A DNA stretch of 60,409 nt, taken from IMG/VR virus record IMGVR_UViG_3300045988_116135. The stretch is one strand, 5' to 3'. This DNA is from a virus. Position numbers and translations under genes: made by a program. Under the pieces are notes generated by a model, which was given only the letters and a program-made list of their open reading frames with translations, was not told where the DNA came from and ran no database searches. Shown here piece after piece: positions 1 to 60,409 of this stretch; positions within the stretch are counted from its first letter, which is position 1, and each line of letters opens with the position of its first letter.

Positions 1-99
1 CATAGGAGGAAAGCTAGCTCCCGATATCCAGCTGTTCATTTGTGATTGCAATTGTCATAAAAACGAGATAAACAGACATATTTATCAACAAAAAAAAAG
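1..99. repeat. Terminal direct repeat (nt 1-99 = nt 60311-60409); circular closure or assembly overlap
   Basis: Both ends read CATAGGAGGAAAGCTAGCTCCC...TTTATCAACAAAAAAAAG, 99/99 identical. An ORF reads through the junction. Confidence 0.95.
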
Positions 100-136
100 A
101 AAAGAAAATGGTAACAAAAGCAGATTTAAAAATTGA
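2..136 (+). CDS. 3' end of the wrap-around ORF that starts at 59964
   Basis: The frame of 59964.. continues as ...IGGKLAPDIQLFICDCNCHKNEINRHIYQQKKRKENGNKSRFKN, with stop TGA at 134-136. Confidence 0.6.
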   Translation: MGGKLAPDIQLFICDCNCHKNEINRHIYQQKKRKENGNKSRFKN

Positions 137-389
137 GGCCGCTCGTCTTGCGACGGAATCCGTAAATGAGGCGCGCGAAAAAGGGGAAAAATTGGAGTTT
201 ACTCCTTTAGCGGAAGAAATATATAACTTTCTTCAAAAGGATTTGGATTTGAAGGACACGGATGATCCTCAAGGTATGGTTTCGCAAGTGGCTTCTATGA
301 TTGGGGGGATGAATTGGAACAATATATCACCTAAACAAACAGAAGATGGATCAGACACGAAAGAGGATGTTGCAGGCGAAACGGCTTAA
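108..389 (+). CDS. Hypothetical acidic protein (93 aa)
   Basis: ATG-initiated ORF from the track. No recognisable motif. Confidence 0.5.
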   Translation: MVTKADLKIEAARLATESVNEAREKGEKLEFTPLAEEIYNFLQKDLDLKDTDDPQGMVSQVASMIGGMNWNNISPKQTEDGSDTKEDVAGETA

Positions 390-499
390 ACGATCATCCT
401 CGCATTTGGTTAGACCTCTCCCTTATCAAAGGGACACAACAGGTACAGGGTATATGTGGATAATCTTATTGTTTTTCTTATGGTGTCCACTCGTTAATA

Positions 500-640
500 A
501 TGAAAAAAGGTAAGCAACATACAGAAAAGAGAGAATCCTCCAGACGTGAACTAGATCGGTTGGTTGATTCTCTCGATTTCGAGCCTGTCAACTTTCATGA
601 GGTGATGGCCCGGATACGGCACTTGATGTGCCTGTTATAG
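500..640 (+). CDS. Possible small ORF (46 aa)
   Basis: Hand-translated as MKKGKQHTEKRESSRRELDRLVDSLDFEPVNFHEVMARIRHLMCLL. Below the track cutoff. Confidence 0.25.
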   Translation: MKKGKQHTEKRESSRRELDRLVDSLDFEPVNFHEVMARIRHLMCLL

Positions 641-1402
641 TCCAATATCGCTTAATAACCCACTGAATAGATGAGCGTAATACAGAGGTTGTGTTTCTTT
701 GGGATTGTTAGGGTTTACTTGGTTCTCCCCATATTTAAGCCCGGCAGCTGTCAAGGATTTGAACTTCTTCATGCCCTTGCTGGATTGTCGTTGCAAGGTC
801 GTTAACAACCCCTTTGCGGCCATTCTTGCGTTGAATGCCTGTGCGGATATTTTTAATCCGTTAATTCCCAGTAGTTCAGTGGCTGACAATAATTGATCCT
901 TGGATTCCGTATAGTCCGGGGTAGGCAAACCCAATGGATCGAGTATCTGCTTTGCCATGAGCAATTTAGAGCTATCATTTAAGTTTAGGAATTTTGCCGC
1001 CCACGAAGCCGCCTTCATTTTGTCGGATAGCGATAACGTTTGTTCCGTTGGTTTGTGAAATACCTTCCTATACACCTCGAAAACTGGTCTTACTTTTCTC
1101 GCTATAAAGAACTCCATACATGAAACGGTAAGTTTATAGTCAATCTTATTGTTTCCTCCCCAGCTTGTTTCATCTTGCTTGCCATTTTGGGCAAGCGTCT
1201 TGTAATCAACCCCCTCAATAAATTGTTCATTTGAAGTCAATGCTCTAACGGCCTTCCCTTTTTCAGAATAGACTAATGGCCAAACTTCGTCAAGATTGAT
1301 TGGAAACTCATCATCAGATTGAGCTAATTTTAAAACAGCCTTGAAATAACGTTTTATTTCATTCTCGCTACTATTCTTTGACAATATTAATTTTGATTCC
1401 AT
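635..1402 (-). CDS. Antirepressor-like protein (AntA-like N-terminal module plus KilAC/ANT-like C-terminal module)
   Basis: The N-terminal ~110 aa are paralogous to ORF 1422..2000 (EIKRYFKAVLKL..FPINLDEVWPLVY..MEFFIARKVRPVFEVYRKVFH). The C-terminus reads LSATELLGINGLKISAQAFNARMAAKGLL. Confidence 0.55.
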   Translation of the reverse strand: MESKLILSKNSSENEIKRYFKAVLKLAQSDDEFPINLDEVWPLVYSEKGKAVRALTSNEQFIEGVDYKTLAQNGKQDETSWGGNNKIDYKLTVSCMEFFIARKVRPVFEVYRKVFHKPTEQTLSLSDKMKAASWAAKFLNLNDSSKLLMAKQILDPLGLPTPDYTESKDQLLSATELLGINGLKISAQAFNARMAAKGLLTTLQRQSSKGMKKFKSLTAAGLKYGENQVNPNNPKETQPLYYAHLFSGLLSDIGL

Positions 1403-1421
1403 AATAACCTGATTTTAAAAT

Positions 1422-2000
1422 TTAAATGTTGAGTGATCTCTTGATCTCTTCCGTGATCCTTTTGGTTATACGCTCTTGATTCCATTCGTGCCATTCGGTA
1501 TACAGACCTTTTCCTACGAGATAAAAGAAACATGAGTTCTTTAGATCGGTTTCTTGCTGAGAGGTGATCTTGGCCCATTTAAGACGGTTCTCTAACATTG
1601 AGATATCCTTCTTTAGTTCTTGGATCTTTTTGCTTTCCAATGGGATTGATGCGTTTTTAGCTACAGTCGTATGAAAGACTTTCCGGTATACCTCGAACAC
1701 CGGGCGTATTTTCCGGGCGATAAAAAATTCCATGCAGGGCACGGATAGTCGATACTCGATCTTTGGCCTTCCTCCTTTTGGGTTTTGCGGATTTTGCCGC
1801 AAAACTTGATAGTCAATATCTTGCATGAATGTTTTCTGCAAGACATCTACGGCATCCGATCTCTTGTTGTACACTAAAGGATATACCTCGTCAAGGTTCA
1901 CGGGGAACTCTTGATCTGATTTTGACAGCTTGAGTACTGCCATGAAGTAGCGTCTGATTTCTACGGTGCTACTTTCTCTTGTAAGAATTGTTTGCTTCAT
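1422..2000 (-). CDS. Antirepressor-like paralog with a different C-terminal module
   Basis: The N-terminus is paralogous to 635..1402. The C-terminal 55 aa (ITSQQETDLKNSCFFYLVGKGLYTEWHEWNQERITKRITEEIKR) match the C-terminus of 6987..7436. Confidence 0.55.
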   Translation of the reverse strand: MKQTILTRESSTVEIRRYFMAVLKLSKSDQEFPVNLDEVYPLVYNKRSDAVDVLQKTFMQDIDYQVLRQNPQNPKGGRPKIEYRLSVPCMEFFIARKIRPVFEVYRKVFHTTVAKNASIPLESKKIQELKKDISMLENRLKWAKITSQQETDLKNSCFFYLVGKGLYTEWHEWNQERITKRITEEIKRSLNI

Positions 2001-2219
2001 CTGGTCTTCGCATTAGATGAATAAAAAAAGAGCAACCCCTCATAATCCTAGTTTGCGAAGACCACACATATCGTAGAGATACATGAACGGATTATGGGAG
2101 CTGCTTATACTTCTCTCATTCTCTACTGGACCACTCGCTTGCGGTGCCTATGTGTAATCTTCGCACCGCAAACTTACGAATTTTCCCGGAAAAGCAAGCG
2201 ATATCTTCTATTCTTTTTA

Positions 2220-2621
2220 TTATGAGCCTCCCTTGAAGGCTCGGTTAATACTATTCCTCAGATCGAGTATAGGCATCCAATTCCAATGGGTAACACAAAT
2301 TTTATCACCATTAGTATCATACCATTCATTACATTCTCTGCAATACCAACCCTGTTGTAAGTATTTAAAATAATCAGTACACCAGCAGCCAGTTATTACC
2401 AGATCTTCATCATCAGGTAACTTATCTTTTGTGCTTATCCACGGGAATTGCTTTGCCAGCCATTCGGCACCTGCTTTGAAGTCCTCACGACAATTATCTT
2501 TGCGAAGCACATAGTCATCCGCATCCACTTCTTTGAGAACATTCTTGCGAAAAAACGTTTTACCTATGGCGTAATCCTTTGCCGCTTCTTCTACTGTCTG
2601 TCTCTTATCAATCTTGCTCAT
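2220..2621 (-). CDS. Hypothetical protein, DUF551-like C-terminal half
   Basis: WISTKDKLPDDEDLVITGCW.. resembles the phage DUF551 pattern (recalled from memory). Confidence 0.4.
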   Translation of the reverse strand: MSKIDKRQTVEEAAKDYAIGKTFFRKNVLKEVDADDYVLRKDNCREDFKAGAEWLAKQFPWISTKDKLPDDEDLVITGCWCTDYFKYLQQGWYCRECNEWYDTNGDKICVTHWNWMPILDLRNSINRAFKGGS

Positions 2622-2623
2622 AT

Positions 2624-3127
2624 TTATTTATCTGTTAGGAATTTCTTATTCAAGTGCCCTTCTCTGATAAGCCATTCAGTCATATCAATGATAGCGCCAA
2701 AAAGGTTCTCTCTGCAATATGACTGGGCAAGGTTACTTCCTGCGGAATACTTTATCGTGAATTCTTTATCTCGTGGAAGTATGAATAGGTAATAGTTGTA
2801 TCCCTCACATTCTATTTGATCGGGCATCATGTTTATCAGCTTAGCCAAACTCCATGCTGGGACATCCTTGCCCCATAGATTGTCAAACACTTCTTCCCCC
2901 GTCATGTGTGTGCCATCAGGACGCCTATTAAAAGGCATTGCAAGTTTAGCTATTCTTTGCGGTGTCCAAAACTTACCTCTCAATGTAGGCGGTTTTGTTT
3001 GTAGTTCCCACTCCAACGTAGGCACTCGGCTTCTCGTAAAGTGATACGACATGTCCGCCGTCTCCGGTCTCACCCCGGCCTCTAATAGCCGGGATGATTG
3101 TTCTTTATTCGTGCAAATTTGATTCAT
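2624..3127 (-). CDS. Hypothetical protein (167 aa)
   Basis: ATG ORF, tightly packed with its neighbours. Confidence 0.6.
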   Translation of the reverse strand: MNQICTNKEQSSRLLEAGVRPETADMSYHFTRSRVPTLEWELQTKPPTLRGKFWTPQRIAKLAMPFNRRPDGTHMTGEEVFDNLWGKDVPAWSLAKLINMMPDQIECEGYNYYLFILPRDKEFTIKYSAGSNLAQSYCRENLFGAIIDMTEWLIREGHLNKKFLTDK

Positions 3128-3139
3128 GATTTCTATTTA

Positions 3140-3448
3140 TTAGCAAAATTTTAAATTCCATCTTTCCCTCAATTTGTTAATGTAAGATAAGTACCATTCA
3201 CGAGCTTTTTCCTTGGCTTTTTCTTCATCCTCAATACCTTCATAGAACTCATCTTCCTTGGAAAAAGGATCATGCTCAATAAATTCCTCGGTCTTGCAGA
3301 ACGGACAAGGGATATCACCCTCTCCATATAGTTCTCCGTTTTCGTTACATTTATCCAAATCCCATAAATATCCATTGATACAACGTGCGTCTGGATAAGA
3401 TGCGCCGAAAAAAGGAAACTCGGGACATTGTTTTATTTTCTCTTCCAT
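3140..3448 (-). CDS. Hypothetical Cys-rich protein (102 aa)
   Basis: CP..C..C..CPFC pattern in an ATG ORF. Confidence 0.55.
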   Translation of the reverse strand: MEEKIKQCPEFPFFGASYPDARCINGYLWDLDKCNENGELYGEGDIPCPFCKTEEFIEHDPFSKEDEFYEGIEDEEKAKEKAREWYLSYINKLRERWNLKFC

Positions 3449-3450
3449 AT

Positions 3451-3597
3451 CTACCCCTCCTGTATTATGACATCCCCATCCTTATCCGTGAACACTTCCA
3501 CTAAATCGTAGTAATATTGATCGTCGGACGTGCGGATCATTACCTCCGCTTCCGGGTCTTGCTCTTGTAATAGAGCGATTAGTTCTTTATTTCTCAT
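3451..3597 (-). CDS. Small hypothetical protein (48 aa)
   Basis: Hand-translated as MRNKELIALLQEQDPEAEVMIRTSDDQYYYDLVEVFTDKDGDVIIQEG. Its stop abuts the next start. Confidence 0.45.
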   Translation of the reverse strand: MRNKELIALLQEQDPEAEVMIRTSDDQYYYDLVEVFTDKDGDVIIQEG

Positions 3598-3620
3598 ATC
3601 AATTTGGATTAAATAGTTAA

Positions 3621-4268
3621 TTACCCGGCTTTCTCAAAAGCCTTATTGAACACCCTCGGATCAAGTATAGCGTTCGTTATCGCCGTGAACGCCTTCACGA
3701 TCTCGGGCTGCTCATTTAAGTTTATTTTCACGTCCTTCCCGGTGACCTCGCTTGATAACCGGTCACTTAGGAACTCTACCCTGCCCAAATCTAGATAGGA
3801 CAGGGGATTGTACGCCAACGGGACGATCCCCCGCATCCTTTCGCCGAAATCGTATATCGTGATCCTAGACATCTGCGCCAACATGTTTATCGTGGATGAC
3901 AGGGATGCGATCCGGTTAGATGAGCCCGATACCCCGTGATCCAGCAATATCTGGCTGATCGTATAGTAGTACCGGTCTATATGAGGTTGCACGTCCTCCT
4001 CCATGCTTTGCGTTATCTCGGCGAACGCCTCCTTGTTGGCCTTGGCTATCCGGAAGATGTTGGTGTTATAAGCGTTTATCCCCCTCTCGATAGCGTTGGC
4101 CGTCCGTTTTGCGTTATGCCTGTAGTGCTCGCTATTCCTTATGGCCTCCATGAGTGATACCGTGTAGTTATACACTTGGTCGTTCAAGAAAAGCACCATG
4201 TAGGTTAGTGAGGTGACAAGGCCGTTCGTGTCCTTGTCGATCTCTTCCCAATCGTTGTATTGCTTCAT
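3621..4268 (-). CDS. Hypothetical protein (215 aa)
   Basis: ATG ORF with no motif recognised. Confidence 0.6.
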   Translation of the reverse strand: MKQYNDWEEIDKDTNGLVTSLTYMVLFLNDQVYNYTVSLMEAIRNSEHYRHNAKRTANAIERGINAYNTNIFRIAKANKEAFAEITQSMEEDVQPHIDRYYYTISQILLDHGVSGSSNRIASLSSTINMLAQMSRITIYDFGERMRGIVPLAYNPLSYLDLGRVEFLSDRLSSEVTGKDVKINLNEQPEIVKAFTAITNAILDPRVFNKAFEKAG

Positions 4269-4271
4269 GAC

Positions 4272-4613
4272 TTATTTATCGAATTTGATTTGGTACAGGT
4301 GGAAACAATTCTCGTGCAGGTTAACAAATTCCTTACGTGGAGGGAATATCTGAGCTACCTGCATGCTGTCCGGCATAAACTTGTATCGTATCTCTTTCAG
4401 TTCGTAATATCCGAGCGTGTGATTGGCTGATACGGACAGATGCCATTCACCCATTTCCTTATTTATGAGAATATCCTTTCCTTTGTAGGTGAACATACCC
4501 GTCTCGTAGACTCCGTACTCATCCTCGATATGCTCATATATGAAATCGATCGGAAGCATCGTAAATGCCATTGGTAATGGCCGTTTATATTTCTTCAATT
4601 CCTCATTTGTCAT
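4272..4613 (-). CDS. Hypothetical protein (113 aa)
   Basis: ATG ORF, 3 nt from the next gene. Confidence 0.6.
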   Translation of the reverse strand: MTNEELKKYKRPLPMAFTMLPIDFIYEHIEDEYGVYETGMFTYKGKDILINKEMGEWHLSVSANHTLGYYELKEIRYKFMPDSMQVAQIFPPRKEFVNLHENCFHLYQIKFDK

Positions 4614-4657
4614 TTTCTCTGTTTTTTAATTTATCTCATCATAGATGAATGCAGTTT

Positions 4658-5401
4658 TCAACTATGATGAATGTCTTTCTTTAAATTGCTGTCGAATATT
4701 TTAATACACTCAAACAGGTATTTTGCCACTGTTGGATTTACCGCATTGCCGATACTTCCAACTCTGTGTGTCCAATTGGGAAACCCATCATCATTTCTAA
4801 CAATGCTATGCGCTGGGATTTCAAGAATCCTTTTTGCGCAAGTATATCCGACACTCGTATCTGATGTCCACTCTTTAAATATCGAGTTAAAGTATCCATC
4901 GTTGCAAATGTCGCTTTGTAATCCGATTTTATTGGAGTAGGCAATAAGGTAAAGTCTTTCCCTTTTATGTGGGTATCCAAAAGCGTAGTTTGATATACAT
5001 TGCCATTCCGCATTATACCCGATTTGGGAAAGGTCGCATAGGACCTGTTCGAGACCGGAAATAACGAGAGCTGGCGAGTTTTCAATGATGACGTATTTAG
5101 GTCTAACCTCCCGTACAATTCTATACATCTCACTCCATAAGCCGGACCGTTTCCCTTTAATACCTTCACGTTTTCCGGCAATACTGATGTCTTGACACGG
5201 AAATCCTCCACTAATGATGTCCACATATCCGGGGTTTGACAATTCTTTAATGTCCTCATATTGCTTTGTATTTGGAAAATGTTTTTTTAATATACTCCTC
5301 TGGAATGGCTCAATCTCACAGTTCCACAAAGTATCTATACCAACCCATTCCGCTCCGGTCTCAAATCCGCCCACGCCAGAAAATAATGATCCATGTGTCA
5401 T
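4658..5401 (-). CDS. dcm: DNA (cytosine-5)-methyltransferase, short phage type (247 aa)
   Basis: Motifs in order: FSGVGG (I), GGFPCQDIS (IV), RSGLW, IIENSPAL (VI), GYNAEWQ..GYPHKRERLYLIA (VIII), GFPNWT (IX), IGNAVNP (X). The start is set at MTHGSLFSG, which forms an ATGA overlap with the upstream gene. Confidence 0.9.
   Translation of the reverse strand: MTHGSLFSGVGGFETGAEWVGIDTLWNCEIEPFQRSILKKHFPNTKQYEDIKELSNPGYVDIISGGFPCQDISIAGKREGIKGKRSGLWSEMYRIVREVRPKYVIIENSPALVISGLEQVLCDLSQIGYNAEWQCISNYAFGYPHKRERLYLIAYSNKIGLQSDICNDGYFNSIFKEWTSDTSVGYTCAKRILEIPAHSIVRNDDGFPNWTHRVGSIGNAVNPTVAKYLFECIKIFDSNLKKDIHHS
4738..5259 (-). CDS. Embedded same-strand alternative-frame ORF (173 aa) inside dcm; possible overprinted gene
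   Basis: Longest same-strand alternative-frame ORF in the window. Ordered motifs: FRVKTS, SSLKTRQLSLF, FPKSGIMRNGNVYQ, LLPTPIKSD, RVSDIL, MMMGFPIGHTEL. These resemble a phage/ICE protein family, recalled from memory and not searched. Confidence 0.4.
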   Translation of the reverse strand: MRTLKNCQTPDMWTSLVEDFRVKTSVLPENVKVLKGNGPAYGVRCIELYGRLDLNTSSLKTRQLSLFPVSNRSYATFPKSGIMRNGNVYQTTLLDTHIKGKDFTLLPTPIKSDYKATFATMDTLTRYLKSGHQIRVSDILAQKGFLKSQRIALLEMMMGFPIGHTELEVSAMR

Positions 5402-5634
5402 ATCTCCTTGGTTTTGGCAAACACCACACTCTCGTAATCTGGCCTCAAATGGGCCATGCAAGCAGATGAGTATTCGCAGAATCTCGCACCCTCGTCCCGG
5501 AAGACGCATCCCCTGCACGGGATCTTGTTCTGACCGTTATAATACGGCCTGTACTTTTCCACGATAATTTTCATGTCTCCTACCAACACGATCAAACCGG
5601 TAGGGGTGTTTCTCAATCTCTCTGTTATTTCCAT
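5398..5634 (-). CDS. Hypothetical Cys-containing protein (78 aa)
   Basis: ATG ORF with a stop/start ATGA overlap with dcm. Confidence 0.6.
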   Translation of the reverse strand: MEITERLRNTPTGLIVLVGDMKIIVEKYRPYYNGQNKIPCRGCVFRDEGARFCEYSSACMAHLRPDYESVVFAKTKEI

Positions 5635-5635
5635 G

Positions 5636-6112
5636 TTACTCTATATCTGTTTTCTTTACCCTGTAATGTGTCCCATTGATCTCTTTAACGGCAAAGTCAG
5701 AGAACGTTGCCTCTCCCTTGGACACCATCTTGCATACGTCGTTGTAAGAGTATAGCTTGGCTCTCTTGTCAAACTTGATGATATCCGCTATGTTAAGCTC
5801 CTTGTAGTTGAAATTGTCAATAAGATGGTTGATAGCGTCATTAAGCCGTTTTGTGGTGAACTTATTCGCCCTTACCCTTTCCGCTAACAAATTGAAGAAC
5901 GGATCTCCCATTTTCGGGAATGCGGTCATCAATCTGCTGATAGATACGGCTATTTCTCGTGGATCAGCTAAATCCCCGGTATAGAGACTTACGCTACACT
6001 CACCGTTTGGATTCCTCGAAATCGGCTCTGGCGATTCCCTCTGCGATATTTCGAAGGAACTCGTTTGGATCACGGTTGCATTGTTGAGTATTTGCCCTAT
6101 TTTTGTTGTCAT
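5636..6112 (-). CDS. Hypothetical protein; start uncertain (alternative ATG at 5932)
   Basis: The ORF overlaps the upstream gene by 113 nt if it starts at 6112. Confidence 0.5.
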   Translation of the reverse strand: MTTKIGQILNNATVIQTSSFEISQRESPEPISRNPNGECSVSLYTGDLADPREIAVSISRLMTAFPKMGDPFFNLLAERVRANKFTTKRLNDAINHLIDNFNYKELNIADIIKFDKRAKLYSYNDVCKMVSKGEATFSDFAVKEINGTHYRVKKTDIE

Positions 6113-6872
6113 AATTACCTGATATTACTTTCTCGAAATTAGTTGGCTTGATAAGCCAGTCAAAAGAGGCTCGCCAGCCATTTTTATTCTGGCCTTTGAG
6201 AAAATCGCTGTTTAAAGCCATTTGTATCATCCTCGCGAAGGTTTCTTCCCCGTATGTCTTGATACGTGCGTTTATCATCCCTTTTCGCTTGTCTGACAGA
6301 GGCATCCGTATATTCCCGAACGCTCCTTGCGTTTTTTCATTGAAAAATTTGACAAGTTCCGCGTAATCAATCCGTCCATCGTGCGGCTGTGAAGTCGCAC
6401 ATACAGGAGATTCGTTAGAATCTTCTGTTATATTTTCCTCTTCCTTTTCCTCTTCCTTTATAGGCACTGATTGTTCAGTGAACGTTCTGTGATTAATCAG
6501 TGATTGTTCAGTGAATTTTGATAAGATATTGTCTAACTTGTTTTTAGGTATGTTCAAATCGTCAACATTCGGTCGGTTTATCACTTGATGCCGAGCGAAT
6601 TTAGGCAGATATATGAAATTCTCATTATTATAAGAGAACTGACATATAAATCCATTTGTCGCAAGCTCTGATAACCATTTCTCAAACTGTTGAACCTGAA
6701 TTTGGTCATACGGGAATATCTTAGACTTTAACCATATCGTGTCACCGATCACAACGCCGACATCATCGGAGAAAGTCCATAATCCTATGTATAGGAGTCT
6801 GGAGTCTCTGCTGATCTTACCTATTTTGGAATCGTCCCAGAATTTAGGCTTAATTGTCCTTATCCGTGCCAT
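6000..6872 (-). CDS. Replication initiation / replisome-organiser-like protein
   Basis: The N-terminus RIRTIKPKFWDD..LLYIGLWTFSDDVG fits the phage replisome-organiser pattern. The C-terminus WRASFDWLIKPTNFEKVISGNY fits the conserved phage C-terminal (Phg_2220_C-like) pattern. Confidence 0.6.
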   Translation of the reverse strand: MARIRTIKPKFWDDSKIGKISRDSRLLYIGLWTFSDDVGVVIGDTIWLKSKIFPYDQIQVQQFEKWLSELATNGFICQFSYNNENFIYLPKFARHQVINRPNVDDLNIPKNKLDNILSKFTEQSLINHRTFTEQSVPIKEEEKEEENITEDSNESPVCATSQPHDGRIDYAELVKFFNEKTQGAFGNIRMPLSDKRKGMINARIKTYGEETFARMIQMALNSDFLKGQNKNGWRASFDWLIKPTNFEKVISGNYDNKNRANTQQCNRDPNEFLRNIAEGIARADFEESKR

Positions 6873-6986
6873 GCTTATTTCTTTTTAGGTGTGTCATTTT
6901 TATGTAGTTTTATTTTTTAGACAATACAATATACTCCCCGGCCTAGACCGGGGCTTTTAAAATCTTAATACGTGAGTAGGGTAGGG

Positions 6987-7436
6987 CTATTTGATAGTCC
7001 TCTTGATCTCGTCCATCAACCTCTCTGTTATCCTCTTGTCGTGCCACTCATGCCATTCAGTGAATAGCCCCTTGGCGGCGATGAAGAAGAAGCATGAGTT
7101 CTTTAGCTCCGTCTCTTGCGAGGACGTGATGCGAGACCATCTGAGCTGTTCTTTCACGTGCTCCAATTCCTTGGAAAGTTGGTCGTTTTCCTTGGATAGG
7201 CGGTTGATCTTGATAGTTTGTTGACGTGCTGTTGGAGTACTCATAGCGCACCTCCTTTCTCCAATCCTGCGATAAATAAAGCGGATGAGCAACGCCTTGG
7301 AATATGCTTTAGCGTCTTCTATGGTTTCACACTTGCACACCTCACAGGGTAATGCGTTGTAGATACGGGCTAATGTAGCCCATGAGATAAGTTTACTATT
7401 ATTCGACTTAACTCCGATACTTTCTGTTCTTGGCAT
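6987..7436 (-). CDS. Hypothetical protein sharing a C-terminal module with 1422..2000
   Basis: ITSSQETELKNSCFFFIAAKGLFTEWHEWHDKRITERLMDEIKR. The track start at 7493 is TTG; the first ATG is at 7436. Confidence 0.5.
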   Translation of the reverse strand: MPRTESIGVKSNNSKLISWATLARIYNALPCEVCKCETIEDAKAYSKALLIRFIYRRIGERRCAMSTPTARQQTIKINRLSKENDQLSKELEHVKEQLRWSRITSSQETELKNSCFFFIAAKGLFTEWHEWHDKRITERLMDEIKRTIK

Positions 7437-7660
7437 TTCAGGACAAGTATTTGAGTAAATAATAAGAAAGGCTGTCGCCTCCCGTTCCGCCAAGAACAGT
7501 ACACACAGCGTGAGCAGTGGGTATCCAAAGGGAGTGACAGCCTTATATCTTTATGATATACGCTTTCAAATGAGCATAAAAATATACCCATTTACTCATG
7601 CTAATATGTCATGTTCTTGGCGTGAACACCGCAAAGATACAACTCAAATTCAAAATGCCA

Positions 7661-7693
7661 AACAAAAAGCGGGCAAAAATTAATTTGTCCGCT
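7661..7693 (-). terminator. Rho-independent terminator after 7719..8345
   Basis: On the minus strand, AGCGGACAAA-TTAATT-TTTGCCCGCT is followed by TTTTGTT. Confidence 0.6.
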
Positions 7694-7718
7694 CTCTATG
7701 ATTATGTATACCTTATGA

Positions 7719-8345
7719 TTACTCTTGTGGTATGTCTTTGTGTTCCGCTAAGTACATGTCACGCAAAGGTATGCTTAGGACGAAACATATATCCGGAAGA
7801 GATATGTCATATTTGGTGTCATCCCCCTTGTCATTCTTCAATATGTAAGTCGGTGAGTTGTACACGAAGTTTTTCATCCCGTTGAATATATCATCACCGG
7901 TTATAGCGTAGCAAACCATGCTTGCATAGTTCTCTACGTCAAAAGCGGTCTTTGGCTCTTGCTGATCAATCTTAGAGAAAAGGAGATCTTTGTTTTGTCT
8001 CAAGAATTCCTCACCCTTGATATCCTTGAATAGCCTTTCACCGTTCGCGTTTAATTTCCTTGGACTGTTTTTCATAGAGAATACATCTGAAGCGTTCTTA
8101 TGTTTCATTATCAAGATTGATTTTATAGCCACTATATCATCCTTTATGGCTGTTAAATCTCTCTTTATCTCAGATATGTCATTATCGTGCAACTCGCATT
8201 TAGCATTACAAGTGCGATTGTCTATATCTTGCAATGCCTTATTAAGCTCCCCTAATCTAAATGCCTTTTGAAGCATAAACCAGACACCTCCAAGAATGGC
8301 TACTATACATGTTGTTACCGCTCCTACAAGTTCCATTGTTATCAT
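7719..8345 (-). CDS. Membrane-anchored coiled-coil protein (208 aa), stand-alone transcription unit
   Basis: N-terminal TM segment ELVGAVTTCIVAILGGVWFML. It has its own terminator, and non-coding stretches of 225 and 331 nt flank it. Confidence 0.6.
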   Translation of the reverse strand: MITMELVGAVTTCIVAILGGVWFMLQKAFRLGELNKALQDIDNRTCNAKCELHDNDISEIKRDLTAIKDDIVAIKSILIMKHKNASDVFSMKNSPRKLNANGERLFKDIKGEEFLRQNKDLLFSKIDQQEPKTAFDVENYASMVCYAITGDDIFNGMKNFVYNSPTYILKNDKGDDTKYDISLPDICFVLSIPLRDMYLAEHKDIPQE

Positions 8346-8676
8346 GTGAAATATTAGTCACTTAATCTAGTATAATCTTTGCAACGCAAAAAAAATCCAC
8401 TGTTCAGCTATGGCCGTTATCCGATCGTGGCGTTACCATACCACTACCATGCTCAACAATGGACAGTATTTTTGAAAAAAAATGCCCAAGGGTTGACACA
8501 TCCATTATTCAATAGCGGCATTTGCAAGGACGCTTTCGGATGTGCGTAGCCATGAGCCTAATTATGATGCAAATGTAAAGCATATAAGACGAAACGCAAA
8601 GAATATAATCAATTTTATTTCATCGCATGTTATAAAACAGATCTTGTTCACATTCTAAATTCGATTCCATATTAAG

Positions 8677-8901
8677 CTATAACGGTGTCGGTCGAGAAGG
8701 GTCGATAACCTCATTGTTTCGTTTTTGCTCTTTCCATTCCCTGAACTCTTTTAGTTCAAGAATGGAGTGGAAACCTCCTAGAACGAATGAATATACCATT
8801 GGGAGTTCTTGTATCGTATATCCTCCAGCCTTGCTTAAAAGAGACATCCTCAGTTTGATGTCTCTTTTTTCTCTTAGATAGTTTAAGATTTCTATTATCA
8901 T
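8677..8901 (-). CDS. Hypothetical protein (74 aa)
   Basis: ATG ORF. Confidence 0.5.
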   Translation of the reverse strand: MIIEILNYLREKRDIKLRMSLLSKAGGYTIQELPMVYSFVLGGFHSILELKEFREWKEQKRNNEVIDPSRPTPL

Positions 8902-8953
8902 GATTTAATCATTTTGGTCGCTCTTTTTTTAATGTAAAACAAATTGAAGTTTT

Positions 8954-9142
8954 TTAGAACCACGGGATATATCCCGGTGGCGTGTTGTCCTTGTCCTTGA
9001 ATCTTTTTAGATGCTCTTCCACGTTCAAACCCTCCCTTACGAGGATGATCGTGTTCTTGTCAACCCTTACGGGTATCCTCTTGAATTTAGGCTCCGGGAG
9101 TATATCCCCATTTGCCTTCGTGTTCGCTTTGATCGTTCTCAT
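8954..9142 (-). CDS. Hypothetical protein (62 aa)
   Basis: ATG ORF. Confidence 0.5.
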   Translation of the reverse strand: MRTIKANTKANGDILPEPKFKRIPVRVDKNTIILVREGLNVEEHLKRFKDKDNTPPGYIPWF

Positions 9143-9147
9143 ATAAG

Positions 9148-9300
9148 TTATCGTTTATAGTTGTCACAATACCGGAAGGAGTTCGCTACCCTCCCGGTGT
9201 TCAATATCTCGCACCATACGGCCAGACCCTTGTGAGGCTTGCCGTGCACGCAATCGGCGCATCTGATACGCTCGGGTTGCTTGGTAGGTTTCTTAGCCAT
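9148..9300 (-). CDS. Small zinc-ribbon-like protein (50 aa)
   Basis: Hand-translated as MAKKPTKQPERIRCADCVHGKPHKGLAVWCEILNTGRVANSFRYCDNYKR. It overlaps the VRR-NUC stop by 8 nt. Confidence 0.45.
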   Translation of the reverse strand: MAKKPTKQPERIRCADCVHGKPHKGLAVWCEILNTGRVANSFRYCDNYKR

Positions 9301-9643
9301 TCAAGTAGTCTTTTATAAGCGTGATGAAATCGTCCAGCGATCGGCATATCTCATATCTGTACCCTTGAGCCTCTACCGCCTTCTGGAATGCCTTCTGGCT
9401 GTCCTGTTGCCGGCCTTTTCTTGTCTTCATTTCCACGTACAGACCGTGATGGACGTTATTCGGGACTGACAGGAACAGATCGGCGACCCCGGCCAATGCC
9501 CCTTCCGCTTTCAGTATAGCCCCGGTTACCGTGTCCCTCCGTCCTCCGTTCGGGACGCTAAAGAAGCATCCTGCGTATCTCGGGTATTGGAGACGGAAGT
9601 ATCTGACGCAAGCTTGCTGGGTCTGTGATTCGATGTTCCTCAT
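9293..9643 (-). CDS. VRR-NUC domain nuclease
   Basis: QQACVRYF..VPNGG..GVADLFL..GLYVEMKTRKGRQQDSQ, a PD-(D/E)xK pattern typical of VRR-NUC. Confidence 0.8.
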   Translation of the reverse strand: MRNIESQTQQACVRYFRLQYPRYAGCFFSVPNGGRRDTVTGAILKAEGALAGVADLFLSVPNNVHHGLYVEMKTRKGRQQDSQKAFQKAVEAQGYRYEICRSLDDFITLIKDYLNG

Positions 9644-9753
9644 TTGTACTTGTCGTCCATCAAGATTAATACAATAAAAATTATCGCTAGGATAGCGAAT
9701 ATGAACGTTATCACCCCGAAGGATAATAACAGGCTTTGAAAAATGTCACTCAT
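9640..9753 (-). CDS. Small single-TM protein (37 aa)
   Basis: Hand-translated as MSDIFQSLLLSFGVITFIFAILAIIFIVLILMDDKYK. ATGA overlap with the VRR-NUC start. Confidence 0.4.
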   Translation of the reverse strand: MSDIFQSLLLSFGVITFIFAILAIIFIVLILMDDKYK

Positions 9754-9826
9754 AATCGTAATTGTCAAAATCGTCCGGATCGTAATCCGGAATGTCGTTA
9801 CCGAAATCCATGTTGTTATTTGTTGT

Positions 9827-9911
9827 TGGTGGGAGGTGACGGAGTCGAACCGCCCTTAATCGTATTGATTGGGTGCGCACCTCTAATCACTTACCGATGT
9901 GATAACCTCCC
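9827..9911 (-). tRNA. tRNA-like gene with encoded CCA but an aberrant anticodon arm (possible pseudo-tRNA or non-decoding tRNA mimic)
   Basis: GGGAGGT TA TCAC ATCGGTAA GTGA T TAGAG GTGCGCA CCCAA .. AATC AATAC GATT .. GGCGG TTCGACT CCGTC ACCTCCC A CCA. The acceptor, D and T arms are canonical; the anticodon stem pairs at only 3/5 positions. Confidence 0.5.
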
Positions 9912-9916
9912 GAGCT

Positions 9917-9942
9917 CCCCGCAATCCTCACGGACGGCGGGG
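9917..9942 (-). ncRNA. Conserved-loop hairpin, copy 1 (CCCCGC-CG-TCC-GTGA-GGA-TT-GCGGGG)
   Basis: Lies 6 nt upstream of the tRNA-like gene. Same inner module as 14111..14139, with a different but complementary outer stem. Confidence 0.45.
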
Positions 9943-9992
9943 ATAATCATTAACTAACCCAAATCAAATACTATGGAAAACTCACTCTAATA

Positions 9993-10622
9993 TTAATTAG
10001 CTTCTTGATTTAACGCCTCATTGTATAAAGGCATGATTAATCCGATACTGCTTACGTCTTCTACCATGCTGTCAAAAATGATGGCATCGTTAACGCCCTT
10101 GAAAGTAGCCGTGCATCGATCGCATTCATATAAAGCTTTCCTCATTATGTCGAATAAGCCCATGTTAAAGGATATTTGAGGAAGCGGAACGCTGGGTTTT
10201 GCCAGATGATTTTGTATCACTTTCTCTGCGTCTGGATATTTTAAGTTCTCATCCGCGAAATAGAAGAACGCCTTGTCATTCTTCTTATGGCACTCTATTC
10301 CGTCATCAGAGATAAGGATGTCATCATATTTCAACATGTCCTTAAAAAATAGACTATGCAGCAATTTGCCGTCTAACGCCTGTATCATGGCTTCGTCAAG
10401 GTTTGAGCATTCGGATATCCTGTTTTTAACGATAATATATCCGTCACTGGCGTAGGCCCAATCTCCCTTGAAATATACGCATTCCATAGCGGGACGGTTA
10501 TCGTCCTTTGCGCAAGCCAAAAACATTTGTACGTTCTTGTCAAAGTTGTAAGAACCTTCTTTTCTCTTTCCCATATCATTAATATTTAATATTATATTTT
10601 CTTCTTTCGTATTGTGGGACAT
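9993..10622 (-). CDS. Hypothetical protein; start uncertain (ATG at 10622 or 10574; track start 10649 is TTG)
   Basis: Long ORF with no motif recognised. Confidence 0.55.
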   Translation of the reverse strand: MSHNTKEENIILNINDMGKRKEGSYNFDKNVQMFLACAKDDNRPAMECVYFKGDWAYASDGYIIVKNRISECSNLDEAMIQALDGKLLHSLFFKDMLKYDDILISDDGIECHKKNDKAFFYFADENLKYPDAEKVIQNHLAKPSVPLPQISFNMGLFDIMRKALYECDRCTATFKGVNDAIIFDSMVEDVSSIGLIMPLYNEALNQEAN

Positions 10623-10779
10623 ACCCTTTGCAAGGAGTATTCCCGTCAAGTAAGGCCGATTCCGGCCTCACAGTTTCCCCTTCTTTTTTAGACGGGTCTG
10701 TCCAATGCCTCTGCCGTTGATGACAGAGGCAATGCTTTTTAGAGCAAGCCTCATTGAGGCAGTATTTAAAATCTCTCAT
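10579..10779 (-). CDS. Possible small Cys/His-rich protein (66 aa from the internal ATG)
   Basis: MRDFKYCLNEACSKKHCLCHQ... The longer 93-aa version overlaps its neighbour heavily. Confidence 0.3.
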   Translation of the reverse strand: MRDFKYCLNEACSKKHCLCHQRQRHWTDPSKKEGETVRPESALLDGNTPCKGYVPQYERRKYNIKY

Positions 10780-10939
10780 TATCGTATCTCTTATAGGTTT
10801 CCAGCTTCTTGACCTCCTTTTTAAGGAGTCTGGCCGCATCCTTGTATCTGACGCTGCCATAAGAAGCGGTAATAATAATGTTGGTATGCCTCACGATCTT
10901 GTCGATCAGGTAATTTGGAGGCCTGTCGCTTTTTCTCAT
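10766..10939 (-). CDS. Small hypothetical protein (57 aa)
   Basis: ATG lies 3 nt after the stop of the DUF1367-like gene: MRKSDRPPNYLIDKIVRH... Confidence 0.4.
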   Translation of the reverse strand: MRKSDRPPNYLIDKIVRHTNIIITASYGSVRYKDAARLLKKEVKKLETYKRYDNERF

Positions 10940-10941
10940 GA

Positions 10942-11376
10942 CTAAAAATTCGAAAGGTTTCTCATGAAATCGTATTCTGATATACCCCGAAGGAATATCG
11001 AGAAAAGCACGTCCTTCACACGCTCGTAGAGATCCATGAACTCGGCCTCGTCCATCTTGTCGAAGGCTATCGACTTCGGGATCTCTATCCATTCCTTACG
11101 TGATATGCTATAGGCCGTATCGCAATGCCCGGCGGCGATCTCTACGGTCTTCCGGAAGCACTCCACGCTCTCCTTGAAATGCGCCGTGGTCTTCTCGTTC
11201 TGGTAAGACCATGCGCAATTTATCAAGGCGAAATACTTCTTTAGGAAGTCGTAGTTCCGTGCCAGCGTTATCTTGGCCTTGTAGATCTTACCTAGCTTGA
11301 GTTTTTTCTTCTCGTCATAGTCGGAATCATAGCATGGCCTCAATCCGCTGGCGGTGTTGAGCAAGTATAGTTCCAT
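10942..11376 (-). CDS. DUF1367-like phage protein
   Basis: ARNYDFLKKYFALIN .. KSIAFDKMDEAEFMDLYERV matches the RNY.FHKKFFAL / KSISFAKMDE pattern of DUF1367 (recalled from memory). Confidence 0.6.
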   Translation of the reverse strand: MELYLLNTASGLRPCYDSDYDEKKKLKLGKIYKAKITLARNYDFLKKYFALINCAWSYQNEKTTAHFKESVECFRKTVEIAAGHCDTAYSISRKEWIEIPKSIAFDKMDEAEFMDLYERVKDVLFSIFLRGISEYDFMRNLSNF

Positions 11377-11378
11377 GA

Positions 11379-11684
11379 TTAAAAGGGGAGATCCGAATCA
11401 TCGACCGATGGGGCGTTGTTGATATCCTCCGGCGAGGGGATGTTGCTCTTGAACGTGGATTCCATCAAGTCACCTATGCCATAATAAACGCCTTCCTTTC
11501 GCTCCTCTTTCCTTGGGGCGCAAGACACATAATGCGTATAGGTGCGGTTGTCGAACGTGACAGGCTCTTTTTTCTCCCCGATCGAGATATTGAGGAAGAT
11601 CTTCTCTCCCTTGGCCGTCATTACTTTTTTCATCAACTCCTTCGGTATGTCGCTCAAGCATATTGAGCCGTATAAATTTGCCAT
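11379..11684 (-). CDS. Putative non-canonical ssDNA-binding protein
   Basis: The C-terminal acidic tail DDSDLPF resembles the SSB tip D-D-D-(I/L)-P-F. It sits next to Erf. Confidence 0.45.
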   Translation of the reverse strand: MANLYGSICLSDIPKELMKKVMTAKGEKIFLNISIGEKKEPVTFDNRTYTHYVSCAPRKEERKEGVYYGIGDLMESTFKSNIPSPEDINNAPSVDDSDLPF

Positions 11685-11686
11685 AT

Positions 11687-12166
11687 TTATTGTTTATTAA
11701 AAGTTATAGAGTAACTGGTTTTTGCCATCCGTATCGCCGGATGGATCGTGTATATCTCCCCGGTCTCGTCATCAACGACCGTGGTATTGTCCGGTACCGT
11801 CTTCAGGAACGCCTCCCGTTCTTTTATCTTGGCATCGAGAATCGTCCTTTCCTCGATCAGCCTAGCGTAGACCGGGTCATTGCAATTGGAGTGGTCGTAG
11901 GATACGCCTACCTCTTTTATCTTGACCGTGGCCCCGTTCCAAGAGCGCTCCTTCCCGTATTTCTCGATCTCGGAAAGGACAGCGTCTTTCATTCGGTCAT
12001 CGTCCAGCGTCCTCTTGATGGTCTCTTGCATCGCCTTTAACTTGACGACGTGTGATACGGGATCTACCTCACCTTCCAGTACCGGGTTCAAAAGGTCTAT
12101 GGATAAAGCCTCGATCTCGCTTTTCGTTAGCGGGGTCTTGCCGCTTAGCTCTAGTTCTTTGCTCAT
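11687..12166 (-). CDS. Hypothetical protein (159 aa)
   Basis: ATG ORF with a 4-nt overlap with erf. Confidence 0.6.
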   Translation of the reverse strand: MSKELELSGKTPLTKSEIEALSIDLLNPVLEGEVDPVSHVVKLKAMQETIKRTLDDDRMKDAVLSEIEKYGKERSWNGATVKIKEVGVSYDHSNCNDPVYARLIEERTILDAKIKEREAFLKTVPDNTTVVDDETGEIYTIHPAIRMAKTSYSITFNKQ

Positions 12167-12837
12167 GACAGGTTATTGTTTATTTTATAGTTGTTGTATA
12201 TCTCTACGAAAGAATCCATCTCTACCTTTCCTATAATGTAAGCATTGCTGATAACGCTTTCTACGGAGAATGGTTGGTTGGACTCCTTGGCTATCTTCTC
12301 TTTATTGTATAGCCACTCCGATATGGATTTCATTGCGATCTCATTGTTTAGATGATCTCTCGTAAGCTCTTTCTTTACTTTGGAGTTTGCCGTTTTTTTA
12401 GGCAGCTCCTTAGGCTGCTCCTTTTGGGCGGTATTACTGCTCGCTATGTTAGCGTCCTCGTCATCGTCAGCCACGATGCCTAGGATGGCGCAAAAGGCGT
12501 ATCTCTTGGCGTACGTGATGGCCGATCCTATGGATTGAGCGTCCGCCGTATTGGATGGCATCCTTACCTTGGACGATATCCATTGACCGGAGGAATGAAG
12601 CAGTATGGTCCGGATAGAGTAATCATCCTCTATTAGCTGACATACTGAAAGTTCATTGTCGGCTAATGGCTGTTTCGCCGCCCTTTTGCATTCGGATAGG
12701 TCCGCATACTTAAACTTGTATTCTCCTCCCGTTTTAGTCCTTACCTTGACCTCGGAATTGAGGCTTGGTTGCTCTAGCGATCCTTGGAACTTGGCCAACG
12801 CTATCGCTAATTTGTCAATCTCTTCTGATTTCTCCAT
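12163..12837 (-). CDS. erf: Erf-family single-strand annealing recombinase
   Basis: KFKYADLSEC .. LLHSSGQW .. AQSIGSAITYAKRYAFCAILGIVADDDED, the typical ERF core. Confidence 0.8.
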   Translation of the reverse strand: MEKSEEIDKLAIALAKFQGSLEQPSLNSEVKVRTKTGGEYKFKYADLSECKRAAKQPLADNELSVCQLIEDDYSIRTILLHSSGQWISSKVRMPSNTADAQSIGSAITYAKRYAFCAILGIVADDDEDANIASSNTAQKEQPKELPKKTANSKVKKELTRDHLNNEIAMKSISEWLYNKEKIAKESNQPFSVESVISNAYIIGKVEMDSFVEIYNNYKINNNLS

Positions 12838-12857
12838 GTTATCGTGTATTTAAATTC

Positions 12858-13014
12858 GTCAGCCTCCGGGAGTCGAACCCGGACTAAGACCATCGGCCGC
12901 CCTTCCCTCACTACCGTGTCCCTTTCCACCGGGCCAATGATATCGTCATGGCCTACCACTTGTCTAGGATATCGGTTGCCGGTCTGGGTCGGGGTTGCAC
13001 CTCGTAAGGGCGGG
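12858..13014 (-). ncRNA. Structured non-coding element ending in a tRNA-type T arm
   Basis: The 3' part reads CCGGG-TTCGACT-CCCGG-AGGCTGA. An 8-bp long-range pairing joins CCGCCCTT (13013-13006) with AAGGGCGG (12904-12897). No canonical acceptor or anticodon arm was found. Confidence 0.35.
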
Positions 13015-13017
13015 ATG

Positions 13018-13149
13018 TTACCAATTATATGAATCACATAGGAACCTAAGCTCTTCCATGCTCTCCTCATATTCCTCGTTGTCTTCCTCCCCGTCGTACT
13101 CGTAATCTCCGTCGGGGTCTTTGATGTAGATGTCTCTCATGAGCTCCAT
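13018..13149 (-). CDS. Small acidic protein (43 aa)
   Basis: Hand-translated as MELMRDIYIKDPDGDYEYDGEEDNEEYEESMEELRFLCDSYNW. Confidence 0.35.
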   Translation of the reverse strand: MELMRDIYIKDPDGDYEYDGEEDNEEYEESMEELRFLCDSYNW

Positions 13150-13164
13150 CGATAAGCAAGGAAT

Positions 13165-13704
13165 TTATTCGATCTCGATAATCTTGAATTTTCCTTTCTT
13201 TATATATATCTTATGATTGTAGTAGTCTTTGACTATTCCATGATCGGAAACTGAGTTTATGTTCTTTGTGCAATCCTCAACATATGAGTTATCGTAAGCC
13301 TCGACCGTGGCAGAGCCGTAAGCCTTGACCGTGGCAGAGTCGTAAGCCTCGACCGTGGCAGAGTCGTAAGCCTCGACCGTGGCAGAGCCGCAAGCCTCGA
13401 CCGTGGCAGAGCCGTAAGCCTTGACCGTGGCAGAGCCGCAAGCAAATGATTTAGCATTAGAGGTGTGTTCTTTTCTTGTGTAAATGCCAGCTTCGGTTAA
13501 TTCCTCCTCAGTAAAGTTTTTTTCTAGGTAATTTGCGTCAATCATCTTGGACGTACTCAAGACCCAATACCAATTATCGGTTATCGCTTTCAGCAAGTCT
13601 TGTTTGCTTTTGGCGTTTAATCCCATCCTGTATCCATCTTGGCAAGCGTGATGTTTTTTAGCCCGTTCAAGCAGATCTTCTTTTAATTCTTCGAATGTCT
13701 TCAT
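13165..13704 (-). CDS. Repeat-containing protein (8-aa SATVEAYG-type tandem repeats)
   Basis: GSATVKAYGSATVEACGSATVEAYDSATVEAYDSATVKAYGSATVEAYD. Confidence 0.7.
   Translation of the reverse strand: MKTFEELKEDLLERAKKHHACQDGYRMGLNAKSKQDLLKAITDNWYWVLSTSKMIDANYLEKNFTEEELTEAGIYTRKEHTSNAKSFACGSATVKAYGSATVEACGSATVEAYDSATVEAYDSATVKAYGSATVEAYDNSYVEDCTKNINSVSDHGIVKDYYNHKIYIKKGKFKIIEIE
13293..13443. repeat. 24-bp tandem repeat, 6.3 copies, in frame within the CDS
   Basis: CGTAAGCCTCGACCGTGGCAGAGC units with 0-2 substitutions per copy. Confidence 0.95.
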
Positions 13705-13865
13705 TTTTTATCGTTTATTAGTTTAATGATATCTTTTCTTATCTCTATCAATTCTTCCTTGCTAAGAGAATTTAGCTCGTCTAGGATATCGTCCTTCTTG
13801 GATCGGTTAGGCCTTGAAGGGGCTTGCACCACGTATATCACCCCGAAATCATTTTTCTGACTCAT
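13701..13865 (-). CDS. Small hypothetical protein (54 aa)
   Basis: Hand-translated as MSQKNDFGVIYVVQAPSRPNRSKKDDILDELNSLSKEELIEIRKDIIKLINDKK. ATGA overlap with the next gene. Confidence 0.4.
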   Translation of the reverse strand: MSQKNDFGVIYVVQAPSRPNRSKKDDILDELNSLSKEELIEIRKDIIKLINDKK

Positions 13866-14079
13866 AAGTCATTATAACTATTTGGTGTACCACAATAAAG
13901 ATTGATATGATCGCTAGGATCAAGAGGTGAATATTGAGAGGTTTTTCGTACCACTCAAATATTGACACTATTGATATCAGCCCTAATATGGTAGCTGCGA
14001 TCATCCTTAGCGAGAAGATGATAATGCTCTTTATGGCCCGGAATATCTTCCAGAACCATGCTTGTTTTCTCTTTATCAT
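13849..14079 (-). CDS. Small membrane protein (2 TM)
   Basis: Hydrophobic segments IIIFSLRMIAATILGLISIVSIF and IHLLILAIISIFIVV. Confidence 0.55.
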   Translation of the reverse strand: MIKRKQAWFWKIFRAIKSIIIFSLRMIAATILGLISIVSIFEWYEKPLNIHLLILAIISIFIVVHQIVIMTYESEK

Positions 14080-14110
14080 ATGTTGTTGATTTAAATTTCT
14101 TGATGTGAAA

Positions 14111-14139
14111 AGGCCTCATATCCTCACGGACGGAGACCT
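14111..14139 (-). ncRNA. Conserved-loop hairpin, copy 2 (AGGTCTC-CG-TCC-GTGA-GGA-TAT-GAGGCCT)
   Basis: Same inner CG-TCC-GTGA-GGA-T(A)T module as copy 1, with a fully different complementary outer stem. Followed by TTT. Confidence 0.45.
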
Positions 14140-14193
14140 GCGTTGCACTTTAGTGAAATAATTGATTGAATAGCATCCGCTAGGGATGAAGCG

Positions 14194-14267
14194 TGCTCCC
14201 TGCCGGGCTTGAACCGGCGACCCTAACATTATGAGTGTTGCGCTCTAACCAACTGAGCTAAGGGAGC
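14194..14267 (-). tRNA. tRNA-Met(CAU): tRNA-Met (anticodon CAU; could be Ile2 if lysidinylated)
   Basis: GCTCCCT TA GCTC AGTTGGTTA GAGC G CAACA CTCATAA TGTTA GGGTC GCCGG TTCAAGC CCGGC AGGGAGC A. No encoded CCA. Confidence 0.9.
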
Positions 14268-14310
14268 GTTTGCCGGGGAATCCCACCCCGGCACAGTTTA
14301 AGTAAAAACT

Positions 14311-14341
14311 AATATTCCTTCCTGCCTCACGGCGGTATATT
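14311..14341 (-). ncRNA. Related hairpin (AATAT..GCC-GTGA-GGC..ATATT) in the tRNA spacer
   Basis: The apical 3-bp stem covaries (GCC/GGC versus TCC/GGA) around the same GTGA tetraloop. Confidence 0.3.
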
Positions 14342-14389
14342 AAGGTCTTGGTTGTGAAGTGTATAATAATTAGCAATGTGATTTAAGCG

Positions 14390-14518
14390 TGGTAGCCGGG
14401 GAACTCGAACCCCCTGTAACCCTGAATAATAATATAACTGGATAACCGGATTCTCACCGGACGCAAGCCTTTGTCTTACGGATATTGATATAATATGAAT
14501 TTATTATGGTTCGCTACC
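14390..14518 (-). ncRNA. tRNA-like 3' module (T arm plus GGCTACC-A) with a distant candidate 5' acceptor strand
   Basis: GGGGG-TTCGAGT-TCCCC-GGCTACC-A. The only candidate 5' strand, GGTAGCG, lies 120 nt upstream. Internal hairpin CCGG-TGAGAAT-CCGG. Confidence 0.3.
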
Positions 14519-14578
14519 TTCCCTAGGTAATTCCTAGGGTGGAATCCTTCTTTCTTTCATAAGATTAAATTTGGTTTA

Positions 14579-14842
14579 TCAGTTATTCTTTCGTCTTCCG
14601 AAGTTTTCTTTAAGCAGTTTCTCCACCTTTGACTTTGAGGTATCATCAATATTCGTTTTTTCTTTTTTAGAAGGATAAAAAAGAAATATAAATGCTATAA
14701 CTAATAGCATGATATGAAATAGACAGTACAACCACAATGGCGAGGTTATTACCCACCAACTGCAATTGATATAATTTAAAACCTTTAAGATGCTAGCCAC
14801 TAACATGGCCAGCAATGTAAATGATATAAATATGTATCTCAT
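14579..14842 (-). CDS. Small membrane protein (87 aa from the first ATG; track start 14875 is TTG)
   Basis: Hydrophobic segments FISFTLLAMLVASILKVL, WWVITSPLWLYCLF and LLVIAFIFLFY. Confidence 0.55.
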   Translation of the reverse strand: MRYIFISFTLLAMLVASILKVLNYINCSWWVITSPLWLYCLFHIMLLVIAFIFLFYPSKKEKTNIDDTSKSKVEKLLKENFGRRKNN

Positions 14843-14866
14843 ACTAATGTTGTTTATAGATTTGAT

Positions 14867-14914
14867 CCCCCACAACCTCCAACGGTTTCGAACCCGAATG
14901 ATAACGGGTGGGAG
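14867..14914. repeat. Hairpin element copy A with a 28-nt core identical to copy B
   Basis: Core ACAACCTCCAACGGTTTCGAACCCGAAT at 14872-14899, flanked by CCCAC/GTGGG. Confidence 0.85.
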
Positions 14915-14935
14915 AATTTTTATTATAAGTAGATT

Positions 14936-14981
14936 CTTCCGGCTTATGCGTCACAGGTGCGATAAGACCATAAGCCGGAAG
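14936..14981. other. 13-bp perfect inverted repeat (CTTCCGGCTTATG / CATAAGCCGGAAG) with a 20-nt loop
   Basis: Lies directly after the stop of 14987..15271. No T-run on either side, so it is not a canonical terminator. Confidence 0.5.
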
Positions 14982-14986
14982 ACTTG

Positions 14987-15271
14987 TTAATGTGGTCTCG
15001 TCTTTTTGGAAAAGAACCTTTCCTGAGCGAGCTTTACGTCCACTAGGATATATTTGCCATTTTGTTTTATGGCATCCCCGAAAATCCCCTTCTTCTTGTA
15101 TCTCGCTATGGTGGATGTACTTACTTGGAGCAATTTCGCCAAGGAATCTAGTCCCCTCACGTACTTCCGGGATGGATCTTCTTCTTTTTGGGTGGCTAGC
15201 CTTGATATGATCAAGTCCGCTAGTTGTCCGGCTGTCACTTGGGTTGCCGGTAATTCCGCTATATTCTCCAT
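14987..15271 (-). CDS. Helix-turn-helix DNA-binding protein (excisionase/MerR-like HTH_17 type)
   Basis: LDSLAKLLQVSTSTIARYKKKGIFGDAIKQNGKYILVD. Confidence 0.5.
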   Translation of the reverse strand: MENIAELPATQVTAGQLADLIISRLATQKEEDPSRKYVRGLDSLAKLLQVSTSTIARYKKKGIFGDAIKQNGKYILVDVKLAQERFFSKKTRPH

Positions 15272-15281
15272 ATTATTATTG

Positions 15282-15671
15282 TTATAATGTTATATTCCTC
15301 CCTCTACAGCCTCTAAAAGCCCTAGAGGATATCTCTATTCTAGCTATGCACCGGCACCTTTGCCTTGCCCTTCTCATTTCCAGATGAGAATCCACGCAAA
15401 GGATAAGTAGCAAGACGCACGCCACGGCCGAATGAACCATCTGTTGTATATTTACGTTAGCCTTTATATCGCACAGTCTCTCGCATAGCTTTATGGCCAA
15501 TTCCCTTCCGTTCCTTACGCCAAGTATCTCGAAAGCCGTCCTTAGCTGGTTTATGATAGTATGCAACGACCTGTGTTTTTTCTCGGCTATCTCCTTTTTC
15601 TCGAATCCCACGGCGTAATACTGGGCCGTGTAATCACATTCCTCGGTTAACTCGGTGAATACCCTTTCCAT
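15282..15671 (-). CDS. LuxR/GerE-type HTH regulator-like protein
   Basis: GFEKKEIAEKKHRSLHTIINQLRTAFEILGVRNGRELAIKL. Confidence 0.5.
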   Translation of the reverse strand: MERVFTELTEECDYTAQYYAVGFEKKEIAEKKHRSLHTIINQLRTAFEILGVRNGRELAIKLCERLCDIKANVNIQQMVHSAVACVLLLILCVDSHLEMRRARQRCRCIARIEISSRAFRGCRGRNITL

Positions 15672-15677
15672 GATCTG

Positions 15678-15875
15678 TCATGTTAAGCGTCTGACATAAA
15701 CGATCCCTTCCTCCTTGTTTGATACGGAAGACCATTTTCTCCCCTCTCTATAATACTTAGCGTTTAACAGAGACACGTTATTTCTAACCGTCTCCAACAC
15801 TTCTATAGGGAATGATAGTTTCTCAGATACTTTCATTTCTCTGATCTTTCTTTTGCTTTCCACTTTTTTCTGCAT
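15678..15875 (-). CDS. Hypothetical protein (65 aa)
   Basis: ATG ORF, 30 nt downstream of hairpin element copy B. Confidence 0.5.
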   Translation of the reverse strand: MQKKVESKRKIREMKVSEKLSFPIEVLETVRNNVSLLNAKYYREGRKWSSVSNKEEGIVYVRRLT

Positions 15876-15904
15876 GATTTACATTTCCTTTTTATTTATA
15901 ATAG

Positions 15905-15957
15905 CTCCCCTACAACCTCCAACGGTTTCGAACCCGAATCATAGACGGGTAGGGGAG
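15905..15957. repeat. Hairpin element copy B (9-bp outer stem CTCCCCTAC/GTAGGGGAG)
   Basis: The core at 15912-15939 is identical to 14872-14899. Confidence 0.85.
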
Positions 15958-16226
15958 TGTATCTTATGCGTTAGATAGACAGTTTGACACCGATACGGAA
16001 ATATCCGTACTTCACTGACACGACGTAATATCTAACCTTTGTATATACATTATTAAATATGTAGACTCCAACATCGGAACCGATTAAACTACATCGGGAG
16101 CGGGGATCATCATCCCTTCCGGTATCTTCGCCTATCATAACCTTACCCGCCATACCTATATCTCTTGCGTATATCCTCTTATGGGGATAAGGATTTTATT
16201 CAATAAGTCAAAGAACTCTTTTTTAG

Positions 16227-16300
16227 TGGCCCTTCCGGGATTCAAACCCGGGACCTGCGGTTTAGGAAACCGTCGCTCTGTTCGTCTGAGCTAAAGGACC
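16227..16300 (-). tRNA. tRNA-Arg(CCU): tRNA-Arg (anticodon CCU)
   Basis: GGTCCTT TA GCTC AGACGAACA GAGC G ACGGT TTCCTAA ACCGC AGGTC CCGGG TTTGAAT CCCGG AAGGGCC A. No encoded CCA. Confidence 0.9.
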
Positions 16301-16378
16301 TTATATCATTTTGGCATGTTTATGCCATTTCGTTATTTCAATCTTTATCGTATCTTTGTGCGTGATTGAATGATGATG

Positions 16379-16454
16379 CAAACATACTGAAAATATTTCA
16401 GTATATATTATTGTTTTGCTGAAATATTTTCAGCATAAACATTATTTAACTTTG
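16379..16454. promoter_or_regulatory. Divergent promoter/operator region of the lysis-lysogeny switch
   Basis: O1 is CTGAAA-ATA-TTTCAG (16387-16401). O2 is its exact reverse complement, CTGAAA-TAT-TTTCAG (16419-16433). A leftward -7 box TATGTTTG lies at 16386-16379 (minus) and a rightward -7 box TAACTTTG at 16447-16454. Confidence 0.55.
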
Positions 16455-16619
16455 TGCGTTTTTTTCGTACATGGATATAAGGAGTTTTTGATAAAGGCAA
16501 TATTCGTAAATGTTGTGGGTTTTAGGAAATTGCTTGTATAGTCCCTAAAGGGATATTATTAATCTGTATGGTATCATCCGCAACATGATAACATATAATT
16601 TTACAGAAAAAAAATCAGC

Positions 16620-17060
16620 ATGACGACGAAGGAAAGATTAATATCATTTCTTGCCTATATAGGTATTAGTCAAGGTGGCTTTGAGAAAAAAGTGGGTTTA
16701 TCTACTGGATTTGTAAATAATATAGGAGATAGTATCAGAAGAACATCATTGGATAAAATATCTTCTATTTATCCTGATCTAAATATTGCATGGCTTCTTA
16801 CAGGTGTTGGTGATATGCTAACCTCTGACGTTCCACCCGCACGATCAGTGGATATCCCGGAAGAAATAGGTGACGGCTTTAATCCAAGGGAACTGCTAGA
16901 TATCATACATGATCTAACGGCGCAAGGCAAGCAAAACGCGGAGGCGAACGAAAGGAACAGCCGGAATATCGAGAAACTCATAGGCCTGTTGGCCGAGTCG
17001 TTGAAGCAAGAGAGAGACGATAGGTCCGGGAACCGGCAAGGAGAGAAAGATTCTGCTTAA
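16620..17060 (+). CDS. CI-like phage repressor (HTH)
   Basis: ERLISFLAYIGISQGGFEKKVGLSTGFVNN..LDKISSIYPDLNIAWLLTGVGDM fits the phage CI repressor HTH pattern. The gene is divergent from the early genes. Confidence 0.65.
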   Translation: MTTKERLISFLAYIGISQGGFEKKVGLSTGFVNNIGDSIRRTSLDKISSIYPDLNIAWLLTGVGDMLTSDVPPARSVDIPEEIGDGFNPRELLDIIHDLTAQGKQNAEANERNSRNIEKLIGLLAESLKQERDDRSGNRQGEKDSA

Positions 17061-17132
17061 TAACATGTGAGTGTTGCAAAACAAACTTTTTCGCTGTACT
17101 GTTTAATTATTACCTTAAAAAATCTAATTAAT

Positions 17133-17318
17133 ATGGTTGGTGATTATGACGATAGAGTAGAGCAGATAATTCGGCTGGCGGAAGATTTGTTTTTAGAGAA
17201 AAGAAAAGTGGTAATGACGGTAAGAGTGTATAACCGTGGTATAGCGAATCCTGAGATATCCAAGCGATGCCTTTATGTCAAGCGTAGGAATGTTGATTCT
17301 AGCGAATTTTCAACATAG
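17133..17318 (+). CDS. Possible small protein (61 aa from ATG; track start 17067 is GTG)
   Basis: ORF only. Confidence 0.3.
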   Translation: MVGDYDDRVEQIIRLAEDLFLEKRKVVMTVRVYNRGIANPEISKRCLYVKRRNVDSSEFST

Positions 17319-17359
17319 AGATATTAAATATGATAATAAGTCAAATAGACCAATAAAAC

Positions 17360-17387
17360 ACGCCCGTGTCAGAAAAAACACGGGCGT
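17360..17387 (-). terminator. Terminator between convergent genes
   Basis: ACGCCCGTGT-8 nt-ACACGGGCGT, with a T-run on the minus-strand side (TTTTATTG). Confidence 0.65.
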
Positions 17388-17417
17388 TATACTTTGGCGA
17401 TGCGAAAAATAGAACTA

Positions 17418-18044
17418 TTACTTGTTGTCATGTTGAATTCTCCTGAACTCCTCGCTCTTGGCGAAGCTACTGACTTGATCCCCCTTGCACATATCGTAGG
17501 TGATAAAGGTCTTCAGCAGAAAAACATCCGGCCCTACGGCTTTGAATCCCATCGCAATTCCCTCTTTACAGGTGGCTAATACATTCTCCCGGTACCCTCC
17601 GTCCACCTCTTCGTGCGAAAATGTGAATGAATAACTATTGTTTATCTCGAAGTACCGCTTAATCAACTCTTTGCCTGTAAGGTTAATTCCCATCCGATCG
17701 GCGAACCGGCTGAAGAAGTGAGGAGGAAACGCGAGAAGAACCATCTTGCCATTGACAAAGACAGGCATATAGGCATACTTGCCATGATTGGTATCATGGT
17801 AGCACACAAAAGAGATCCGGCAATTGTCGCCTATATCCTTTTTATTGTGGGCCTCCCATAATATCAGCCACTTGTTTTTACGCTTAGTGGTAACAAATGA
17901 GTGGATGCGCACAGGAAAGATGCCGGATTTATTGATTATCCGGCTCACCTTAGCGTCCTTGGTATCGGATACGGAGAATATATTGGGATAATCAGCTTTG
18001 ATCTCCTCCAACAATTCGGAGGGTGTCATGCTTGTCGTTATCAT
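17418..18044 (-). CDS. Hypothetical protein (208 aa), last gene of a 3-gene coupled operon
   Basis: 4-nt start/stop overlap with the HTH gene. No motif recognised. Confidence 0.6.
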   Translation of the reverse strand: MITTSMTPSELLEEIKADYPNIFSVSDTKDAKVSRIINKSGIFPVRIHSFVTTKRKNKWLILWEAHNKKDIGDNCRISFVCYHDTNHGKYAYMPVFVNGKMVLLAFPPHFFSRFADRMGINLTGKELIKRYFEINNSYSFTFSHEEVDGGYRENVLATCKEGIAMGFKAVGPDVFLLKTFITYDMCKGDQVSSFAKSEEFRRIQHDNK

Positions 18045-18241
18045 ATTATTTCTATTTTAACTTCTAGTGCGTCACATATCTTCGCAAGGATATCTATCCC
18101 AACGGAGAACTTCCCGTTCTCGACGTTGCTGATAGTTGCTGCCCGAAGATTGGCAAGTTCGGCCAGTTGCCGAACCGTGTAGCCTCTCTCCTTTCGGATT
18201 ACGGCTATTCGTTTCCCTATTCGTTGTCTCTCATTCATCAT
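18041..18241 (-). CDS. XRE-family HTH protein (66 aa)
   Basis: IGKRIAVIRKERGYTVRQLAELANLRAATISNVENGKFSVGIDILAKICDAL. Confidence 0.8.
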   Translation of the reverse strand: MMNERQRIGKRIAVIRKERGYTVRQLAELANLRAATISNVENGKFSVGIDILAKICDALEVKIEII

Positions 18242-18444
18242 CTTACAACTGCATCTTCAATAATTGCGCTGTATAGTATTCCCATCTGGTCCTTAACGTT
18301 AGAACGCTCCAAGTCGATGGTCAACCCTTCAAGATTAATACCCGCTTCTTCTGTCAGTTCTCTTACATGATCTTCGTCACGCGCAATTGCGTGATAAAGT
18401 ACAGTTTCGTAATGATTCTCTTCGTAGATATTGTATGAGTTCAT
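18238..18444 (-). CDS. Hypothetical protein (68 aa)
   Basis: ATG ORF with a 4-nt overlap with the HTH gene. Confidence 0.5.
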   Translation of the reverse strand: MNSYNIYEENHYETVLYHAIARDEDHVRELTEEAGINLEGLTIDLERSNVKDQMGILYSAIIEDAVVR

Positions 18445-18648
18445 AATCTTATATTTTATAACATTGAAAATTGCTTGTTTATTAATTCAAAAACACGTAC
18501 CTATGCACCGCATATCAGAAATTATATTAGTCGCCTTCGGGCGTGGATTGAAACGAACTAATTTCTACTATCGTAGATGGCAGCGACGCTGCATTCACGG
18601 ATTTCTCCGTGGGGATTTACAGGGAGTTTTCAGACTCCCTGTTTTTTG

Positions 18649-19011
18649 TTATTTAAATAACTCTATCTCGTCCTTAAGCCATTGAGGTATATTGACTTCA
18701 CCATAATAATCATCAATATAATCCCAATGGGGTAAACTCTCCTTAATGTCTTTCGCAATAACCTTTTTTGTAAGGATCCAGTTTTTTTCATTTCCATACT
18801 CATCACCCCAATTACCATATCGAGCTTCATATGTGACGAGAGGTATAAGATATTTTGGGCACTCGATATAGTGCTCTCCTTGTCCCCAGTATTTTAAATA
18901 CAACTCGTCATCATCCGTATCTAAAAATATTGTTGCGGACTTATAGTAATCATTGTAGCGTCCAGCAAAATCAGACTTTAGCTTTCTTGCCGTTTTGTCT
19001 ATCTGTCTCAT
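18649..19011 (-). CDS. Hypothetical protein (120 aa)
   Basis: ATG ORF. Confidence 0.55.
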   Translation of the reverse strand: MRQIDKTARKLKSDFAGRYNDYYKSATIFLDTDDDELYLKYWGQGEHYIECPKYLIPLVTYEARYGNWGDEYGNEKNWILTKKVIAKDIKESLPHWDYIDDYYGEVNIPQWLKDEIELFK

Positions 19012-19203
19012 ACTTATTGTCGCTGAATTGTTACTGTTGCCACCAGCTCTATTGTTATTTTGATGTTACAAAGATAAGTATAATATTGTTTGTTACCAAA
19101 TAGCGTAACAGAAATATTTATAGAATTAACAACAATTAATATTCCAGCCCTGTGTTATCCTTCCATCCTTTTTTGTTTGATTATATCATTATGTTTCCTT
19201 GTT

Positions 19204-19458
19204 TTATACGGGCGATGTGGTCTTGGTATACGGCGTGTTTTCTTCCTCTTTTTCCTCCAGTACTTTTTTAAGCTGATAGAGGCTCAAAATATCATACTCA
19301 AATGTTGGATTTTCCCAGTTCTTCCGGACGGAGTTCGTTTGGACCGAGATAAATTTTCGGAGGTCAAATATGTATTGACACGGGCTTAGCCTGATTTCAT
19401 TAAATGTAATCTCGTAGTTATCAAACCACTCCAAAAGTTGTTTTAGTTCCTCGTTCAT
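19204..19458 (-). CDS. Hypothetical protein (84 aa)
   Basis: ATG ORF. Confidence 0.5.
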   Translation of the reverse strand: MNEELKQLLEWFDNYEITFNEIRLSPCQYIFDLRKFISVQTNSVRKNWENPTFEYDILSLYQLKKVLEEKEEENTPYTKTTSPV

Positions 19459-19491
19459 AATATATTCTTGTTTTTTATATAAGATGCTTGT

Positions 19492-20772
19492 TTATATCTT
19501 ATCGAACTTGCTCATCTCGTCCTCCTTCAGCTTGTCCACTATATGAGTGTAAGGTTTCATGGCCTTGAGGTCGTTGTGCCCTGTCCATCTCATGATGACT
19601 TGAGGGGGGATGCCTAACATGAGGGCGTTGACGACAAACGTCTTCCTTGCGACATGGGTAGTAAGCCGTTCCCACTTGTGGAATGTCTGCTGTATTCGCT
19701 TGTTGCCCTCGTACCATACCTCGGTTATCTCGGAGTCCAGCTCCGCCATCTTGCCGAGATCCTTTAGATGCATGTTGTATTTCTGATTGGACAATACAGG
19801 CAGCGCCTTCCCGTTCTTGAGCTCGATGTCTTCGTATTTCTCAAGTATTGATTTGCTGTACTTGTTCAACTCGATCTGTATGTTGTCGCTGTCCTTCTGT
19901 GTCACGATGTCAATCTTCCCGTTAATGATATCCGTCTTCCTTAAGTTATATACGTCGGAGTAACGGAGGCCGGTGAAGCAGCAGAAGCAGAAAACGTCAC
20001 GGACGGTGGATAACGTCCCTTCCTTTATATACATATTATATATACGCATCAGTTCCTCCCATGTCAAGTATATGACTTTCTTCAGCTCGAAGTTCGCCCC
20101 TTTAAGCCTTGGGCTGAACCTTCGATAGTCCTTTCTCGTGTTGTATCCCTTGTCGTCGGCCCATAAAAGGAATTGCTTTATGAAGTGGAGGTACTTGTTC
20201 AACGTGGTATTCCTTATACCCTTGTATTCCCTTAAGAACTCTACGAAGTCTTGCAAGGTATCCTCCGACAGGTCATCGAACTTGATCTGTGGATTGAACT
20301 CCTCCAGAAGGTGCATGATCGAGTTATGTTTGTAGTGCGATGTCTTCGTCCATGCGTTCTGCCTCCCTACCGTATCGATAAACTCCTTATAGATATCGAA
20401 CAGGGATATCGGCTTCCTCTCTTCCTCTTTTACCCGGCCTGTCGCAACCTTGAACTTTTCCTTGATATCGTTGGCGCTAGGCATCTCGCCCTCTCTCTCG
20501 TATTGGCGGAATATGTTTTGCAATGTGGCACGTATATCGTCAAGATCGGAGTTTATCTCGGAAGAGCTTTCCCCGGCCTTGTTGAAGCATCCGTTTTTAA
20601 CGATGCCCTTCTCCGGGACGAACTTGCTTGCGTCTATCCTATGACCCGTGAAAAACGTTATCCTGTTCCGGTTGAACGTAACCATGCATCGGATAGGTAC
20701 GTTCTTTACGATCAATAGCCCATCCTTCTTCCTTTTCTCTACGTCAAACGTTATGCTCCTCTTTATTTCCAT
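19492..20772 (-). CDS. int: Tyrosine recombinase / phage integrase (Bacteroidota type)
   Basis: Catalytic residues in context: FTGLRYSDVYNL (R), HVARKTF (HxxR), WTGHNDLKAMKPYTHI (H..Y). The N-terminal arm-binding-like segment reads MEIKRSITFDVEKRKKDG. The start is set at ATG 20772. Confidence 0.9.
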   Translation of the reverse strand: MEIKRSITFDVEKRKKDGLLIVKNVPIRCMVTFNRNRITFFTGHRIDASKFVPEKGIVKNGCFNKAGESSSEINSDLDDIRATLQNIFRQYEREGEMPSANDIKEKFKVATGRVKEEERKPISLFDIYKEFIDTVGRQNAWTKTSHYKHNSIMHLLEEFNPQIKFDDLSEDTLQDFVEFLREYKGIRNTTLNKYLHFIKQFLLWADDKGYNTRKDYRRFSPRLKGANFELKKVIYLTWEELMRIYNMYIKEGTLSTVRDVFCFCCFTGLRYSDVYNLRKTDIINGKIDIVTQKDSDNIQIELNKYSKSILEKYEDIELKNGKALPVLSNQKYNMHLKDLGKMAELDSEITEVWYEGNKRIQQTFHKWERLTTHVARKTFVVNALMLGIPPQVIMRWTGHNDLKAMKPYTHIVDKLKEDEMSKFDKI

Positions 20773-20818
20773 GATAAAAACGTGTTGCGTGTAACTACGC
20801 GAATTTACACGCAAAAAA

Positions 20819-20920
20819 CATGACATCATATGACATAACATGATATTTAGTGACTGTTTAAAAACACATGAAATCGTTGAACATGAGCGCATATGATATT
20901 GTTTGATAATGTATGACAGT
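20819..20920. promoter_or_regulatory. Cluster of five (C/T)ATGA(C/T)A repeats upstream of int; candidate integrase arm sites / attP arm
   Basis: CATGACAT, ATATGACAT, ACATGATAT, CATATGATAT and GTATGACAG were read directly. Confidence 0.3.
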
Positions 20921-20947
20921 ATAAGTTATGGTCTCTCCATCTCCACA

Positions 20948-20988
20948 ACAGCCTTGGTAATCTGCTGATTGTCAAGGCTGTTTTTATT
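20948..20988 (+). terminator. Hairpin plus T-run (ACAGCCTTG-16 nt-CAAGGCTGT-TTTTATT)
   Basis: Read directly. It sits in the int to late-operon intergenic region. Confidence 0.55.
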
Positions 20989-20990
20989 AC

Positions 20991-21013
20991 TACACGTAAA
21001 AATACACGTAAAA
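20991..21013. repeat. Tandem 11-mer TACACGTAAAA x2 (12-nt period)
   Basis: Read directly. A possible protein-binding site in the candidate attP region. Confidence 0.6.
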
Positions 21014-21146
21014 GGCGTTTTTTTATAGGATTTTTGATGTCTTAATTCTCCATCGTGACAAATATAACGTTTTTCCTTCTCAATTCCCAATTATGATCAA
21101 TAACATATTTTATGGATACAGTGTAGCCGTCATGTATATTATTCAT

Positions 21147-21154
21147 TATATTTG
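21147..21154 (+). promoter_or_regulatory. Candidate Bacteroidota -7 box TATATTTG for the rightward (late) operon
   Basis: Matches TAnnTTTG, 34 nt upstream of ATG 21188. Confidence 0.4.
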
Positions 21155-21187
21155 CGGGACAGGTGCGTAACTTAAAGTTACGAAAAT

Positions 21188-21604
21188 ATGTTTTCAAATA
21201 TTTTTGAGCTCAAATCCATTCGTGAGCAAAAGTACAGACTCTCTGAGCGTGAATCGGAGATCGCTAAACCTGTGTTAACCGACTTGGGCATGATCGATAC
21301 CCTATATGAGTGGTTCAAGGAGATAGCCCTCGGAGGAAAGCCAATCCCTAAAGGGAATGTACCGCAAAGGAAAAAATTCATATTCATAATATTATATCTT
21401 TATTCTCCTATGACCTTGGCTGGCGGTAAGATGAAGGCTGGGTTGAGAGAAAAACTAGGGAACGTGCTAGGGATTAAGGAGAAGACAGTAGTTTCCAATA
21501 ATATCAATGGCATAGTTTTTTCTTATCAATTGTATAAGTACTTTAGGCAAGATATAGAGCGTATTTTCTCTGAGATATCGATTCGGCTGGGTAAGACCAA
21601 ATAA
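21188..21604 (+). CDS. Hypothetical protein (138 aa), first gene of the rightward operon
   Basis: ATG ORF. Confidence 0.6.
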   Translation: MFSNIFELKSIREQKYRLSERESEIAKPVLTDLGMIDTLYEWFKEIALGGKPIPKGNVPQRKKFIFIILYLYSPMTLAGGKMKAGLREKLGNVLGIKEKTVVSNNINGIVFSYQLYKYFRQDIERIFSEISIRLGKTK

Positions 21605-21729
21605 ATTTTGTGGTTTTTTAGGGGTAATTCGTGACATTCTACCTGTTGTCACGAATCGCCCTTTCTTTATTTATGACCATAAATATCGATGACATAACTT
21701 TGGTCTTGATCTTTATTCAAGGCAAAGAC

Positions 21730-22275
21730 ATGAAATTGACAATCAAGCAAGAGAAGTTCTGTAATTATTACTTGGAATCAGGCAATGCTTCCGAGGCGTA
21801 TAGGCGTGCTTATTCTTGCGAGAATATGAGACCCGAGACTATTAATATAAGGGCTTGCGAGCTTCTAGCCAACGGTAAGATAGCGGTAAGGGTAAAAGAG
21901 TTGCAAGCTGATTTACAAAGAAGATCGGATATAACCAAAGACGAGGCTATTGATATCCTTAAGAATATAGCACGGGCCAATGTCGTGGATATGTTGCAAA
22001 TCAAGAGGGGAAAGAACTATGTGATCTTCTTGATAAAAGATTTGTCTAAACTGCCTTTGTCTTTCCAATTAGCTATCCAATCGGTCAAAAGTACGGATAA
22101 GGGCTTTGAGGTAAAGATGTATTCCAAGATAGACGCTTTGGATCGCCTTTCGAAGATGATGGGATGGGATGCGCCTGTCAAATCGGAGGTCAATATAGAT
22201 GGCGAGGATAAATCCATAACTATTCAGGTTATTGACAAGAGGGAGGACGTTATCAATGGTGATACAGACGACTAG
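21730..22275 (+). CDS. terS: Terminase small subunit
   Basis: KLTIKQEKFCNYYLESGNASEAYRRAYSCE fits the Terminase_2 pattern. The start is set at ATG 21730; the track start is GTG. Confidence 0.85.
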   Translation: MKLTIKQEKFCNYYLESGNASEAYRRAYSCENMRPETINIRACELLANGKIAVRVKELQADLQRRSDITKDEAIDILKNIARANVVDMLQIKRGKNYVIFLIKDLSKLPLSFQLAIQSVKSTDKGFEVKMYSKIDALDRLSKMMGWDAPVKSEVNIDGEDKSITIQVIDKREDVINGDTDD

Positions 22276-23434
22276 GATATATACGGAGGTACAGGGCGCT
22301 TTGGATAGCGGTTATAAGATCATATCTGCCCAAGGATCTTCAAGGAGCAGTAAAACTTATAACATATTGATATTCCTTATAGCGTATATCCTTCATAACC
22401 CTAAGCTGTCTCTATCTATCGTGAGGAAGACATTGCCGGCGCTGAAGGGATCTGTCTTCCGGGATTTCAAGGAAATCATGATCGATAAGTTCCGTATATG
22501 GGATAATAGGTGCATGAACAAGTCGGAGATGGTTTACTCGTTCCCAAATGGATCATTCGTGGAGTTCTTTTCCACGGATGATGAGCAGAAGATAAGAGGA
22601 AGGAAACGTGATATACTTTATTGTAACGAGGGAAATGAGATATCTTATCTTGAGTGGCAGCAACTGGTGATGCGTACCACTCTTTTCTCTGTCATTGATT
22701 ATAACCCGTCGTTCAGTGACGAGCACTGGATTTGCGATCTAAACAATGACCCTAGGACGTATCATTTTATATCCACTTATAAGGACAATCCTTTTTTAGA
22801 GCAAACAATCATCGATGAGATAGAGTCATTGAAGAATAAGAATAAGGTGCTTTGGGCGGTTTATGGGTTAGGGCAGCGGGCGATGGCCGAAGGGTTGGTG
22901 TTCCCTGATTTCGAGATCGTGGACGAGTTCCCTTCCTATGCCAAGCATGTGGCGTTAGGGCTTGACTTTGGATATAGCTATGACCCTACCGCTATAGTTA
23001 GATGCGGATTGGTTGATGATAGGTTATATCTTGACGAGAAATGTTACCGTACCCATATGTTAACCAAGGAGATTATTAAGGTATTGAAAGACCTTGGCTT
23101 GGTGGTTTACGCTGACAGCGCCGATCCAAGGCTTATACAAGAAATATCAAATGCGGGGATAATCATATACCCTGCGGACAAGTACAAGGGATCTGTTATG
23201 GGAGGTATTATCAAGATGATGGAGTATAAGATTTGTGTCACCAAGAGATCTTTAAACTTGATAAAAGAGCTTAGGAACTATGTATACGCCCAAAACAAGG
23301 ACGGTAAATTTATCAATGAGCCTATTGACGGGTATAACCATCTTATCGACGGGGCACGTTATTGGACGATAGGCAAGCTTCTAGGAAAAGTATTAACAAC
23401 AAGACAGTACTCTAAGGAGGAGTTAGGATTTTAA
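22256..23434 (+). CDS. terL: Terminase large subunit (PBSX/Terminase_3-like)
   Basis: Walker-A-like GSSRSSKT. Nuclease motifs LDFGYSYDPTAIV and ADSADPRLIQEI. ATG at 22256; the track start 22232 is TTG. Confidence 0.9.
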   Translation: MVIQTTRIYTEVQGALDSGYKIISAQGSSRSSKTYNILIFLIAYILHNPKLSLSIVRKTLPALKGSVFRDFKEIMIDKFRIWDNRCMNKSEMVYSFPNGSFVEFFSTDDEQKIRGRKRDILYCNEGNEISYLEWQQLVMRTTLFSVIDYNPSFSDEHWICDLNNDPRTYHFISTYKDNPFLEQTIIDEIESLKNKNKVLWAVYGLGQRAMAEGLVFPDFEIVDEFPSYAKHVALGLDFGYSYDPTAIVRCGLVDDRLYLDEKCYRTHMLTKEIIKVLKDLGLVVYADSADPRLIQEISNAGIIIYPADKYKGSVMGGIIKMMEYKICVTKRSLNLIKELRNYVYAQNKDGKFINEPIDGYNHLIDGARYWTIGKLLGKVLTTRQYSKEELGF

Positions 23435-23435
23435 C

Positions 23436-24875
23436 ATGAATTACATAGACGCTATATTTCAGGTTTTCCAAAACAAGATATTGAACTCGTTTGGAGTGGA
23501 GAGGGACTTGGTCAGCCTTATCAAGGATAGGGATATAAGCCGAGCCATGTCAATGATGCAATGCCGGGACAAGGATGTTTCCCAAGCGATCTTGGAATAT
23601 AACCCGGAATCCCATGAGGTTAATAAACGTCCTAATAAGCACAGGAAAAATCAAGAACCATATATCACGGAGAAATTGCCACGAGGAAGGCAAGCGTATA
23701 TAAATGAGGTGGAGCTGTTTTTTCTCCTCGGTCAGCCTATCTTGTGGAAAGCTGTATCGGATGATACGGATAAGGCTTTCAATGCATTCGGTGATTTTCT
23801 CCGTTATACTCGATTCAACACGACAATCCGGGAAGCCAAGCGTTTGGCCGGTGCGGAGACGGAGAGCGCTAAGGTTTATCATATATACAGGGAAAATGGT
23901 ATGCCCCAAGTAAAGGTTAAGGTTATATCCAAGTCAAAAGGATATACATTGCGGCCTTTATTTGATCAATGGGATAACATGATAGCTTTTGGTTATGGAT
24001 ATACGCTACTTGAGGGCGATAAGTCCGTAGAGCATTTTGATATAGAGACCCCGGAATACATCTATCGATGCAAGAGAGCGGATATCGGATGGGATGTTAC
24101 GCCATTGCTTAATCCTTCGGGTAAAATAAATGTTATCTACTATCGTCAAAACAAGGCATGGTATGGGGTGCAAAAGCGTATAGACAGAGAGGAAGCGGTT
24201 GATAGCAAGGCGGCGGATTCCAATAATTATTTCTCCGATCCAAAATTGAAATTAACCGCTGATGTCATTCAGAGCATAGTAGGGGGAGGATCTAATATGG
24301 TAGGAGAGGTTATCACCATGTCCGATAAGGACAAAAGCGCTGCCGAGTATCTCGTTCCGCCCGATTATTCCACGATGAAAGAGGCGGAGAAAAAAGACCT
24401 GTCATCAAGCATACTATTCGATACGTTCACCCCGGATTTCAGTTATGAGAACATGAAGGGGCTTGGGACATTATCCGGGGAGGCATTGAAAAGGGCCTTG
24501 GCCCTTGGATACATGAAAAGGGATAACTTGAAAGAGATATATGATATATTAATAGACCGTGAGAAGAATCTTATATTGGCTATCATGATGAACGTAACTC
24601 ATATCGGCATGAGAGAGGAGTTAAGCAGGCTCGACCTGCAACATGAGTTCTCCGAGCCTTTCGCCGAGGATAAGGATAAGAGAATAGATATGATAGCGAA
24701 ACTCTATGATTCAGGATTGGTGTCCCTTCAAACGGCGGTAGATATGCTGTCCTTGACTGATAAGCCGGAGGAGGAGATTCGACGGATATTAGAGGAGAAG
24801 CTGGAAAAGACGCAAGATAATAGAAAAGAGAAGATTGAAAATTCCAAAAGCCCGGATGATTCCGATCGAAATTAA
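23436..24875 (+). CDS. Portal protein
   Basis: 479 aa, immediately after terL, with an acidic C-terminus. Called mainly on position and size. Confidence 0.75.
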   Translation: MNYIDAIFQVFQNKILNSFGVERDLVSLIKDRDISRAMSMMQCRDKDVSQAILEYNPESHEVNKRPNKHRKNQEPYITEKLPRGRQAYINEVELFFLLGQPILWKAVSDDTDKAFNAFGDFLRYTRFNTTIREAKRLAGAETESAKVYHIYRENGMPQVKVKVISKSKGYTLRPLFDQWDNMIAFGYGYTLLEGDKSVEHFDIETPEYIYRCKRADIGWDVTPLLNPSGKINVIYYRQNKAWYGVQKRIDREEAVDSKAADSNNYFSDPKLKLTADVIQSIVGGGSNMVGEVITMSDKDKSAAEYLVPPDYSTMKEAEKKDLSSSILFDTFTPDFSYENMKGLGTLSGEALKRALALGYMKRDNLKEIYDILIDREKNLILAIMMNVTHIGMREELSRLDLQHEFSEPFAEDKDKRIDMIAKLYDSGLVSLQTAVDMLSLTDKPEEEIRRILEEKLEKTQDNRKEKIENSKSPDDSDRN

Positions 24876-24960
24876 AGGTCTTACGGAATTATTTAAATAA
24901 AAAATACTGTTAAATGGTATATAAAGGCATATTTATTCACAAAATTGAATTTTAAATATT

Positions 24961-25230
24961 ATGGTAAAGGATGTAATGTTCCGAAAGGAAGGAGATAAGT
25001 ATATATCGGATTCTATATCGCTCGAATCAAGCGATATAGTTCTACATGTAGAACTTAAAGATAATGGTAATATTGTCTTAGAGAGAAGTATTACTGGTGA
25101 TAATTGGGTAGTTGCAGCTTATCTAGCTCGAAATGTCAAGCTGTATGAGAATGGGGTAGTAGGTAAATCTGGACAGATAGTAAGGATCGTGTCGACAATA
25201 GAAATCTCTAAAATATCGATACTGCAATGA
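24961..25230 (+). CDS. Hypothetical protein (89 aa)
   Basis: ATG ORF. Confidence 0.5.
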   Translation: MVKDVMFRKEGDKYISDSISLESSDIVLHVELKDNGNIVLERSITGDNWVVAAYLARNVKLYENGVVGKSGQIVRIVSTIEISKISILQ

Positions 25231-26279
25231 TAGCTCTAAACGACATCAATTTATCCAAGATCGATCTTTCGGGCATAGACTTGCGAGGGATAAAGCTGGG
25301 GATTGGAGGGCGTGGCGGTTCCGGCGATGATTCCCAGCGCCCTTGGCTCTTCCCCGACCAAGCATGGACAGTGGTAGGCAAAACCAATGAGGACGAAGAT
25401 CGGGCTACCATAGCTAACATAACAGGCAATGGTAATAATCTTGTATTGAGTAACTTTGGGTTTGCAGAGAATAGTGGATATGGGTTGTATGCTCAAAATT
25501 ATATGAAATGGACACAGGTTCACGATAGAGGGGATTTTACCGCTACATCAGGTAAGGTAAATATAACTTCTGTCAAGAATAACACTGCTACTTTAATTTA
25601 TAAAAATATTGAGCACCTAAAACAAAGAATTAGAGTAACGGGATTACCTGAAGGTGTTAATTTAATAATTGGTCGAGCTCTATTCGACTTTTATGTTATA
25701 CCAAAAGATGGTATTTACGACGTGGATGTGATAGATAGTTCAGGGCAAGACCCAGTTACTATTGGCTATAAAATAGATAAAATCTTAGAAACCTGTGACA
25801 TTACTATCGAGCAAATCCCCGAATACGAAGGCTATCTGGTAACGGATGGGGTGGATGATAAGATTATTTCGTCGAATTTTGTCATGGGGGATAATTGGAC
25901 TGTAGTAGGAGATTGGAAGTTTATAGAGGATAAAAAAGATAGCGCCGGAATAGTTAAAAGTCGCTCATTGTTCGTATTTAATACAGCTTCTGGATTAACT
26001 ATATATATAAATACAGGAAGTTCAGGAATGTCCATCAATGATACTAAGTCCTTAAAAGCTGTATGTTCTGACGGTCGCATATATCTTGACGATTGGTCAG
26101 AAGTAAAAAACACTCAGAAACAAGATGCTTCAGATCTAGAAAAAGAATTAACTATTGGAAACAATGGATCTAATTTTACCAAAATAGCTTTCAAAAACCT
26201 TGGCATTTACAACCATATCCTATCCAAAGACGACTGTATCAAAGCATATGATTATTTACAAACATTAAAAGCAAAATGA
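25227..26279 (+). CDS. LamG/concanavalin-like domain protein with a pentapeptide-like N-terminus
   Basis: INLSKIDLSGIDLRGIKLG at the N-terminus. The C-terminus ..LTIGNNGSNFTKIAFKNLGIYNHILSKDDCIKAY fits the LamG pattern. Confidence 0.45.
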   Translation: MIALNDINLSKIDLSGIDLRGIKLGIGGRGGSGDDSQRPWLFPDQAWTVVGKTNEDEDRATIANITGNGNNLVLSNFGFAENSGYGLYAQNYMKWTQVHDRGDFTATSGKVNITSVKNNTATLIYKNIEHLKQRIRVTGLPEGVNLIIGRALFDFYVIPKDGIYDVDVIDSSGQDPVTIGYKIDKILETCDITIEQIPEYEGYLVTDGVDDKIISSNFVMGDNWTVVGDWKFIEDKKDSAGIVKSRSLFVFNTASGLTIYINTGSSGMSINDTKSLKAVCSDGRIYLDDWSEVKNTQKQDASDLEKELTIGNNGSNFTKIAFKNLGIYNHILSKDDCIKAYDYLQTLKAK

Positions 26280-26280
26280 T

Positions 26281-26940
26281 ATGAGGTACGCTATAGTGGA
26301 TTTATTATGGGCTAAATCTCACGGAATCGAGATATTGCCCGAAATGAGAACGAGTGTGGATCAAAGCAAGGTAGTCTTGCATGAGGAGTATCTATCTCCC
26401 TTTGCCGAGGAGGACTTCCATCGCTATAATTTCGACGACCCGTCTTTCATAGAGCTATTGAATAGCGACGAATGGACTTATCCGGAAGAAGAGCAGCCCG
26501 TAATCAATAGGCAACTCAGCAGGTTGTTGGCATTGGACGAACTGGACAAGGAGGCTACCGAGGAGATAAACACGTATAACCTTACCCCGTCGGAAGCCTT
26601 ACAGGTCAAGGATCGATACCCGGAATGGGAAGCCGGGATAAATGTCAAAGCCGGTGAGCGATACCGGGTCGAGGACATCCTGTGGGAATGTATCAAAGAC
26701 CATATCACGCAAGATAACTGGAAGCCGGGTACGGCGACCCTAAGCCTGTGGAAAAGAGTAGACGCGGAAGGACACGCCGGCACTATGGAAGATCCTATTC
26801 CATATACACAAAATATGGCGCTTGAATTCAACAAGTACTACACGCAGGATGGCGTATTGTATCTCTGCATACAAGCTATGACACCCGGACCGTTCGATTT
26901 AAAGGATGTACCGGCGCATGCGCAGCCTATCAAGCAATAG
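26281..26940 (+). CDS. Protein with a CBM5/12-like carbohydrate-binding motif
   Basis: EWEAGINVKAGERYRVEDILWECIKDHITQDNWKPGTATLSLWKRV compares with the AWQAGTAYKAGD.V.Y.G..Y.C.Q.HTSQ.GW.P....ALW pattern. Confidence 0.5.
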   Translation: MRYAIVDLLWAKSHGIEILPEMRTSVDQSKVVLHEEYLSPFAEEDFHRYNFDDPSFIELLNSDEWTYPEEEQPVINRQLSRLLALDELDKEATEEINTYNLTPSEALQVKDRYPEWEAGINVKAGERYRVEDILWECIKDHITQDNWKPGTATLSLWKRVDAEGHAGTMEDPIPYTQNMALEFNKYYTQDGVLYLCIQAMTPGPFDLKDVPAHAQPIKQ

Positions 26941-27023
26941 GCACGAATGGTTTAATATTATTGTTTTTGTGACAATCGGTCTATTGTCATGTATATAGCC
27001 TGTTTTTATTTTATTACAAGCTT

Positions 27024-27683
27024 ATGTATCAATACTTTTATGCGAAAAATAAAAGTGATAGCATGAAAGAGAAGATTTTCCAGCAGTTAAAACAGAAGTA
27101 CTCAAATCTTGGGTTAACGGAGGATGTTTTGAGGTCCGTGGCAGAATCATTGGGGTCCACTGGCCTGATTACGGACGATAATCTTGAAACTGCGGTAGCA
27201 GGGCAAGAATCAATGTTGAAATCTTACCAGAGTTCCTTGGATAAGGTGCGAACCGAATGCGCAAATTACAAGAAGGAATTAGAGGAGTTGAGAGGCAAGG
27301 GGGGCGGCCAGCAACAGCAACCAGATAAAAACGAGGAGCCGGATTGGTTCAAGAAGTATCGTGAGGAGCAGGACGAGAAAATCCGGCTCTTGACCTCCGA
27401 GAATGATAAAGCTAAGGAGGAGAAAGCACGTGCTGAAAGACACAATCTGATCCTTGACAAGGCCAAGAGCCTTAAGATCTCAAAGGAACGGATAGAGGAG
27501 GGCTTCGCTATAACGGACGATATGGACGATAATGCGATTGATACTTATCTGTCCAAGGTGAGACAAAATGAGGTCGCAAAGGGATTAGAGGAAAAAGGTT
27601 CGGCGTTCTCTGTCTCTACGTCCAAGGAAAAGAGCAAGGAGCTCGCTAAGGATTGGGCCAAATCATTGCCGGACGCTAATTAA
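27024..27683 (+). CDS. Scaffolding protein (coiled-coil)
   Basis: Charged coiled-coil sequence, positioned upstream of the capsid genes. Alternative ATG at 27063. Confidence 0.6.
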   Translation: MYQYFYAKNKSDSMKEKIFQQLKQKYSNLGLTEDVLRSVAESLGSTGLITDDNLETAVAGQESMLKSYQSSLDKVRTECANYKKELEELRGKGGGQQQQPDKNEEPDWFKKYREEQDEKIRLLTSENDKAKEEKARAERHNLILDKAKSLKISKERIEEGFAITDDMDDNAIDTYLSKVRQNEVAKGLEEKGSAFSVSTSKEKSKELAKDWAKSLPDAN

Positions 27684-27694
27684 AGTAAAAGATT

Positions 27695-28246
27695 ATGGGT
27701 ATCGAATTTAACAAAACAAAGATTAAAGGATCGTTCCCCGTCTTTTGGCGCGGGGAATGCTCTCCCCTTCCCGGAGATTTCAAATTAACCACTGAGTTGG
27801 CGGAAGGGACAATCGTGCGAAAAGGCACTCCTATCAAGCTGGACTTTGATCGCATGGAGTGCAAGATCTGTAAGGCCGTTAAGGTATTAGCCGGAGGAAC
27901 GACCACTAAGCCACGTATAGGGAAAGATAGCTTTGTCGCCAAGGGAGATTCTATTGGTGGGCAGAACGTGAGTTCCGTAGATTCAAGCAACTCTGATTAT
28001 GACGTGGTTACATTGGCTGCCGCTGTAGAGTCTGCTACAGAAGGGGCGATTCTTGCCGTGGGAACGGATGAGCCTGACGCTGTGGTTGAGACAACGTTTG
28101 TCTATACGAAGAATATGTCTTTCCAGACGGTATCGGCGGGATATGAGGTCCTTATCCTTAAGGATGTGGCTTATCCAGTCCCTTCCTCATGGTTGACGGG
28201 ATTCAGCATGAAGAATAATCCCACTATTAAGTATATTAGACAGTAA
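27695..28246 (+). CDS. Putative head decoration/accessory protein (lambda gpD position)
   Basis: Synteny only: it lies between the scaffold and major capsid genes. Confidence 0.35.
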   Translation: MGIEFNKTKIKGSFPVFWRGECSPLPGDFKLTTELAEGTIVRKGTPIKLDFDRMECKICKAVKVLAGGTTTKPRIGKDSFVAKGDSIGGQNVSSVDSSNSDYDVVTLAAAVESATEGAILAVGTDEPDAVVETTFVYTKNMSFQTVSAGYEVLILKDVAYPVPSSWLTGFSMKNNPTIKYIRQ

Positions 28247-28257
28247 GGAGGTGAACG

Positions 28258-29358
28258 ATGGATGTTTATAGTTCTATTTTTGGCGAACTGACAAAAGAGG
28301 TTCAGATTCGTATTGACGCTGCCACGGAGCTTCGCAAGCGCTTGTTTGACCAGAATATCTACGAGCGTTATCTTGATTGGGATGTCCCGACTATCGGCCT
28401 TAATTTTGAGGAGCTGATCGGGCAATATAACTTGAGCGTTGCGGCGGCTACCCTTGATTCCAAGGGAAAGGAACCGATCTTGGGTACGGAGGGGCTTGAG
28501 ACCTTGAAGCAAAAGGTCCTTACCCACCAGATGAGTTACTCAATGCCGATCGAGGAGTATCGCAAGGTCTTGCAGATCCTAGACTCTAGGATGTTGACGG
28601 ATGACCAGAAGACACAGCAGCTCATTAATCTGATGTGGAATAACGTGTCTACCGTTGTCAAATCCGTGCAATCTAAGCTAGATATTATTTTCTTGGGTGC
28701 CTTGTCCAACAAGGGGGTATTTACCTTTAATGCCAATAATAACCCTGAAGGAGGGGTACGTGGTATTATTGATTACAAGATGCCGCCCGAGAATATCGCT
28801 AGCGTTACCCTTGACTGGACGGATACCAATAAGAACAACGTCGATCCTTTCGAGGATATCCAAGGTGTCGTGGATGCGGCCCAAGACAAGGTGACGTTTG
28901 ATAAGATATTGATGTCTCCGGCCAGATTGTCTTATTTGCTTAAGAGCAGGAAGATGAAACAGGTCATTTTTGGGACCGACAAATCCGGCACTCCTCTTTT
29001 GATGTCCGGTTTGAATGAGTTCCTACGCTCTAATGACCTTCCTGTCATAGAGACAGTGAGACGTATCACCCGTATCCAAGACAACGGCAAGCTATCCGAG
29101 TACAAGCCTTGGAACGACAAGAATATCGTCTTTGTCCCGGCAGGTAAATTAGGTGTCATCAAGAACGCTTACGCCGATAATGAGTTGAGACAGGAACCGG
29201 GCGTTACTTACTCTAATTATGGCCGGATTCGTATCTCTCAATGGGGCAAGGGCGAGACGGACAATTCCAATGGCGTAGAGTTTACCAAGGCTCAATCGCT
29301 ATCCTTGCCGGTCCTTACCGAGATTAATGGCATTTACTCATTGACGGTGGAGGCATGA
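28258..29358 (+). CDS. Major capsid protein
   Basis: 366 aa after the scaffold gene. A strong AAGGAGGT lies 7 nt upstream. Position and size fit a lambda gpE-like capsid protein. Confidence 0.75.
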   Translation: MDVYSSIFGELTKEVQIRIDAATELRKRLFDQNIYERYLDWDVPTIGLNFEELIGQYNLSVAAATLDSKGKEPILGTEGLETLKQKVLTHQMSYSMPIEEYRKVLQILDSRMLTDDQKTQQLINLMWNNVSTVVKSVQSKLDIIFLGALSNKGVFTFNANNNPEGGVRGIIDYKMPPENIASVTLDWTDTNKNNVDPFEDIQGVVDAAQDKVTFDKILMSPARLSYLLKSRKMKQVIFGTDKSGTPLLMSGLNEFLRSNDLPVIETVRRITRIQDNGKLSEYKPWNDKNIVFVPAGKLGVIKNAYADNELRQEPGVTYSNYGRIRISQWGKGETDNSNGVEFTKAQSLSLPVLTEINGIYSLTVEA

Positions 29359-29678
29359 CGATAAGAGACTACATAGGGCAGAAATTCTCGGCTTATGGAG
29401 ATCTATCCGAGGCGGATATGCTGGATTTCAGCATCAAATCGGGGCTATCCCCGGACGATGAGATGTCTAGTGAATCCATAGGCAAGGTAGAGACAGGGAT
29501 GATAGAGATCATCCCGTCGCTGCTATTGCGCCCTGATAGCGTCAATGAGAGCGGCTTCTCTGTCTCTTGGGACAAGGACGGCCTCCGGCGGTATTATTTG
29601 TTCCTGTGCGAACGGAATGGTGTTAGCCCGGATGTGTCTTCCGGTCTTGGGGTAGTCTCATCTTATATGGATTATTGA
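29355..29678 (+). CDS. Head-tail connector/neck protein (by position)
   Basis: 107 aa, ATGA overlap with the MCP gene. Confidence 0.45.
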   Translation: MTIRDYIGQKFSAYGDLSEADMLDFSIKSGLSPDDEMSSESIGKVETGMIEIIPSLLLRPDSVNESGFSVSWDKDGLRRYYLFLCERNGVSPDVSSGLGVVSSYMDY

Positions 29679-29679
29679 T

Positions 29680-30006
29680 ATGTATTACGCTCCTCACATA
29701 TTAGAACGAAAGGTTGTCAAGGAATATGATCACGATGACAATGGCAATCCTGTTCCCGGGACTGGTGGTGAGTTATGGGAGAGACTGGGACGATGTAAAT
29801 GCTATGATAAGAGCGCCGATCGGGTATATACGGTAAATGGCGTAGCCTTTGATTACAAATATCGTGTCGTGACAGATAAGATCAAGATTGATGCCGGGGA
29901 TATCGTGAGAGTATTGAATCAAGATGGGAGTATTCGCGGTAGTGGCGTTGTTATCAACCCGATGCTCACGGATTATCTAAATTACGGGCAAATATGGCTG
30001 GAATAA
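29680..30006 (+). CDS. Head closure/neck protein (by position)
   Basis: 108 aa in the neck module. Confidence 0.45.
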   Translation: MYYAPHILERKVVKEYDHDDNGNPVPGTGGELWERLGRCKCYDKSADRVYTVNGVAFDYKYRVVTDKIKIDAGDIVRVLNQDGSIRGSGVVINPMLTDYLNYGQIWLE

Positions 30007-30488
30007 TAAAGTTAAGTTATGATTTGTCCGATGTGGATGATTTCATCTTGGAGGCCTATCGTGAGGTGTTCGCCTTTCTAGCCCAACTAGGGCAATCCGC
30101 TTATGAGACCGCCGTTCAAGAAGGTAAATATAACAATATTACCGGAAACTTGAGGAGTTCATTGGGATATGTCATATCAATGGACGGTAAGATCGTAAAG
30201 GAAGGCGGGTTTAAGAGGATAGATGGACGTGGAGAAAATTATGAGAAGGTTTTTTTCACGACCAGATCCCAAAAGACGGTCCAGTTCTGGGCTAAAGGAA
30301 AGTCCGGGGATGGAAGCGAGGGGAGCAGGCAAGGGCTTAGTTACGCTAGGGATCTGGCTTCTAAGCATACAAAGGGAGTGACATTGGTTGTCGTAGCGGG
30401 AATGGATTACGCTAGCTATGTGAATGATATCCATAAGCTAAACGTGATAGATACTGCCGAGGCTAAAGTAATAGCTATGTTACAATGA
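29994..30488 (+). CDS. Neck/tail completion protein (by position)
   Basis: 164 aa in the neck module. Confidence 0.45.
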   Translation: MAGIIKLSYDLSDVDDFILEAYREVFAFLAQLGQSAYETAVQEGKYNNITGNLRSSLGYVISMDGKIVKEGGFKRIDGRGENYEKVFFTTRSQKTVQFWAKGKSGDGSEGSRQGLSYARDLASKHTKGVTLVVVAGMDYASYVNDIHKLNVIDTAEAKVIAMLQ

Positions 30489-30886
30489 TAGTAAGCACGG
30501 ACATACAGACAATCTTATATAAGAAAGCCTTGGAACTTGGTGTTACCGGGGTGTACAAGGAGGATGATACGCCTACAGGTAAGCTTGAGGAGGAGAGGGT
30601 TACCGTACACTCGAATTCCTCGGAGCCGGGAATTACATGGAAGGTGGGATTCGTTCATGTCAATATAGCCGTCCCTGATCTGGACGAGAAAGGAACGCCT
30701 GATTTGGACAGGATGAATAAGCTGGAACGTATGTCCATGGAGGTGTTCAAGGACACCTCGGTGTTTGATGGCACTCCTTATACCTACGAGGTAGACACTA
30801 CTAGAATTGAGGTTAACAGGGATCTTAAATGTCACTACGTTAATGTGAGAGTATTATTTAAAGTTTTAAATGTAATAGTATTGTAA
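30485..30886 (+). CDS. Tail terminator-like protein (by position)
   Basis: 133 aa, immediately before the major tail gene. Confidence 0.4.
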   Translation: MIVSTDIQTILYKKALELGVTGVYKEDDTPTGKLEEERVTVHSNSSEPGITWKVGFVHVNIAVPDLDEKGTPDLDRMNKLERMSMEVFKDTSVFDGTPYTYEVDTTRIEVNRDLKCHYVNVRVLFKVLNVIVL

Positions 30887-30887
30887 T

Positions 30888-31418
30888 ATGGGAAGAACAA
30901 TTTCTGCTATAGGCGTAAAAAGGATACTTTATGGGGAGCCTCTGGTTGCTGCACCCACATACGAGAGCTTGGAGACGTTATTTACGGCTTTCAAGGATGT
31001 TCAAATCGTCCATCAAGGGACTTATGAATATACCGAGGAGGACGGTACGTTAACAGAATTCAAGGATGAGTTGACCGGCCAGACATATCGGTCATCGTTT
31101 GAGGCAGGATCACAGAGCTTGAATTGGGTGATCGGGGCATATGACTTCGCTACCAAGGCCGAGCTTATGGGCGGTAAACCCTTGGATACGGATAAGGGAT
31201 GGGAACGTGGCAACGCCGGCGAGCAACGATATAAATGTATCGTCGCTATTACCAATGATGACGTGGCTATCATTTTCCCAAAGGCGAATCTTGTGGGTCG
31301 TGGGGCTTCCACGGATGGGGCCGTTGGTTTGTCGATGTCCGCCACCCCGCTGAAATCATCCACGACAATAGCTTCAGAGTATTGGTTTGACGTGGAAGGA
31401 AAATCCTTGAAGGATTGA
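30888..31418 (+). CDS. Major tail protein (siphovirus type)
   Basis: 176 aa, directly upstream of the chaperone pair and tape measure. Confidence 0.65.
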   Translation: MGRTISAIGVKRILYGEPLVAAPTYESLETLFTAFKDVQIVHQGTYEYTEEDGTLTEFKDELTGQTYRSSFEAGSQSLNWVIGAYDFATKAELMGGKPLDTDKGWERGNAGEQRYKCIVAITNDDVAIIFPKANLVGRGASTDGAVGLSMSATPLKSSTTIASEYWFDVEGKSLKD

Positions 31419-31501
31419 ATGTAATATGTCTTATAGGAACGGGGACGGCGGTATTTTCCGTTCGTCCCCGTTTTGTTTAATTCTAATTTTTTTTACGTGA
31501 C

Positions 31502-31885
31502 ATGAACAAGGGTGCTAGTTTAGTGGCTGACGCTGTCCTAGGTGAGGATTTCAAGGTCGTGGTCCTAGGGGGGAAGGCGTATAAGGTAAGTCCTCCTACA
31601 ATAGCGACGATTTGCAAAGGTATACAATACCTATCTCTTATTGATAAGACAACATCGGGCAAGGAGGATCTTGAAAAGGTGAGGAACGAACTGGAAAATA
31701 TACTAAAGGGTTTGTCAGTGTTTGTTTTGGGGAGCGCCGATAGATATGAGGAGATCGAGGGGGCGACCCTTCATGAGCTAAGGGAGGCGTTGGAGACTGT
31801 CGTTAAATTCATATCCGCAGAGGATTTTTTCGTCTGTGCCGCCTTAGCCGAGAGCGTGGCAAGAATGGCGGCGACACCAAAGTGA
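31502..31885 (+). CDS. Tail assembly chaperone (gpG-like)
   Basis: Positioned before the tape measure and contains a slippery site. Confidence 0.7.
   Translation: MNKGASLVADAVLGEDFKVVVLGGKAYKVSPPTIATICKGIQYLSLIDKTTSGKEDLEKVRNELENILKGLSVFVLGSADRYEEIEGATLHELREALETVVKFISAEDFFVCAALAESVARMAATPK
31825..31831 (+). promoter_or_regulatory. -1 programmed frameshift slippery heptamer T_TTT_TTC
   Basis: The zero-frame codons are gaT TTT TTC. The -1 frame is open from 31807 to 32085. Confidence 0.6.
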
Positions 31886-32085
31886 CAGGTAATGAGACCA
31901 TGCTAGGGCAAGTGGCCACATTCATGGAATCGTTAAGATTGTCTTATGAGGACGTGGTTTATAAAATACCTTATCGAAACCTTCTGATCATGCAGAAGGA
32001 TATATTGCATAGCGTTACCGGTGATTTGATCGTGGAGAGAACCGGGCGTGATTTGTTGAACCGAAAGGGAAAGGAGGGTGATTAA
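31882..32085 (+). CDS. -1 frame extension (gpT-like part of the G-T fusion chaperone)
   Basis: No ATG at its 5' end. It is in the -1 frame relative to 31502..31885 and ends 1 nt into the tape measure start. Confidence 0.6.
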   Translation: MTGNETMLGQVATFMESLRLSYEDVVYKIPYRNLLIMQKDILHSVTGDLIVERTGRDLLNRKGKEGD

Positions 32086-35000
32086 TGGCAAAACTAAATT
32101 TCGAGGTCGATGCCGATCTACAGAAACTTATAAATCTTCGAAAGGAGGTGGAGGAGTTGAAATCCGCCTTGAAGGATTTCGATGTATCTACAGATACCAA
32201 GGGATTTGACGATTTAAACCGGAAATACGAGGAGGCGACACGGAAACTAAAGGACTATGAGCAGCAGATGCAGAATTATCAAAGGGTAATAGAGCAGCTT
32301 AAGGTCTCTAATGGTATTATTGATGGGGCTCGTCAGATAACAGAAGAATTGAATAACGCTACCGATGTGTTTGTCGAGCAACAACTAAAGGTTAAAGGCC
32401 TAAGTGACGAGATCAAAAAACTCAATAAGTCTTACTTGTCTCTCTCGGATGCGGATAAAAATTCCCAGAAGGGATCTAATATATTAACCGACCTGAAGGA
32501 GAAGACCCGGCAGCACGCTTTAGAGAACGAGGCCCTGAAGAGGCTAAGGAAGGAATATTCGGACAATATCAAGATCGAGGGAGCCGCCTCGGATTCCCTC
32601 GTAGCGTTGAGAAAGCAATTGTCGTTGCTTAATGCCGAGTATGACCGCCTTTCCGCTACGGATAGGAAAGCGACCGTAGGGACTAACCTGCAAAAACAGA
32701 TACAGGCCTTGAATACGGAGATTAGTTCGGCGGAGCAAGCTACCGGACGATATCAACGGAACGTCGGCAATTACGCCAGTAGTTGGAACGGATTGAGCGT
32801 GTCGGTTCAACAGGTCGCAAGGGAGTTGCCTTCCCTTGCTGTTGGCTGGAATACATTCTTTTTGGCTATATCCAATAACTTGCCGATGCTTGCCGATGAG
32901 CTGAAGAAAGCCGCTGCGGAGTATAAGGCGTTCAAGATGGCTGTAGCGGCAGGAAATAATGACGTGGCAAAAGTGGCTCCTGTCTGGAAGCAGTTGATAA
33001 CATCTATTTTCAGCTGGCAAACGGCCTTGGTTGCGGCGATAACGCTTTTATCTGTCTATGGGAAGGATATTATCGAATGGACGAAAAAATTATTTGGAGC
33101 AGGCGAGGCTATAAAAAATACAAAGCAGCTACAAGATGAGCTAAACCAATCTTTTTCTAAAAATTCCGGAGAATTAAGCAAGTTGATTATTCAGTTTAAG
33201 TCATATCAAAGACAGTGGAAAGAACTTGCAGGTAATTTGCAAGAACAGCAGAAATTTATTGAGAAGAATAAAGATGCGTTTGATTCGATGGGGGTTTCGA
33301 TTAAGTCTGTAAGAGATGCTGAGAATTTGTTTGTGGATAATACAGATAATTTCATAAACTCATTGAAATTGCGTGCTCAAGCTACTGCCGCTCAAGATTT
33401 AGCTGCCGAAGAATATAAAAAGGCTATCCAAAAAGAAATAGAGGCAGATAAAATTAGAGAAAAAGCAAGTGAAACTCGTAAAAAACAGGAAATTGACGCA
33501 ACCGGGGTTATACAAGATACTCGTTTTGGTAATATAAAATCTCATCAACAATTAGTAGAAGATAGGGCAAAAAGTTTTGATCATGAAGCGGAAGCTGTAG
33601 ATAGAGACGCACAAGCCTTGAAGCGGAATGCGGACGCTTATTTTGAACTTGGTAAGGCAAAAGAACAGGCGGCTGATGATCTTCTTTCTAGTTCAGGCAT
33701 TGAAAAGTACGATAAATACGAAGAAGATAGACTTAAAAAAGCTCAACAAGAAACAGAAAGACAAAAGAAAGAGGCTGAAAAACAAAAAGAAATACAAGAG
33801 CGTGTTAATCAGCAATTACTTGATCTCCAAAATAAGAACCAGCAATCTAGGATAAATCTTATGGAGGAAGGATCCGATAAGCGCATCGCCCAAATAGAAT
33901 ATGATTACGATCGTGAAATAGAGGCTATCCGTAAGAGGGAGAAAGAGTGGCGTGAGGCTCAAGGGGGAAAACTCACGCAAGAACAAACGGTTGAAATAAA
34001 AACAGCCATTACGCAGGCTCAGGCTACCCGTATGCGGTCCACGCAAGAAGTAGAGAACGAGCAGATCGAGGCTCAACGTAAAGCCATGAATGATTATCTT
34101 AAGGAATATGGCACTTATCAAGACAAAAAAATGGCACTCGCCGCCGAATACGGGCAAAAAATAGCGTTTGCCGAGACCGAGGGGGAGAAATTGATACTCG
34201 GGAAGGAATGGGATAAGCAGCTTTCCGACCTTGAGATAAAAAGTGGCAATACCGCCAATGCCATAATCGCTCTTTTTGGAGACATGAAGGACAAGACTCT
34301 AAAGGAGTTGATAGAGATATCCACCAAGGGAAAGGAGGCCTTGGAGTTTCTTAAGTCCGGAGAATGGGATGAATCAAAAGGCAAGGGATTAGGCATAACG
34401 CAGGAACAATTCGATCTTTGGTCTGATATGCCTGAAATAATGGATAGGGCAGGGAAAAGCGTTGAGAGCACCAACGAGAAGGTCGATGAGTTGCGACCCG
34501 CTTTTGACAAGGTGACAGAAGGAGTGAGGCGATTCTTTGCCGCTGGTGACGACCCCAAAAAACTGACGGAATCATTACAGCTCATTAATGAGGGTGTAAA
34601 TGAAGTTATGACCTCTGTTCAATTCTTGTCTACTTCATTTCGAAAACTAAGCGAGTCTATTGATATAAATGCTATTGAAGAAGTTGCGGATGGGTTTGAG
34701 ACTATATTTGATTCTATATCATCAGGAATGGAGGGGGCTATTTCTGGGGAAAAGTTTGGTGAGCTAGCTGCTTCTATAGGAAAAAAACTGGGTGTTATAG
34801 GAGAAAAAGCTGCGTCTTTATTTGGCCCTATAGGAACCGCCGCTGGTGCTGCTATTGGGGTAGTGACCTCTCTAGCGTCCTCTATCGCTAAGATCCATGA
34901 CAAAAAGAACGAGAAACGTATACAGAGATTACAAGACCAGATCGATGTGTTGGATGCCTCGTATGAGAAGCTAGGCCGTTCCATAGAAAAGGCTTATTCT

Positions 35001-35864
35001 ACGGACGCTTCTAAGCTCATAAACCAGCAAAATAAATTGCTAGAGCAGCAAAAAGTGATCATCCAACAACAAATCGAGGAGGAAAGGAACAAGAAAAAGA
35101 CCGACGATGACCGGATCAAGGATTGGCAAAAGCAATTGGAGGATATCAACGCTCAATTGGAGGACAATAAGGAGAAAGCTGTAGAGGCTATAACAGGAAC
35201 CGATGTCATGTCCGCTATTGACGAGTTCGCCCAAGCGTATTCGGAGGCGTGGGCTACAGGAACTGATGCGGCAGAGGCTTCGACTAAGATTGTCCAAAAT
35301 TTGATCAAGACGGCTATCATTGAGTTCTTGAAGAAGAAATTATCCCCTTCCGTAGAGGAATTCATGAAGAAACTGGCCGATTATATGTCCGATGGTATCG
35401 TTTCGCCTTGGGAAGAAGCGGAGTTGAACAAGTTGAAGGAAAAAATGGACGCTGAGGCCCAGAAGGTCTTCGACACGTCAAGCAAGTATTTCCAAGAGGA
35501 TAAAAATGATAAATATGAGCAGACCGCTACATCCGGAGGTTTCGAGAAGATGTCTCAAGATAGCGCCGATGAGTTAAATGGCCGTTTCACCGCCCTGCAA
35601 ATGACAGGGGAGGAGATACTGTTGTTCTTGCAAGGCTCCGAGCAATTCTTGAGCCTCTTGTATATAAAGGCCAGTATGGACGTGATATCTGTAAAGATAG
35701 CCTCGTTGTATGACGTGGCGGATGAGACTAGGACGATGATCGCCAGTATCTATATAGAGTTACAGCAGATCAATGATAATACCGCTATTAGCGCAAAATA
35801 TTTGAAAGATATAAAATCTGATATAGCTGTAGTTAAAAAGAACACAGAAGGATTGGCGCCTTAA
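32085..35864 (+). CDS. Tape measure protein
   Basis: 1259 aa, long coiled coils plus hydrophobic segments (WNTFFLAISNNLPML.., ALVAAITLLSVYG). Confidence 0.9.
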   Translation: MAKLNFEVDADLQKLINLRKEVEELKSALKDFDVSTDTKGFDDLNRKYEEATRKLKDYEQQMQNYQRVIEQLKVSNGIIDGARQITEELNNATDVFVEQQLKVKGLSDEIKKLNKSYLSLSDADKNSQKGSNILTDLKEKTRQHALENEALKRLRKEYSDNIKIEGAASDSLVALRKQLSLLNAEYDRLSATDRKATVGTNLQKQIQALNTEISSAEQATGRYQRNVGNYASSWNGLSVSVQQVARELPSLAVGWNTFFLAISNNLPMLADELKKAAAEYKAFKMAVAAGNNDVAKVAPVWKQLITSIFSWQTALVAAITLLSVYGKDIIEWTKKLFGAGEAIKNTKQLQDELNQSFSKNSGELSKLIIQFKSYQRQWKELAGNLQEQQKFIEKNKDAFDSMGVSIKSVRDAENLFVDNTDNFINSLKLRAQATAAQDLAAEEYKKAIQKEIEADKIREKASETRKKQEIDATGVIQDTRFGNIKSHQQLVEDRAKSFDHEAEAVDRDAQALKRNADAYFELGKAKEQAADDLLSSSGIEKYDKYEEDRLKKAQQETERQKKEAEKQKEIQERVNQQLLDLQNKNQQSRINLMEEGSDKRIAQIEYDYDREIEAIRKREKEWREAQGGKLTQEQTVEIKTAITQAQATRMRSTQEVENEQIEAQRKAMNDYLKEYGTYQDKKMALAAEYGQKIAFAETEGEKLILGKEWDKQLSDLEIKSGNTANAIIALFGDMKDKTLKELIEISTKGKEALEFLKSGEWDESKGKGLGITQEQFDLWSDMPEIMDRAGKSVESTNEKVDELRPAFDKVTEGVRRFFAAGDDPKKLTESLQLINEGVNEVMTSVQFLSTSFRKLSESIDINAIEEVADGFETIFDSISSGMEGAISGEKFGELAASIGKKLGVIGEKAASLFGPIGTAAGAAIGVVTSLASSIAKIHDKKNEKRIQRLQDQIDVLDASYEKLGRSIEKAYSTDASKLINQQNKLLEQQKVIIQQQIEEERNKKKTDDDRIKDWQKQLEDINAQLEDNKEKAVEAITGTDVMSAIDEFAQAYSEAWATGTDAAEASTKIVQNLIKTAIIEFLKKKLSPSVEEFMKKLADYMSDGIVSPWEEAELNKLKEKMDAEAQKVFDTSSKYFQEDKNDKYEQTATSGGFEKMSQDSADELNGRFTALQMTGEEILLFLQGSEQFLSLLYIKASMDVISVKIASLYDVADETRTMIASIYIELQQINDNTAISAKYLKDIKSDIAVVKKNTEGLAP

Positions 35865-35880
35865 ATATACCAATCCTTCT
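35846..35880. terminator. Bidirectional hairpin spanning the tape measure stop codon
   Basis: AGAAGGATTGG-13 nt-CCAATCCTTCT, with a T-rich tract on the minus-strand side. Confidence 0.5.
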
Positions 35881-35888
35881 GTATATTG

Positions 35889-36086
35889 TCACTTTTTATC
35901 GAAAGAAAGTACAGTCTTTTCATGTATACCATTTTCATTAAAGAAATGGTCTATTGAAGACAAGACATATTCTTGATTTTTAAAATGAAAAATGGCACCA
36001 TTTTTCGTATATGCCATAAATCTAGTCGTGCTGTACTCTTTTTCGACAGATTGATCACCAAATTGAAAAACTAAAATTGTGTCCAT
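35889..36086 (-). CDS. Small antisense-oriented gene (65 aa from ATG 36086) inside the tail module
   Basis: MDTILVFQFGDQSVEKEYSTTRFMAYTKNGAIFHFKNQEYVLSS... Convergent with the tape measure gene. Confidence 0.4.
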   Translation of the reverse strand: MDTILVFQFGDQSVEKEYSTTRFMAYTKNGAIFHFKNQEYVLSSIDHFFNENGIHEKTVLSFDKK

Positions 36087-36132
36087 GATTAATTGAATTA
36101 AATAATACGCTAATATACTAAAATAGTTTGAT

Positions 36133-36555
36133 ATGGAAGTAAGAGATGTAACAAGGAAAGCTATAAAAATAGGGGCTTGCAGTGAATCAGGCAAGGCCAC
36201 TGACTGGAAGAGCCTATGTTGGCTGTTTTTTTCCCCGCAAGGGCGGGAGTTTTGCGAGGAGAATAATTATCCCTCGTTGGATTTATTTAGAGGCATGGCT
36301 AAAAACATAGCTCCCTACGGGATATACGTGGATCGTGATCTAATTGAGCTTCACAATAAAACAAACGTAGGTGTGATAGGTAATACCGTGGCGTATTTGA
36401 GTTATGACGATAACACGAGGGTGCATAAGGTGATCTTGATGCACGGGGGCAAGGCCAAGATAGAGGCCGGGAACTACTCCGTGATATTGCTTGTCAATAT
36501 CGGGGGATGCGAGGTGGAGATTATTAACGACGGAACGGCAAGGATATTATGTTAG
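36133..36555 (+). CDS. Hypothetical tail-module protein (140 aa)
   Basis: ATG ORF. Confidence 0.55.
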   Translation: MEVRDVTRKAIKIGACSESGKATDWKSLCWLFFSPQGREFCEENNYPSLDLFRGMAKNIAPYGIYVDRDLIELHNKTNVGVIGNTVAYLSYDDNTRVHKVILMHGGKAKIEAGNYSVILLVNIGGCEVEIINDGTARILC

Positions 36556-36962
36556 GGGATCTATATATTAACGGGAATGACGCATGGGGCACGTATCGTG
36601 TCGCCATGGGAGAGGGTTTTATCCAGACCTTGCTAACCCCAGCGGGAAACAAGGATTTCATAGAGAACGAGAGCCGGTTGGAAAACGGGAAGAGGGTCGT
36701 GTTCAATAATCCCAAGGTGGCTAGCCGGGATCTTACCCTTACGTTCAATATACACGGTGATACGCAAGAGGAATATTTGCTGAATTATAAGGCGTTCGTG
36801 GCTGTCCTTCAACAAGGCAAGGTCGTGTTGCGTGTTCCGGATCTTGGTATGACATTTACCCTTGTCCATAAGAGATCATCAAGCTTTGCCTTGGATCGTA
36901 ATAGGCTGAATAGTAGGCTTTCCGTTAAGTTCGAGGAGCCTGATCCTACGTCAAGAGGATGA
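36549..36962 (+). CDS. Distal tail protein-like (by position)
   Basis: 137 aa after the tape measure. GDLYINGNDAWGTYRV..RDLTLTFNIHG. Confidence 0.45.
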   Translation: MLGDLYINGNDAWGTYRVAMGEGFIQTLLTPAGNKDFIENESRLENGKRVVFNNPKVASRDLTLTFNIHGDTQEEYLLNYKAFVAVLQQGKVVLRVPDLGMTFTLVHKRSSSFALDRNRLNSRLSVKFEEPDPTSRG

Positions 36963-37003
36963 TAAAAAGCCGTCCGGCCCTTATTGGCTAGACGGCTTTT
37001 TCC

Positions 37004-37255
37004 TCATTGCGCTAAAAGATGCGTGTTTAACGATCGAAGGTCGAATCTTCCCGGCTTTGACCTTCCGTTGTTGTACACCGAAACAGTCATGCTTGGCTTG
37101 GGGTTGGTCTCTCTAAATCCGCAAGCCCTCTCCAGCTCATCGATCAACCTCTCCATCTTGATGGATTGCCGGTTGAATCGCTCCATCGCTTTCTTATCCT
37201 CCCTTGATATCAAGGCTATGTCGCTGAGTATTTTATTTATATCTTTCATATTCAT
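37004..37255 (-). CDS. Hypothetical protein (83 aa)
   Basis: ATG ORF in the accessory island. Confidence 0.5.
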   Translation of the reverse strand: MNMKDINKILSDIALISREDKKAMERFNRQSIKMERLIDELERACGFRETNPKPSMTVSVYNNGRSKPGRFDLRSLNTHLLAQ

Positions 37256-37385
37256 CTAGTTTTAAATCATTGCATCTATTCACTAATTGTCATGGAATTG
37301 GCTGTACGTCCTTACGCCGTACCTATATAATCCACTTGGCACTGATTGTTGGATCATAGTTAAGGTTTGGGGATGCTTAATCTAA

Positions 37386-37748
37386 TCATAGGTTATCTTC
37401 TAAGTATCTATTGATATAGTCTCGTAGTTTTATTACATCTTTTTTTGAGGAAAGAACGATTCCTACCTCTTTTTCACATATATTGTCGCATACTGCAATA
37501 AATAATGCAGTGTTTTCAGGATTAATACTCTTGTGCCCTTTTTTGTCTATGCCGTATACATATGATTTTTGCATTTCAATAATAGCTCCATCATCTGAAT
37601 TGACTGAAACGGTTTTGTACTTGCCTTCCCACTCTTTGACTTCTTTTAGTGTCATATCTTCCGTCTGGATAAATCTAAGATTACCTTTACTCGCTAAATA
37701 AGGCATACGGATGATTTTATTTGATCTGTTTCTTCTATGTTTGCTCAT
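37386..37748 (-). CDS. Hypothetical protein (120 aa)
   Basis: ATGA overlap with the KilA-N gene. Confidence 0.55.
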   Translation of the reverse strand: MSKHRRNRSNKIIRMPYLASKGNLRFIQTEDMTLKEVKEWEGKYKTVSVNSDDGAIIEMQKSYVYGIDKKGHKSINPENTALFIAVCDNICEKEVGIVLSSKKDVIKLRDYINRYLEDNL

Positions 37749-38515
37749 CTTTCTATCATTTTAATTTGTTTATTATGTTCCATGACTGCATTGGCTACGA
37801 TCTTGGATGCTTTTCCGCTAGCCAATTCACATTTTCCGTTACCTCTTAGATCATTCTTCTCGATGTCCTCGGAGGCTAAAGCTTCCGCAAGGCCCACTGC
37901 CATCAACTCAGCTATGCTCATATGATCTCTTATGTTCGCTGTTTTGGGAAGATTCTTCTTCTCACGTATTACATTTGTACCACCGCCATACAAATGACTA
38001 TATATAGCATTTGTACAATTGCGGAAACCTTCACGTTCCACGCCATGAGAAGCTAGTGTACTAGTAAATGCGCTACGGGATATTTTACCTTGAATCCTTT
38101 GAGCAATCCATCGCTCATTTTTACCTTTTCTTTTATATGTGTTTATGGCACGATCAACGATCAAATCGGGATTCTTCTCTTCTTCTACACTTTGAAAGAA
38201 AACCTCGTTAACCAATACGCCTAAATCTGCATCTAGATATTGAGCGTATTCAAGAACTACGTGCTTAATACCGTAAGTACCACCACCTTTACCTCTTTTG
38301 GATTTTATAATGTGTGAAAATCCCACATTTAAAATCTTACTTACAGACTTTAAATATTCTTCTGCTTGAGGTAGTCTTTGCCATTGTCTAGGATCTTTGT
38401 TCTGTGGACTTCCAGCCAAGATCCATAGGTCGTTCAGGGAAAATTTATCTCCGTCTCTGCCGATTTTTTCTAAAATATTAGCATCATATTTTGCTAATTC
38501 ATTTTTATTTTTCAT
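37745..38515 (-). CDS. KilA-N domain protein
   Basis: FSLNDLWILAGSPQNKDPRQWQRLPQAEEYL..KRGKGGGTYGIKHVVLEYAQYLDADLGVLV. Confidence 0.75.
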   Translation of the reverse strand: MKNKNELAKYDANILEKIGRDGDKFSLNDLWILAGSPQNKDPRQWQRLPQAEEYLKSVSKILNVGFSHIIKSKRGKGGGTYGIKHVVLEYAQYLDADLGVLVNEVFFQSVEEEKNPDLIVDRAINTYKRKGKNERWIAQRIQGKISRSAFTSTLASHGVEREGFRNCTNAIYSHLYGGGTNVIREKKNLPKTANIRDHMSIAELMAVGLAEALASEDIEKNDLRGNGKCELASGKASKIVANAVMEHNKQIKMIER

Positions 38516-38599
38516 AACTTTGTGCAGTTATAAAGGTTAATATTATCCTCATTGGTAGCTCGGTCAAGCACTACCTTTGAGGATTTTATTTTGACCGAA

Positions 38600-38641
38600 G
38601 TGGTAGCCGGGGACTTGAACCCCGGTGTATTCCGTCCTACC
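38600..38641 (-). pseudogene. tRNA 3'-half-like minihelix (T arm plus acceptor strand), related to 14389..14414
   Basis: GGTAG-GACGGAATACA-CCGGGG-TTCAAGT-CCCCGG-CTACC-AC. It shares GTGGTAGCCGGGG(A)ACT(C/T)GAACCCC with the 14.4-kb element. Confidence 0.4.
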
Positions 38642-38859
38642 TGCTTATTACCAGTCTCGCTTGACAAGGTAAAAAGCGAAGGGCAAAGATTGAAGTTGCC
38701 TATTGTGACGGTCTGCAACTGGAATCAATGCCCTTAAATATCTTCTTTCGCTACCGTCACGTGAGCGATCATTTTCATATCACAAAATTATATATGACAA
38801 AATCCGTGGCCTATTTTTTCAAGGCTCGAAAAACCACAATGGAGCTATTGTTGTAAAAT

Positions 38860-38883
38860 CCCTCCGGCCGTATTACCGGAGGG
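38860..38883 (-). terminator. Hairpin CCCTCCGG-8 nt-CCGGAGGG after 38918..39175
   Basis: On the minus strand it is followed by ATTTTAC. Confidence 0.5.
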
Positions 38884-38917
38884 GCATCTACTTCCGATCC
38901 TCTCCCCGTCGTTCGAG

Positions 38918-39175
38918 TTATCCCGCAAGCCTGCAAGTCATGTCGCTAATTACGCTCATGAACCTATCGTAGGTCTTTTTATTCCATTCCTTGTGATCCG
39001 GCATCCAGTCATTGAATATCTCCATGTAGACCACCTCGTGAAATCTGTCCTGTACGGTGACGCATAAACCGCCCGTCTCCGGCATTACGCCTACGTTTAT
39101 ATGTACCGGTTTCTTTCCGATCATACACTCCAACGCAATCCTTTGTACGTTCTTCAATACCTCTATCGTTTCCAT
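38918..39175 (-). CDS. Hypothetical protein (85 aa)
   Basis: ATG ORF. Confidence 0.5.
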   Translation of the reverse strand: METIEVLKNVQRIALECMIGKKPVHINVGVMPETGGLCVTVQDRFHEVVYMEIFNDWMPDHKEWNKKTYDRFMSVISDMTCRLAG

Positions 39176-39201
39176 ATCCTTATATTATTAATGTATAGTT
39201 A

Positions 39202-39465
39202 TCAATCACCCGAATAAACCCTGTTACCGTAAAGGCTAGCCATACCGACATGAGATAAGACAACATGCTTGCGATACTCGATGCGTCTAGCTTCTTCCTC
39301 TGCCAATCTCTTGGCCTTGGCCTCATTATTTTTTATCTCTATCTTGGCATTATCCCATGCTATAGAAAGGCACTTGCCAAAAGACCAAGAGAATTTTCGG
39401 TAAAGTCTGAATAATCTCCATGCGTCTTTCATGATCTCACTCTTGTTGTATTTCTGTGTTGCCAT
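39202..39465 (-). CDS. Hypothetical protein (87 aa)
   Basis: ATG ORF. Confidence 0.5.
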   Translation of the reverse strand: MATQKYNKSEIMKDAWRLFRLYRKFSWSFGKCLSIAWDNAKIEIKNNEAKAKRLAEEEARRIEYRKHVVLSHVGMASLYGNRVYSGD

Positions 39466-39497
39466 TGTACTGTTGTTTTATTTTGATGATGCAAAAG

Positions 39498-39603
39498 TAA
39501 ACCTATTTTCTTTACTAAACAATAAAAAGTAAAGAAAATGCGATTATTTAAGACACTTTAATAAACCTATTTTCTTTACAACTACATAATAAGACTATAT
39601 TTG
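39498..39603. promoter_or_regulatory. Divergent intergenic control region with 18-nt perfect direct repeats, an inverted half-site and a -7 box
   Basis: TAAACCTATTTTCTTTAC occurs at 39498-39515 and 39562-39579. The inverted half-site GTAAAGAAAAT is at 39529-39539. TATATTTG is at 39596-39603. Confidence 0.55.
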
Positions 39604-39617
39604 CATAAAAAATATTT

Positions 39618-39929
39618 ATGACAGAAAATACAGATATTTTCAAATTAAGGATAAAGGATATTCTTTCGGATAAGAATATGACGTCAAAAGAACTTGCAGA
39701 TAGAATGGGCAAGGCTCCTCAGTATATTAGCAATATAATAAATGGCGGCAAGGGGGTTTCTATACCTACACTAATTGAGATTGCTAAATATCTTGACGTA
39801 GAGTTTAGGGATTTGTTTGCGTCAACAAGACAAACTGATGCAGAAGTAATTGGAGCTGTCCGAATAGGCAACATCACCCATGTAATCAATAGCAAGGAAG
39901 ATATTAAGAAGTTAGCAGAAAAGTTGTAA
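39618..39929 (+). CDS. XRE-family HTH regulator
   Basis: MTSKELADRMGKAPQYISNIINGGKGVSIPTLIEIAKYLDVEFRDLF. Confidence 0.8.
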   Translation: MTENTDIFKLRIKDILSDKNMTSKELADRMGKAPQYISNIINGGKGVSIPTLIEIAKYLDVEFRDLFASTRQTDAEVIGAVRIGNITHVINSKEDIKKLAEKL

Positions 39930-39943
39930 TTTATTTAGATACT

Positions 39944-40570
39944 ATGTTCGACTACGATTTATTAGAAAAGTGCTGTGTATATAAAAATAATACACTCACA
40001 TGGTTCACAGAAGAAGTACATCCAGTTGTTTACATGCTAAAAATTGGAGATGATAATTATATAGGCTCAACTTGGAACTTAAAAAACAGGGTAAATAATT
40101 ATATTACCGCACTTCCCAAAGGCGAATATAATGCAAAATCTGTTCAAAACGCATATAACAGGAATCAATCTATTATCGTATACATAATTGAGAGAATTAT
40201 AATAGGAGACATAAGAGTTCGAGAACAATTCTATATAAATCTTATAAATCCGACATTAAACACATTTAAAACAACAAGTACAACGAAGTTAGATTTTATG
40301 GAAAATCATATTCAAAATGGATTTTTTCAGCTAAGAACTAACGAATGCCTTAAACAGCATCATATATCTCCTAATACAGTTGCTGAAAAATTAGGGATGT
40401 CTGCTTATATGTTTAATAAAAAAATGCAATATCCGACACATGATTTCCTTTATAAAGTAGCAAGAACAATGGATATACCATTTATAGATTTTTTCACAAA
40501 TGAGCCATATTATCCACAAGGTGTTTATTTTAAAATTGATGGGAAAGTTTACAAAGCAACTGCTGAATAA
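39944..40570 (+). CDS. GIY-YIG nuclease fused to a C-terminal HTH
   Basis: VVYMLKIGDDNYIGSTWNLKNRVNNY..REQFYINLINPTLN fits GIY..YIG..R..E..N. The C-terminus reads ISPNTVAEKLGMSAYMFNKK..ARTMDIPFIDFF. Confidence 0.65.
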   Translation: MFDYDLLEKCCVYKNNTLTWFTEEVHPVVYMLKIGDDNYIGSTWNLKNRVNNYITALPKGEYNAKSVQNAYNRNQSIIVYIIERIIIGDIRVREQFYINLINPTLNTFKTTSTTKLDFMENHIQNGFFQLRTNECLKQHHISPNTVAEKLGMSAYMFNKKMQYPTHDFLYKVARTMDIPFIDFFTNEPYYPQGVYFKIDGKVYKATAE

Positions 40571-40575
40571 GAATC

Positions 40576-40698
40576 ATGGATGCAATAGGCTGTCCAATAA
40601 CAGAACTCTTCGCATCCCCTTCCGAAGTACAAAAAGAGACCGATGGTGGGTATAAATGTCCTAACTGCGGGCATCCATTGAAGATAAAGGTGGAATGA
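40576..40698 (+). CDS. Possible zinc-ribbon miniprotein (40 aa)
   Basis: Hand-translated as MDAIGCPITELFASPSEVQKETDGGYKCPNCGHPLKIKVE. Confidence 0.3.
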   Translation: MDAIGCPITELFASPSEVQKETDGGYKCPNCGHPLKIKVE

Positions 40699-40792
40699 TG
40701 TTATCTTCAATGATCTCAAAATAAAAATCATGAAAGTTTGTTTTCTGCATACAATGCACTACCTTTGCGATACAATATAATACAGAAGTAAT

Positions 40793-41035
40793 ATGGAAGC
40801 AGTAATAAGAAAACAAACCTCGTTCCGTTTACGTGAAGACTTGTTGCAAGTCTTGCAGGAGCAAGCCAAGAAAGCGAACAGGAGTTTGAATAATTTTGTA
40901 GAGAGCACCTTGATGGACGCTGTATACTCCGAGCCAAACGAGGAAACGATAGCGGCTATAAGGGAAGCACGCACGACCAAGAATAAAGAAACGTTCGACA
41001 GCGTGGATAGTTTGATGGAGGAATTAATGAAGTGA
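40793..41035 (+). CDS. RHH-type antitoxin (RelB/DinJ-like)
   Basis: TSFRLREDLLQVLQEQAKKANRSLNNFVESTLMDAV. It overlaps the toxin start. Confidence 0.7.
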   Translation: MEAVIRKQTSFRLREDLLQVLQEQAKKANRSLNNFVESTLMDAVYSEPNEETIAAIREARTTKNKETFDSVDSLMEELMK

Positions 41036-41310
41036 AAAAGAAATTACACCCAACAAGCCAGTTTAAGAAAGATTTCAAACGTATTCAGAAATTCCCCAAA
41101 AAAATCGCAGCTTTTGAATATATCGCAAATCTGCTTATAAATGACCATCCGATTCCACAAGAATACAAACCTCACATGTTGAAAGGTGAGTATAAAGGTT
41201 GTATGGAATGCCATATCGAAGGAGATTTTCTTCTTATTTGGATTGACGGAGAAATAATCGACTTGCTTAGAATTGGTAGTCATTCCGAGTTGTTCGGAAA
41301 AAAGAGATAG
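41032..41310 (+). CDS. yafQ: YafQ/RelE-family mRNA interferase toxin
   Basis: SQFKKDFKRI..KPHMLKGEYKGCMECHIEGDFLLIWI..IDLLRIGSHSELF. GTG start overlapping the antitoxin stop. Confidence 0.8.
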   Translation: MKKKLHPTSQFKKDFKRIQKFPKKIAAFEYIANLLINDHPIPQEYKPHMLKGEYKGCMECHIEGDFLLIWIDGEIIDLLRIGSHSELFGKKR

Positions 41311-41322
41311 ATAAGTACAAAT

Positions 41323-41661
41323 ATGAATACATTGACTTACAAAGGCTATATCGGGTCTGTATCTTTTAGCGAGAAGGACAATGTTTTCTTTGGAAAGATA
41401 GAAGGCATTGATGGTCTTGTTAATTTTGAGGGGGAAAGCGTGCGGGAACTTACAACGGCTTTCCACGAGGCTGTAGATGATTATCTGGCGTATTGCGAGG
41501 AAGAGGGGATTGAACCGCATAAGAGCTATTCTGGCTCATTGAACGTTCGTTTATCACCGGAACTTCATAGTAGAGTGGCTGTTCTGGCAAAGCAAGCAGG
41601 CGTTTCTATTAACGCTTTCATAAAAAAAGCCGTGGAAAAGCAAGTTGCTGTAATGTTGTGA
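41323..41661 (+). CDS. hicB: HicB-family antitoxin (with RHH C-terminus), no adjacent HicA
   Basis: TYKGYIGSVSFSEKDNVFFGKIEGIDGLVNFEGESVRELTTAFHEAVDDYLAYCEE..GSLNVRLSPELH. Confidence 0.8.
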   Translation: MNTLTYKGYIGSVSFSEKDNVFFGKIEGIDGLVNFEGESVRELTTAFHEAVDDYLAYCEEEGIEPHKSYSGSLNVRLSPELHSRVAVLAKQAGVSINAFIKKAVEKQVAVML

Positions 41662-41782
41662 ATTATAGAGTTATGAAAATTATATGTTGTAAAATATAAA
41701 TTTTACCCTCCCCTATTTGCATATATTAACAAATAGCTTTATATTTGCAGCAATTTACTAATCATTAAAAAACGTTTTTAAA

Positions 41783-42181
41783 ATGAAGAAGCTTTTGTTT
41801 ATTATGGCAATGATGTTGCCGTTGTTTACCTTTATTGGATGTTCGGATGATGATGAAAAGAAAATCCCTGATGAAATGAAAAATATTTACGGAACTTGGG
41901 TCTTGAATCAAGTTGATACAGGAAATGGAGATGGTTATGTGGATTGGCCAATGAAAGAAACATCTGCTACTTTTAATGAAGATGGTACATATTCCGGAAG
42001 TGGATATTTTGGAAATGGTTCCGGAACATATATATTGGAAGGAAGTACTATAACTTGTTTTGTTGAAGGTAAAGAGTTTGTCAAATATGATATTATAAGT
42101 TTAGCAGAAAATAATTGTGAATTAAGAATGTATATATCAGGCAGTGATACAGACTTAAAAATTAAATGTCGAAAGTTCTAA
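41783..42181 (+). CDS. Lipoprotein (132 aa)
   Basis: Signal peptide plus lipobox: MKKLLFIMAMMLPLFTFIGC-SDDDE. Confidence 0.75.
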   Translation: MKKLLFIMAMMLPLFTFIGCSDDDEKKIPDEMKNIYGTWVLNQVDTGNGDGYVDWPMKETSATFNEDGTYSGSGYFGNGSGTYILEGSTITCFVEGKEFVKYDIISLAENNCELRMYISGSDTDLKIKCRKF

Positions 42182-42193
42182 TTATTATTCACA

Positions 42194-42226
42194 GGCCCCG
42201 CTTCCCACAGTTCGGGGCTTTTTTAT
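42194..42226 (+). terminator. Rho-independent terminator after the lipoprotein gene
   Basis: GGCCCCG-12 nt-CGGGGCT followed by TTTTTAT. Confidence 0.75.
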
Positions 42227-42307
42227 TTCCTCCTACAACAAAATTACAACAATCCCGCCATTGTTTTTTTTAGGTCCGCTTGATTTTTTGCCATCCCCCT
42301 TATATGC

Positions 42308-45300
42308 GTGAACTTTGAGTTCATGATCGAGATAAAGGACATATTGGGCAATACTCGTTTCTCGACCCCTATAAACCGGGGCGCAAAGGGGAGATTCACC
42401 TTGATGAAGGAGGACTATATAACCCTTCCTTTTAGCGTTGAAACGCCTATTGATTTCAAGCCGGGCGACTATGTGGACATGAGCGGGGTACTCGATGACG
42501 CTTTAGGAGGTAAGTTGTCCAAGGTATATAAATACCTATCCTTGCAGAAGCCCAATGTGGTGCCGGGAAAATATGATTATGAGTTAAGGTTGGACGCTTA
42601 TTATTATGAGTGGAACACGAAGATATTCAAGTATACCCCGGAAAATCATGGACAGGAGGCAGGATGGAACCTTACCGCCACTCTTGACACGCAACTGGGC
42701 GTGTTCCTGCGTAACCTTAAAGCTAACGGATATACGTATAACGGCGTCGATTATGACTTTGATATAGACAACACGGTCGAGAACAAGGCCGTGTTGATGT
42801 CTTATGACAATATCCACCTTTTGGACGCCCTTTTCTCGATGGCCGCCGAGGACAAGTGGAATTGCGACTGCTGGATAACCGATAATATCATCCATTTCGG
42901 GCGTTGCGAGTTCGGCGACGCCGTAAAGATAGAGTTGGGCGTAGAGGCTTCCTCTATGACCCGTAACGATAGCAAGGGTACTTACGCAACACGTATATAC
43001 GTGTTCGGAGGTACCAGAAACATCCCTGTCAACTATCGTCCGGTAGATGAGCAGACCGTAGTCAACGGTGTCGTGCAAAAGCGGCTCATGCTCCCATCTG
43101 GGACACCGTATATCGATGCCTATCCCGGCATGACCAACGCCGAGGCCGTGGAGGACGTGGTGGTATTTGACGATATCTATCCCAGACGGATAGGTACGTT
43201 GTCGGATGTTAAGACCGTAGACAGGAACATAGAGACGGACGGCGAGGTGACGGGGACTTTCAAGGCTTATCAATACAAGGATACCGGGTTGGTGTTCAAG
43301 GATGAGTATATCATAGAGGGCGAGGGATTGAAGGTCACGTTCCAATCCGGGAGACTTAATGGCATGACTTTCGGAGTCACTTTTAACCCCGAGGGAGCGG
43401 AACCCGTCGAGCAATTATGGGAGATCGTCGCTAACGAGGATTATGGCCGCTTGTTACCAGACGATGTGATCCGTCCGGAGAACGGCGATAAATATATACT
43501 TTCCGGATTCAATATACAATTAGTGTCCGACCAATATATATCGGAGGCGGAGGCGGAGCTTCTGGCCAAGGGTAAAGAATATATAAAGAGAACCAGTATT
43601 GACGATGGCACGTACCCGACTACGTTGGACTCGGAATGGGTCTATCAAGACCAGATCAACCGGACTTACGACGTGGGGCAGAGGATGCGGATGGTCAATC
43701 CCGCTTTCTTCTCGTCGGAAGGGCGTATCAGTCGTGTTATAGGCTGGGAGATGAGCCTTGATATCCCTTATGATTCTCCTGTATATACTATAGGCGAGAG
43801 CACTCAATACAGCCGGCTTGGTGAATTGGAGGACAAGGTTGATTCCTTGACTTATAAAGGACAGACATATACCGGTTCAGGGGGAAGCGGCGTATACGTT
43901 ATCCGTACCAATGACTCCACCCCGGCAAGCGACAGCAACGTATTCTCCGCCCTTCGCTCGTTGGCGACATTCTTGCGCAAGGACAAGCCGGACCAGACCA
44001 AATATCTAATCAAGCTCCTCGGAGGATTGATATCCGATAATATCGAGTCTCAGGATTTTGCCGCCGGTCCTTTCGGCACGGGGTTCCTCGTGAAAAGGGA
44101 CCCAAAGACCGGTAAATCATATATAGAGGCGGACGAGATCTACATCCGCCTTAAAGCGTATTTCGATACCTTGGAGATCAAGCACCTCTCTCACGTGGGA
44201 GGGCGTATCGTATTATCTCCGGCGAGCATGGAGTGCATTCGGGTGGAGGAGGTATCGGTAGATCTGGATGCCTTGTATGACTTTAACGGTGATCCGCTAT
44301 ATGATGTGGAGGATAGCCGGTTGTACTCATTAGGAGGCTCCGGACGTGCCACTACCAACGTGTATAGGTGTTATTTCCGGCAGACCGACGGGGAGAGGGA
44401 GATCGTGAATGAGTTCGCTATCGATGACATGGCCCAATGCCGGGAGTTTAACGTGAAGACCGGGATATCCCATAATGTCCGTAACCAGTATTACTGGCGC
44501 AGGGTCGTAGGCTTGGGGAGTGATCATATAGACTTGTCGATAGATGATTGTGACCCCGGCAGCATGGTCCCGAAGGCGGGTGATACGATCGTCACGATAG
44601 GCAACAAGACGGATACCAATCGTCAGCATGTAGTTTATCTATCCTCCTACGACGATGACGCTCCGTGCTTCAAGCTGTATTCCGGTATCAACTCTTACTC
44701 GATGTTGAATAAGGAAGTGACGGTCATTTCCCCGAACGCCGACAAGAACGTATTCACGGGCAAGGTAGTCATAAAACCGGGGTCTGCCGGCTTCGAGAAC
44801 TTGACAGACAAGCCGGACATGGAAGGCATAAATAATTCCATCAAGAATGCCCAAGAAGCCGCCTCCGCCGCCCAAGAGGCTATCGAGGGAGTGCAAGGCT
44901 CGGTGGATAATTTCAAGTATTACGTTGATAACACCTTCGCCGATGGAATCATATCGGAGGCGGAGACCAAGGATATCGCCCGCTATATAGATATCGTAAA
45001 CAACGAGAAGGCATCGTCATTGGCTACATATAATGAGTTGAGGATCAATCCTTATCTTGACGGGGCAGAGCTTGTCTCCTTGGAAGAGGCCAAGGAAACC
45101 CTGTTCTCTTCCATAGATAGCCTGATCGACGCCGTAAACAAGGCCATAGCGGACAAGAAGGCCACGGAAGAGGAGATAGCCGATATAAACGATAAATACA
45201 CGGAGTTCAATACCGCTTGCGGTAATTTTTATTCCGCTGTGGAGAACGCTAACAAAAAAATACAGGATAATCTTAAGTCATACTCGGATAACGCCCAGAA

Positions 45301-47221
45301 AGCCGCGGATGAGGCTAACAAGAACGCTACGAGCGCGATGGACAGCGCCAATACCGCCAAGAGCGATGTCTTGGGCTTGAAGGACTTCACGGACGAGGCA
45401 TTCGAGGACGGGATTATCTCCAGATCGGAGGCGGTGGCCATAGGAAAGTACACCAATACGGTGAACGCCACCAAGAAAGAGGTGGAATCAACCTACAACA
45501 CGTTATATACCAACCCTTTCCTTTCCGGTACCCCAAAAACGGATTTACTGAACGCCAAGGTGACGTTCATGGGAGCGGTGGATAACCTGTTGGCATCTAT
45601 ACAGACGGCCATTTCGGACGGTAAGACGACAATAACCGAGAAGGAGATTGTCGATAGCAAGTTCTCCGCGTTCAACAGCGCCTATGCCTCACTTGCCACG
45701 GCCATAGAGAACGCTAACAAGACGATCCAGCAGAAGATCAAGGAGGAGGCGGTCAATGAGGCCTCCGATGGTCTTATCTCCGATATCGAGACGATTACCG
45801 AAGCGGACAAAAACGAGATGGCCAAACAGCTGGGATACGCCGATTACGCCTCGATGAAGGAACAAGCGGCGAAGGGCAAGACCATCATAAACGGGGCATC
45901 TATCAATACCCAGTTGATAGATACGGACTTGCTCATCACTTCTCTCGTTATAGCCAAGGCGATAAAAACAAGTAACTTGAACGTAAAAGATAAGTTCATA
46001 GTTAAGACCGATGGCTCCGTGGACATGAACGGCATCTTTCACTCCCTTGGTACTAAGACGGAGCTTGTCATCTCTAACGGTTATTTGAGGATCGCCTATA
46101 ACGGGGAAGAGATCATGCGTTTCGCCGTGAACCAGAATACGGGTATGCCAGAGCTGAATATGCACAAGGGAGATAAGAGCGTGTTTATCTCCCCGGAGAA
46201 ACTTGTGTTCGGTTTTGGCTCAGGGAATAATTTCTTGACTCTTAATCCCAGTGACATTGGAGGGGGAGACGTGAGAAAGAAAAGTGATGGGACCTTGTAT
46301 GTGACCACTGGAGAAACCTCCTTGATAACGGTTGGGATCTACGTGTCTCCGCAGGAGGGAGGTACGACAATCCCTACACCGGGATCTATGCTGTTCAAAT
46401 ACGAGGGAGAGCAGGAGTACGTGGAGGCTATACCCAACGATGGGTATGAGTTCTCCAGATGGAGCGATGGTGGCGCCCAACGCCATTTGGTTACATGGGA
46501 TGTCTCAGGCAAGGGGATAACCGCGTATTTCACCAAGATACAGGTGACTCAATATACGGTGACCCTGATAGCCAACCCGCAACAGGGCGGTACCGTGTCT
46601 GGAGGAGGTGCCGCCGACAAGGGGACGGTACGCGCGGTATCCGCTACCCCCGCCTCCGGTTACCGCTTTGTCAGCTGGAGCGATGGGGGGAACCAGACCC
46701 ACAACGTCACTTGGGACGCTAATAAGACCTTGACCGCTAATTTCGAGAAGGCTATTATAACGGGTGACGAGATATTGTTGGGTACCTCGTTGACATCAGG
46801 CGCGTATACGAGCGTGTTGAAGAAGGGGACGGGTACCTTGACGGCTTCCACTTCCGGCGGTAATATGACGGTCATGTCCTCGTCCGGCAATCAGGGATGG
46901 GTGCTGTTCAACAAGGGATATCTCGGGAGCAAGTTGTCGCAAGGGCATATATACAGGCTAAGTGTCACGGCCAAGGTCGCTTCCGGTACGGTCACTTTCT
47001 TGGCCGGCATAGGCTCTATAGACTCCGGAGGAGAGTTCAACGACCTTTCCTCGGGAGATATGATCTATGGCGAGCAGATAACGACATCCGTAAAGACCTT
47101 TGTCGTGGATATAACGGTCTACAAGAGAGATAGCACGGTAAGCGACGCGGTGGCTATGTCGTTCTTCCCCGATAGTACGGCCACTATAACAATAACGGGT
47201 ATATCGTTGAAGGAGGTGTGA
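42308..47221 (+). CDS. Large tail tip/host-specificity protein (1637 aa)
   Basis: Contains an internal ~115-aa coiled-coil duplication (FADGIISEAETKDIARY.. / FEDGIISRSEAVAIGKY..). Two Listeria-Bacteroides-type repeats are present (GYEFSRWSDGG.., GYRFVSWSDGG..). The track start is GTG; the first ATG is at 42323. Confidence 0.8.
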   Translation: MNFEFMIEIKDILGNTRFSTPINRGAKGRFTLMKEDYITLPFSVETPIDFKPGDYVDMSGVLDDALGGKLSKVYKYLSLQKPNVVPGKYDYELRLDAYYYEWNTKIFKYTPENHGQEAGWNLTATLDTQLGVFLRNLKANGYTYNGVDYDFDIDNTVENKAVLMSYDNIHLLDALFSMAAEDKWNCDCWITDNIIHFGRCEFGDAVKIELGVEASSMTRNDSKGTYATRIYVFGGTRNIPVNYRPVDEQTVVNGVVQKRLMLPSGTPYIDAYPGMTNAEAVEDVVVFDDIYPRRIGTLSDVKTVDRNIETDGEVTGTFKAYQYKDTGLVFKDEYIIEGEGLKVTFQSGRLNGMTFGVTFNPEGAEPVEQLWEIVANEDYGRLLPDDVIRPENGDKYILSGFNIQLVSDQYISEAEAELLAKGKEYIKRTSIDDGTYPTTLDSEWVYQDQINRTYDVGQRMRMVNPAFFSSEGRISRVIGWEMSLDIPYDSPVYTIGESTQYSRLGELEDKVDSLTYKGQTYTGSGGSGVYVIRTNDSTPASDSNVFSALRSLATFLRKDKPDQTKYLIKLLGGLISDNIESQDFAAGPFGTGFLVKRDPKTGKSYIEADEIYIRLKAYFDTLEIKHLSHVGGRIVLSPASMECIRVEEVSVDLDALYDFNGDPLYDVEDSRLYSLGGSGRATTNVYRCYFRQTDGEREIVNEFAIDDMAQCREFNVKTGISHNVRNQYYWRRVVGLGSDHIDLSIDDCDPGSMVPKAGDTIVTIGNKTDTNRQHVVYLSSYDDDAPCFKLYSGINSYSMLNKEVTVISPNADKNVFTGKVVIKPGSAGFENLTDKPDMEGINNSIKNAQEAASAAQEAIEGVQGSVDNFKYYVDNTFADGIISEAETKDIARYIDIVNNEKASSLATYNELRINPYLDGAELVSLEEAKETLFSSIDSLIDAVNKAIADKKATEEEIADINDKYTEFNTACGNFYSAVENANKKIQDNLKSYSDNAQKAADEANKNATSAMDSANTAKSDVLGLKDFTDEAFEDGIISRSEAVAIGKYTNTVNATKKEVESTYNTLYTNPFLSGTPKTDLLNAKVTFMGAVDNLLASIQTAISDGKTTITEKEIVDSKFSAFNSAYASLATAIENANKTIQQKIKEEAVNEASDGLISDIETITEADKNEMAKQLGYADYASMKEQAAKGKTIINGASINTQLIDTDLLITSLVIAKAIKTSNLNVKDKFIVKTDGSVDMNGIFHSLGTKTELVISNGYLRIAYNGEEIMRFAVNQNTGMPELNMHKGDKSVFISPEKLVFGFGSGNNFLTLNPSDIGGGDVRKKSDGTLYVTTGETSLITVGIYVSPQEGGTTIPTPGSMLFKYEGEQEYVEAIPNDGYEFSRWSDGGAQRHLVTWDVSGKGITAYFTKIQVTQYTVTLIANPQQGGTVSGGGAADKGTVRAVSATPASGYRFVSWSDGGNQTHNVTWDANKTLTANFEKAIITGDEILLGTSLTSGAYTSVLKKGTGTLTASTSGGNMTVMSSSGNQGWVLFNKGYLGSKLSQGHIYRLSVTAKVASGTVTFLAGIGSIDSGGEFNDLSSGDMIYGEQITTSVKTFVVDITVYKRDSTVSDAVAMSFFPDSTATITITGISLKEV

Positions 47222-47222
47222 T

Positions 47223-48944
47223 ATGGGAATCATTAACAAGACAACAGATAAGATAAACGTCTTGCTTGACAAGATAGCGGATATTCCAGAGGAGGGTCTG
47301 GCAGGGAAGACCCCAGTATTGGAAGACGTGAGAGTCACCACCCTATCCGCGGGTAGCGATGCCACTGGCGATATCGTTAGAACCGGGGTTGATAGTGAGG
47401 GAAACCCATCGTACGTGATAAATCTAGGTATCCCACGAGGTAAGGACGGGACTTCTGGAGGTCCCGCCAGTATAGACTGGACCAATGTCCTTAATAAGCC
47501 AGAATGGATAATGTCATCCACTAAACCATCATATACGGCCGATGAGGTCGGGGCATTACCCTCAAGCACCTCTTTCAAGACGGTTAACGGGGAATCCATA
47601 TTGGGGGAGGGTGATATAGAAATCTCATCCGAGGGAGGAAACGGCGTAGGACGAAACTACCCCGGTTACAAGAACGCCGAGATATTCAACGATTACGAGA
47701 GCAACAAGGCCGCCGGCGCCTATGCTCATGCGGAGGGCCGGGAGACGAACGCAGCCGGCCCTCGGGCTCACGCCGAGGGGTATAAGACGAGTGTTTTCGC
47801 CGCCGATGCCCATGCCGAGGGGAGGGAGACGTGGTGCTTGGGACCACAAGGGCATGTGGAAGGGATGAACGGGATCGCTTGGGGAGGGTTGTCGCATGTC
47901 GAGGGACTGGCCGCTCGTATAGAGAATGGATCTTACGTGCCGCCCGTTGAGGGGGGGAAAAAAATTCTTAACGAAGAGGATTTGATCAGGACGATATGGG
48001 ATACATATGGCCTCGCATGGGGGAAAGAGATTATCGTAAGCGAGGACTTGTTTAATGATTATTATATACATGCTTCCTTTGGGGAAAGAAACCATGTAGA
48101 GGGCGTTAATAATGTCGTTTTAAACAATTGCGTACACGTTGAAGGTCGTGGAAATGTATCGGGGGCCTCCGTAACCGCGCATGGGGCTGCTCAGATTGAC
48201 CACGTGATCCATATAGAGGGATGCTGGAATACGGTCTATCCCCAATCTAGGGATACGGGATGTCACATAGAGGGAAAATCCAACCTCGTCCGTGAGTCCG
48301 GGGATGGCTCCACGATATATTACGCCACCGCTGCCCATGTGGAAGGTGAGAATAACGTCATAGATTGCCTGTCGCATATCGGCGATGATTACATCCGGGG
48401 GGATGCCAGATGGTCGCATGTGGGGGGGTACTCATGTTCTGTTGTTAGGGCTAGCTACGCTTTTGCCCATGGCGACCATCTTTCCGTGTCCAACGATCAC
48501 GAGGTATCGTTCGGACGTTACAACCTCTCTGAGATCAACGGAAATAAAGTTTTGTTCTCTTATGGTATTGGAGATGATGGACGGAGAGATAACGCCTTAT
48601 CTATACTGGAGGATGGAACGGTGGTGATTCCCCGGCTGGACGGGGGAAGTGTCAAGGAGCAAATAGAAGCTGCCATACAACCATTAACCAACAAGGTTAA
48701 CAATATATATAAAGAGCTCAAGGGAATTATAGACGAGCAATCCAAGCAAATACAAGATTTGTTAGCCTTGATACCGTCGGTGAAGGTAGAGAATGACATA
48801 TTGATGATCGGGACACCCAAGGCCTTCGTGATAGGTAGCCTGCTTGTATTGACAAGGAACCTTCCGGCCGGCGTTTCCGATGATACGCTTACGATTACCG
48901 ATACGTCGGTGGAGGTAGATAATGATATATTAACAATTAAATAA
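47223..48944 (+). CDS. Tail fibre protein
   Basis: Collagen-like GIPRGKDGTSGGP, then repeated HAEG/HVEG units (AHAEGRET, AHAEGYKT, AHAEGRET, GHVEG, SHVEG, NHVEG). Confidence 0.7.
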   Translation: MGIINKTTDKINVLLDKIADIPEEGLAGKTPVLEDVRVTTLSAGSDATGDIVRTGVDSEGNPSYVINLGIPRGKDGTSGGPASIDWTNVLNKPEWIMSSTKPSYTADEVGALPSSTSFKTVNGESILGEGDIEISSEGGNGVGRNYPGYKNAEIFNDYESNKAAGAYAHAEGRETNAAGPRAHAEGYKTSVFAADAHAEGRETWCLGPQGHVEGMNGIAWGGLSHVEGLAARIENGSYVPPVEGGKKILNEEDLIRTIWDTYGLAWGKEIIVSEDLFNDYYIHASFGERNHVEGVNNVVLNNCVHVEGRGNVSGASVTAHGAAQIDHVIHIEGCWNTVYPQSRDTGCHIEGKSNLVRESGDGSTIYYATAAHVEGENNVIDCLSHIGDDYIRGDARWSHVGGYSCSVVRASYAFAHGDHLSVSNDHEVSFGRYNLSEINGNKVLFSYGIGDDGRRDNALSILEDGTVVIPRLDGGSVKEQIEAAIQPLTNKVNNIYKELKGIIDEQSKQIQDLLALIPSVKVENDILMIGTPKAFVIGSLLVLTRNLPAGVSDDTLTITDTSVEVDNDILTIK

Positions 48945-48958
48945 ACACTAAGGATATT

Positions 48959-50050
48959 ATGAGCACGATTAAAAAGGTAAACGTAAACGGGCAAGAGTAT
49001 GATTTGGCCGGTTCTGGAGGCGGTGGGGTTTTGATCGAGATAACCCACTCGGAACTAGTGGCTCTTAGGAATAGTGGCGGTCTTGTTCAAGGGAATAAAT
49101 ACCGGATAACGGATTATAACGCCGTCTTTAACACGTTAAGATCAGCGGGACATCAATTTGATATCGTAGTGGAGGCATTGTCTTCATCTGAGCTTTCCGA
49201 GAAAGCCTCCGCTATGATACATGAGGGGGATGTATATTTCGAAAACTCCCATCTGGATCTATGGACAGTCTATTACTCATTGGATAACGACACTTCTCGC
49301 TTTAAAGAGGCATCGGCTTCTGGAAAAGGCTTTATCTGGAGATTAATAGATGAGTATAATAACGATGTATGCTTCGATTTCAAGAACGCCCTTTTCACGT
49401 TGTCATCTTCTGATTTTGATTTTGTCACGAGTGATTCATTGGATTTTTATCTGTTCTCTCATTTAGAGACGGGAACCCCATCCCAGTCGGACATCAAGGA
49501 TAAAACAATAGTGAGATCTGGTTCCGTTTATAATAATATTGTAAAATTCAAGCTAACATCATCACCCAAATTGGTGTTTGGTTGCGTAAAAGGACTCCTT
49601 GATTCAATATCTCCTTTTTTACTGTCTTGTAATCAAATTGAGGCTATTGAATCTGTTATTGTGTTTGGTATGAGCGCTAGTAAGTTTGCCTCCAGTAAGA
49701 TTTGTCTTGGCGCCAAAGTCATTTCAAAAAAAACGGTATCAAATATAATCAATTCTGTTTTTAGCGCTTCATTGACGCTTGAGGGAACTTATTCTATTAA
49801 TAATACAAACATATGCGATATAAATAAAATATCTTATGAAGGCGATATTATAAATTGCTTTATTTATGGAGGACTTAGAAAGCCATCATTAAAATGCTCA
49901 TCGATGAATAACGTATCCGTAAAAATTATTGCTACAAATAATAATACATTGTTGACTCTTTCCGATCGATTGGATTCTGTCGATGTTTACGCCAAGGAGA
50001 ATGAATCTGGATCTTATGATATAAAAATCGTAGACCCGTTTGCGCAATAA
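48959..50050 (+). CDS. Tail fibre-associated protein (363 aa)
   Basis: Position only. Confidence 0.45.
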   Translation: MSTIKKVNVNGQEYDLAGSGGGGVLIEITHSELVALRNSGGLVQGNKYRITDYNAVFNTLRSAGHQFDIVVEALSSSELSEKASAMIHEGDVYFENSHLDLWTVYYSLDNDTSRFKEASASGKGFIWRLIDEYNNDVCFDFKNALFTLSSSDFDFVTSDSLDFYLFSHLETGTPSQSDIKDKTIVRSGSVYNNIVKFKLTSSPKLVFGCVKGLLDSISPFLLSCNQIEAIESVIVFGMSASKFASSKICLGAKVISKKTVSNIINSVFSASLTLEGTYSINNTNICDINKISYEGDIINCFIYGGLRKPSLKCSSMNNVSVKIIATNNNTLLTLSDRLDSVDVYAKENESGSYDIKIVDPFAQ

Positions 50051-50068
50051 CATGGATAAAAAAAGGAT

Positions 50069-53000
50069 ATGGAAGCTATTCGCATAGGAAACGACATCAA
50101 TATAGAATGGACCATCTTCCGGGACGGTAAGCCCGAGTCTTTGGATGGCAAGAACATTAGCGTCTTCATGACCAATGGCTATAAGAAGATGGCGGTAAAA
50201 GACCTCCACTTCCGGGATAACGTGATACGATTCACTTACTTAGGTAAAGACCAAGATTATAACGGCGTCTATACGCTGACCCTTATCGAGAACAAAGGGA
50301 AGGAGGGCATGTACACCGTAGACGCTTGCGATGCGTTCCGTCTTATCCCACGGTCGTGCTCCGTAGGTGGAGATACGGGATGCGGCAGCGTCAAGGTGAC
50401 AACGGTAAAGCTAACGGGAGATATATCCGTTCCTGCCGTAGGGACCGGAGATTATGAAAGTATGACCAATAAACCACGGATCAACGGGGTTGAGTTGGTC
50501 GGGGATAAGTCCCTAGAGGAGTTAGGGATACCCATTCTGCCTGATAATATCGTAACCGATGCCGATTACACGCATACGGATAACAACTTGACGGACGCTC
50601 TTTTGGAAAAGCTCGACGGATTGAGTAATTACGATGATACGGCGTTAAGAGAGGCTTTAACCTCCGAGATCAGCAGGGCGAAGGAGGTAGAGGGGGATCT
50701 TGACACGGCCATAAGGAAAGTGGCTTCCGATCTGTCCACGTTTATAACGGGAGATCCGGACGCGGACAATGTCATCAACAGATGGCAGGAGGTGGTGGAG
50801 TTCTTGTCCGGTATGACAGAGGATAAGGATATGGCCGGAGTGTTGCTGGATTTGAAAAAACAAATACTTGCGGAGGTCACGAGTATCTTGTCAGGTTATT
50901 ACACGTCCGGACAGATTGACGATAGGTTTGTCGAGAAGATCAAAGGGAAGGGACTTAGCACAAACGACCTTACGGATGAGCTGTTATCTAAGATCAACGG
51001 CTTATCCAACTATGATGATGAATGGGTCAGGAGTGAGATCGCCTCTATCAAGGCGGATATCGACACGTTATTGGGTGATGGAGCGAGCGACGCTATAGAT
51101 ACCTTCCATGAGATCGAGCTTTTTTTGCAGGGTATTACGGATAAGGAAACCCTAACCGGTCTTCTCAATGACTTGCGTGCGGAGATAACGGCTTTGATCC
51201 CAACCAAGACATCCCAATTAACAAATGACGATCACATCGTAAAGGACGCTAATTACGTCCATACGGACAATAATTATACTGACGAAGATAAGGGTAAGTT
51301 GGATGGATTGGATAATTACGACGATACGGATATCCGGAATCTGGTCACCGGTCTAAGGACGGACGTTGATAAGTTAAAGCCCGTTGTCACCTCCACCCCG
51401 TCTAGCGGTCAGATAACCATAACGCCGGACAAGGCCAAAAACGAAGATCCGGACGTGTCGATAACGCTGAAGACCAAGGGGGACAAGGATAAGTCGCTGA
51501 TGGCCGACGGCAAGTACCGCAAGCTGCCCGTGTACGGCAGGAACCTGTTGCTGGGATCGGGGAAGGAAATCTCTTCTACCAGTTATTGGGTTACCGATTG
51601 GTATACAGCTGAAAATATTCCAGAATCAAAACAAGTAACGTTTACTATATGGGCGGATCTAGGATCTGATGTTACTTCTGTCTGGTTATATAAAGCTGGA
51701 GGTTCGGTTTTTTTAGCCTCAATCGCTAGGGATAAGTTTGTTGATGGGAAAGCTTCCGTTACGTTTACATGGGAATCTGGGGGGATTGCTGAAAATGTAT
51801 TAAAGTTGTATCAAAAATCACCAGACAATAACACAAAAGGAAATATAGCTATACATAAAGTGAAGCTCGAGTACGGCGACATCTCCACCGAGTGGACCCC
51901 CGCTTGGGAGGACATCCCGGATATAGAGGGGCGGTACGCCTACGGTGTAGAGTGGGACATGGCATCGTCAAGCCCGGACGGGAAGCGTGTGGGTAATATG
52001 CAACTACATCGGGAGTTGCCGGTGCAGAGTAAGATGAGAAGGTGTCTTTTGGATAGAGATGGTGGAGTTAAAGAATATTTGGATAATGAGCTTTCATGGG
52101 GTGGAAGCTATTTGGATTATGCCGTTATGACAGAGATACCTGAACATTGGTATAAATTGTATTTTAATGGCACTAAATTTAGGAAGATGTTGTCCGAAAT
52201 TCCATTACCTGGGTATAAACATGTAGATAAGTTCTATATCTCAACATATGAAGCCAGAATGTATAGAACCGATAATTTATTATGTTCGGCGGCTGGAGCT
52301 AGTAAATCAAGTGATCCTAATTCAATTAATTTTAGAGGTGGCGACAATACCGCTGAATGGGATGATACCTACCGTTCCCTACTCGGCCGTCCCGTCACCA
52401 ACCTCACCCGAGACCAATTCCGGCAAGCCGCGAGGAAACGTGGCAGCGGGTGGGAGATGTACACCTACAACGCCCACAAGACCCTGTTCTGGCTATTCGC
52501 CGTCGAGTACGCCACGCTGGACAGCCAGAAGCCTTTCAACGCCCAGAAGGACGCTAACGGTTTCGCCCAAGGTGGCCTAGGTCCGGGACCAACGCAAATG
52601 ACGGATTGGACTAACTTCAATAACGCCAACCCCCTTATCCCATGCGGCTATACCAACGAGTTTGGGAACGGCTCGGGAGAGAAGGCATATGTGGTGAAGA
52701 ACGCTTCCGGCGGTACTCACGCCACGTTGATGGCTAACAGGTATCGTGGTATAGAGACTCCGTTCGGCCATATATGGAAATATACTGACGGGGCCAATAT
52801 ACAGGTCACCACGGGCGATGCGGGATTATCCATATTATGGACTACCGATGACCCGTCGAATTTCAGCGACACCTCTTACACCGGCTATGATAAGAAGGGC
52901 AATATCTGCCGTACAAACGGTTATGCCAAGAAGATGTTGCTTGGGGAAGATGGCGATATAGTGTCCACGGAGGTCGGCGGTAGCTCCTCTACCTACTGGT

Positions 53001-53185
53001 GCGACTACTACTACACCTATACATCGGCTAACCGCATGCAGGTGGTGCTGGTTGGCGGTAGCGCGGACCGCGGGTCGTATGCGGGCCTCGCTTACGTGAA
53101 TACGGATTTTGCGCCTTCCGCTGCGCGTCGTTACCTCGGTTCGCGCCTTTGCTTTTTCCCCGAATTTCGTAAAACGTCGGCGTAG
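50069..53185 (+). CDS. Tail fibre / receptor-binding protein (1038 aa)
   Basis: Three repeats of the type (Y)THTDNN(L/Y)TD..KLDGL(S/D)NYDD, followed by a large C-terminal domain. Confidence 0.7.
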   Translation: MEAIRIGNDINIEWTIFRDGKPESLDGKNISVFMTNGYKKMAVKDLHFRDNVIRFTYLGKDQDYNGVYTLTLIENKGKEGMYTVDACDAFRLIPRSCSVGGDTGCGSVKVTTVKLTGDISVPAVGTGDYESMTNKPRINGVELVGDKSLEELGIPILPDNIVTDADYTHTDNNLTDALLEKLDGLSNYDDTALREALTSEISRAKEVEGDLDTAIRKVASDLSTFITGDPDADNVINRWQEVVEFLSGMTEDKDMAGVLLDLKKQILAEVTSILSGYYTSGQIDDRFVEKIKGKGLSTNDLTDELLSKINGLSNYDDEWVRSEIASIKADIDTLLGDGASDAIDTFHEIELFLQGITDKETLTGLLNDLRAEITALIPTKTSQLTNDDHIVKDANYVHTDNNYTDEDKGKLDGLDNYDDTDIRNLVTGLRTDVDKLKPVVTSTPSSGQITITPDKAKNEDPDVSITLKTKGDKDKSLMADGKYRKLPVYGRNLLLGSGKEISSTSYWVTDWYTAENIPESKQVTFTIWADLGSDVTSVWLYKAGGSVFLASIARDKFVDGKASVTFTWESGGIAENVLKLYQKSPDNNTKGNIAIHKVKLEYGDISTEWTPAWEDIPDIEGRYAYGVEWDMASSSPDGKRVGNMQLHRELPVQSKMRRCLLDRDGGVKEYLDNELSWGGSYLDYAVMTEIPEHWYKLYFNGTKFRKMLSEIPLPGYKHVDKFYISTYEARMYRTDNLLCSAAGASKSSDPNSINFRGGDNTAEWDDTYRSLLGRPVTNLTRDQFRQAARKRGSGWEMYTYNAHKTLFWLFAVEYATLDSQKPFNAQKDANGFAQGGLGPGPTQMTDWTNFNNANPLIPCGYTNEFGNGSGEKAYVVKNASGGTHATLMANRYRGIETPFGHIWKYTDGANIQVTTGDAGLSILWTTDDPSNFSDTSYTGYDKKGNICRTNGYAKKMLLGEDGDIVSTEVGGSSSTYWCDYYYTYTSANRMQVVLVGGSADRGSYAGLAYVNTDFAPSAARRYLGSRLCFFPEFRKTSA

Positions 53186-53236
53186 CCGCACGTCTCACGT
53201 CGGGAATTTTTTTGTATAACGATTAAATAACAAGAC

Positions 53237-53629
53237 ATGAAAAGAACATATAGCGACACTATACCGATCACTATGGAAAAGGACGGTGACGGATCCTACC
53301 TTTACCGGTGGGAAATTATAGAGGAGACAAGGGAGATGGGTGACGATATGGCCCCCGTGATCTCCTATAGTTACAACGAGGTCAGGGTATGGCCCACGTT
53401 GACGGCCAACAAGATATTGGAGGCCTGCATTAACGCCCTATGGGACAAGGACGTGGAGCAAAAGAAGCTGAACGACTACAACGCCGCCCAGCTAGGCATA
53501 CTGGACTTGTCATACGTGGAGTCTTATAAGACGTTCCTTAACGAGAGGAAGGCGTTGAAAGACCGTGTGGATAGCGATTTCGCCGAGTGGGAGGCGGCGA
53601 GAGAGGAGGAGAGCATAATGGTTTTATAA
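53237..53629 (+). CDS. Hypothetical protein (130 aa)
   Basis: ATG ORF. Confidence 0.55.
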   Translation: MKRTYSDTIPITMEKDGDGSYLYRWEIIEETREMGDDMAPVISYSYNEVRVWPTLTANKILEACINALWDKDVEQKKLNDYNAAQLGILDLSYVESYKTFLNERKALKDRVDSDFAEWEAAREEESIMVL

Positions 53630-53651
53630 CTAATTAAAAAGGATCGGAAGA

Positions 53652-54035
53652 ATGGATTGGACGATGATGTTAACCGCCGTATTAACCTTTGTTGGAGGAG
53701 GTGGTCTTGGAGCAGTGCTGATGTTTCCGCAAAAGAGGAAATCGGCCGAGTTGGAGAATGAGACGAAAGCGAGTGAGCAATGGAAGGAATTGTATATCAA
53801 AAGTCAGGAGGAAAAGAAAGGTTTGAGCAATCTTATAGATAAACTATACGACGATCAGGGACATTTTCGTGACGAGAATAACCGTCTTACAACCCAGATA
53901 GCGGTATACAAAGTACTTAAATGCAGAGATTTGAAATGTACCAATAGGAATCCTCCTATCGAGAACAATATAAATAGTGAGGATAAGGAGGATAAAGATT
54001 GCGATAAAGAAGGCTCCCCAGATCCAAAAGGATAG
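53652..54035 (+). CDS. Holin-like single-TM protein
   Basis: N-terminal TM MMLTAVLTFVGGGGLGAVLMF, upstream of the muralytic gene. Confidence 0.35.
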   Translation: MDWTMMLTAVLTFVGGGGLGAVLMFPQKRKSAELENETKASEQWKELYIKSQEEKKGLSNLIDKLYDDQGHFRDENNRLTTQIAVYKVLKCRDLKCTNRNPPIENNINSEDKEDKDCDKEGSPDPKG

Positions 54036-54128
54036 GGGAGCCGGATAAATTTTAGCTTCCTGTCTTTCGCAAGGGAGGATAGCAAGGTTAACAAAGCGTC
54101 ACAAATATACGAATAAAATCAAATAACA

Positions 54129-54539
54129 ATGGCAGAGAAAAAATTACCTAGAGGGTTGCGAAACTGCAACCCCGGAAACATTCGGATCAATAGTGATCTC
54201 TTTCAAGGCGAGATACGACCTAGCAAGGACAAGTCGTTTAAGCAGTTCGAGACGATGGCCTATGGATACAGGTCGGTATTCCGTATCCTATCTAATTATC
54301 GCAAGAACTACGGACTGGATACGATCCGCAAAATGATAGGTCGCTGGGCGCCGGAAAACGAGAATGATACGGACGCTTACGTTAAGGCCGTATCCGATTA
54401 CGCCGGTATCCCGGCTGATGGTCCTATCAACATCAACGATCGTGAGCAGATGATCCGAATAGTAGCGGGGATGAGCAAGGTCGAGAACGGTAGGGAGGCC
54501 GAAATGTCGGACGTTATAGCTGGATGGAATTTACTTTAA
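54129..54539 (+). CDS. Putative endolysin/muralytic enzyme
   Basis: The LRNCNPGNIRIN..F..FETMAYGYRSVFRIL..Y....GLDTIRKMIGRWAPENEND motif family is recalled from phage muralytic proteins. Confidence 0.45.
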   Translation: MAEKKLPRGLRNCNPGNIRINSDLFQGEIRPSKDKSFKQFETMAYGYRSVFRILSNYRKNYGLDTIRKMIGRWAPENENDTDAYVKAVSDYAGIPADGPININDREQMIRIVAGMSKVENGREAEMSDVIAGWNLL

Positions 54540-54581
54540 CAATAACAAGACCTAATGCTGTAGAGGTAAGCGTAAAATAAA

Positions 54582-54908
54582 ATGGTAACTAAAAACATGA
54601 CATTTGGAGAAGCTTTAGAGGCTATCAAAAAAGGAGAGTTGGTTTGTCGTGAAGGATGGAATGGGAAAGGCATGTTTATTTTTCAGCGTCCTGAAGATTG
54701 TCTGTCTACGGATATGGTCGTGAATAAGGTTAAATCCCTACCTGATGCTGTCAAGAAATGGGTTGCTAGTAAATATGGAGACTCGGAAACGGACAAGATC
54801 AAGTTCACGGCTTATTTGTGTATGAAAGCCGCTGATGATACTATCGTAAATGGCTGGTTGGCATCTCAAACGGATATGCTAGCTACGGATTGGATGATCG
54901 TTCGATAG
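54582..54908 (+). CDS. DUF2829 (Tad2-like) protein
   Basis: [29 protein letters not shown] matches the DUF2829 N-terminal signature. Confidence 0.6.
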
Positions 54909-55376
54909 ATGAAACCGTGGCATATCATATTAATACTAGTGTGCTTGGTAGCCAGTTTCACGGCTGGCTACCATGTCCGGGGAAATGTAGCCAGTGATTC
55001 GATATCCAAGACCGACACGTCCGCCAAGGTGGATACGATCCATGACAGCATCCCGTACCCGGTCTATGAGACACTGGTACGAACAATACCTGAGCCTTTT
55101 CCTGTCTACATTACATTAGACGGTGACACGATTAAGGAACCTATATATGTCCCGGTGCCGATAACTCAAAAGGAGTACAAGACGGATGATTACCGGCTGT
55201 CAATATCCGGCTATAAGTCTAATCTTGATTACATCGAGGTTTATAGAAGGACTGAGTATATAACCAAGACAATGAATCCACGTAGATGGGGAATAGGAGT
55301 TATAGCAGGTTATGGGATCGGTAAGAATGGCTTGTCACCCTATGTCGGGATAGGTGGGTTTTATAGAATTTGGTGA
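54909..55376 (+). CDS. Membrane-anchored protein (spanin-like by position)
   Basis: N-terminal TM WHIILILVCLVASFTAG and a Gly-rich C-terminus. Confidence 0.3.
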   Translation: MKPWHIILILVCLVASFTAGYHVRGNVASDSISKTDTSAKVDTIHDSIPYPVYETLVRTIPEPFPVYITLDGDTIKEPIYVPVPITQKEYKTDDYRLSISGYKSNLDYIEVYRRTEYITKTMNPRRWGIGVIAGYGIGKNGLSPYVGIGGFYRIW

Positions 55377-55665
55377 GGCTTCCATGGCTCACGCTCGAGA
55401 AACCTCTGATAATAAATGAATGCGTTATATGAATAACAAGGGCTGACGTTTTTTGTTCATGATTAATTTAATATTAGTTTGATGGTGACTTCGTGAGAAC
55501 GAACCGGAAAGGGAGGATAAAGAAAAAGAATCTTCCCTAAATAATCGGATCGGAAGTTTGATTATTTTTTCATGCCACGCACGACGGGAAGATTCTTATA
55601 TGTCTTTCTGCCGTGCATTTTTTTGCCCGGCTTAATAGTAAAACAAACCACGAAATAAAAAGTTT

Positions 55666-55974
55666 ATGAATAAGGTGGAAATTTTTTACAAAAAAGTGAT
55701 AGAGGCAGTCTGCAAGGAGTGCGGGACCGATCCGGTAATGATGTTTAGCAACAACAAGGAGAGGAACGTTGACGCTAGGGGAGTGGCTATAACCATACTG
55801 GCCGATCGCAAGTTGAGCGACAATATCATATCCGATCTGACTGGAATGACGAGGCAAGCCGTCAACCGGATGCGTAACTTGTACCCGGACAGGATAAGGA
55901 GGAGTTATTTCCTGAGAGGAGTATTAGAAAGCGTGAAGGAAAAATTAGCTATAGAAAATCCTCTATATTCGTGA
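55666..55974 (+). CDS. DnaA C-terminal-domain-like HTH protein
   Basis: RNVDARGVAITILADRKLSDNIISDLTGMTRQAVNRM. Confidence 0.5.
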   Translation: MNKVEIFYKKVIEAVCKECGTDPVMMFSNNKERNVDARGVAITILADRKLSDNIISDLTGMTRQAVNRMRNLYPDRIRRSYFLRGVLESVKEKLAIENPLYS

Positions 55975-56126
55975 ACTTTTTTGATCTTAAAATAGTTGTA
56001 TATACGAAATAGTAGAAAAATAGTTATCGTTTTGTTTGGAGATAGTAGAATTATAGTTACCTTTGCCCCTATCAAACCTTCGTTGTTTGTTATCTTTTTT
56101 TATAATTAAAAAAGAAAGGAGGATAA

Positions 56127-56318
56127 ATGGTAATGAGAGTCAAGGATGTTATATCCTTACTTGAAGAAAACGGATGGCGTTTTGTCCGGATGCGTGGAGA
56201 TCATAGGATTTACTATAGGAAAGGAGCCAGAAGACCCATAGTAATTCCGGGTAATCTCAACGATGATCTAAAGGAAGGGACGTTGAATTCCGTTTTAAGG
56301 GAGGCAGGACTTAAATAG
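56127..56318 (+). CDS. hicA: HicA-family toxin
   Basis: VISLLEENGWRFVRMRGDHRIYYRKG..IVIPGNLNDDLKEGTLNSVLREAGL. Confidence 0.85.
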   Translation: MVMRVKDVISLLEENGWRFVRMRGDHRIYYRKGARRPIVIPGNLNDDLKEGTLNSVLREAGLK

Positions 56319-56392
56319 TCCTGCTGATGCCGCCTCCAGAAAACTTTTGAATTAATACATGGAAAACATAAGAAGAAAAAAAGACAAAATGT

Positions 56393-56797
56393 ATGCACAC
56401 ACTAAGAGTTATCATTGAACGGGCCGACAATAATTACTCGGCTTATATTGATGGTTTGGACGGTATAATAGCTACCGGTAAAACTATTGATGAGATAAAA
56501 ATGGGTATGATAGAATCTATTGATACCTTTGTTTCGGAATGTGAGGAGCTAGGCTGTGATATTCCGGAAGAGTTGCAAGGTGATTACGAGTTGGTGTTTA
56601 AAATGGATGTACGGTCTTTGTTGGAGTTTTATTCTGGCATATTTTCAAAGGCTGGTTTAGAACGTATTACAGGGATAAATCAAAAACAATTATGGCATTA
56701 TGCTTCTGGAGGAAGAAATCCTAGACCCGAACAAAGCTTAAAATTGGAAAAAGCCTTGCATAAATTAGGAGAAGAGCTCCTTTCCATATCATTATAA
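56393..56797 (+). CDS. hicB: HicB-family antitoxin with a C-terminal HTH
   Basis: NYSAYIDGLDGIIATGKTIDEIKMGMIESIDTFV. It follows hicA. Confidence 0.8.
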   Translation: MHTLRVIIERADNNYSAYIDGLDGIIATGKTIDEIKMGMIESIDTFVSECEELGCDIPEELQGDYELVFKMDVRSLLEFYSGIFSKAGLERITGINQKQLWHYASGGRNPRPEQSLKLEKALHKLGEELLSISL

Positions 56798-56932
56798 AGC
56801 CTCCCTTAAAAGGTAAAAGCGTCGTCAATACAAATTGGCGGCGCTTTTTTTGTCTCATCCCCTTCCGCAAAGAACTAGCAACAACTTCGCAACAAGCTAG
56901 CAAGGAGATATTTATTTAGCAAAGCCCTTCTC

Positions 56933-57883
56933 ATGATTTTTGTCGTGTCCGGTAATGGTGCCGGATTAACGACAAAATTAAAGATAATGGATAGAAATTA
57001 TTTTATCGGTACTCCCGAAGGAGGTAATTCCGGTGGAAGTAAGTTTGACATCATGGCCTTTCTCCCGAGCTTGATGGGCGGTGGTGGAAAATCATTGGAC
57101 CCCAATTTGGTAGCGGCTTTGATGAACAATAAGGGCAATCAAGACGCTTGGGGCGGTGGTGGTTGCTGGTGGATCTGGATCATCCTCCTGTTCTTCGTAT
57201 GGGGAGGCTGGGGTGGCAACGGCTTCGGCAACAACGGGGCTAACGGATTACCGGCTCAATTGAACAATGACGCTGGTCGTGAATTGTTGATGAACGCTAT
57301 CCAAGGAAACGGAACGGCTATCAGCCAATTGTCATCTTCCTTGAATTGCTCAACCCAGCAATTACAAAACGCTATCTGCCAGATCCAAGGACAGATCCAG
57401 AGCGTGGGTAACCAAGTAGGCTTATCCTCTCAGCAAATCATCAACGCCGTTCAATCCGGTAACAACCAATTGTTGAGCCAGATCGCCTCTTGCTGCTGCG
57501 ACGTTCGTAACGCTATCACTACGCAAGGTTATGAGAATCAATTGGCCATTGTCAATCAGACGAACACCTTGTCCGGTAACGCCAATACGCAGTTTAACAT
57601 CCTTGGAGCCAAGATTGACGCTCAAACCCAGATCATCAACGACAAGTTCTGCCAGTTGGAGATGAGAGAGATGCAAAACAAGATTGACACGTTGCGTCAA
57701 GAGAAGTCAGCCCTAGAGCTTGGAATCTCTCAGGCCGCACAGACCGCCAACATCGTGTCCCAGCTAAAGGCTCCATGTCCGATACCGGCCTATTTCGTCC
57801 CGAACCCCAACTGTTGCAACCCGATGCAGGTACAAGTGACCCGTGAGGGATGCGGATGCGCGTATAATGGAGGCTTAGTATAA
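56933..57883 (+). CDS. Gly/Gln-rich membrane protein of unknown function (alternative ATG at 56987)
   Basis: TM segment CWWIWIILLFFVWGGWGG, a Q/N-rich coiled region and a Cys-rich C-terminus. Confidence 0.55.
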   Translation: MIFVVSGNGAGLTTKLKIMDRNYFIGTPEGGNSGGSKFDIMAFLPSLMGGGGKSLDPNLVAALMNNKGNQDAWGGGGCWWIWIILLFFVWGGWGGNGFGNNGANGLPAQLNNDAGRELLMNAIQGNGTAISQLSSSLNCSTQQLQNAICQIQGQIQSVGNQVGLSSQQIINAVQSGNNQLLSQIASCCCDVRNAITTQGYENQLAIVNQTNTLSGNANTQFNILGAKIDAQTQIINDKFCQLEMREMQNKIDTLRQEKSALELGISQAAQTANIVSQLKAPCPIPAYFVPNPNCCNPMQVQVTREGCGCAYNGGLV

Positions 57884-57895
57884 GGAGGCCCTGTC

Positions 57896-58417
57896 ATGAC
57901 AGCGAGATTAAACGTAAGGACTTGCGTCCCGAGGGTTGACCAGAACGGCATCTATGTCGTGTCAACGACGGGCAAGGCCGTATCCACCCCCGATGGAGAG
58001 GAACCAAGGATCGATTTCGGACTCAATCCGTTCGTATGGTGCGCCCTCCCAGATGTTGGGGTATTGATCTGGAGAGTTAGACATCCGGTTACGACCACGG
58101 AGGCTTCTTATCCCGTGAACGTTATAGTTCCCAACGGATACGCCACGACAGTCCCGTCACAAGGCGTTCAGGCGGGTACTAGCCGGATTCCGGTTGTTGA
58201 CCACCATAACGTACAGGTGACAGGGAATGACGTTAACGTCCCTGTGGACTCCGCTAACGGATCGCCTATGTTAGGAGGTTATACAGAGCATATTGTTTGG
58301 TTCAATAAGCCTCAGGGGATATTCCGTCTTCTAGGGGTTAAGGCATCAAGCAATCCTACTCCGTCCGCCCAAGTGGGCGATACCAGAGCGGAGGCGAACG
58401 TAACGAGAAATAAATAA
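57896..58417 (+). CDS. Hypothetical protein (173 aa)
   Basis: ATG ORF with AAGGAGG 8 nt upstream. Confidence 0.55.
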   Translation: MTARLNVRTCVPRVDQNGIYVVSTTGKAVSTPDGEEPRIDFGLNPFVWCALPDVGVLIWRVRHPVTTTEASYPVNVIVPNGYATTVPSQGVQAGTSRIPVVDHHNVQVTGNDVNVPVDSANGSPMLGGYTEHIVWFNKPQGIFRLLGVKASSNPTPSAQVGDTRAEANVTRNK

Positions 58418-58462
58418 CGAGAACCCGGGATAATACCCGGTTCTCTTTAAATCAAGAAGAAA

Positions 58463-59011
58463 ATGACATTTAAGGAACTAAGAGAAGGCAACCAATATTT
58501 TATCCTTCATAAGACAGACAAGCCTTTCTGCGAGGTAGGTAGCGTGGTGGAAACTAAAAACCTGAGACCTAAACCGCAAAATTTCAATACGGGCTACCCT
58601 CCCTTGCAACCGGAGATGGTTATCGATCTAACGGTCAAAGTAGGCGACGACATGGTTAAACTATCTTCCGTACCGGCCGATAAGTCCATAGCGGACTATA
58701 AGCCTGACAACGGCGAGAAACTGGTATTGGCGTGCGATCTGGCCATGATGAACCAAGAGATAAGCTCCATGTTGCAGAATAGCCGACAGGTATTGGATAG
58801 CATAGAGGCCCATAAGTCCATCATAGATAATTGCGAGCTTATGCTTACCCAACTCAATCCCCAGTTCAAGAAGGAGAAAGAGCAGGAGGATAAGATTGCC
58901 AATCTTGAGAGCGAGATTGCGGAGATGAAAAGATTGTTTGGTGGCGGTATCGAGGAAATTAAGCAGATTCTTTTTGAGAAACAAGGTAATAACAATAAAA
59001 AATCAGGATAA
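58463..59011 (+). CDS. Hypothetical protein (182 aa)
   Basis: ATG ORF. Confidence 0.55.
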   Translation: MTFKELREGNQYFILHKTDKPFCEVGSVVETKNLRPKPQNFNTGYPPLQPEMVIDLTVKVGDDMVKLSSVPADKSIADYKPDNGEKLVLACDLAMMNQEISSMLQNSRQVLDSIEAHKSIIDNCELMLTQLNPQFKKEKEQEDKIANLESEIAEMKRLFGGGIEEIKQILFEKQGNNNKKSG

Positions 59012-59012
59012 T

Positions 59013-59330
59013 ATGGGAACATATAGCAGAAAACTGAGAGAGCTGATCGAGGAATTCGACGCCATGGAAGACGAGGATATGTTGGAACTGGCGAAGGAGG
59101 CCTATAAGCTTGGCTGTAAGGAAGGAAAGAGGAAGGCCATGGAAGGCTATGGCAACCGCATGGAGGAAGACGAAGACGATGAGTTCGAGGACGACGACGA
59201 GTTCCGTGAGATGTGGGAGCGTGGCGGCTACGGCAACCGTGGCGGCGGTCGTGGATCATCCGGTGGCGGTTATGGCAATCGCCGTGGGGTGCCGGGCACC
59301 GGACGCTACTCGAGACGATATCGTAGATAA
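59013..59330 (+). CDS. Acidic / RGG-rich protein (105 aa)
   Basis: EEDEDDEFEDDDEF followed by GGYGNRGGGRGSSGGGYGNRRG. The start is set at ATG 59013. Confidence 0.5.
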   Translation: MGTYSRKLRELIEEFDAMEDEDMLELAKEAYKLGCKEGKRKAMEGYGNRMEEDEDDEFEDDDEFREMWERGGYGNRGGGRGSSGGGYGNRRGVPGTGRYSRRYRR

Positions 59331-59332
59331 CC

Positions 59333-59785
59333 ATGAGGGGGGACCGGTTTCCCCCTCCTAAAAAACAGAGGAATATGAGACTAGATATGTATGATGATTT
59401 CCCTTCCGGCATGCGATCCTACCTGAAGGCGTATGGCTGGCATTTCTCCAAGGCCATGTGCGATTGGGCCGTATCCATGATGGAGAAGGAGGACGGAAAC
59501 GGGAAAAAGGTCAAGATAACCCCTTTCACCAAGGAGCAGGTGGATGAGATGCTAAAGAAGTATAGCGTTGACGTGAAGAAAAAGGGTGGATACGATTATG
59601 TTTACGCCGCCAACATGTGCAAGGCCGATTACCTTGGCTCCTCCGTGCCTAACGAGCAGTACGCCGCTCTTTATGTCAAGAACGTCTGCGACGATCCGGA
59701 CGCTTACGACGGGATAGTGTTCACCCGGTTCTACGCTGATTGCATCGGGTCCGGCACGCCTATAATCTGGGAGGAGATGATGTGA
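59333..59785 (+). CDS. Hypothetical protein (alternative ATG at 59375)
   Basis: ATG ORF. Confidence 0.55.
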   Translation: MRGDRFPPPKKQRNMRLDMYDDFPSGMRSYLKAYGWHFSKAMCDWAVSMMEKEDGNGKKVKITPFTKEQVDEMLKKYSVDVKKKGGYDYVYAANMCKADYLGSSVPNEQYAALYVKNVCDDPDAYDGIVFTRFYADCIGSGTPIIWEEMM

Positions 59786-59967
59786 TGGGAGGCTGGGGCT
59801 ACATACTGAGGATCTTGAAGGGAGAGTCCCCCAAGGACGTGCTGGCGAGTATGCCGGAGAAGGATTTTGACAAGGTATCCGAGGTGGTGGGCAATCTCAA
59901 GGCAACCAATCTCACCCGGCAACAAAGGAGGAGGATAGAGCGGGAGTTCAAGACGGTAAGGAGATGA
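59785..59967 (+). CDS. Small hypothetical protein (60 aa)
   Basis: TGATG overlap with the upstream stop: MGGWGYILRILKGESPKD... Confidence 0.45.
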   Translation: MGGWGYILRILKGESPKDVLASMPEKDFDKVSEVVGNLKATNLTRQQRRRIEREFKTVRR

Positions 59968-60409
59968 TACGACGGGATTACCATATCAAGAGATACGATT
60001 GGGTGATCCACGTACTGTATAACGTCACCTGCTCGAGGACATCCGATATCATAGCCCTATTGAGGAGGGTCGGTTGCCCGGAAAGCAAGATACGGGAGGC
60101 TTATGGCAACGTAGGCTCCTGCAAGCTGGACGTGGGACTTACTTATTCCAACTACCGGCGAAGGGAATCCGTCATGGTGATAGGCCGGACCTCGTCTTAC
60201 AGGGAGTTCTCCAATTCGTTGTTCCACGAGTGCCGGCACTTGACCGATCACATGGCTATAGCCTTAAATATGGATGTGGGTGGAGAAGAGATAGCTTACC
60301 TAAGCGGGTACATAGGAGGAAAGCTAGCTCCCGATATCCAGCTGTTCATTTGTGATTGCAATTGTCATAAAAACGAGATAAACAGACATATTTATCAACA
60401 AAAAAAAAG
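59964..60409 (+). CDS. HExxH-motif protein; the ORF runs off the window end and closes at nt 136 (160 aa on the circle)
   Basis: ATGA overlap with the upstream gene. Contains SLFHECRHLTDH (HExxH) and a CDCNCH cluster. Absent from the ORF track because there is no stop before the window end. Confidence 0.55.
   Translation, partial: MIRRDYHIKRYDWVIHVLYNVTCSRTSDIIALLRRVGCPESKIREAYGNVGSCKLDVGLTYSNYRRRESVMVIGRTSSYREFSNSLFHECRHLTDHMAIALNMDVGGEEIAYLSGYIGGKLAPDIQLFICDCNCHKNEINRHIYQQKK
60311..60409. repeat. Terminal direct repeat, second copy
   Basis: Identical to nt 1-99. Confidence 0.95.

Follow-up and report, generated by a model that had tools for sequence, protein, structure and literature searches.

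A putative two-subunit C5-cytosine DNA methyltransferase encoded in two frames of one stretch of phage DNA

Positions 4658..5401 on the minus strand of the window (the whole 60,409-nucleotide stretch of viral DNA that was analysed) appear, from their sequence and its comparison with relatives, to hold a genuine overlapping gene pair. The protein read in the nested +1 frame (beta) is under purifying selection, and so is the product of the dcm frame that surrounds it (alpha); the openness of the +1 frame goes far beyond chance. The locus quite probably encodes a C5-cytosine DNA methyltransferase of two subunits, which would be produced from one DNA stretch in two frames.

The dcm gene and the frame nested within it

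A preliminary description of this DNA had reported a second same-strand ORF of 173 codons, shifted by one nucleotide inside dcm, and its coordinates (4738..5259) and frame agree with ours. Beta begins with the ATG at 5259, 142 nt past that of alpha, and is therefore in the +1 frame. As had been stated, no other nested same-strand alternative-frame ORF in the window is as long, the runner-up having 110 codons (52248..52580). The overprinting of motif on motif described at the same time holds in the DNA for GGFPCQDIS/FRVKTS, IIENSPAL/SSLKTRQLS, GYNAEWQ/SGIMRNG and GFPNWT/MGFPIGHT. The features are as follows.

4658..5401, minus strand: alpha gene (dcm), 247 aa, ATG start MTHGSLFSGVGG; candidate large subunit of a C5-cytosine methyltransferase, with motifs I, IV, VI, VIII and X
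5366..5383, minus strand: alpha motif I, FSGVGG (translation), upstream of beta and single-coding
5183..5209, minus strand: alpha motif IV, GGFPCQDIS, overprinted by beta EDFRVKTS (5185..5208)
5066..5083, minus strand: alpha motif VI, IIENSPAL, under beta SSLKTRQLSLF
4937..5020, minus strand: alpha motif VIII (GYNAEWQ..HKRERLYLIAY), under the beta hairpin
4733..4765, minus strand: alpha motif X, RVGSIGNAVNP, containing the beta stop codon (4738..4740)
4738..5259, minus strand: beta, 173 aa, +1 frame, wholly inside alpha; putative small subunit
5185..5208, minus strand: beta N-motif EDFRVKTS, over alpha motif IV; family consensus EDSxAKTS
5059..5091, minus strand: beta SSLKTRQLSLF, over alpha motif VI
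4990..5031, minus strand: beta FPKSGIMRNGNVYQ, predicted beta-hairpin (SGxMRNG), over alpha motif VIII
4921..4947, minus strand: beta LLPTPIKSD, first 'PTP' module
4765..4932, minus strand: beta residues 110-165, helical module; the same DNA encodes the alpha linker, residues about 157-212
4759..4803, minus strand: beta LLEMMMGFPIGHTEL, motif-IX-like; family consensus ExxMGFPxGWTxL

Alpha matches phrog_363 (E 3e-63) and PF00145 (E 3e-41, 142.3 bits against a cutoff of 22), the latter only over residues 2-162, which correspond to profile positions 2-168 of 324. Its translation contains FSGVGG, GGFPCQDIS, ENSPAL, GYNAEWQ..HKRERLYLIAY and GNAV. The catalytic residues C69 (PCQ) and E107 (ENV) are invariant in the alpha alignments, as is G218 of motif X, while N219 is nearly invariant. 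In the AlphaFold model, pLDDT is 85-97 for residues 1-160 and 220-240 (90-93 in the motif X helix region, 220-240), and below 50 for residues 160-170 and 179-217. Between motifs VIII and X, the sequences of family members are not alignable. The Pfam span, the pLDDT values and the alignment indicate that alpha has no small domain (variable region plus motif IX) within its chain at this position.

The alpha model superposes on the large domain of M.HhaI and M.HaeIII (PDB 2uz4, 1dct) with E values of 2e-14 to 4e-13 (2.4e-14 for M.HhaI 2uz4 in Foldseek), and the motif order I, IV, VI, VIII, X is that of these enzymes. Only 168-196 columns are aligned, about two thirds of the 247 residues, which corresponds approximately to the portion of alpha modelled with confidence. 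One-chain enzymes such as M.HhaI and M.HaeIII carry the small domain in frame between motifs VIII and X; phage alpha has a low-confidence linker there, and the motif-IX-like element belongs to the +1 product. The preliminary description had credited the dcm frame with a complete motif set: motifs I, IV, VI, VIII and X stand, but the GFPNWT of that frame is probably not the functional motif IX; the canonical-looking one is found in the beta frame, as in M.EcoHK31I. GGGTTTCCC gives GFP in either frame.

The N-terminal 43 residues of beta are predicted to be disordered, yet they are strongly conserved. The sequence over alpha motif VI has a counterpart in mycobacteriophage Che9d (SSLRTSQLSLF), with an identical frame relation to that motif. 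In the hairpin, with modelled strands at 81-84 and 87-90, G81 and G86 are invariant (alignment A1), and P107, T108 and P109 of the PTP module are nearly invariant in the family alignment. This module occurs two to five times in long family members; for instance, P0177, L011 and L120 have WPTP/LPTP repeats, and the alpha frame there is filler rich in R, A and G. Peptides predicted from the beta frame include SGIMR, DFTLLPTPIK and IALLEMMMGFPIGHTELEVSAMR. Residues 110-165 are modelled with pLDDT of 84-95, so that the alpha linker and the beta fold are predicted with opposite confidence on the same DNA. The motif-IX-like C-terminus is nearly invariant across the family, and the single, weak match given by hhalign between the beta family and M.HhaI is the motif IX region, residues 268-303, with an E value of 0.0078 and a probability of 5%.

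Beta as a candidate second subunit

In the proposed mechanism, frame 0 would give alpha, comprising the large catalytic domain with the AdoMet-binding and catalytic motifs I-VIII and the motif X helix; between VIII and X this chain would have only a flexible linker in place of the small domain. The +1 frame would give beta from its own ATG at 5259. Three parts can be proposed for beta: an N-terminal one, conserved although mostly disordered, which overlaps alpha motifs IV-VIII, the SGxMRNG hairpin followed by the LLPTP module, and a folded helical module that ends in the motif-IX-like E..MGFPxGxT. Beta would bind alpha and supply the absent small domain, that is, motif IX and probably target-recognition elements, and the alpha-beta complex would methylate the phage DNA, protecting it from host restriction. 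Analogy with M.EcoHK31I suggests that beta is translated, that the heterodimer is formed, that both subunits are needed for activity and that beta takes part in recognising the DNA. An anti-restriction locus is a plausible reading where the methyltransferase is an orphan phage enzyme.

Two naturally divided enzymes can be compared with the phage pair. M.EcoHK31I (E. coli HK31, YGGCCR) consists of alpha and beta polypeptides (Lee, Kam & Shaw 1995, per PMC2836561, PMC3404938). Its beta is wholly inside the alpha gene in a different frame; motifs I-VIII and X are on alpha and motif IX on beta, and activity requires association of the chains (PMC2836561, PMC3404938). The target-recognition domain has been placed in alpha, and the first 42 residues of beta are dispensable in vitro (PMC2836561; PMC3404938). 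Judged from the published architecture, the nested-frame layout is common to M.EcoHK31I and the phage pair, and in both cases motifs I-VIII and X are on alpha; the N-terminus of one beta is partly dispensable in vitro, and the first 43 residues of the other are predicted to be disordered. The 1995 paper reportedly gives 309 aa for the alpha and 176 aa for the beta of M.EcoHK31I; phage beta (173 aa) is near that length, and phage alpha (247 aa) is shorter. Unlike M.EcoHK31I, the phage pair is present in a temperate-type Bacteroides phage, with no adjacent restriction enzyme seen. The segment between VIII and X also differs, since in phage alpha it is unconserved and predicted to be disordered and the conserved fold is in beta, whereas M.EcoHK31I has its target-recognition domain in alpha. 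Target recognition by beta, which we infer for the phage-type family, runs against that published placement. Among 5,426 E. coli genomes, a blastn search with a gammaproteobacterial alpha gene from the family found no match.

The second enzyme, M.AquI of Agmenellum quadruplicatum (CYCGRG), is a naturally split C5 methyltransferase in which the division is end to end, alpha containing motifs I-VIII and beta the distal variable region with motifs IX-X (PMC3404938). Like the phage pair, it has two polypeptides, with the catalytic motifs I-VIII and motif IX on different chains; unlike M.AquI, the phage pair has a nested beta and keeps motif X on alpha. A layout resembling that of M.AquI exists within the family in Streptomyces phage Heather (gp35/gp36), but with a frame overlap of about 395 nt.

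The preliminary description had assigned the 173-aa product to a protein family, and this family exists: beta matches phrog_1008 (E 4.9e-14; residues 10-119 against profile positions 36-148), and significant homologues number 197 database proteins in a word-indexed search and 2,135 representatives of 50%-identity clusters in an exhaustive search (E<=1e-3). phrog_1008, labelled 'DNA methyltransferase', is the only library family that captures the beta-frame products; it derives from clustering, its label is generic, and its members are not marked as alternative-frame products of C5 methyltransferase genes.

Beta could also be under selection in a role other than that of methyltransferase subunit, such as regulating alpha, counteracting defence or binding DNA after having arisen by overprinting, which we consider unlikely. 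Such a role would suit a protein that alone resembles no solved structure and has no curated family: nothing relevant was found for beta and seven diverse or long family members in Pfam and NCBIfam, the beta family profile gave only chance-level matches to glycolipid-transfer proteins among PDB sequences (E about 0.2), and Foldseek found nothing for the beta model in the PDB at E<=0.001. The missing Foldseek match would be expected if beta folds only on alpha, so that it neither supports nor refutes the two-subunit model. The predicted disorder of the N-terminal third of beta would also fit a separate function, as would the extra C-terminal region of about 220 aa, with no function assigned, to which beta is fused in L103, L104 and L106. 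However, beta is strictly coupled to one methyltransferase clade across phyla (79/80 loci), the folded small domain is missing from alpha exactly where beta is folded, the motif-IX-like C-terminus hardly varies, and in Streptomyces phage Heather the beta-frame ORF runs on into motif X of the enzyme (GNGVVP). The characterised precedent of M.EcoHK31I (PMC2836561) likewise favours a subunit.

Read as alpha I-VIII, beta LLPTP..MGFPxGxT and alpha GNAV, the motifs stand in the order that is canonical for one-chain C5 methyltransferases, and some hybrid database proteins (P0005, P0014, P0050 and P0112) switch from the alpha to the beta frame. Both facts would suit programmed ribosomal frameshifting or transcriptional slippage, with a +1 shift after motif VIII and maybe a return for motif X, giving a single recoded chain. 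This is very improbable in our opinion. The junctions of the hybrids are scattered (after I, before IV, after IV, after VI), which points to sporadic indels or assembly errors and not to one site, and the recovery of motif X would need two opposite shifts. M.EcoHK31I functions as two separately expressed chains (PMC2836561). Moreover, the +1 frame is open and constrained for about 100 codons upstream of any useful shift point, and in some lineages it is open right to the alpha start, ATGAATG placing the alpha and beta starts 4 nt apart in several loci. Beta has its own start codon at a conserved place in most loci: at or before the conserved N-motif there is an ATG in 64 of 80 and a start codon of any kind in 75.

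Selection on both frames

Among 56 distinct close relatives, selected on the alpha frame (alpha identity 69-100%), the beta frame is open in all, as an ATG-initiated ORF of 173-177 aa. A wider sample comprised 80 genomic loci picked by alpha similarity (34-70% identity) from Bacteroidota, Actinomycetota, Pseudomonadota, Chloroflexota, Planctomycetota, Acidobacteriota, Chlamydiales, Patescibacteria and others, and 79 of them have a match to the beta HMM in the +1 frame of alpha. Over these 79 beta spans, 269 stops in total would be expected from synonymous shuffles of alpha and none is observed. For the phage gene itself, 2000 synonymous-codon permutations of alpha gave a mean of 7.55 stops over the beta span (minimum 3, never 0), and the longest open +1 run had a mean of 65 codons and a maximum of 134, compared with 182 observed.

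Shuffles preserving alpha give 81.5+-8.8 bits for the N part of beta (134 observed) and 18.4+-9.1 for its C part (100.7 observed). Conversely, when beta is preserved, alpha 48-156 falls to 55.6+-11.8 from 166, and the alpha frame gains a mean of 4.6 stops and stays open in 0.2% of shuffles.

Third-position diversity along alpha, given as raw per-position values in which kinship is ignored, is distributed as follows.

Codons 1-47, before beta: 0.285
Codons 48-100, inside beta: 0.171
Codons 101-160, inside beta: 0.112
Codons 161-221, inside beta: 0.102 (alpha position 1, 0.158)
Codons 222-247, after beta: 0.254

Codons 1-47 show the ordinary single-frame pattern (0.100/0.047/0.285 for positions 1/2/3). 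Values fall to 0.03-0.09 in codons 57-79, around motif IV, and are back at 0.25-0.32 just past the beta stop. In the DNA of the alpha linker the wobble position of beta is the most variable one, since diversity by alpha codon position is 0.158/0.074/0.102. The overprinted pair suggested by the preliminary description is thus borne out by the homologues of the 173-aa product, by a shifted frame that is open in relatives (56/56 and 79/80) and by suppressed synonymous variation of alpha over 4738..5259 (raw diversity of 0.10-0.17 inside versus about 0.28 outside).

That there is no second protein, the pattern being due to codon bias, to nucleotide-level constraint (RNA structure, methylation sites) or to the shadow of conserved alpha motifs, is strongly disfavoured and the least probable reading of all. 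The shadow is partly real: two out of three bases are fixed by alpha motifs, and shuffled alpha genes consequently still reach 81-126 bits with the beta family HMM. In high-GC genomes, moreover, an open +1 frame is not rare (mean P 0.11 at GC above 0.65). However, the observed beta score lies 6-10 SD over shuffles with exactly the same codon usage, and the C part of beta retains its conservation in a region where alpha is unalignable. Low-GC loci still have 144-216 open codons (up to 375 at GC 0.46; P about 0.003), the limits of suppression are the beta start and stop, and the excess of position 1 over position 3 in codons 161-221 is a signature of coding in the other frame and not of RNA structure.

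Distribution, annotation and significance

The family of the 173-aa product had been described as normally separate from, or C-terminal to, cytosine methyltransferases. Instead, it occupies the +1 frame of the methyltransferase gene in 79/80 loci, and the same arrangement is found in mycobacteriophage Che9d gp80, Bacteroides phage BF1-TP2 gp18, L011 and L012. Separate or tail-extended forms are the exception. L121 has a separate gene downstream for a beta-like protein with PTP modules and EWLMGFPKGWT; the alpha of Streptomyces phage Heather ends after motif VIII, and the +1 ORF has PTP modules, motif IX and motif X (GNGVVP). The long 'standalone' members P0177 (357 aa) and P0172 (240 aa) were considered as an independent family and ruled out, a complete methyltransferase being present one base earlier in the DNA. 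The conserved 'MSWxYxQ' N-termini of long members are motif I read in the +1 frame.

Gene callers log only a single ORF at such loci, either alpha or beta, and never the two together. For instance, L004 and L005 have beta annotated and an intact alpha that is unrecorded. Frameshifted hybrids carry the name 'DNA cytosine methyltransferase', and only 4 of the 71 members of alignment A1 contain PF00145, which we presume to be alpha/beta hybrids. With one ORF recorded, hybrids misnamed and no Pfam or NCBIfam model for beta, many phage and prophage methyltransferases are probably half-annotated.

The nested alpha/beta architecture is not new, the layout of M.EcoHK31I having been known since 1995 (PMC2836561, PMC3404938). 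A search for published surveys of nested beta ORFs in C5 methyltransferases, which had most subscription journals and REBASE outside its reach, found only papers on M.EcoHK31I engineering or complementation. Nevertheless, the nested layout is far more widespread than annotation shows. In the clade, alpha proteins number at least 8,000 and beta clusters 2,135, and members are found in phages of Bacteroides, Mycobacterium, Streptomyces, Lactobacillus and cyanobacteria as well as in chromosomes of more than ten phyla. It is an evenly balanced question, in our judgement, whether all the short 'mini-dcm' C5 methyltransferases of this clade depend obligately on two subunits. The +1 frame of alpha would then encode the small domain, made up of the PTP-module recognition region and motif IX, and the alpha 'TRD' would be a mere passive linker, with beta determining both its length and its sequence.

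Long gene overlaps on one strand are a rare and contested feature of bacteria and their phages. The phage alpha/beta pair has unusually clean comparative support together with a biochemical precedent and, if the proposal for the clade is true, such pairs would be among the most widespread and ancient long same-strand overlapping genes in prokaryotes. If M.EcoHK31I is a valid guide, alpha expressed alone would probably be weakly active or inactive. Both subunits can be struck by the same base change, as in L001, where one G-to-A change turns W133 of alpha into a stop and the invariant G86 of beta into D. Because the PTP modules of beta vary in number, the length of the alpha linker varies with them, and the pair may thus be well suited to the study of evolution constrained by two frames.

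Nested reading frames at the locus

The C5-cytosine methyltransferase gene of the window (alpha) contains a second ORF (beta) in its +1 frame, and there is strong support that the two are genuine overlapping genes of the type found in M.EcoHK31I, a two-chain C5 methyltransferase from E. coli. The features of the locus are as follows.

4658..5401, (-), alpha, C5-cytosine methyltransferase of 247 aa, starting MTHGSLFSGVGG
4738..5259, (-), beta, ATG-initiated ORF of 173 aa in the +1 frame, entirely within alpha
5398..5634, (-), 78-aa ORF upstream of alpha (MEITERLRNTPTG...), conserved in phage BF1-TP2
4272..4613, (-), DUF7694 protein gene directly downstream of alpha (E 6e-15)

The translation of alpha carries the motifs GGFPCQDIS, ENSPAL, GYNAEWQ..HKRERLYLIAY and GNAV. 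It matches Pfam PF00145 over residues 2-162 only (E 3e-41) and phrog_363 over its full length (E 3e-63). No other nested same-strand ORF of the window is as long as beta (runner-up, 110 codons), and the motif-over-motif overlaps listed in the preliminary description are all correct on reading the DNA; GGGTTTCCC gives 'GFP' in either frame. Bacteroides phage BF1-TP2 shares 92% identity over the 2.2-13.2 kb around the pair, and an IMG/VR viral contig carries a near-identical copy of the gene. A Pfam scan of nine other ORFs neighbouring alpha gave no match. The end of the 78-aa ORF overlaps the alpha ATG (5401) by 4 nt (ATGA), which suggests translational coupling into alpha. In a mechanical ORF list alpha begins further upstream, at a GTG (5518) that is probably not the true start.

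When the synonymous codons of alpha were permuted 2000 times, keeping protein and codon usage exact, the beta span gained a mean of 7.55 stops (minimum 3). The longest open +1 run reached a mean of 65 and a maximum of 134 codons in these permutations, versus the 182 observed. The shifted frame stays open in relatives, a check that the preliminary description had suggested. Eighty viral loci were fetched with the alpha protein as query, so that the sampling is independent of beta; in all 56 distinct intact alpha genes (69-100% aa identity) the frame has no stop over 176-182 codons and includes an ATG-initiated ORF of 173-177 aa. A second set of 80 genomic loci was chosen by alpha similarity (34-70% identity) and includes Bacteroidota, Actinomycetota, Pseudomonadota, Chloroflexota, Planctomycetota, Acidobacteriota, Gemmatimonadota, Desulfobacterota, Chlamydiales and Patescibacteria. 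The beta HMM matches the +1 frame over alpha in 79 of them, and over these beta spans shuffling predicts 269 stops versus 0 observed; at genomic loci below 55% GC such a span would be open with a mean probability of ~0.003. In 75/80 genomic loci a start codon coincides with or precedes the conserved beta N-motif, and in 64/80 an ATG does so.

Distribution and natural variants of the beta family

Beta has no match in Pfam or NCBIfam. The preliminary description held that it reads like a real protein family, and significant homologues were indeed found: phrog_1008 (E 4.9e-14), 197 database proteins in a word-indexed search, and 2,135 cluster representatives (50% identity) at E<=1e-3 in an exhaustive search. 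The motif series given there and the dual-coding call were right. The family, described as normally separate from methyltransferases, is instead normally nested in the methyltransferase gene, for instance at 79/80 genomic loci. By tblastn, beta lies under annotated methyltransferase genes in 35 mycobacteriophages, in the same position in Bacteroides, Porphyromonas, Lactobacillus, Streptomyces and Sulfitobacter phages and cyanophages, and, on plasmids, under six annotated dcm genes. In Che9d the +1 frame of gp80 holds the match, an open ORF of 198 aa that reads ..EDFPARTS..SSLRTSQLSLF..AGSMRNG..WHTPTTND..EWLMGFPPNWT.

Two database proteins, P0177 (357 aa, with four (L/W)PTPxxxD or PTP modules) and P0172 (240 aa), appear to be standalone; this is ruled out by the reading one base earlier, which gives an entire methyltransferase with motifs I to X. 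Their DNA has the alpha and beta starts 4 nt apart (ATGAATG). The same starts occur at L011:1087-2175, L012:305-1045 and Solirubrobacterales loci such as L120, where two ORFs of ~360 aa cover nearly the same stretch. Motif I (MNELALFAG), when read in the +1 frame, yields the 'MSWxYxQ' sequence conserved at the N-termini of beta proteins in databases.

In L004:2856-3596 and L005 (NCBI GCA_022733095.1) alpha is intact (246 aa) and the called gene is the 173-aa beta ORF alone, with a 160-nt 'intergenic' gap in place of the alpha N-terminus; the gene callers evidently favoured the beta frame. The hybrid database proteins P0005, P0014, P0050, P0112, P0054, P0117 and P0098 (the latter in NCBI nr as 'DNA cytosine methyltransferase [Chryseobacterium arthrosphaerae]') switch between the frames at differing points. 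These probably represent alleles with indels or errors in assembly, which remain open because both frames are open. Programmed frameshifting as the explanation of the +1 frame is unlikely, since this frame is already open and under constraint well before any site at which a shift would be useful, has its own start codon at most loci, and is entered at differing places in the hybrids.

In L009:1002-1761 (Mycobacterium phage Llama gp74/gp75; also Ochi17, OfUltron and Jinglebell) the frame changes after motif VI relative to Che9d gp80, from which we infer a small indel; alpha is annotated there as two separate 'DNA methylase' genes, and the C-terminal half of beta lies in the third frame (ORF 1370..1741). 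The outcome may be either a pseudogene or a functional enzyme in three pieces. In L001:2856-3534 (ENA OLIV22 scaffold_209, homologous to window 4738..5401) a single G-to-A substitution puts a TGA stop in place of alpha W133 (TGG) and Asp in place of the invariant beta Gly86 of SGxMRNG, so that both frames are damaged by one mutation. This allele corresponds to the P0013 cluster, with 65 member sequences.

Three natural variants speak for two subunits of modular build. In phage Heather of Streptomyces (L010:1059-2112, gp35/gp36) alpha (gp35) stops right after motif VIII, and the +1 ORF contains the beta N-motifs, PTP modules (LLPTPTVAD), motif IX (EWLMGLEPGWVT) and motif X (GNGVVP). The arrangement resembles the split C5 methyltransferase M.AquI, but with ~395 nt of overlap. 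This ORF is open from 1165 and gp36 is annotated only from 1528, a start that is probably too far downstream. At L121:2076-2555 (Rhodospirillales MAG), the sole non-nested case among the 80 genomic loci, a beta-like protein (PTP modules and EWLMGFPKGWT) is encoded by its own downstream gene, and the alpha linker is short; this may be an ancestral or a resolved state. In L103:1832-2887, L104 and L106 (Chitinophagaceae and Flavobacteriales MAGs) the beta frame extends ~640 nt past the alpha stop, and the added C-terminal region of ~220 aa has no Pfam match. A role of beta other than in methylation is disfavoured by its strict coupling to the methyltransferase clade of alpha and by the continuation of the beta frame into motif X in Heather.

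Selection on both frames

Nucleotide diversity per alpha codon position (codon alignment of 56 alpha genes, no phylogeny correction; positions 1, 2 and 3)
Codons 1-47, before beta ATG: 0.100, 0.047, 0.285
Codons 48-100, inside beta: 0.083, 0.040, 0.171
Codons 101-160, inside beta: 0.095, 0.037, 0.112
Codons 161-221, inside beta: 0.158, 0.074, 0.102
Codons 222-247, after beta stop: 0.122, 0.089, 0.254

Synonymous variation in alpha is thus suppressed inside beta, as the preliminary description had envisaged, and the wobble suppression begins and ends together with beta. The distal third varies most at alpha position 1, where beta has its wobble position. Constraint is relaxed at alpha codons 73-95; the corresponding beta residues (~26-48) are family-variable and disordered in the beta model.

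HMM scores of observed versus shuffled genes
Alpha-preserving, beta residues 1-103: 134 bits vs 81.5+-8.8 (z 6)
Alpha-preserving, beta residues 104-173: 100.7 bits vs 18.4+-9.1 (z 9)
Beta-preserving, alpha 48-156: 166 bits vs 55.6+-11.8 (z 9.4)
Beta-preserving, alpha 157-221: 38 bits vs 15+-6.5 (z 3.5)

The observed scores are far above both kinds of shuffle, and therefore both frames are selected; the alpha frame stays open in just 0.2% of beta-preserving shuffles. The alpha frame prevails across motifs IV-VIII; between motifs VIII and X it is the beta frame that prevails. The similarity of beta is in part forced by alpha: shuffled genes still reach 81-126 bits on beta-family HMMs because conserved alpha motifs fix 2/3 bases. 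A pure shadow or nucleotide-level effect without a beta protein, which these residual scores might favour, is rejected on the shuffle tests and the position-specific diversity pattern.

A putative two-subunit methyltransferase

[quoted passage not shown] In the simplest reading, alpha would be the large domain with a linker replacing the small domain, whose functions beta would provide in trans, as the putative translated partner in a heterodimer. [quoted passage not shown] In the beta model (71-sequence alignment) residues 1-43 are disordered, residues 81-90 (SGIMRNGNVY) form a hairpin, and residues 110-165 a confident helical module (pLDDT 84-95), encoded by the DNA of the disordered alpha linker. 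Alpha sequences between motif VIII and the pre-X segment are unalignable and highly variable in length; in long forms this stretch is R/A/G-rich filler and beta has repeated PTP modules there.

GFPNWT of the alpha frame had been taken as motif IX. The functional motif IX is probably that of beta (LLEMMMGFPIGHTEL), given the family consensus ExxMGFPxGWT and one weak hhalign match to M.HhaI in the motif IX region (E 0.0078, probability 5%). Recognition elements may also reside on beta, as we infer; however, the literature places the target-recognition domain of M.EcoHK31I in its alpha chain.

On this reading the pair would have the published architecture of M.EcoHK31I, whose beta chain is encoded inside the alpha gene in another frame and holds motif IX, while its alpha chain has motifs I-VIII and X. 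The activity of M.EcoHK31I needs association of both chains, its beta chain tolerates loss of the first 42 residues in vitro, and initiation at internal Met codons is possible (PMC2836561). M.AquI is the only other natural two-chain C5 methyltransferase cited alongside it (PMC3404938). The alpha/beta architecture thus has a precedent from 1995 (PMC2836561; PMC3404938). Relative to the searchable literature (REBASE and subscription journals being outside its scope), what goes beyond this precedent is the breadth of the alpha/beta overlap and the recording of only one of its two ORFs in annotation.

Follow-up and report, generated by a model that had tools for sequence, protein, structure and literature searches.

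Two hairpins encoded on the minus strand of a Bacteroides phage are members of a large family of RNA stem-loops that occurs in Bacteroidales bacteria and in their phages, including crAssphage, and that has apparently gone without a name so far. The window (the whole stretch of DNA analysed, 60,409 nucleotides of IMG/VR record IMGVR_UViG_3300045988_116135) belongs to a phage related to the B. fragilis phage BF1-TP2, with 94% identity over parts of the region; the neighbouring genes in BF1-TP2 include Erf, NinB, RusA and a DUF4494 protein. We regard it as fairly probable that the hairpins of this family sit at RNA 3' ends, which they would define and stabilise, either via termination or via cleavage by RNase P.

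Structure and covariation of the capped hairpin

Copy 1 lies at 9942-9917 (CCCCGC-CG-TCC-GTGA-GGA-TT-GCGGGG) and copy 2 at 14139-14111 (AGGTCTC-CG-TCC-GTGA-GGA-TAT-GAGGCCT), both on the minus strand, and re-reading of that strand returned exactly the positions and letters reported for them in a first-pass annotation. The 14-mer CCGTCCGTGAGGAT is common to both, and the 13-mer core CGTCCGTGAGGAT is present at two places in the window, where shuffled sequences would give 0.01. As RNA, copy 1 reads CCCCGC-CGUCCGUGAGGAU-U-GCGGGG and copy 2 reads AGGUCUC-CGUCCGUGAGGAU-AU-GAGGCCU. The lower stem of copy 1 (9917..9942), CCCCGC/GCGGGG, can be extended to UCCCCGC/GCGGGGA (9916-9943) and is followed by a C opposite U, an upper stem GUCC/GGAU and a GUGA loop; copy 2 (14111..14139) has the lower stem AGGUCUC/GAGGCCU with one U.G pair, a C opposite AU, and the same upper stem and loop. 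The upper stem opens with a G.U pair in both. The minus-strand folds have energies of -21.0 kcal/mol (z -4.4) for copy 1 and -14.8 kcal/mol (z -2.8) for copy 2, and the plus-strand folds -19.1 and -8.7 kcal/mol, respectively. Because the energies are lower there, the minus strand is favoured for folding, for copy 2 by a clear margin. Among close relatives, the lower-stem U.G of copy 2 is replaced by U-A (GAGGCCT to GAGACCT), which keeps the pairing only on the minus strand. Both the folds drawn in the first-pass annotation and its preference for the minus strand are borne out by these energies and by this replacement. Copy 2 is conserved in 10 related contigs, and orthologues of copy 1 with the same hairpin are present in BF1-TP2 and many IMG/VR contigs.

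At least 236 distinct members with unrelated lower stems were gathered, mostly from Bacteroidales phages. In these, a lower stem of 6-11 bp that is free to vary is followed by a single variable nucleotide on the 5' side and by an upper stem of 4 bp that opens with a G.U wobble; the loop is of GNRA type, mostly GUGA, and on the 3' side a conserved A (or AU) precedes G. The family formula is lower stem, Y, N, G-U/C-Y-Y, GNRA, R-R-A/G-U, A, G, lower stem'. Copy 2 carries all the hallmarks (the 4-bp stem opened by G.U, GNRA, the 3' A and the G) as GUCC-GUGA-GGAU-AU-G. Copy 1, GUCC-GUGA-GGAU-U-G, has U where the family has A and still passes as a member by these hallmarks, and its orthologues in BF1-TP2 and IMG/VR show AU or AC at the position of this single U.

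An exact scan of IMG/VR with the 14-mer gave at least 120 matches. Among the matches listed, 30 of the 53 distinct viral contexts have five or more contiguous flanking pairs (0.9 expected by simulation), and the flanking stems of these 30 are unrelated in sequence; the remaining matches, mostly high-GC and lacking flanking complementarity, are read as chance matches in coding sequence. When the core followed by a T run was sought in one genome per species, 74 bacterial loci with 65 different lower stems were found (about 8 expected). A covariance model built from the 14-mer and genome matches (R1) retrieved from the same loci variants with the compensatory upper stems GUCU/AGAU and GUUC/GAAU, as well as a GCGA loop. 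A further model, R2, was built from 59 sequences, none of them from the window. Both models contain 1-nt bulge variants only, since MAFFT misplaced the gap when 1-nt and 2-nt bulges were mixed. Copy 1 scores 41.3 bits with R1 and copy 2 scores 27.9; the R2 scores are 23.9 bits (E 6e-4) and 22.6 bits (E 1e-3), E-values from such short-calibrated models being rough. The R2 search of the window returned nothing convincing beyond the two copies, the next match having 15.1 bits. As loci were fetched by exact patterns and taken among the matches listed, conservation of the core is partly by construction and all counts are lower bounds.

In the alignment of 59 sequences, 98% of the lower-stem cells are paired, a figure that drops to about 43% if the partner columns are shifted. 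In the upper stem, the three inner pairs vary in a compensatory manner (UA50/CG9, CG36/UA20 and UA32/CG27), and the first pair is G.U in 58 of the 59 members. Because this alignment had been selected for pairing, an alignment-free test was added, in which exact 14-mers were scanned and the share lying between complementary flanks was counted. Its chance level is about 1-3 contexts in each set, as simulated for the sets of 88 and 41 contexts, and the G-C set of 46 contexts was scored with the same hairpin test. Among the matches listed, the compensated double change to GUCU/AGAU (GTCTGTGAAGATAG) forms part of a hairpin in 69 of 88 contexts, the single change that leaves C.A at the loop-closing pair (GTCCGTGAAGATAG) in 7 of 41, and the change from wobble to G-C (GTCTGTGAAGACAG) in 6 of 46. 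Pairing of the upper stem is therefore under selection, and the G.U wobble is preferred over the more stable G-C pair. Replacement of the 3' A by G (GTCTGTGAAGATGG), which mostly faces U and can pair, leaves a hairpin in 27 of 63 contexts among the matches listed. Conservation of the 3' A does not depend on its ability to pair, and the 5' nucleotide opposite is free to vary. The preference for G.U over the stabler G-C, together with the invariant 3' A, suggests that the cap is read by a specific partner and is not kept for stability alone. The claim of a functional motif at the RNA level, with a conserved apex and a covarying stem, is upheld by the 30 paired contexts out of the 53 listed, by the 65 different lower stems in bacterial genomes and by the compensatory changes in the upper stem. 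The check proposed with that claim, covariance models applied to relatives, found the hairpin in related phages and covariation in its upper stem.

A third hairpin of the window, at 14341-14311 on the minus strand (14311..14341), had been proposed as a relative of the two copies. Its 5-bp hairpin, CCGCC/GGCAG, has a GUGA cap and is enclosed by an A/U outer stem, UAAUAU/AUAUUA; GUUUUUAC follows, and a tRNA-like remnant precedes the whole element. In related phages it is conserved as C(C/U)GCC-GUGA-GGCAG within UAAUAU/AUAUUA, the C.A mismatch of CCGCC/GGCAG being U-A there. It was recovered by neither R1 nor R2, and its fold is no better than those of shuffled sequences (z -1.1). We have therefore rejected it as a family member, as both models miss it; it is a terminator-like hairpin, analogous in design and outside the family.

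At gathering thresholds, Rfam 15 reports only two tRNAs in the window, and at E values up to 10 it reports no hairpin family, only sub-threshold matches to FopS, GibS and tRNA-Sec. A literature search for the exact core sequence returned unrelated primer matches only, and searches for papers on terminators and tetraloops of Bacteroides or on small RNAs of crAssphage yielded nothing describing the cap. The GUCCY-hairpin (Weinberg 2010, PMC2864571), likewise a short Bacteroidetes hairpin motif with a similar-sounding name, was rejected as a match, because its conserved GUC and CY flank the hairpin on the outside, whereas our family conserves the apex. What is new here is the cap, for which we found no Rfam family and no describing paper; the occurrence of FopS in a phage has already been published.

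Taxonomic spread, strand bias and tRNA neighbours

The 74 matches in bacterial genomes fall nearly all within Bacteroidales, including Prevotella, Bacteroides, Parabacteroides, Muribaculaceae, Alistipes and others. In the prototype crAssphage (Carjivirus communis), whose genome holds no tRNA genes, R2 located five members: four share the 380-nt non-coding gap that separates gp08 from gp09, and the fifth stands 34 nt past the portal gene. In both arms they lie on the same strand as the local genes. Arrays of 4-7 copies occur, as do local arrays with duplicated flanks (locus L035), and one IMG/VR contig holds seven members in 1.3 kb. The temperate phage BS-TP2 carries the commonest IMG/VR variant between two small early genes, beside a CI-like repressor region. 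About one third of the members in bacterial genomes have a stop codon of the same strand no more than 60 nt away, for example that of an asnB gene; others follow tRNAs, or stand about 45 nt after a TAnnTTTG promoter in a conserved Prevotella sRNA-like unit. Pfam assigned the proteins flanking the bacterial-genome members to asparagine synthase, an RHS-repeat lipoprotein and an F5/8-type-C protein, and a PHROGs search with these flanking proteins gave no match.

The family shows a strand bias. About three quarters of the 236 members collected carry a U run; in the 30 hairpins that had not been selected for it, a T run of at least three follows directly on the 3' side in 21, and an A run precedes on the 5' side in 2. 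Long upstream ORFs are on the same strand in 104 cases and on the opposite strand in 25. Because the G.U pairs, the U runs and the co-oriented ORFs all point to one strand, the element is a directional one that belongs to the RNA level. From their sequence context, the members most likely mark RNA 3' ends on the gene strand. They resemble intrinsic terminators in having a stable stem-loop on the transcribed strand, usually with a U run, after genes, tRNAs and small RNAs, and both window copies fold into such a stem-loop. They differ from intrinsic terminators in keeping an apex of 13-15 nt, with a fixed G.U and 3' A, across hundreds of unrelated stems, and in that a sizeable subset has no U run and abuts a tRNA instead. 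Stable tetraloop caps are common in terminators generally.

In the window, both copies adjoin genes of tRNA type, as the first-pass annotation had it: copy 1 an ARAGORN call at 9911-9827 and copy 2 a tRNA-Met at 14267-14193. Across the family, the association was measured with intron-less ARAGORN calls in 171 loci with 236 distinct hairpins, 1.57 Mb and 170 tRNAs; ARAGORN predictions with long 'introns', being unreliable, were excluded from these figures. Twenty-three hairpins end 2-11 nt (mostly 2-5) before the 5' end of a same-strand tRNA, where 0.75 would be expected, and 20 lie 30-96 nt after a tRNA 3' end, with 3.6 expected. None of the 236 hairpins in the 171 loci adjoins an opposite-strand tRNA. 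The typical order in arrays is tRNA, 30-37 nt, hairpin, 2-5 nt, tRNA, and the window shows both placements, with one hairpin just before a tRNA-like gene and the other after a tRNA. A U run is missing from 20 of the 39 hairpins that abut a tRNA and present in 143 of the 180 that have none nearby. These 180 of the 236 distinct members have no tRNA within range. The link with tRNAs is thus real and partial, and the hairpin is not specific to tRNA spacers. The proposal that it is a signal of the tRNA cluster stands as far as the strand-specific adjacency of 23 and 20 members is concerned, but does not extend to the roughly three quarters of the family that are not near a tRNA.

The putative units ending in copy 1 and copy 2

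Upstream of copy 1, at 9945..9983 on the minus strand, relaxed Rfam thresholds reveal a single-stranded leader, GAGUUUUCCAUAGUAUUUGAUUUGGGUUAGUUAAUGAUU, that resembles the 5' seed (R1/R1') of the small RNAs FopS and GibS. FopS is a 14-copy family in B. thetaiotaomicron that is bound by the protein RbpB and whose seed represses susC-type mRNAs; in that species the FopS/GibS seed pairs with the start regions of these mRNAs, and one phage copy of the family was noted by the same authors (PMC11697453). RbpB binds single-stranded regions of its RNA ligands, and the RRM preprint does not mention a hairpin or terminator motif. The copy 1 leader matches RF04319 (FopS) at model positions 1-40 with 21.4 bits, under the threshold of 56, and a relative (locus L004) reaches 37.3 bits against the same threshold. 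Counted by hand, agreement with the FopS consensus extends to about 31 of 40 positions in the leader and 17 of 21 in the seed, so that the seed differs at 4 of 21, in a match far below threshold. Against RF04182 (GibS) the window scores 29.6 bits (threshold 115), with only the R1 region and hairpin 1 aligning; copy 1 is placed on GibS hairpin 1, GuAc-cuG-CUU-GuGA(u)-AAG-UaA-gUaC, which in the Rfam consensus has the same cap design as our family (GCUU-GUGA(U)-AAGU). The first-pass annotation had missed this small RNA of FopS/GibS type that appears to end in copy 1.

The unit thus shares with FopS and GibS (RF04319, RF04182; PMC11697453, PMC7366714) the design of a seed plus a hairpin, and its leader aligns to the R1/R1' seed. 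It differs from host FopS, whose consensus has a plain stem of 7 bp, a loop of 5 nt and a U tail as its terminator, in having a capped apex of 17 nt, no U tail and a fused tRNA-like gene. The plain terminator, U tail and own sigma-ABfr promoter of FopS are not present as a set in the copy 1 unit, nor are the R1 and R2 seeds and three hairpins of GibS. On sequence similarity, then, copy 1 is the putative 3' hairpin of a FopS/GibS-like phage small RNA that falls below the Rfam thresholds. No TAnnTTTG box precedes its seed, the only one on the minus strand between 9000 and 17500 being at 16386, so the small RNA may be cut out of the early transcript. Both the FopS and GibS scores, far below the Rfam thresholds, and the lack of a canonical Bacteroides promoter before the seed speak against the reading as a small RNA. 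Truly FopS-like leaders make up about 9 of the 232 distinct leaders. UUAG-type words occur near the 232 distinct hairpins at 0.67 per 70 nt upstream versus 0.27 downstream, in a strand-specific manner, and this enrichment would fit a broader class of seed-plus-hairpin units.

The cap is found in another host small RNA as well. The consensus of MasB/BTnc201 (RF04177; PMC10994844), CuCuaC-GuAA-GUCU-GUGA-AGAU-GauA-GuaGaG, holds the commonest phage cap variant, GUCU-GUGA-AGAU, at the apex of the MasB 5' hairpin. The MasB hairpin differs in lying at the 5' end of the sRNA, in having a larger 4x4 internal loop and in not being a terminator. Its structure is reportedly from Prezza et al. 2022. Since GibS and MasB carry the cap in internal or 5' hairpins, the formation of 3' ends is not its only role.

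No U run follows copy 1 (AGCUCGGG); instead there is AGCUC, and 4-5 nt after the hairpin begins a gene of 85 nt that ARAGORN calls tRNA-Arg gcg (9827..9911, minus strand). Its acceptor, D and T arms are good and its anticodon stem is poor; the extra arm is long, CCA is encoded, and the gene falls below the Rfam tRNA threshold with only a weak match to the tRNA clan. The gene is best called tRNA-like, because it lacks both the Rfam gathering score and a canonical anticodon arm. Among relatives, at least four different tRNA-like cassettes, several with insertions in the anticodon loop, stand 3-9 nt behind the same copy 1 hairpin, and the homology between the window and BF1-TP2 breaks right after this hairpin. 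By analogy with known systems, the tRNA-like gene is probably an RNase P handle that would set the 3' end of the upstream RNA. The same logic is at work in the RNase P-made 3' ends of MALAT1-mascRNA, mitochondrial tRNA punctuation and E. coli 3'ETS-leuZ, which have no sequence relationship to copy 1. With a stable 3' structure immediately before a tRNA-like element, tRNA 5' processing would yield a protected 3' end, and transcription would not be stopped. A helix ending 2-5 nt before an RNase P site would normally be expected to hinder binding of the leader by RNase P.

Copy 2 begins 53 nt after the tRNA-Met (CAU) at 14193..14267 on the minus strand, which was called by ARAGORN, scores 66.2 bits in Rfam tRNA and lies upstream of the hairpin. 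ARAGORN also calls a tRNA-Arg(CCU) on this strand, at 16300-16226. A different hairpin, at 14292-14272, ends 4 nt before tRNA-Met. The 53-nt trailer between tRNA-Met and copy 2 (14140..14192, minus strand), delimited from the sequence and its relatives, contains a small hairpin (CAUCC-CUAGC-GGAUG, 14188-14174) with covariation among relatives; next come the conserved UAUUCAAUCA and a single-stranded stretch that varies. The trailer is a candidate body of a small RNA derived from a tRNA trailer. Copy 2 itself has four U (CUUUUCAC): the tail UUUCACAUCA (14101..14110, minus strand) forms with the last stem U a 4-U run, a short tract of terminator type, and the tail in relatives is UUUCUUCC or UUUUCAC. 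Copy 2 fits a terminator-like element, though its 4-U tract is short. A strict terminator scan of the window, which needs five T in eight, called neither copy.

Competing explanations and biological meaning

The tRNA neighbours could be taken to mean that the hairpin is a dedicated tRNA-processing signal, which would guide or time the maturation of the neighbouring tRNA, for example because it would place RNase P or RNase Z/E correctly or would shield the folding of tRNAs within polycistronic precursors, with the terminator-like copies being secondary. The tight, strand-specific spacing (2-5 nt before tRNA 5' ends, with 23 hairpins for 0.75 expected, and 30-55 nt after tRNA 3' ends), the position of both window copies beside tRNA or tRNA-like genes and the separate hairpin at 14292-14272, which also stops 4 nt before tRNA-Met, agree with such a role. 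We nevertheless consider it unlikely, because 180 of 236 members have no tRNA in range and crAssphage combines five members with zero tRNAs; other members follow protein genes (the crAssphage portal gene, asnB) or are contained in the host sRNAs GibS and MasB. It is likewise improbable that the hairpins are ordinary intrinsic terminators whose cap has no function, the common apex reflecting descent by duplication and the stability of the C-GUGA-G tetraloop. Such terminators would account for the U run of most members, for the local arrays with duplicated flanks and for the cGUGAg caps seen on plain Bacteroides sRNA terminators, e.g., BTnc231. They would not account for the conservation of the wobble and the A across more than 200 unrelated lower stems, from siphovirus-like temperate phages and crAss-like phages to bacterial genomes: G.U is kept in 58 of 59 aligned members, the stabler G-C is rare in hairpins (6 of 46 versus 69 of 88 among the matches listed), the 3' A persists whether or not it can pair, and many members have no U run.

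An antitermination site of the nut/boxB kind, at which RNA polymerase would be modified by a phage or host protein bound to the GNRA-type loop of the nascent early transcript, is very improbable in our view. Lambda-type boxB is also a short stem with a GNRA-fold loop on early phage transcripts; GNRA or GNRA-like pentaloop (GUGAU) variants occur in the family, the two window copies lie on the early strand, and the BS-TP2 hairpin is in the early rightward operon beside a CI-like repressor. However, boxB is not a terminator, is without a conserved wobble or A and comes with boxA, whereas most family members are themselves followed by U runs and no conserved boxA-like flank was noticed in the sequences read by eye. 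It is these U runs, the arrays of 4-7 copies and the spread of the family to late genes (crAssphage portal) and host genes (asnB), unlike that of lambda-type boxB, that decide against this explanation. Equally hard to credit is an element acting as DNA, either an ssDNA hairpin or a recombination boundary for swapping tRNA-like cassettes. The break in homology with BF1-TP2 after the hairpin and the four different cassettes behind the same hairpin are in its favour, but a conserved flank beside a variable cassette is expected from ordinary homologous recombination. The asymmetry of the strands counts against it, because the structure relies on G.U pairs, which are C.A on the other strand, and because the hairpins are co-oriented with genes and followed by U runs.

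We therefore return to hairpins at RNA 3' ends. This proposal starts from direct observations, namely the family with its covariation and strand bias, the U runs and tRNAs associated with it, and the similarity of the seed; from these we infer the transcription, termination, RNase P processing and target pairing described here, as well as the reason for conservation of the cap. Copies 1 and 2 would be transcribed from the minus (early) strand as RNA elements. Where a U run follows, as in the majority of the family including copy 2, the hairpin would act in intrinsic termination; copy 2 would end the tRNA-Met unit and may release a small RNA derived from the trailer. Where a tRNA or tRNA-like gene lies 2-9 nt downstream, as in copy 1, RNase P would make the cut; the new 3' end would then lie 2-5 nt beyond the hairpin, and transcription would go on. 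Copy 1 would then be the 3' hairpin of a phage small RNA, the single-stranded 5' part of which resembles the FopS/GibS seed. The four U of copy 2, uncalled by the strict scan, and the missing U run of copy 1 speak against a role at 3' ends.

A further and more tentative possibility, which we put forward with low confidence, is that the G.U-GNRA-A cap is a dedicated recognition handle for an RNA partner of Bacteroidales, and that gut phages including crAssphage exploit it for batteries of small RNAs, some of them mimicking FopS. The partner might be a protein recognising hairpins of sRNAs or of RNA 3' ends, or a docking site for the tetraloop on RNase P or the ribosome.

To our knowledge, Bacteroidales lack the classical sRNA chaperones, their phylum being without Hfq and ProQ, and the making, stabilisation and recognition of their small RNAs are poorly understood. 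A cap that is conserved in both sequence and structure and is common to the validated host sRNAs GibS and MasB, to hundreds of sRNA-like units and terminators of phages and to the most abundant human gut phage provides a concrete handle for seeking the missing RNA partner. The layout of hairpin plus tRNA suggests that phage tRNA clusters and degenerate tRNA-like genes double as processing devices that release protected small RNAs. With a FopS/GibS-like regulator placed in a cultivable lineage of B. fragilis phages (BF1-TP2 and relatives), phage control of host glycan-uptake genes becomes testable. If the cap is indeed such a recognition handle, phage RNAs that mimic FopS could reprogram the SusC-type outer-membrane proteins of the host during infection or lysogeny.

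Capped hairpins and further RNA units in other phages and genomes

In Carjivirus communis, the prototype crAssphage, a single 380-nt non-coding gap between gp08 and gp09 contains four capped hairpins (L436 4288-4596); one leader in this gap (AUAUUUGAUUUGGUGUUAAUGAUG) is similar to the FopS-like seed of the window, and FopS was not called there by Rfam. Seven capped hairpins lie within 1.3 kb on the minus strand of L035 (9590-10875), where the flanks are duplicated and include a GGAC-GAAA-GUCC hairpin, and where one capped hairpin ends 3-4 nt upstream of a tRNA-like gene bearing a 95-nt insertion.

The BS-TP2-like phage family, whose members carry the commonest capped hairpin, also has a DUF2693-FD RNA (RF02926), detected at full score (75.9 bits) on the minus strand of L012 (4650-4698). 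In Prevotella MAGs, a conserved sRNA-like unit (L129, L139, L150, L180 and L194) is composed, in order, of a perfect TAnnTTTG promoter box, a leader of ~45 nt (ACUCGACAACUAGUAAUUUUAAUCUAUAUUUAUCAUUUUCCU), a capped hairpin and a U run.

Other hairpins and palindromes of the window

Two late-strand hairpins of the window, both on the plus strand, were matched weakly by the covariance model of the capped hairpins, which they resemble in build. The one at 36967-36998 (15.1 bits; AAGCCGUC-C-GGCC-CUUAUU-GGCU-A-GACGGCUU, followed by UUUCC) has the C opposite A and the G.U opening pair of the capped hairpins, but its loop is of 6 nt, and the other, at 54012-54042 (11.4 bits), has an AUCC-AAAA-GGAU apex. 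A strong palindrome, terminator-like in both directions (ACGCCCGTGT...ACACGGGCGT; 17360-17387, both strands), is found at the edge of the early region.

Distinct from the capped hairpins is GCCGGGG-UGGGAUU-CCCCGGC (14272-14292, minus strand), which ends 4 nt upstream of tRNA-Met. Relatives such as the L013 locus carry the whole hairpin as its exact reverse complement, with the loop AAUCCCA, and on this sequence comparison the palindromic element is thus inverted between them and the window.

tRNA-like genes beside the hairpins

In BF1-TP2, gp8 (L001 8847-9011), annotated as "hypothetical protein", overlaps the copy-1 hairpin and a 117-nt tRNA-like gene, and this CDS call is probably spurious. 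Within the window, a tRNA-like remnant (14385-14460, minus strand), called by neither ARAGORN nor Rfam, still has a well-formed T arm and the 3' half of the acceptor, likewise well formed (GGGGGUUCGAGUUCCCC...CUACCA). It is followed on its 3' side by a spacer of ~45 nt and then by a GUGA-capped hairpin (14341-14311, minus strand) that is similar in design to the capped family but lies outside it, a layout matching that of tRNA-Met and copy 2 (14139-14111, minus strand). Among four relatives (L090, L054, L118 and L009), three have orthologues of tRNA-Met (window 14193-14267) from which the whole anticodon arm is missing, and in one its place is taken by a tRNA-like gene that carries a large insertion; the role of such "tRNAs" may be to provide a handle for processing and not to decode.

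Follow-up and report, generated by a model that had tools for sequence, protein, structure and literature searches.

Why is the tail operon of this phage interrupted by 5.3 kb of genes on both strands, and what might these genes do? We analyzed this locus in the whole stretch of 60,409 nucleotides (the window). All of the ORFs that the original prediction listed for the island were present where it had placed them (Table 1). It had also claimed that the island splits two normally adjacent tail genes, and the comparison with distant relatives and cultured phages bears this out. In three distant relatives (L046–L048; Dit 70% identical), the Dit–Tal gap is 77–377 bp. In Bacteroides phage BS-TP2 it is about 80 bp. 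TMP, Dit and Tal are contiguous in all of these and in Porphyromonas phages; Dit and Tal even overlap in Porphyromonas phage phage010a. The site is filled (2.9–6.9 kb) in 39 of the 39 close relatives holding both flanks. The island is a real insertion into an otherwise contiguous TMP–Dit–Tal operon, and its GC content is 0.369, against 0.429 for TMP–Dit and 0.503 for Tal. The carrier is a family of temperate siphoviruses of gut Bacteroidales. A Parabacteroides distasonis MAG provided one host lead.

The Dit-like protein matched phrog_6305 ("tail protein", E = 5 × 10−30) and, weakly, Dit and Sipho_tail. It is 97–99% identical in 45 IMG/VR relatives, and always 136–137 aa long. The Tal-like protein matched PHROG tail families and contains Flg_new_2 repeats. 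Independent gene calls gave a length of 1632 aa, and ATG 42323, probably the start codon, aligns with the ATG of L048. Tal has two alleles, with N-termini 43% identical.

The original prediction gave the island regulatory signals of its own. Bacteroides-type −7 boxes (TAnnTTTG) were indeed found directly 5′ of the XRE, o87, RHH and lipoprotein genes and the leader RNA, and terminator-like hairpins occur at island genes, including the expected terminator after the lipoprotein gene. Generic scans were uninformative here, with 33 sigma-70 promoter-like sites (22.3 ± 4.6 expected) and 3 terminators (5.2 expected). The promoters, terminators and RNA ends are candidates predicted from sequence.

Table 1. 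Features of the island and its flanks in window coordinates; promoter and terminator signals are putative.
Feature	Position	Strand	Remarks
Dit-like distal tail protein (left flank)	36549–36962	+	137 aa, full length
Accessory island	36963–42307	both	5.3 kb, low GC, between Dit-like gene and Tal
Two-way terminator-like hairpin, Dit/o83 gap	36964–37001		AAAAAGCCGTC...GACGGCTTTTT; inverted repeat I7, 16-nt arms, 88% complementary
o83	37004–37255	−	small conserved ORF, last gene of left arm
o120	37386–37748	−	travels with KilA-N gene as single cassette
KilA-N gene, antirepressor-type slot occupant	37745–38515	−	256 aa; KilA-N plus DinD-C/DdrC/PDC-S13-like C-terminal domain
Candidate short antisense RNA	38515–38596	+	−7 box TAACTTTG (38515–38522), H6 on + strand, then ATTTTATTTT
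Conserved structured leader RNA	38516–38790	−	about 270 nt; ends at KilA-N ATG
Leader hairpin H6	38584–38545	−	
tRNA-like acceptor/T-arm minihelix	38602–38641	−	GGTAG...CTACC acceptor stem; CCGGGG-TTCAAGT-CCCCGG T-arm
Leader hairpin H4	38672–38648	−	
Leader long hairpin H3	38733–38681	−	
Leader hairpin H1	38767–38749	−	
Leader −7 box	38790–38783	−	TAATTTTG
Tandem terminator-like hairpins 3′ of o85	38834–38883	−	GC-rich 38883–38860, AT-rich 38853–38834
o85	38918–39175	−	conserved core gene; predicted alpha-beta3-alpha fold
o87	39202–39465	−	conserved core gene; two alleles (100% and ~54%)
Divergent control region	39466–39617		three operator-like repeats, GTAAA-N9-TTTAC
Putative operators	39498–39515, 39529–39546, 39562–39579		second one inverted
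Control-region −7 boxes	39499; 39596	−; +	for o87; for XRE
XRE-family HTH regulator	39618–39929	+	103 aa; HTH_3 E = 2 × 10−13
GIY-YIG nuclease	39944–40570	+	208 aa; HTH-like C-terminal region; free-standing, homing-endonuclease-like
Zn40	40576–40698	+	3′ stump of resident HTH + zinc-ribbon regulator gene
RHH antitoxin	40793–41035	+	weak RHH/HicB/RelB matches only; 4-nt overlap with YafQ
YafQ-family toxin	41032–41310	+	E = 2 × 10−29
Orphan HicB antitoxin	41323–41661	+	intact, 112 aa; HicB E = 8 × 10−22
Lipocalin-like lipoprotein	41783–42181	+	lipobox FIGC then SDDDE; Lipocalin_4 E = 4 × 10−5
Right boundary module	42195–42340	+	terminator hairpin + T-run 42195–42226; second hairpin 42244–42271; junction into first Tal codons
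Tal-like tail protein (right flank)	42323–47221	+	1632 aa from ATG 42323; GTG 42308 in ORF list

The 39 close relatives with both flanks contain 33 different arrangements of the island, in keeping with the accessory hotspot originally proposed. Conserved linkers (36100–37250, 38500–39450, 40600–40950, 41300–41650 and 42200–42340) alternate with variable segments. The leftward slots are o83, an antirepressor-type gene (KilA-N, Bro-N or Rha, with ANT), the conserved RNA, o85 and o87; after the divergent control region, the rightward slots are an HTH regulator, optional cargo, a toxin–antitoxin module and a predicted surface lipoprotein. Parts of this core were lost in L035, L043 and L101. In the explanation that we consider probable as a whole, the island is an accessory and regulatory region that is specific to this lineage, shuffled by recombination and built of conserved linker blocks and swappable slots. 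Slots would be swapped where homologous or relaxed recombination acts on the linkers, and a dedicated mobility enzyme would not be involved. The phage encodes an ERF recombinase (12163–12837).

Low GC content, mixed orientation and the GIY-YIG gene could also indicate that a discrete mobile element inserted here: a cassette built on a homing endonuclease, a satellite embedded in its helper, or an element with its att site in the tRNA-like sequence. Some satellites do reside within prophage late genes, and they carry Bro-N-network genes and repressor RNAs (PMC10111431). However, in about 40 versions of the island we found no gene for an integrase, AlpA, a transposase or replication, and no direct repeats flank the island. 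Import by the nuclease, which the original prediction had considered, does not agree with the distribution of the genes; only a handful of genomes have the GIY-YIG gene, a later arrival than the island, which every close relative has. Recombination at a tRNA relic fared no better. The 23-mer of the tRNA-like element is absent from 185,579 GTDB reference genomes, the breakpoints of the variable slot lie about 90 nt from the element, at the start codon, and the phage itself has its att junction at about 20.93 kb (prophage/host junctions at about 20932–20946; attP near 20.9 kb). The mobile-element explanation is largely refuted, and we regard it as very improbable.

In our shuffled-slot explanation, the control region lies between the two arms. 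The operator-like motif has 4 matches in the window (0.12 expected), three of them in this region. At least 10 regulator alleles exist, and most come with three operator-like palindromes of their own. Regulator and motif co-vary: at equivalent positions, each allele has a repeated motif that is essentially missing from the regions of the other alleles. For 9 of the 11 N-terminal allele groups, a 13-mer is repeated 3–4 times in the intergenic region of that group, against 0–2 times in those of the others; the remaining two (MSIC/MSMC) have three GTAAT-N8/9-ATTAC sites, recognized by eye only.

The usual regulator in relatives is a small HTH protein with a zinc ribbon. The XRE protein of the window is a rare allele without the zinc ribbon and is linked to the GIY-YIG gene. 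It is 100% identical in L017, L033 and L098 only, and 64% identical in L099, where a GIY-YIG gene again adjoins it. The XRE and KilA-N domain calls were confirmed, and so was that of GIY-YIG, which is weak in Pfam (E = 6 × 10−4, 20.6 bits, below the cut-off of 22.6) and is backed by PHROG endonuclease (6 × 10−6), PADLOC HEase (8 × 10−6), TIGR01453 (2 × 10−5) and the PDB structures of T4 EndoII and I-TevI. The cassette of the XRE and GIY-YIG genes was found in only four near-identical genomes, with one further diverged copy and one stump; its nuclease gene is frameshifted in L017 and reduced to 59 aa in L101. Zn40, previously taken for a zinc-ribbon gene, aligns to the last 40 residues of the relatives' 84–97-aa regulators (...IADAIGCPVTELF...CPNCGHPLKIKVE), and a homology breakpoint (2 to 17 to 28 loci) lies inside it. 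This cassette came in late and cut short the resident regulator gene.

The supposed tRNA 3′-half relic is neither such a relic nor an att site. It is a tRNA-like acceptor/T-arm minihelix with its own 5′ acceptor strand, and it lies inside a covarying structured RNA. Across 48 viral contigs this RNA keeps 95.5–99.5% identity, including those in which o85 and o87 are down to 71% and 54%, and in diverged copies (77–86%) homology starts at the −7 box. In the alignment 98.6% of cells are paired, with compensatory changes at 9 pairs (24 cells), and the covariation is 0.202 compared with 0.102 ± 0.010 in shuffles (0/500 shuffles). U-G wobbles are consistent with the minus strand being the RNA strand. 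The complementarity of L1/L3 is kept through four sequence types and that of S2 through three, and both covary; L1/L3 could simply be a tertiary contact and not a determinant of specificity. Every copy stops at the initiation codon of the gene in the antirepressor-type slot, with 82–86 nt from T-arm to ATG, 5′ of unrelated ORFs of this type. The minihelix is nearly invariant across all copies, with a 7-bp acceptor stem (TGGTAGC/GCTACCA) in L114. ARAGORN did not call it as a tRNA, and its Rfam matches, to tmRNA and mascRNA, are at the T-arm level only; the leader RNA as a whole matched neither C4 nor any other Rfam family. RNase P can use an acceptor stem joined to a T-arm as a minimal substrate. 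Upstream of the leader −7 box, TTTG is only 7–9 nt away, compared with the usual ~19–21. A short antisense RNA may be made opposite the 3′ part of the leader: its −7 consensus is kept in both sequence variants 5′ of the ATG (CAAAGTTA and CAAATATA), and the plus-strand T-run after H6 is present in all variants.

The genes that follow the leader RNA in relatives encode Bro-N-ANT, KilA-N-ANT, Rha-ANT or Rha proteins, and we regard them as antirepressor-type genes, that is, putative antirepressors. The protein in the window is without an ANT (KilAC) domain. Its N-terminal domain matched Pfam KilA-N (E = 1 × 10−9), and its C-terminal domain matched PADLOC PDC-S13 (residues 108–250, 9 × 10−24); NCBIfam DinD (2 × 10−8) and DdrC (4 × 10−7) and PDB DdrC (2.5 × 10−3) were also matched. 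o120 was found at 15 loci, always adjoining cluster C12. o83 has two alleles (99% and 83%) across about 45 loci, and gave no family match in Pfam, PHROG, PADLOC and NCBIfam-type profile searches. The motif TTACAACAAT-N6-ATTGT-T-run occurs after o85 and once more where the right arm ends (42244–42271, inverted repeat I1).

o85 is 95–99% identical across 37 loci, and o87 matched phrog_28198 (E = 1.5 × 10−12) and has 28 homologues, none with an assigned name. Together with the orphan HicB, they could make the island a counter-defence locus that neutralizes CRISPR or toxin–antitoxin-based abortive infection early, under an Aca-like HTH repressor. The o87 N-terminus weakly matched NCBIfam AcrIIA3_fam (E = 2 × 10−6), the small alpha/beta protein o85 has the T7 dGTPase inhibitor Gp1.2 as its top fold match, an intact orphan HicB is retained in 17 genomes, and a small HTH gene beside small uncharacterized genes recalls acr–aca loci. 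However, the AcrIIA3 match scores 27.7 bits, with a cut-off of 70, and spans only half of the model, the fold search with the o85 model (AF2 pLDDT 77.8) gave nothing significant (Gp1.2: E = 0.017, TM 0.47), and the helical o87 model had no fold match. The HTH gene is divergent from o87 and o85, not 3′ of them. We consider counter-defence unlikely.

In the right arm, a YafQ-type pair and an orphan HicB were identified, as predicted. Residues aligned to the E. coli YafQ His, His, Asp, His and Phe are conserved in the toxin, and the pair has its own −33/−7 promoter motif (TTTG-N19-TACCTTTG, −7 box at 40760). Its slot can hold instead a second RHH–YafQ allele (81%/49%) or HicA–HicB, and additionally Gp49(HigB-like)–HTH. 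An identical HicB follows HicA in seven genomes (L003, L004, L011, L015, L034, L038 and L045); RHH–YafQ replaces HicA in the window and 16 others. The lipoprotein gene also has its own −33/−7 motif (−7 box at 41740). The Bacteroides surface-export (LES) motif is described as CS(D/E)2 (PMC6222051), and the sequence C-S-D-D-D-E of the lipoprotein agrees with the predicted surface exposure. Big_2, LRR, 165-aa, DUF4468 or membrane proteins occupy this slot in relatives, and a 1371-aa ORF in L108. Lipoprotein type was associated with Tal allele (6/8 vs 4/31, Fisher p = 0.0014), but the linkage is not complete, and adjacency and shared ancestry confound it. The right boundary module is kept in 31–38 loci although its neighbours on either side vary, and persists in the rearranged prophage L106.

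Could the island mainly be an anti-phage defence hotspot like those known from P2/P4 (PMC9122126)? Toxin–antitoxin modules, nuclease and PDC-S13-like protein would block or abort competing phages, the regulator would keep them on in the lysogen, and the lipoprotein could exclude superinfecting phage. The alternation of YafQ, HicAB and Gp49–HTH modules within one slot and the PDC-S13 match of the KilA-N protein suit this explanation. However, PADLOC detected no complete known system in the island of the window, only HEase matches and the PDC-S13-like domain; the toxin–antitoxin modules are equally possible as addiction modules; and what is most conserved, namely the RNA leader, o85, o87, the regulator and its operators, and the antirepressor-type slot, is regulatory in character and not defence cargo. 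A mainly defensive island is possible but doubtful. The observation in the original prediction is confirmed and its interpretation partly supported: the morons are supported, the defence part is not, and the gene content points to regulation (secondary immunity, antirepressor control) at least as much as to defence.

The regulatory content could in turn represent the primary lysis–lysogeny switch, with repressor, cro-like gene and antirepressor sited in the tail operon. Predicted divergent promoters, three operators and many immunity-like alleles fit this. However, another HTH pair (a 146-aa protein, 16620–17060, and a 66-aa XRE, 18041–18241) adjoins the integrase gene (19492–20892), the usual place, the distant relatives and BS-TP2 are entirely without the island, and three relatives lack parts of its core. 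We consider a primary switch improbable.

The insertion, the slots and their flux, the co-variation of regulator and operators, and the fold and fixed placement of the RNA are demonstrated. Under the shuffled-slot explanation, the functional roles are all ones that we infer. The regulator would bind the three allele-specific operators between the arms and set the expression of both, as a secondary, type-specific immunity. o87 and o85 would be followed by terminators, and the leader RNA and antirepressor-type gene would form a separate leftward unit. The leader would control this gene after transcription, through processing at the minihelix, switching between covarying alternative pairings, or both, and the short antisense RNA may assist. 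The toxin–antitoxin module and lipoprotein would be morons expressed from the prophage, the former serving in addiction or defence, the latter in exclusion or in modifying the surface.

The closest analogues are the P22 "ant moron" and P1 immI (C4 RNA-ant). The P22-type ant moron, with mnt, arc, sar, ant and sieA, has 10 types in 16 genomes just 5′ of the tailspike gene (PMC2629481). In P1 immI, the C4 RNA is a tRNA-like RNase P substrate 5′ of icd-ant (PMC8201110, PMC3858429).

The window comprises the ~60-kb genome of a temperate siphovirus of the Bacteroidales type. In a nucleotide search of the INPHARED phages, the island returned nothing and the head/tail region returned fragments only, so by this measure the phage would have no close cultured relative. 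All island ORFs listed in the original prediction were found between the Dit-like gene and the Tal gene, and their domain assignments hold. The Tal start is most likely the ATG at 42323 (1632 aa), as in the distant relative L048 and in independent gene calls.

We searched IMG/VR with Dit and obtained 49 loci. In three distant relatives (L046-L048; Dit 70%) the order is TMP-Dit-Tal with a Dit-Tal gap of 77-377 bp. Cultured phages agree: Bacteroides phage BS-TP2, whose Tal is 55% identical, has the same order with a gap of ~80 bp, and the Dit and Tal genes of Porphyromonas phage phage010a overlap, without an island. The gap is filled, with 2.9-6.9 kb, in all 39 close relatives that have both flanks (Dit 97-99%). 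Because Dit and Tal are adjacent in the distant and cultured phages and the site is occupied in 39/39 close relatives, the proposed interruption of a contiguous tail operon is borne out. The proposal of an accessory hotspot also agrees with this comparison: clustering of the ORFs across the gap gave 33 arrangements in 39 genomes, against a Dit that is 97-99% identical.

The GC content of the island is 0.369, lower than in its two flanks (0.429 and 0.503). Predicted terminators (hairpin/T-run) were found at each island end (36964-37001 and 42195-42226) and after o85, a small minus-strand ORF. Predicted Bacteroides -7 boxes were found upstream of XRE, o87 (a second small minus-strand ORF), RHH, the lipoprotein gene and a non-coding RNA. 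Both island arms close with one two-part signal, a GC-rich hairpin followed by 'TTACAACAAT-N6-ATTGT' and a T-run (copies at 38834-38853(-) and 42244-42271(+)), which suggests that they may use a shared double terminator module. A generic sigma-70 and terminator scan, whose model is unsuited to Bacteroidales, gave no enrichment.

Features of the phage genome and of the island, with the occurrence of island segments among the relatives
Feature	Position	Strand	Match	Occurrence
C5 methylase	4658-5518	-
ERF recombinase	12163-12837	-
Integrase with Arm-DNA-bind_5 domain	19492-20892	-
Head and tail genes	from 21 kb onward
Tape measure	32085-35864
Linker	36100-37250			conserved
Dit-like protein, 137 aa	36549-36962		phrog_6305, 5e-30
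o120 + KilA-N	37350-38500			common to 15-19 loci
KilA-N domain (antirepressor-type slot gene)	37745-38515	-	Pfam 1e-9
Linker	38500-39450			conserved
Leader RNA	38516-38790	-
Hairpin H6	38584-38545	-
Acceptor/T-arm minihelix (acceptor stem 7 bp in L114)	38641-38602	-
Hairpin H4	38672-38648	-
Hairpin H3	38733-38681	-
Hairpin H1	38767-38749	-
o87	39202-39465	-
XRE + GIY-YIG	39500-40600			common to 2 loci
XRE HTH_3 (island regulator)			2e-13
Zn40, 40-aa zinc-ribbon ORF	40576-40698	+
Linker	40600-40950			conserved
YafQ (TA module)			2e-29; PF15738 101.9 bits (cut-off 30)	common to 20 loci
Linker (HicB)	41300-41650		HicB 8e-22; 77.4 bits	conserved
Lipocalin-like lipoprotein of the window			4e-5	common to 7 loci
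Linker	42200-42340			conserved
Tal-like protein, allele of the window	stop at 47221			common to 10 loci

The nucleotide coverage profile shows that conserved linkers alternate with segments common to few genomes. The order of the slots is constant among the relatives. Dit is followed on the minus strand by o83, one or more antirepressor-type genes, a non-coding block, and o85 with o87; then come a divergent control region and, on the plus strand, an HTH regulator, optional cargo, a TA module, a lipoprotein or envelope protein, and Tal. The optional cargo is GIY-YIG, YbjQ with a Zn-ribbon, or Gp49-HTH, and the TA slot holds either of two RHH-YafQ alleles or HicA-HicB. Rad52-like recombinases are known to contribute to phage mosaicism. 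The slots may be exchanged by recombination at the conserved linkers, plausibly aided by the ERF recombinase of the phage.

A second, smaller insertion was observed in the same operon, between the tape measure and Dit (35865-36555). It consists of an AT-rich 270-bp gap (GC 0.33) and a 140-aa gene (36133-36555; phrog_10156, unknown). In L048 and BS-TP2 the tape-measure and Dit genes are direct neighbours, and positions 35900-36100 are common to just 6/49 relatives. A Dit search in GTDB genomes had a 40%-identical copy in a Muribaculaceae MAG as its sole match, which is not interpretable. There (L095, 10420-13454) Dit is followed by small mixed-orientation ORFs, including an HTH gene, an M15 peptidase and a weak UPF0150-like ORF (E 0.006), with no Tal gene; the prophage could be truncated, or the site could have gained an island independently. 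Elsewhere in the window, a 179-aa ORF (13165-13704(-)) contains about seven tandem 8-residue units (GSATVEAY/GSATVKAY) and has no Pfam match.

Between o85 and the antirepressor-type gene lies a block of 402 nt that is 95.5-99.5% identical in 48 viral contigs, L092 among them, though its o85 and o87 are 71% and 54% identical. The block tolerates 1-nt indels at several places and is therefore not coding. A DGR template or internal repeat was likewise rejected, as no second copy occurs within the window. It folds much more stably than its shuffles do (z -4.8). A metagenome scan with the T-arm/acceptor 22-mer detected 36 human-gut contigs, 9 of which have copies 77-86% identical, and the RNA is carried by about 90 public viral and gut-metagenome contigs. 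In the diverged copies, homology starts at a conserved Bacteroides -7 box (TAATTTTG, 38790-38783) and continues right up to the start codon of the gene that follows.

We analyzed the covariation of this leader RNA in a 13-sequence alignment that included the metagenome homologues, which made the analysis informative; the close family alone has too little variation (98% column identity). The tested helices were 98.6% paired, compared with 32-52% in slid controls, and compensatory double changes were found at nine pairs (24 cells). The covariation score was 0.202 versus 0.102 +/- 0.010 for shuffles (0/500). The H1 and H3 stems were left out of the pair count and checked by eye because MAFFT misaligns them in diverged copies. 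The U-G wobbles match the minus strand.

Two long-range complementarities were found. The H1 loop GTGACGGT is complementary to the H3 loop ACCGTCAC, and the corresponding loop pairs in other lineages are GTGGTAGTT/AACTACCAC, GTGGCACTC/GAGTGCCAC and GTGGCTGTC/GACAGCCAC. Directly after the minihelix, TCGGTCAA is complementary to TTGACCGA in the H6 loop, with ATCAGGCA/TGCCTGAT and TTCGGAC/GTCCGAA in other lineages. For steric reasons, one fold could probably not accommodate both the latter pairing and H6, and these two are therefore likely alternative structures. On the antisense strand, the stretch preceding the ATG always reads as a -7 box (TAACTTTG; TATATTTG in copies of the L114/L122 type) and a T-run comes after H6, which would make an antisense RNA of ~65 nt opposite the leader possible.

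In all lineages 82-86 nt separate the T-arm from the ATG, and the RNA ends at the ATG of an antirepressor-type gene in every context checked. The ORF after the RNA varies among KilA-N, Bro-N-ANT, KilA-N-ANT, Rha and weakly AntA-like proteins; two such ORFs, of 257 and 105 aa, had no family match. Rfam scans of 8 kb (E <= 1) and of 421 nt (E <= 10) matched no full family, C4 included; the only partial matches were to the T-arm parts of two families, tmRNA (12.5 bits) and mascRNA (17.7 bits).

The minihelix had initially been taken for the 3' half of a decayed tRNA gene, where recombination might have brought in the island. A tRNA origin was rejected: ARAGORN is negative everywhere, the minihelix has its own 5' acceptor strand, its exact 23-mer has 0 matches in 185,579 GTDB genomes, and it lies within a covarying RNA. 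An attP in the island was rejected as well, because the prophage/host junctions of L106 and L108 (Parabacteroides distasonis MAG GCA_022784765.1) correspond to window positions ~20932-20946, beside the integrase. The probable attP core lies at these positions, between the integrase gene and a 138-aa gene (21188-21604). Host peptidase M23 and DctPQM genes stand beyond the junction in L106, and a GH3 gene in L108. The homology of the two integrated copies ends here, so the window is in the excised (phage) configuration. L106 (4431-8242) is a rearranged and probably defective prophage, in which the conserved Tal-start junction is followed by a 332-aa ORF in place of Tal, then by a repressor region, the integrase and host DNA. 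The early region of the window also has three tRNA genes on the minus strand (Arg-GCG 9827-9911, Met-CAT 14193-14267, Arg-CCT 16226-16300), which are unrelated to the minihelix. With no mobility genes, no flanking repeats and a tRNA-like sequence that is not an att site, it is highly improbable that the island is a discrete mobile element.

The antirepressor-type slot, slot 3, is occupied by Bro-N-ANT, KilA-N-ANT, Rha-ANT, or KilA-N with a DinD-C/DdrC/PDC-S13-like domain. The window's gene is a KilA-N gene without ANT, and ANT-bearing Bro-N, KilA-N and Rha proteins occur in relatives; the antirepressor role is a prediction. We suggest that the leader RNA controls this gene. An acceptor stem with a T-arm is the minimal substrate of RNase P, and by analogy the leader could be processed by RNase P at its conserved minihelix.

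On the other side of o87 lies the regulator gene. In ~35 relatives the regulator has 84-97 aa, with an HTH and a C-terminal zinc ribbon. The intergenic region between o87 and the regulator is 119-224 bp long and allele-specific past the first ~30 nt. In the window, GTAAA-N9-TTTAC occurs three times (39498-39515, 39529-39546 (inverted) and 39562-39579), overlapping the -7 boxes of o87 (39499, minus) and XRE (39596, plus). Eleven N-terminal types of the regulator were distinguished. For 9/11 types, the type's own region contains a 13-mer repeated 3-4 times, compared with 0-2 times in the other regions. The 13-mer positions are equivalent among the nine types (about +31-38, +58-76 and +96-131, with a fourth copy further on in some). 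For the remaining two types (MSIC/MSMC), three GTAAT-N8/9-ATTAC sites were found by eye. Judged from the sequences, the pattern is what diversifying selection on an autoregulated repressor and its tripartite operator would produce, and the regulator would repress the divergent promoters in a type-specific manner.

Such a switch might be the primary lysogeny switch of the phage. This is unlikely, as some relatives lack the island and a second HTH pair, a 146-aa protein (16620-17060) and a 66-aa XRE protein (18041-18241, opposite strand), lies beside the integrase. The 146-aa protein has no Pfam match, and we take its '...NIAWLLTGVGDM' motif to be a CI-type HTH. Window 16620-18241 is likely the main lysogeny control region. 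Because the second pair adjoins the integrase, the island switch more likely serves secondary immunity than the main one.

The original prediction also considered that the nuclease had imported the island. The GIY-YIG protein scores 20.6 bits in Pfam against a cut-off of 22.6; weak matches were found in PHROG (6e-6), PADLOC HEase (8e-6), TIGR01453 (2e-5) and PDB EndoII (0.016), and it also aligns to T4 EndoII and I-TevI chains. The cassette of a 103-aa-type XRE gene and GIY-YIG (XRE103+GIY-YIG) is present in the window, in L033 and L098, and in L017, where the nuclease is frameshifted; L099 has a diverged copy (XRE 64%, GIY-YIG 78% identical) and L101 a 59-aa GIY-YIG stump. This distribution speaks against import by the nuclease and points to a late, sporadic invader with homing-endonuclease habits. 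Zn40, earlier counted as a gene, turned out to be the stump of a regulator: it aligns with the last 40 residues of the relatives' HTH and zinc-ribbon regulators, and the homology breakpoint is inside it. It is the remnant of the resident regulator gene, whose promoter and 5' two-thirds gave way to the cassette.

In the TA slot, the residues of the window's YafQ that align with His/His/Asp/His/Phe of E. coli YafQ (4ML2), which we take to be catalytic, are conserved, and toxicity is predicted. An RHH-like gene lies upstream with a 4-nt overlap and is the predicted antitoxin gene. By sequence, the pair has the features of a type II TA module of the DinJ/YafQ type (RelE superfamily). HicB is an orphan, as had been suspected: HicA is absent from the window, and the same HicB protein follows HicA in at least 7 relatives. 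HicA is replaced by RHH-YafQ in the window and 16 others. A PDB sequence search gave no match for HicB. The TA module may be a prophage-expressed moron with a possible role in addiction or abortive infection.

The lipoprotein of the window has a signal peptide and a lipobox Cys with acidic residues after it (MKKLLFIMAMMLPLFTFIG-C-SDDDE), and is predicted to be surface-localized; it had no match in a PDB sequence search. The Bacteroides surface-export (LES) motif is CS(D/E)2 or K(D/E)2 after the Cys (PMC6222051). As read from the sequences, the lipocalin, 165-aa, Big_2b and LRR lipoproteins all have acidic residues directly after the lipid-attachment Cys. The last slot holds lipoproteins with Big_2, LRR, lipocalin or unknown folds, or instead a DUF4468 secreted protein, a membrane protein or a 1371-aa ORF. 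This 1371-aa ORF (L108, 3418-7533) sits in the lipoprotein slot of the P. distasonis prophage, and the MAG sequence seems to lack a tape-measure gene, which deletion or misassembly could explain. Neither it nor the 332-aa ORF of L106 has a Pfam match. The lipoprotein may likewise be a prophage-expressed moron, with surface change or exclusion as its possible role. Tal has two alleles that are 43% identical over the N-terminal 400 aa, and its 140-bp junction to the island (42200-42340) is kept in 31-38 genomes; two alleles joined by a conserved junction indicate that the receptor-binding region is also swapped as a cassette. The lipocalin lipoprotein is associated with Tal allele A (6/8 vs 4/31, p 0.0014), a linkage that is incomplete and confounded by adjacency.

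A moron/defence hotspot had been proposed for the island. With 33 arrangements in 39 genomes, the accessory hotspot stands; the defence part is not supported. Among the island proteins other than RHH, YafQ and Zn40, PADLOC-DB v2 recognized no complete system and gave only HTH/HEase matches and a PDC-S13-like domain, and it is rather unlikely that the island is purely a defence island. A counter-defence locus is less likely still. It would draw on the N-terminal half of o87, which weakly matches NCBIfam AcrIIA3_fam below threshold (E 2e-6, 27.7 bits, cut-off 70), and on non-significant fold matches of o85. Fold searches with moderate structure models (pLDDT 78 for o85 and 76 for o87) gave no match at E <= 1e-3 in PDB (o85 only) or BFVD (both). 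The o87 family has a conserved C-terminal ...YSGD end.

We tentatively propose, as a possible rather than a probable reading, that the ~270-nt multi-helix leader, with its two covarying long-range pairings and tRNA-like minihelix, is a new class of phage regulatory RNA that gates an interchangeable antirepressor-type gene. It could be an RNase-P-processed, type-specific 'immunity RNA', the Bacteroidales counterpart of P1 C4 and P4 CI, or a sensor coupling prophage induction to the tRNA-processing or translation state of the host. The leader and the regulator/operator switch (at least 10 alleles) would then be the two layers of a secondary immunity system sited in the tail operon of prophages common in the human gut.

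Temperate phages of the Bacteroidales abound in the human gut, and the locus is a defined place to study how they control lysogeny and exclusion. Competing phages appear to diversify repressor/operator specificity here (at least 10 types), to swap antirepressor-type genes behind a common RNA leader, and to exchange TA modules and surface lipoproteins beside a receptor-binding tail gene. If the RNA does control antirepressor expression, the P1/P4-type principle of RNA immunity would extend to another phylum. Through the lipoprotein slot, prophages may alter the surface of Bacteroidales cells and their outer-membrane vesicles, with possible effects on phage exclusion and perhaps on interaction with the host.

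There are precedents for accessory hotspots in late operons, for secondary immunity regions and for the control of antirepressors by RNA. New in the island are the other phylum, the other tail position and the multi-slot architecture, as well as an HTH-Zn regulator with a predicted set of at least 10 operator specificities and a putative leader RNA with covariation support and tRNA mimicry that is absent from Rfam. No published description of the island or the leader RNA was found in the literature searched.

The closest described system is the 'ant moron' of P22-like phages, mnt-arc-sar-ant-sieA ahead of the tailspike gene, which also modulates read-through into the tail gene (PMC2629481). 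Both blocks sit in a late operon directly before a receptor-binding tail gene and, in the island by prediction, are regulated on their own and combine small repressors and an exclusion function with an antirepressor-family gene and a regulatory RNA. Both also turn over very rapidly among syntenic phages (ten types in sixteen genomes, versus 33 arrangements in 39). However, the host phylum and virion type differ, the island being in a siphovirus between Dit and Tal. Its regulators are HTH(+Zn ribbon) proteins, whereas P22 has RHH Mnt/Arc; it adds TA and lipoprotein slots; and its RNA is a long, structured leader that includes a tRNA-like minihelix, and not only an antisense RNA of 69 nt. Sequence homology is confined to ANT/KilA-N-type domains.

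In P1/P7, the tRNA-like precursor of C4 RNA lies ahead of icd-ant and is a substrate that RNase P processes (PMC3858429, PMC8201110). As in P1/P7 immI (C4-icd-ant) and P4 CI RNA, a structured RNA with a tRNA-like element precedes the antirepressor-type gene of the island in the same orientation, and short complementary segments in one transcript covary between types. In contrast, the leader RNA is ~3-4 times longer and has no Rfam C4 match even at E <= 10, both partners of the H1/H3 loop pairing lie upstream of the minihelix, and antisense action of the leader is hypothetical.

The antiviral-system hotspots of P2-like phages and P4-like satellites (PMC9122126) resemble the island in their fixed positions between conserved genes and in cargo that is exchanged fast and, in the island by prediction, expressed from the prophage. 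The cargo of the island differs, with mostly regulators, antirepressor-type genes, TA modules and lipoproteins, and no complete PADLOC system. Helper-embedded PICI satellites are also foreign blocks in the late operon of a prophage; their 'dynamic zone' contains repressor RNAs and proteins of the Bro-N network, and the published ones carry integrases (PMC10111431). Unlike these, the island lies between genes, not inside one, and the integrase/AlpA, replication zone and att repeats were all lacking in ~40 island versions.

Like free-standing GIY-YIG homing endonucleases (T4 Seg proteins, I-TevI), the cassette nuclease has a C-terminal DNA-binding-like region and, putatively, an N-terminal GIY-YIG motif region; like them, too, it occurs sporadically, shows decay (frameshift, stump) and has disrupted the resident gene beside it. 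It differs in scoring below the Pfam cut-off, with cleavage a prediction, and in always accompanying its own XRE regulator, also in the 78%-identical copy.

Exclusion lipoproteins adjoin receptor-binding genes in other phages, such as Llp of T5 by pb5 and Cor of T1/phi80-type phages. The island likewise has a lipoprotein gene with its own (predicted) promoter right beside the receptor-binding tail gene, and lipoprotein alleles that are partly, in the island incompletely, linked to the tail-protein allele. In contrast to Llp and Cor, to which they have no homology, the proteins of the island slot vary in size between 131 and 1371 aa and in fold (Big_2, LRR or lipocalin). This range of sizes and folds fits host-surface functions as well as exclusion.
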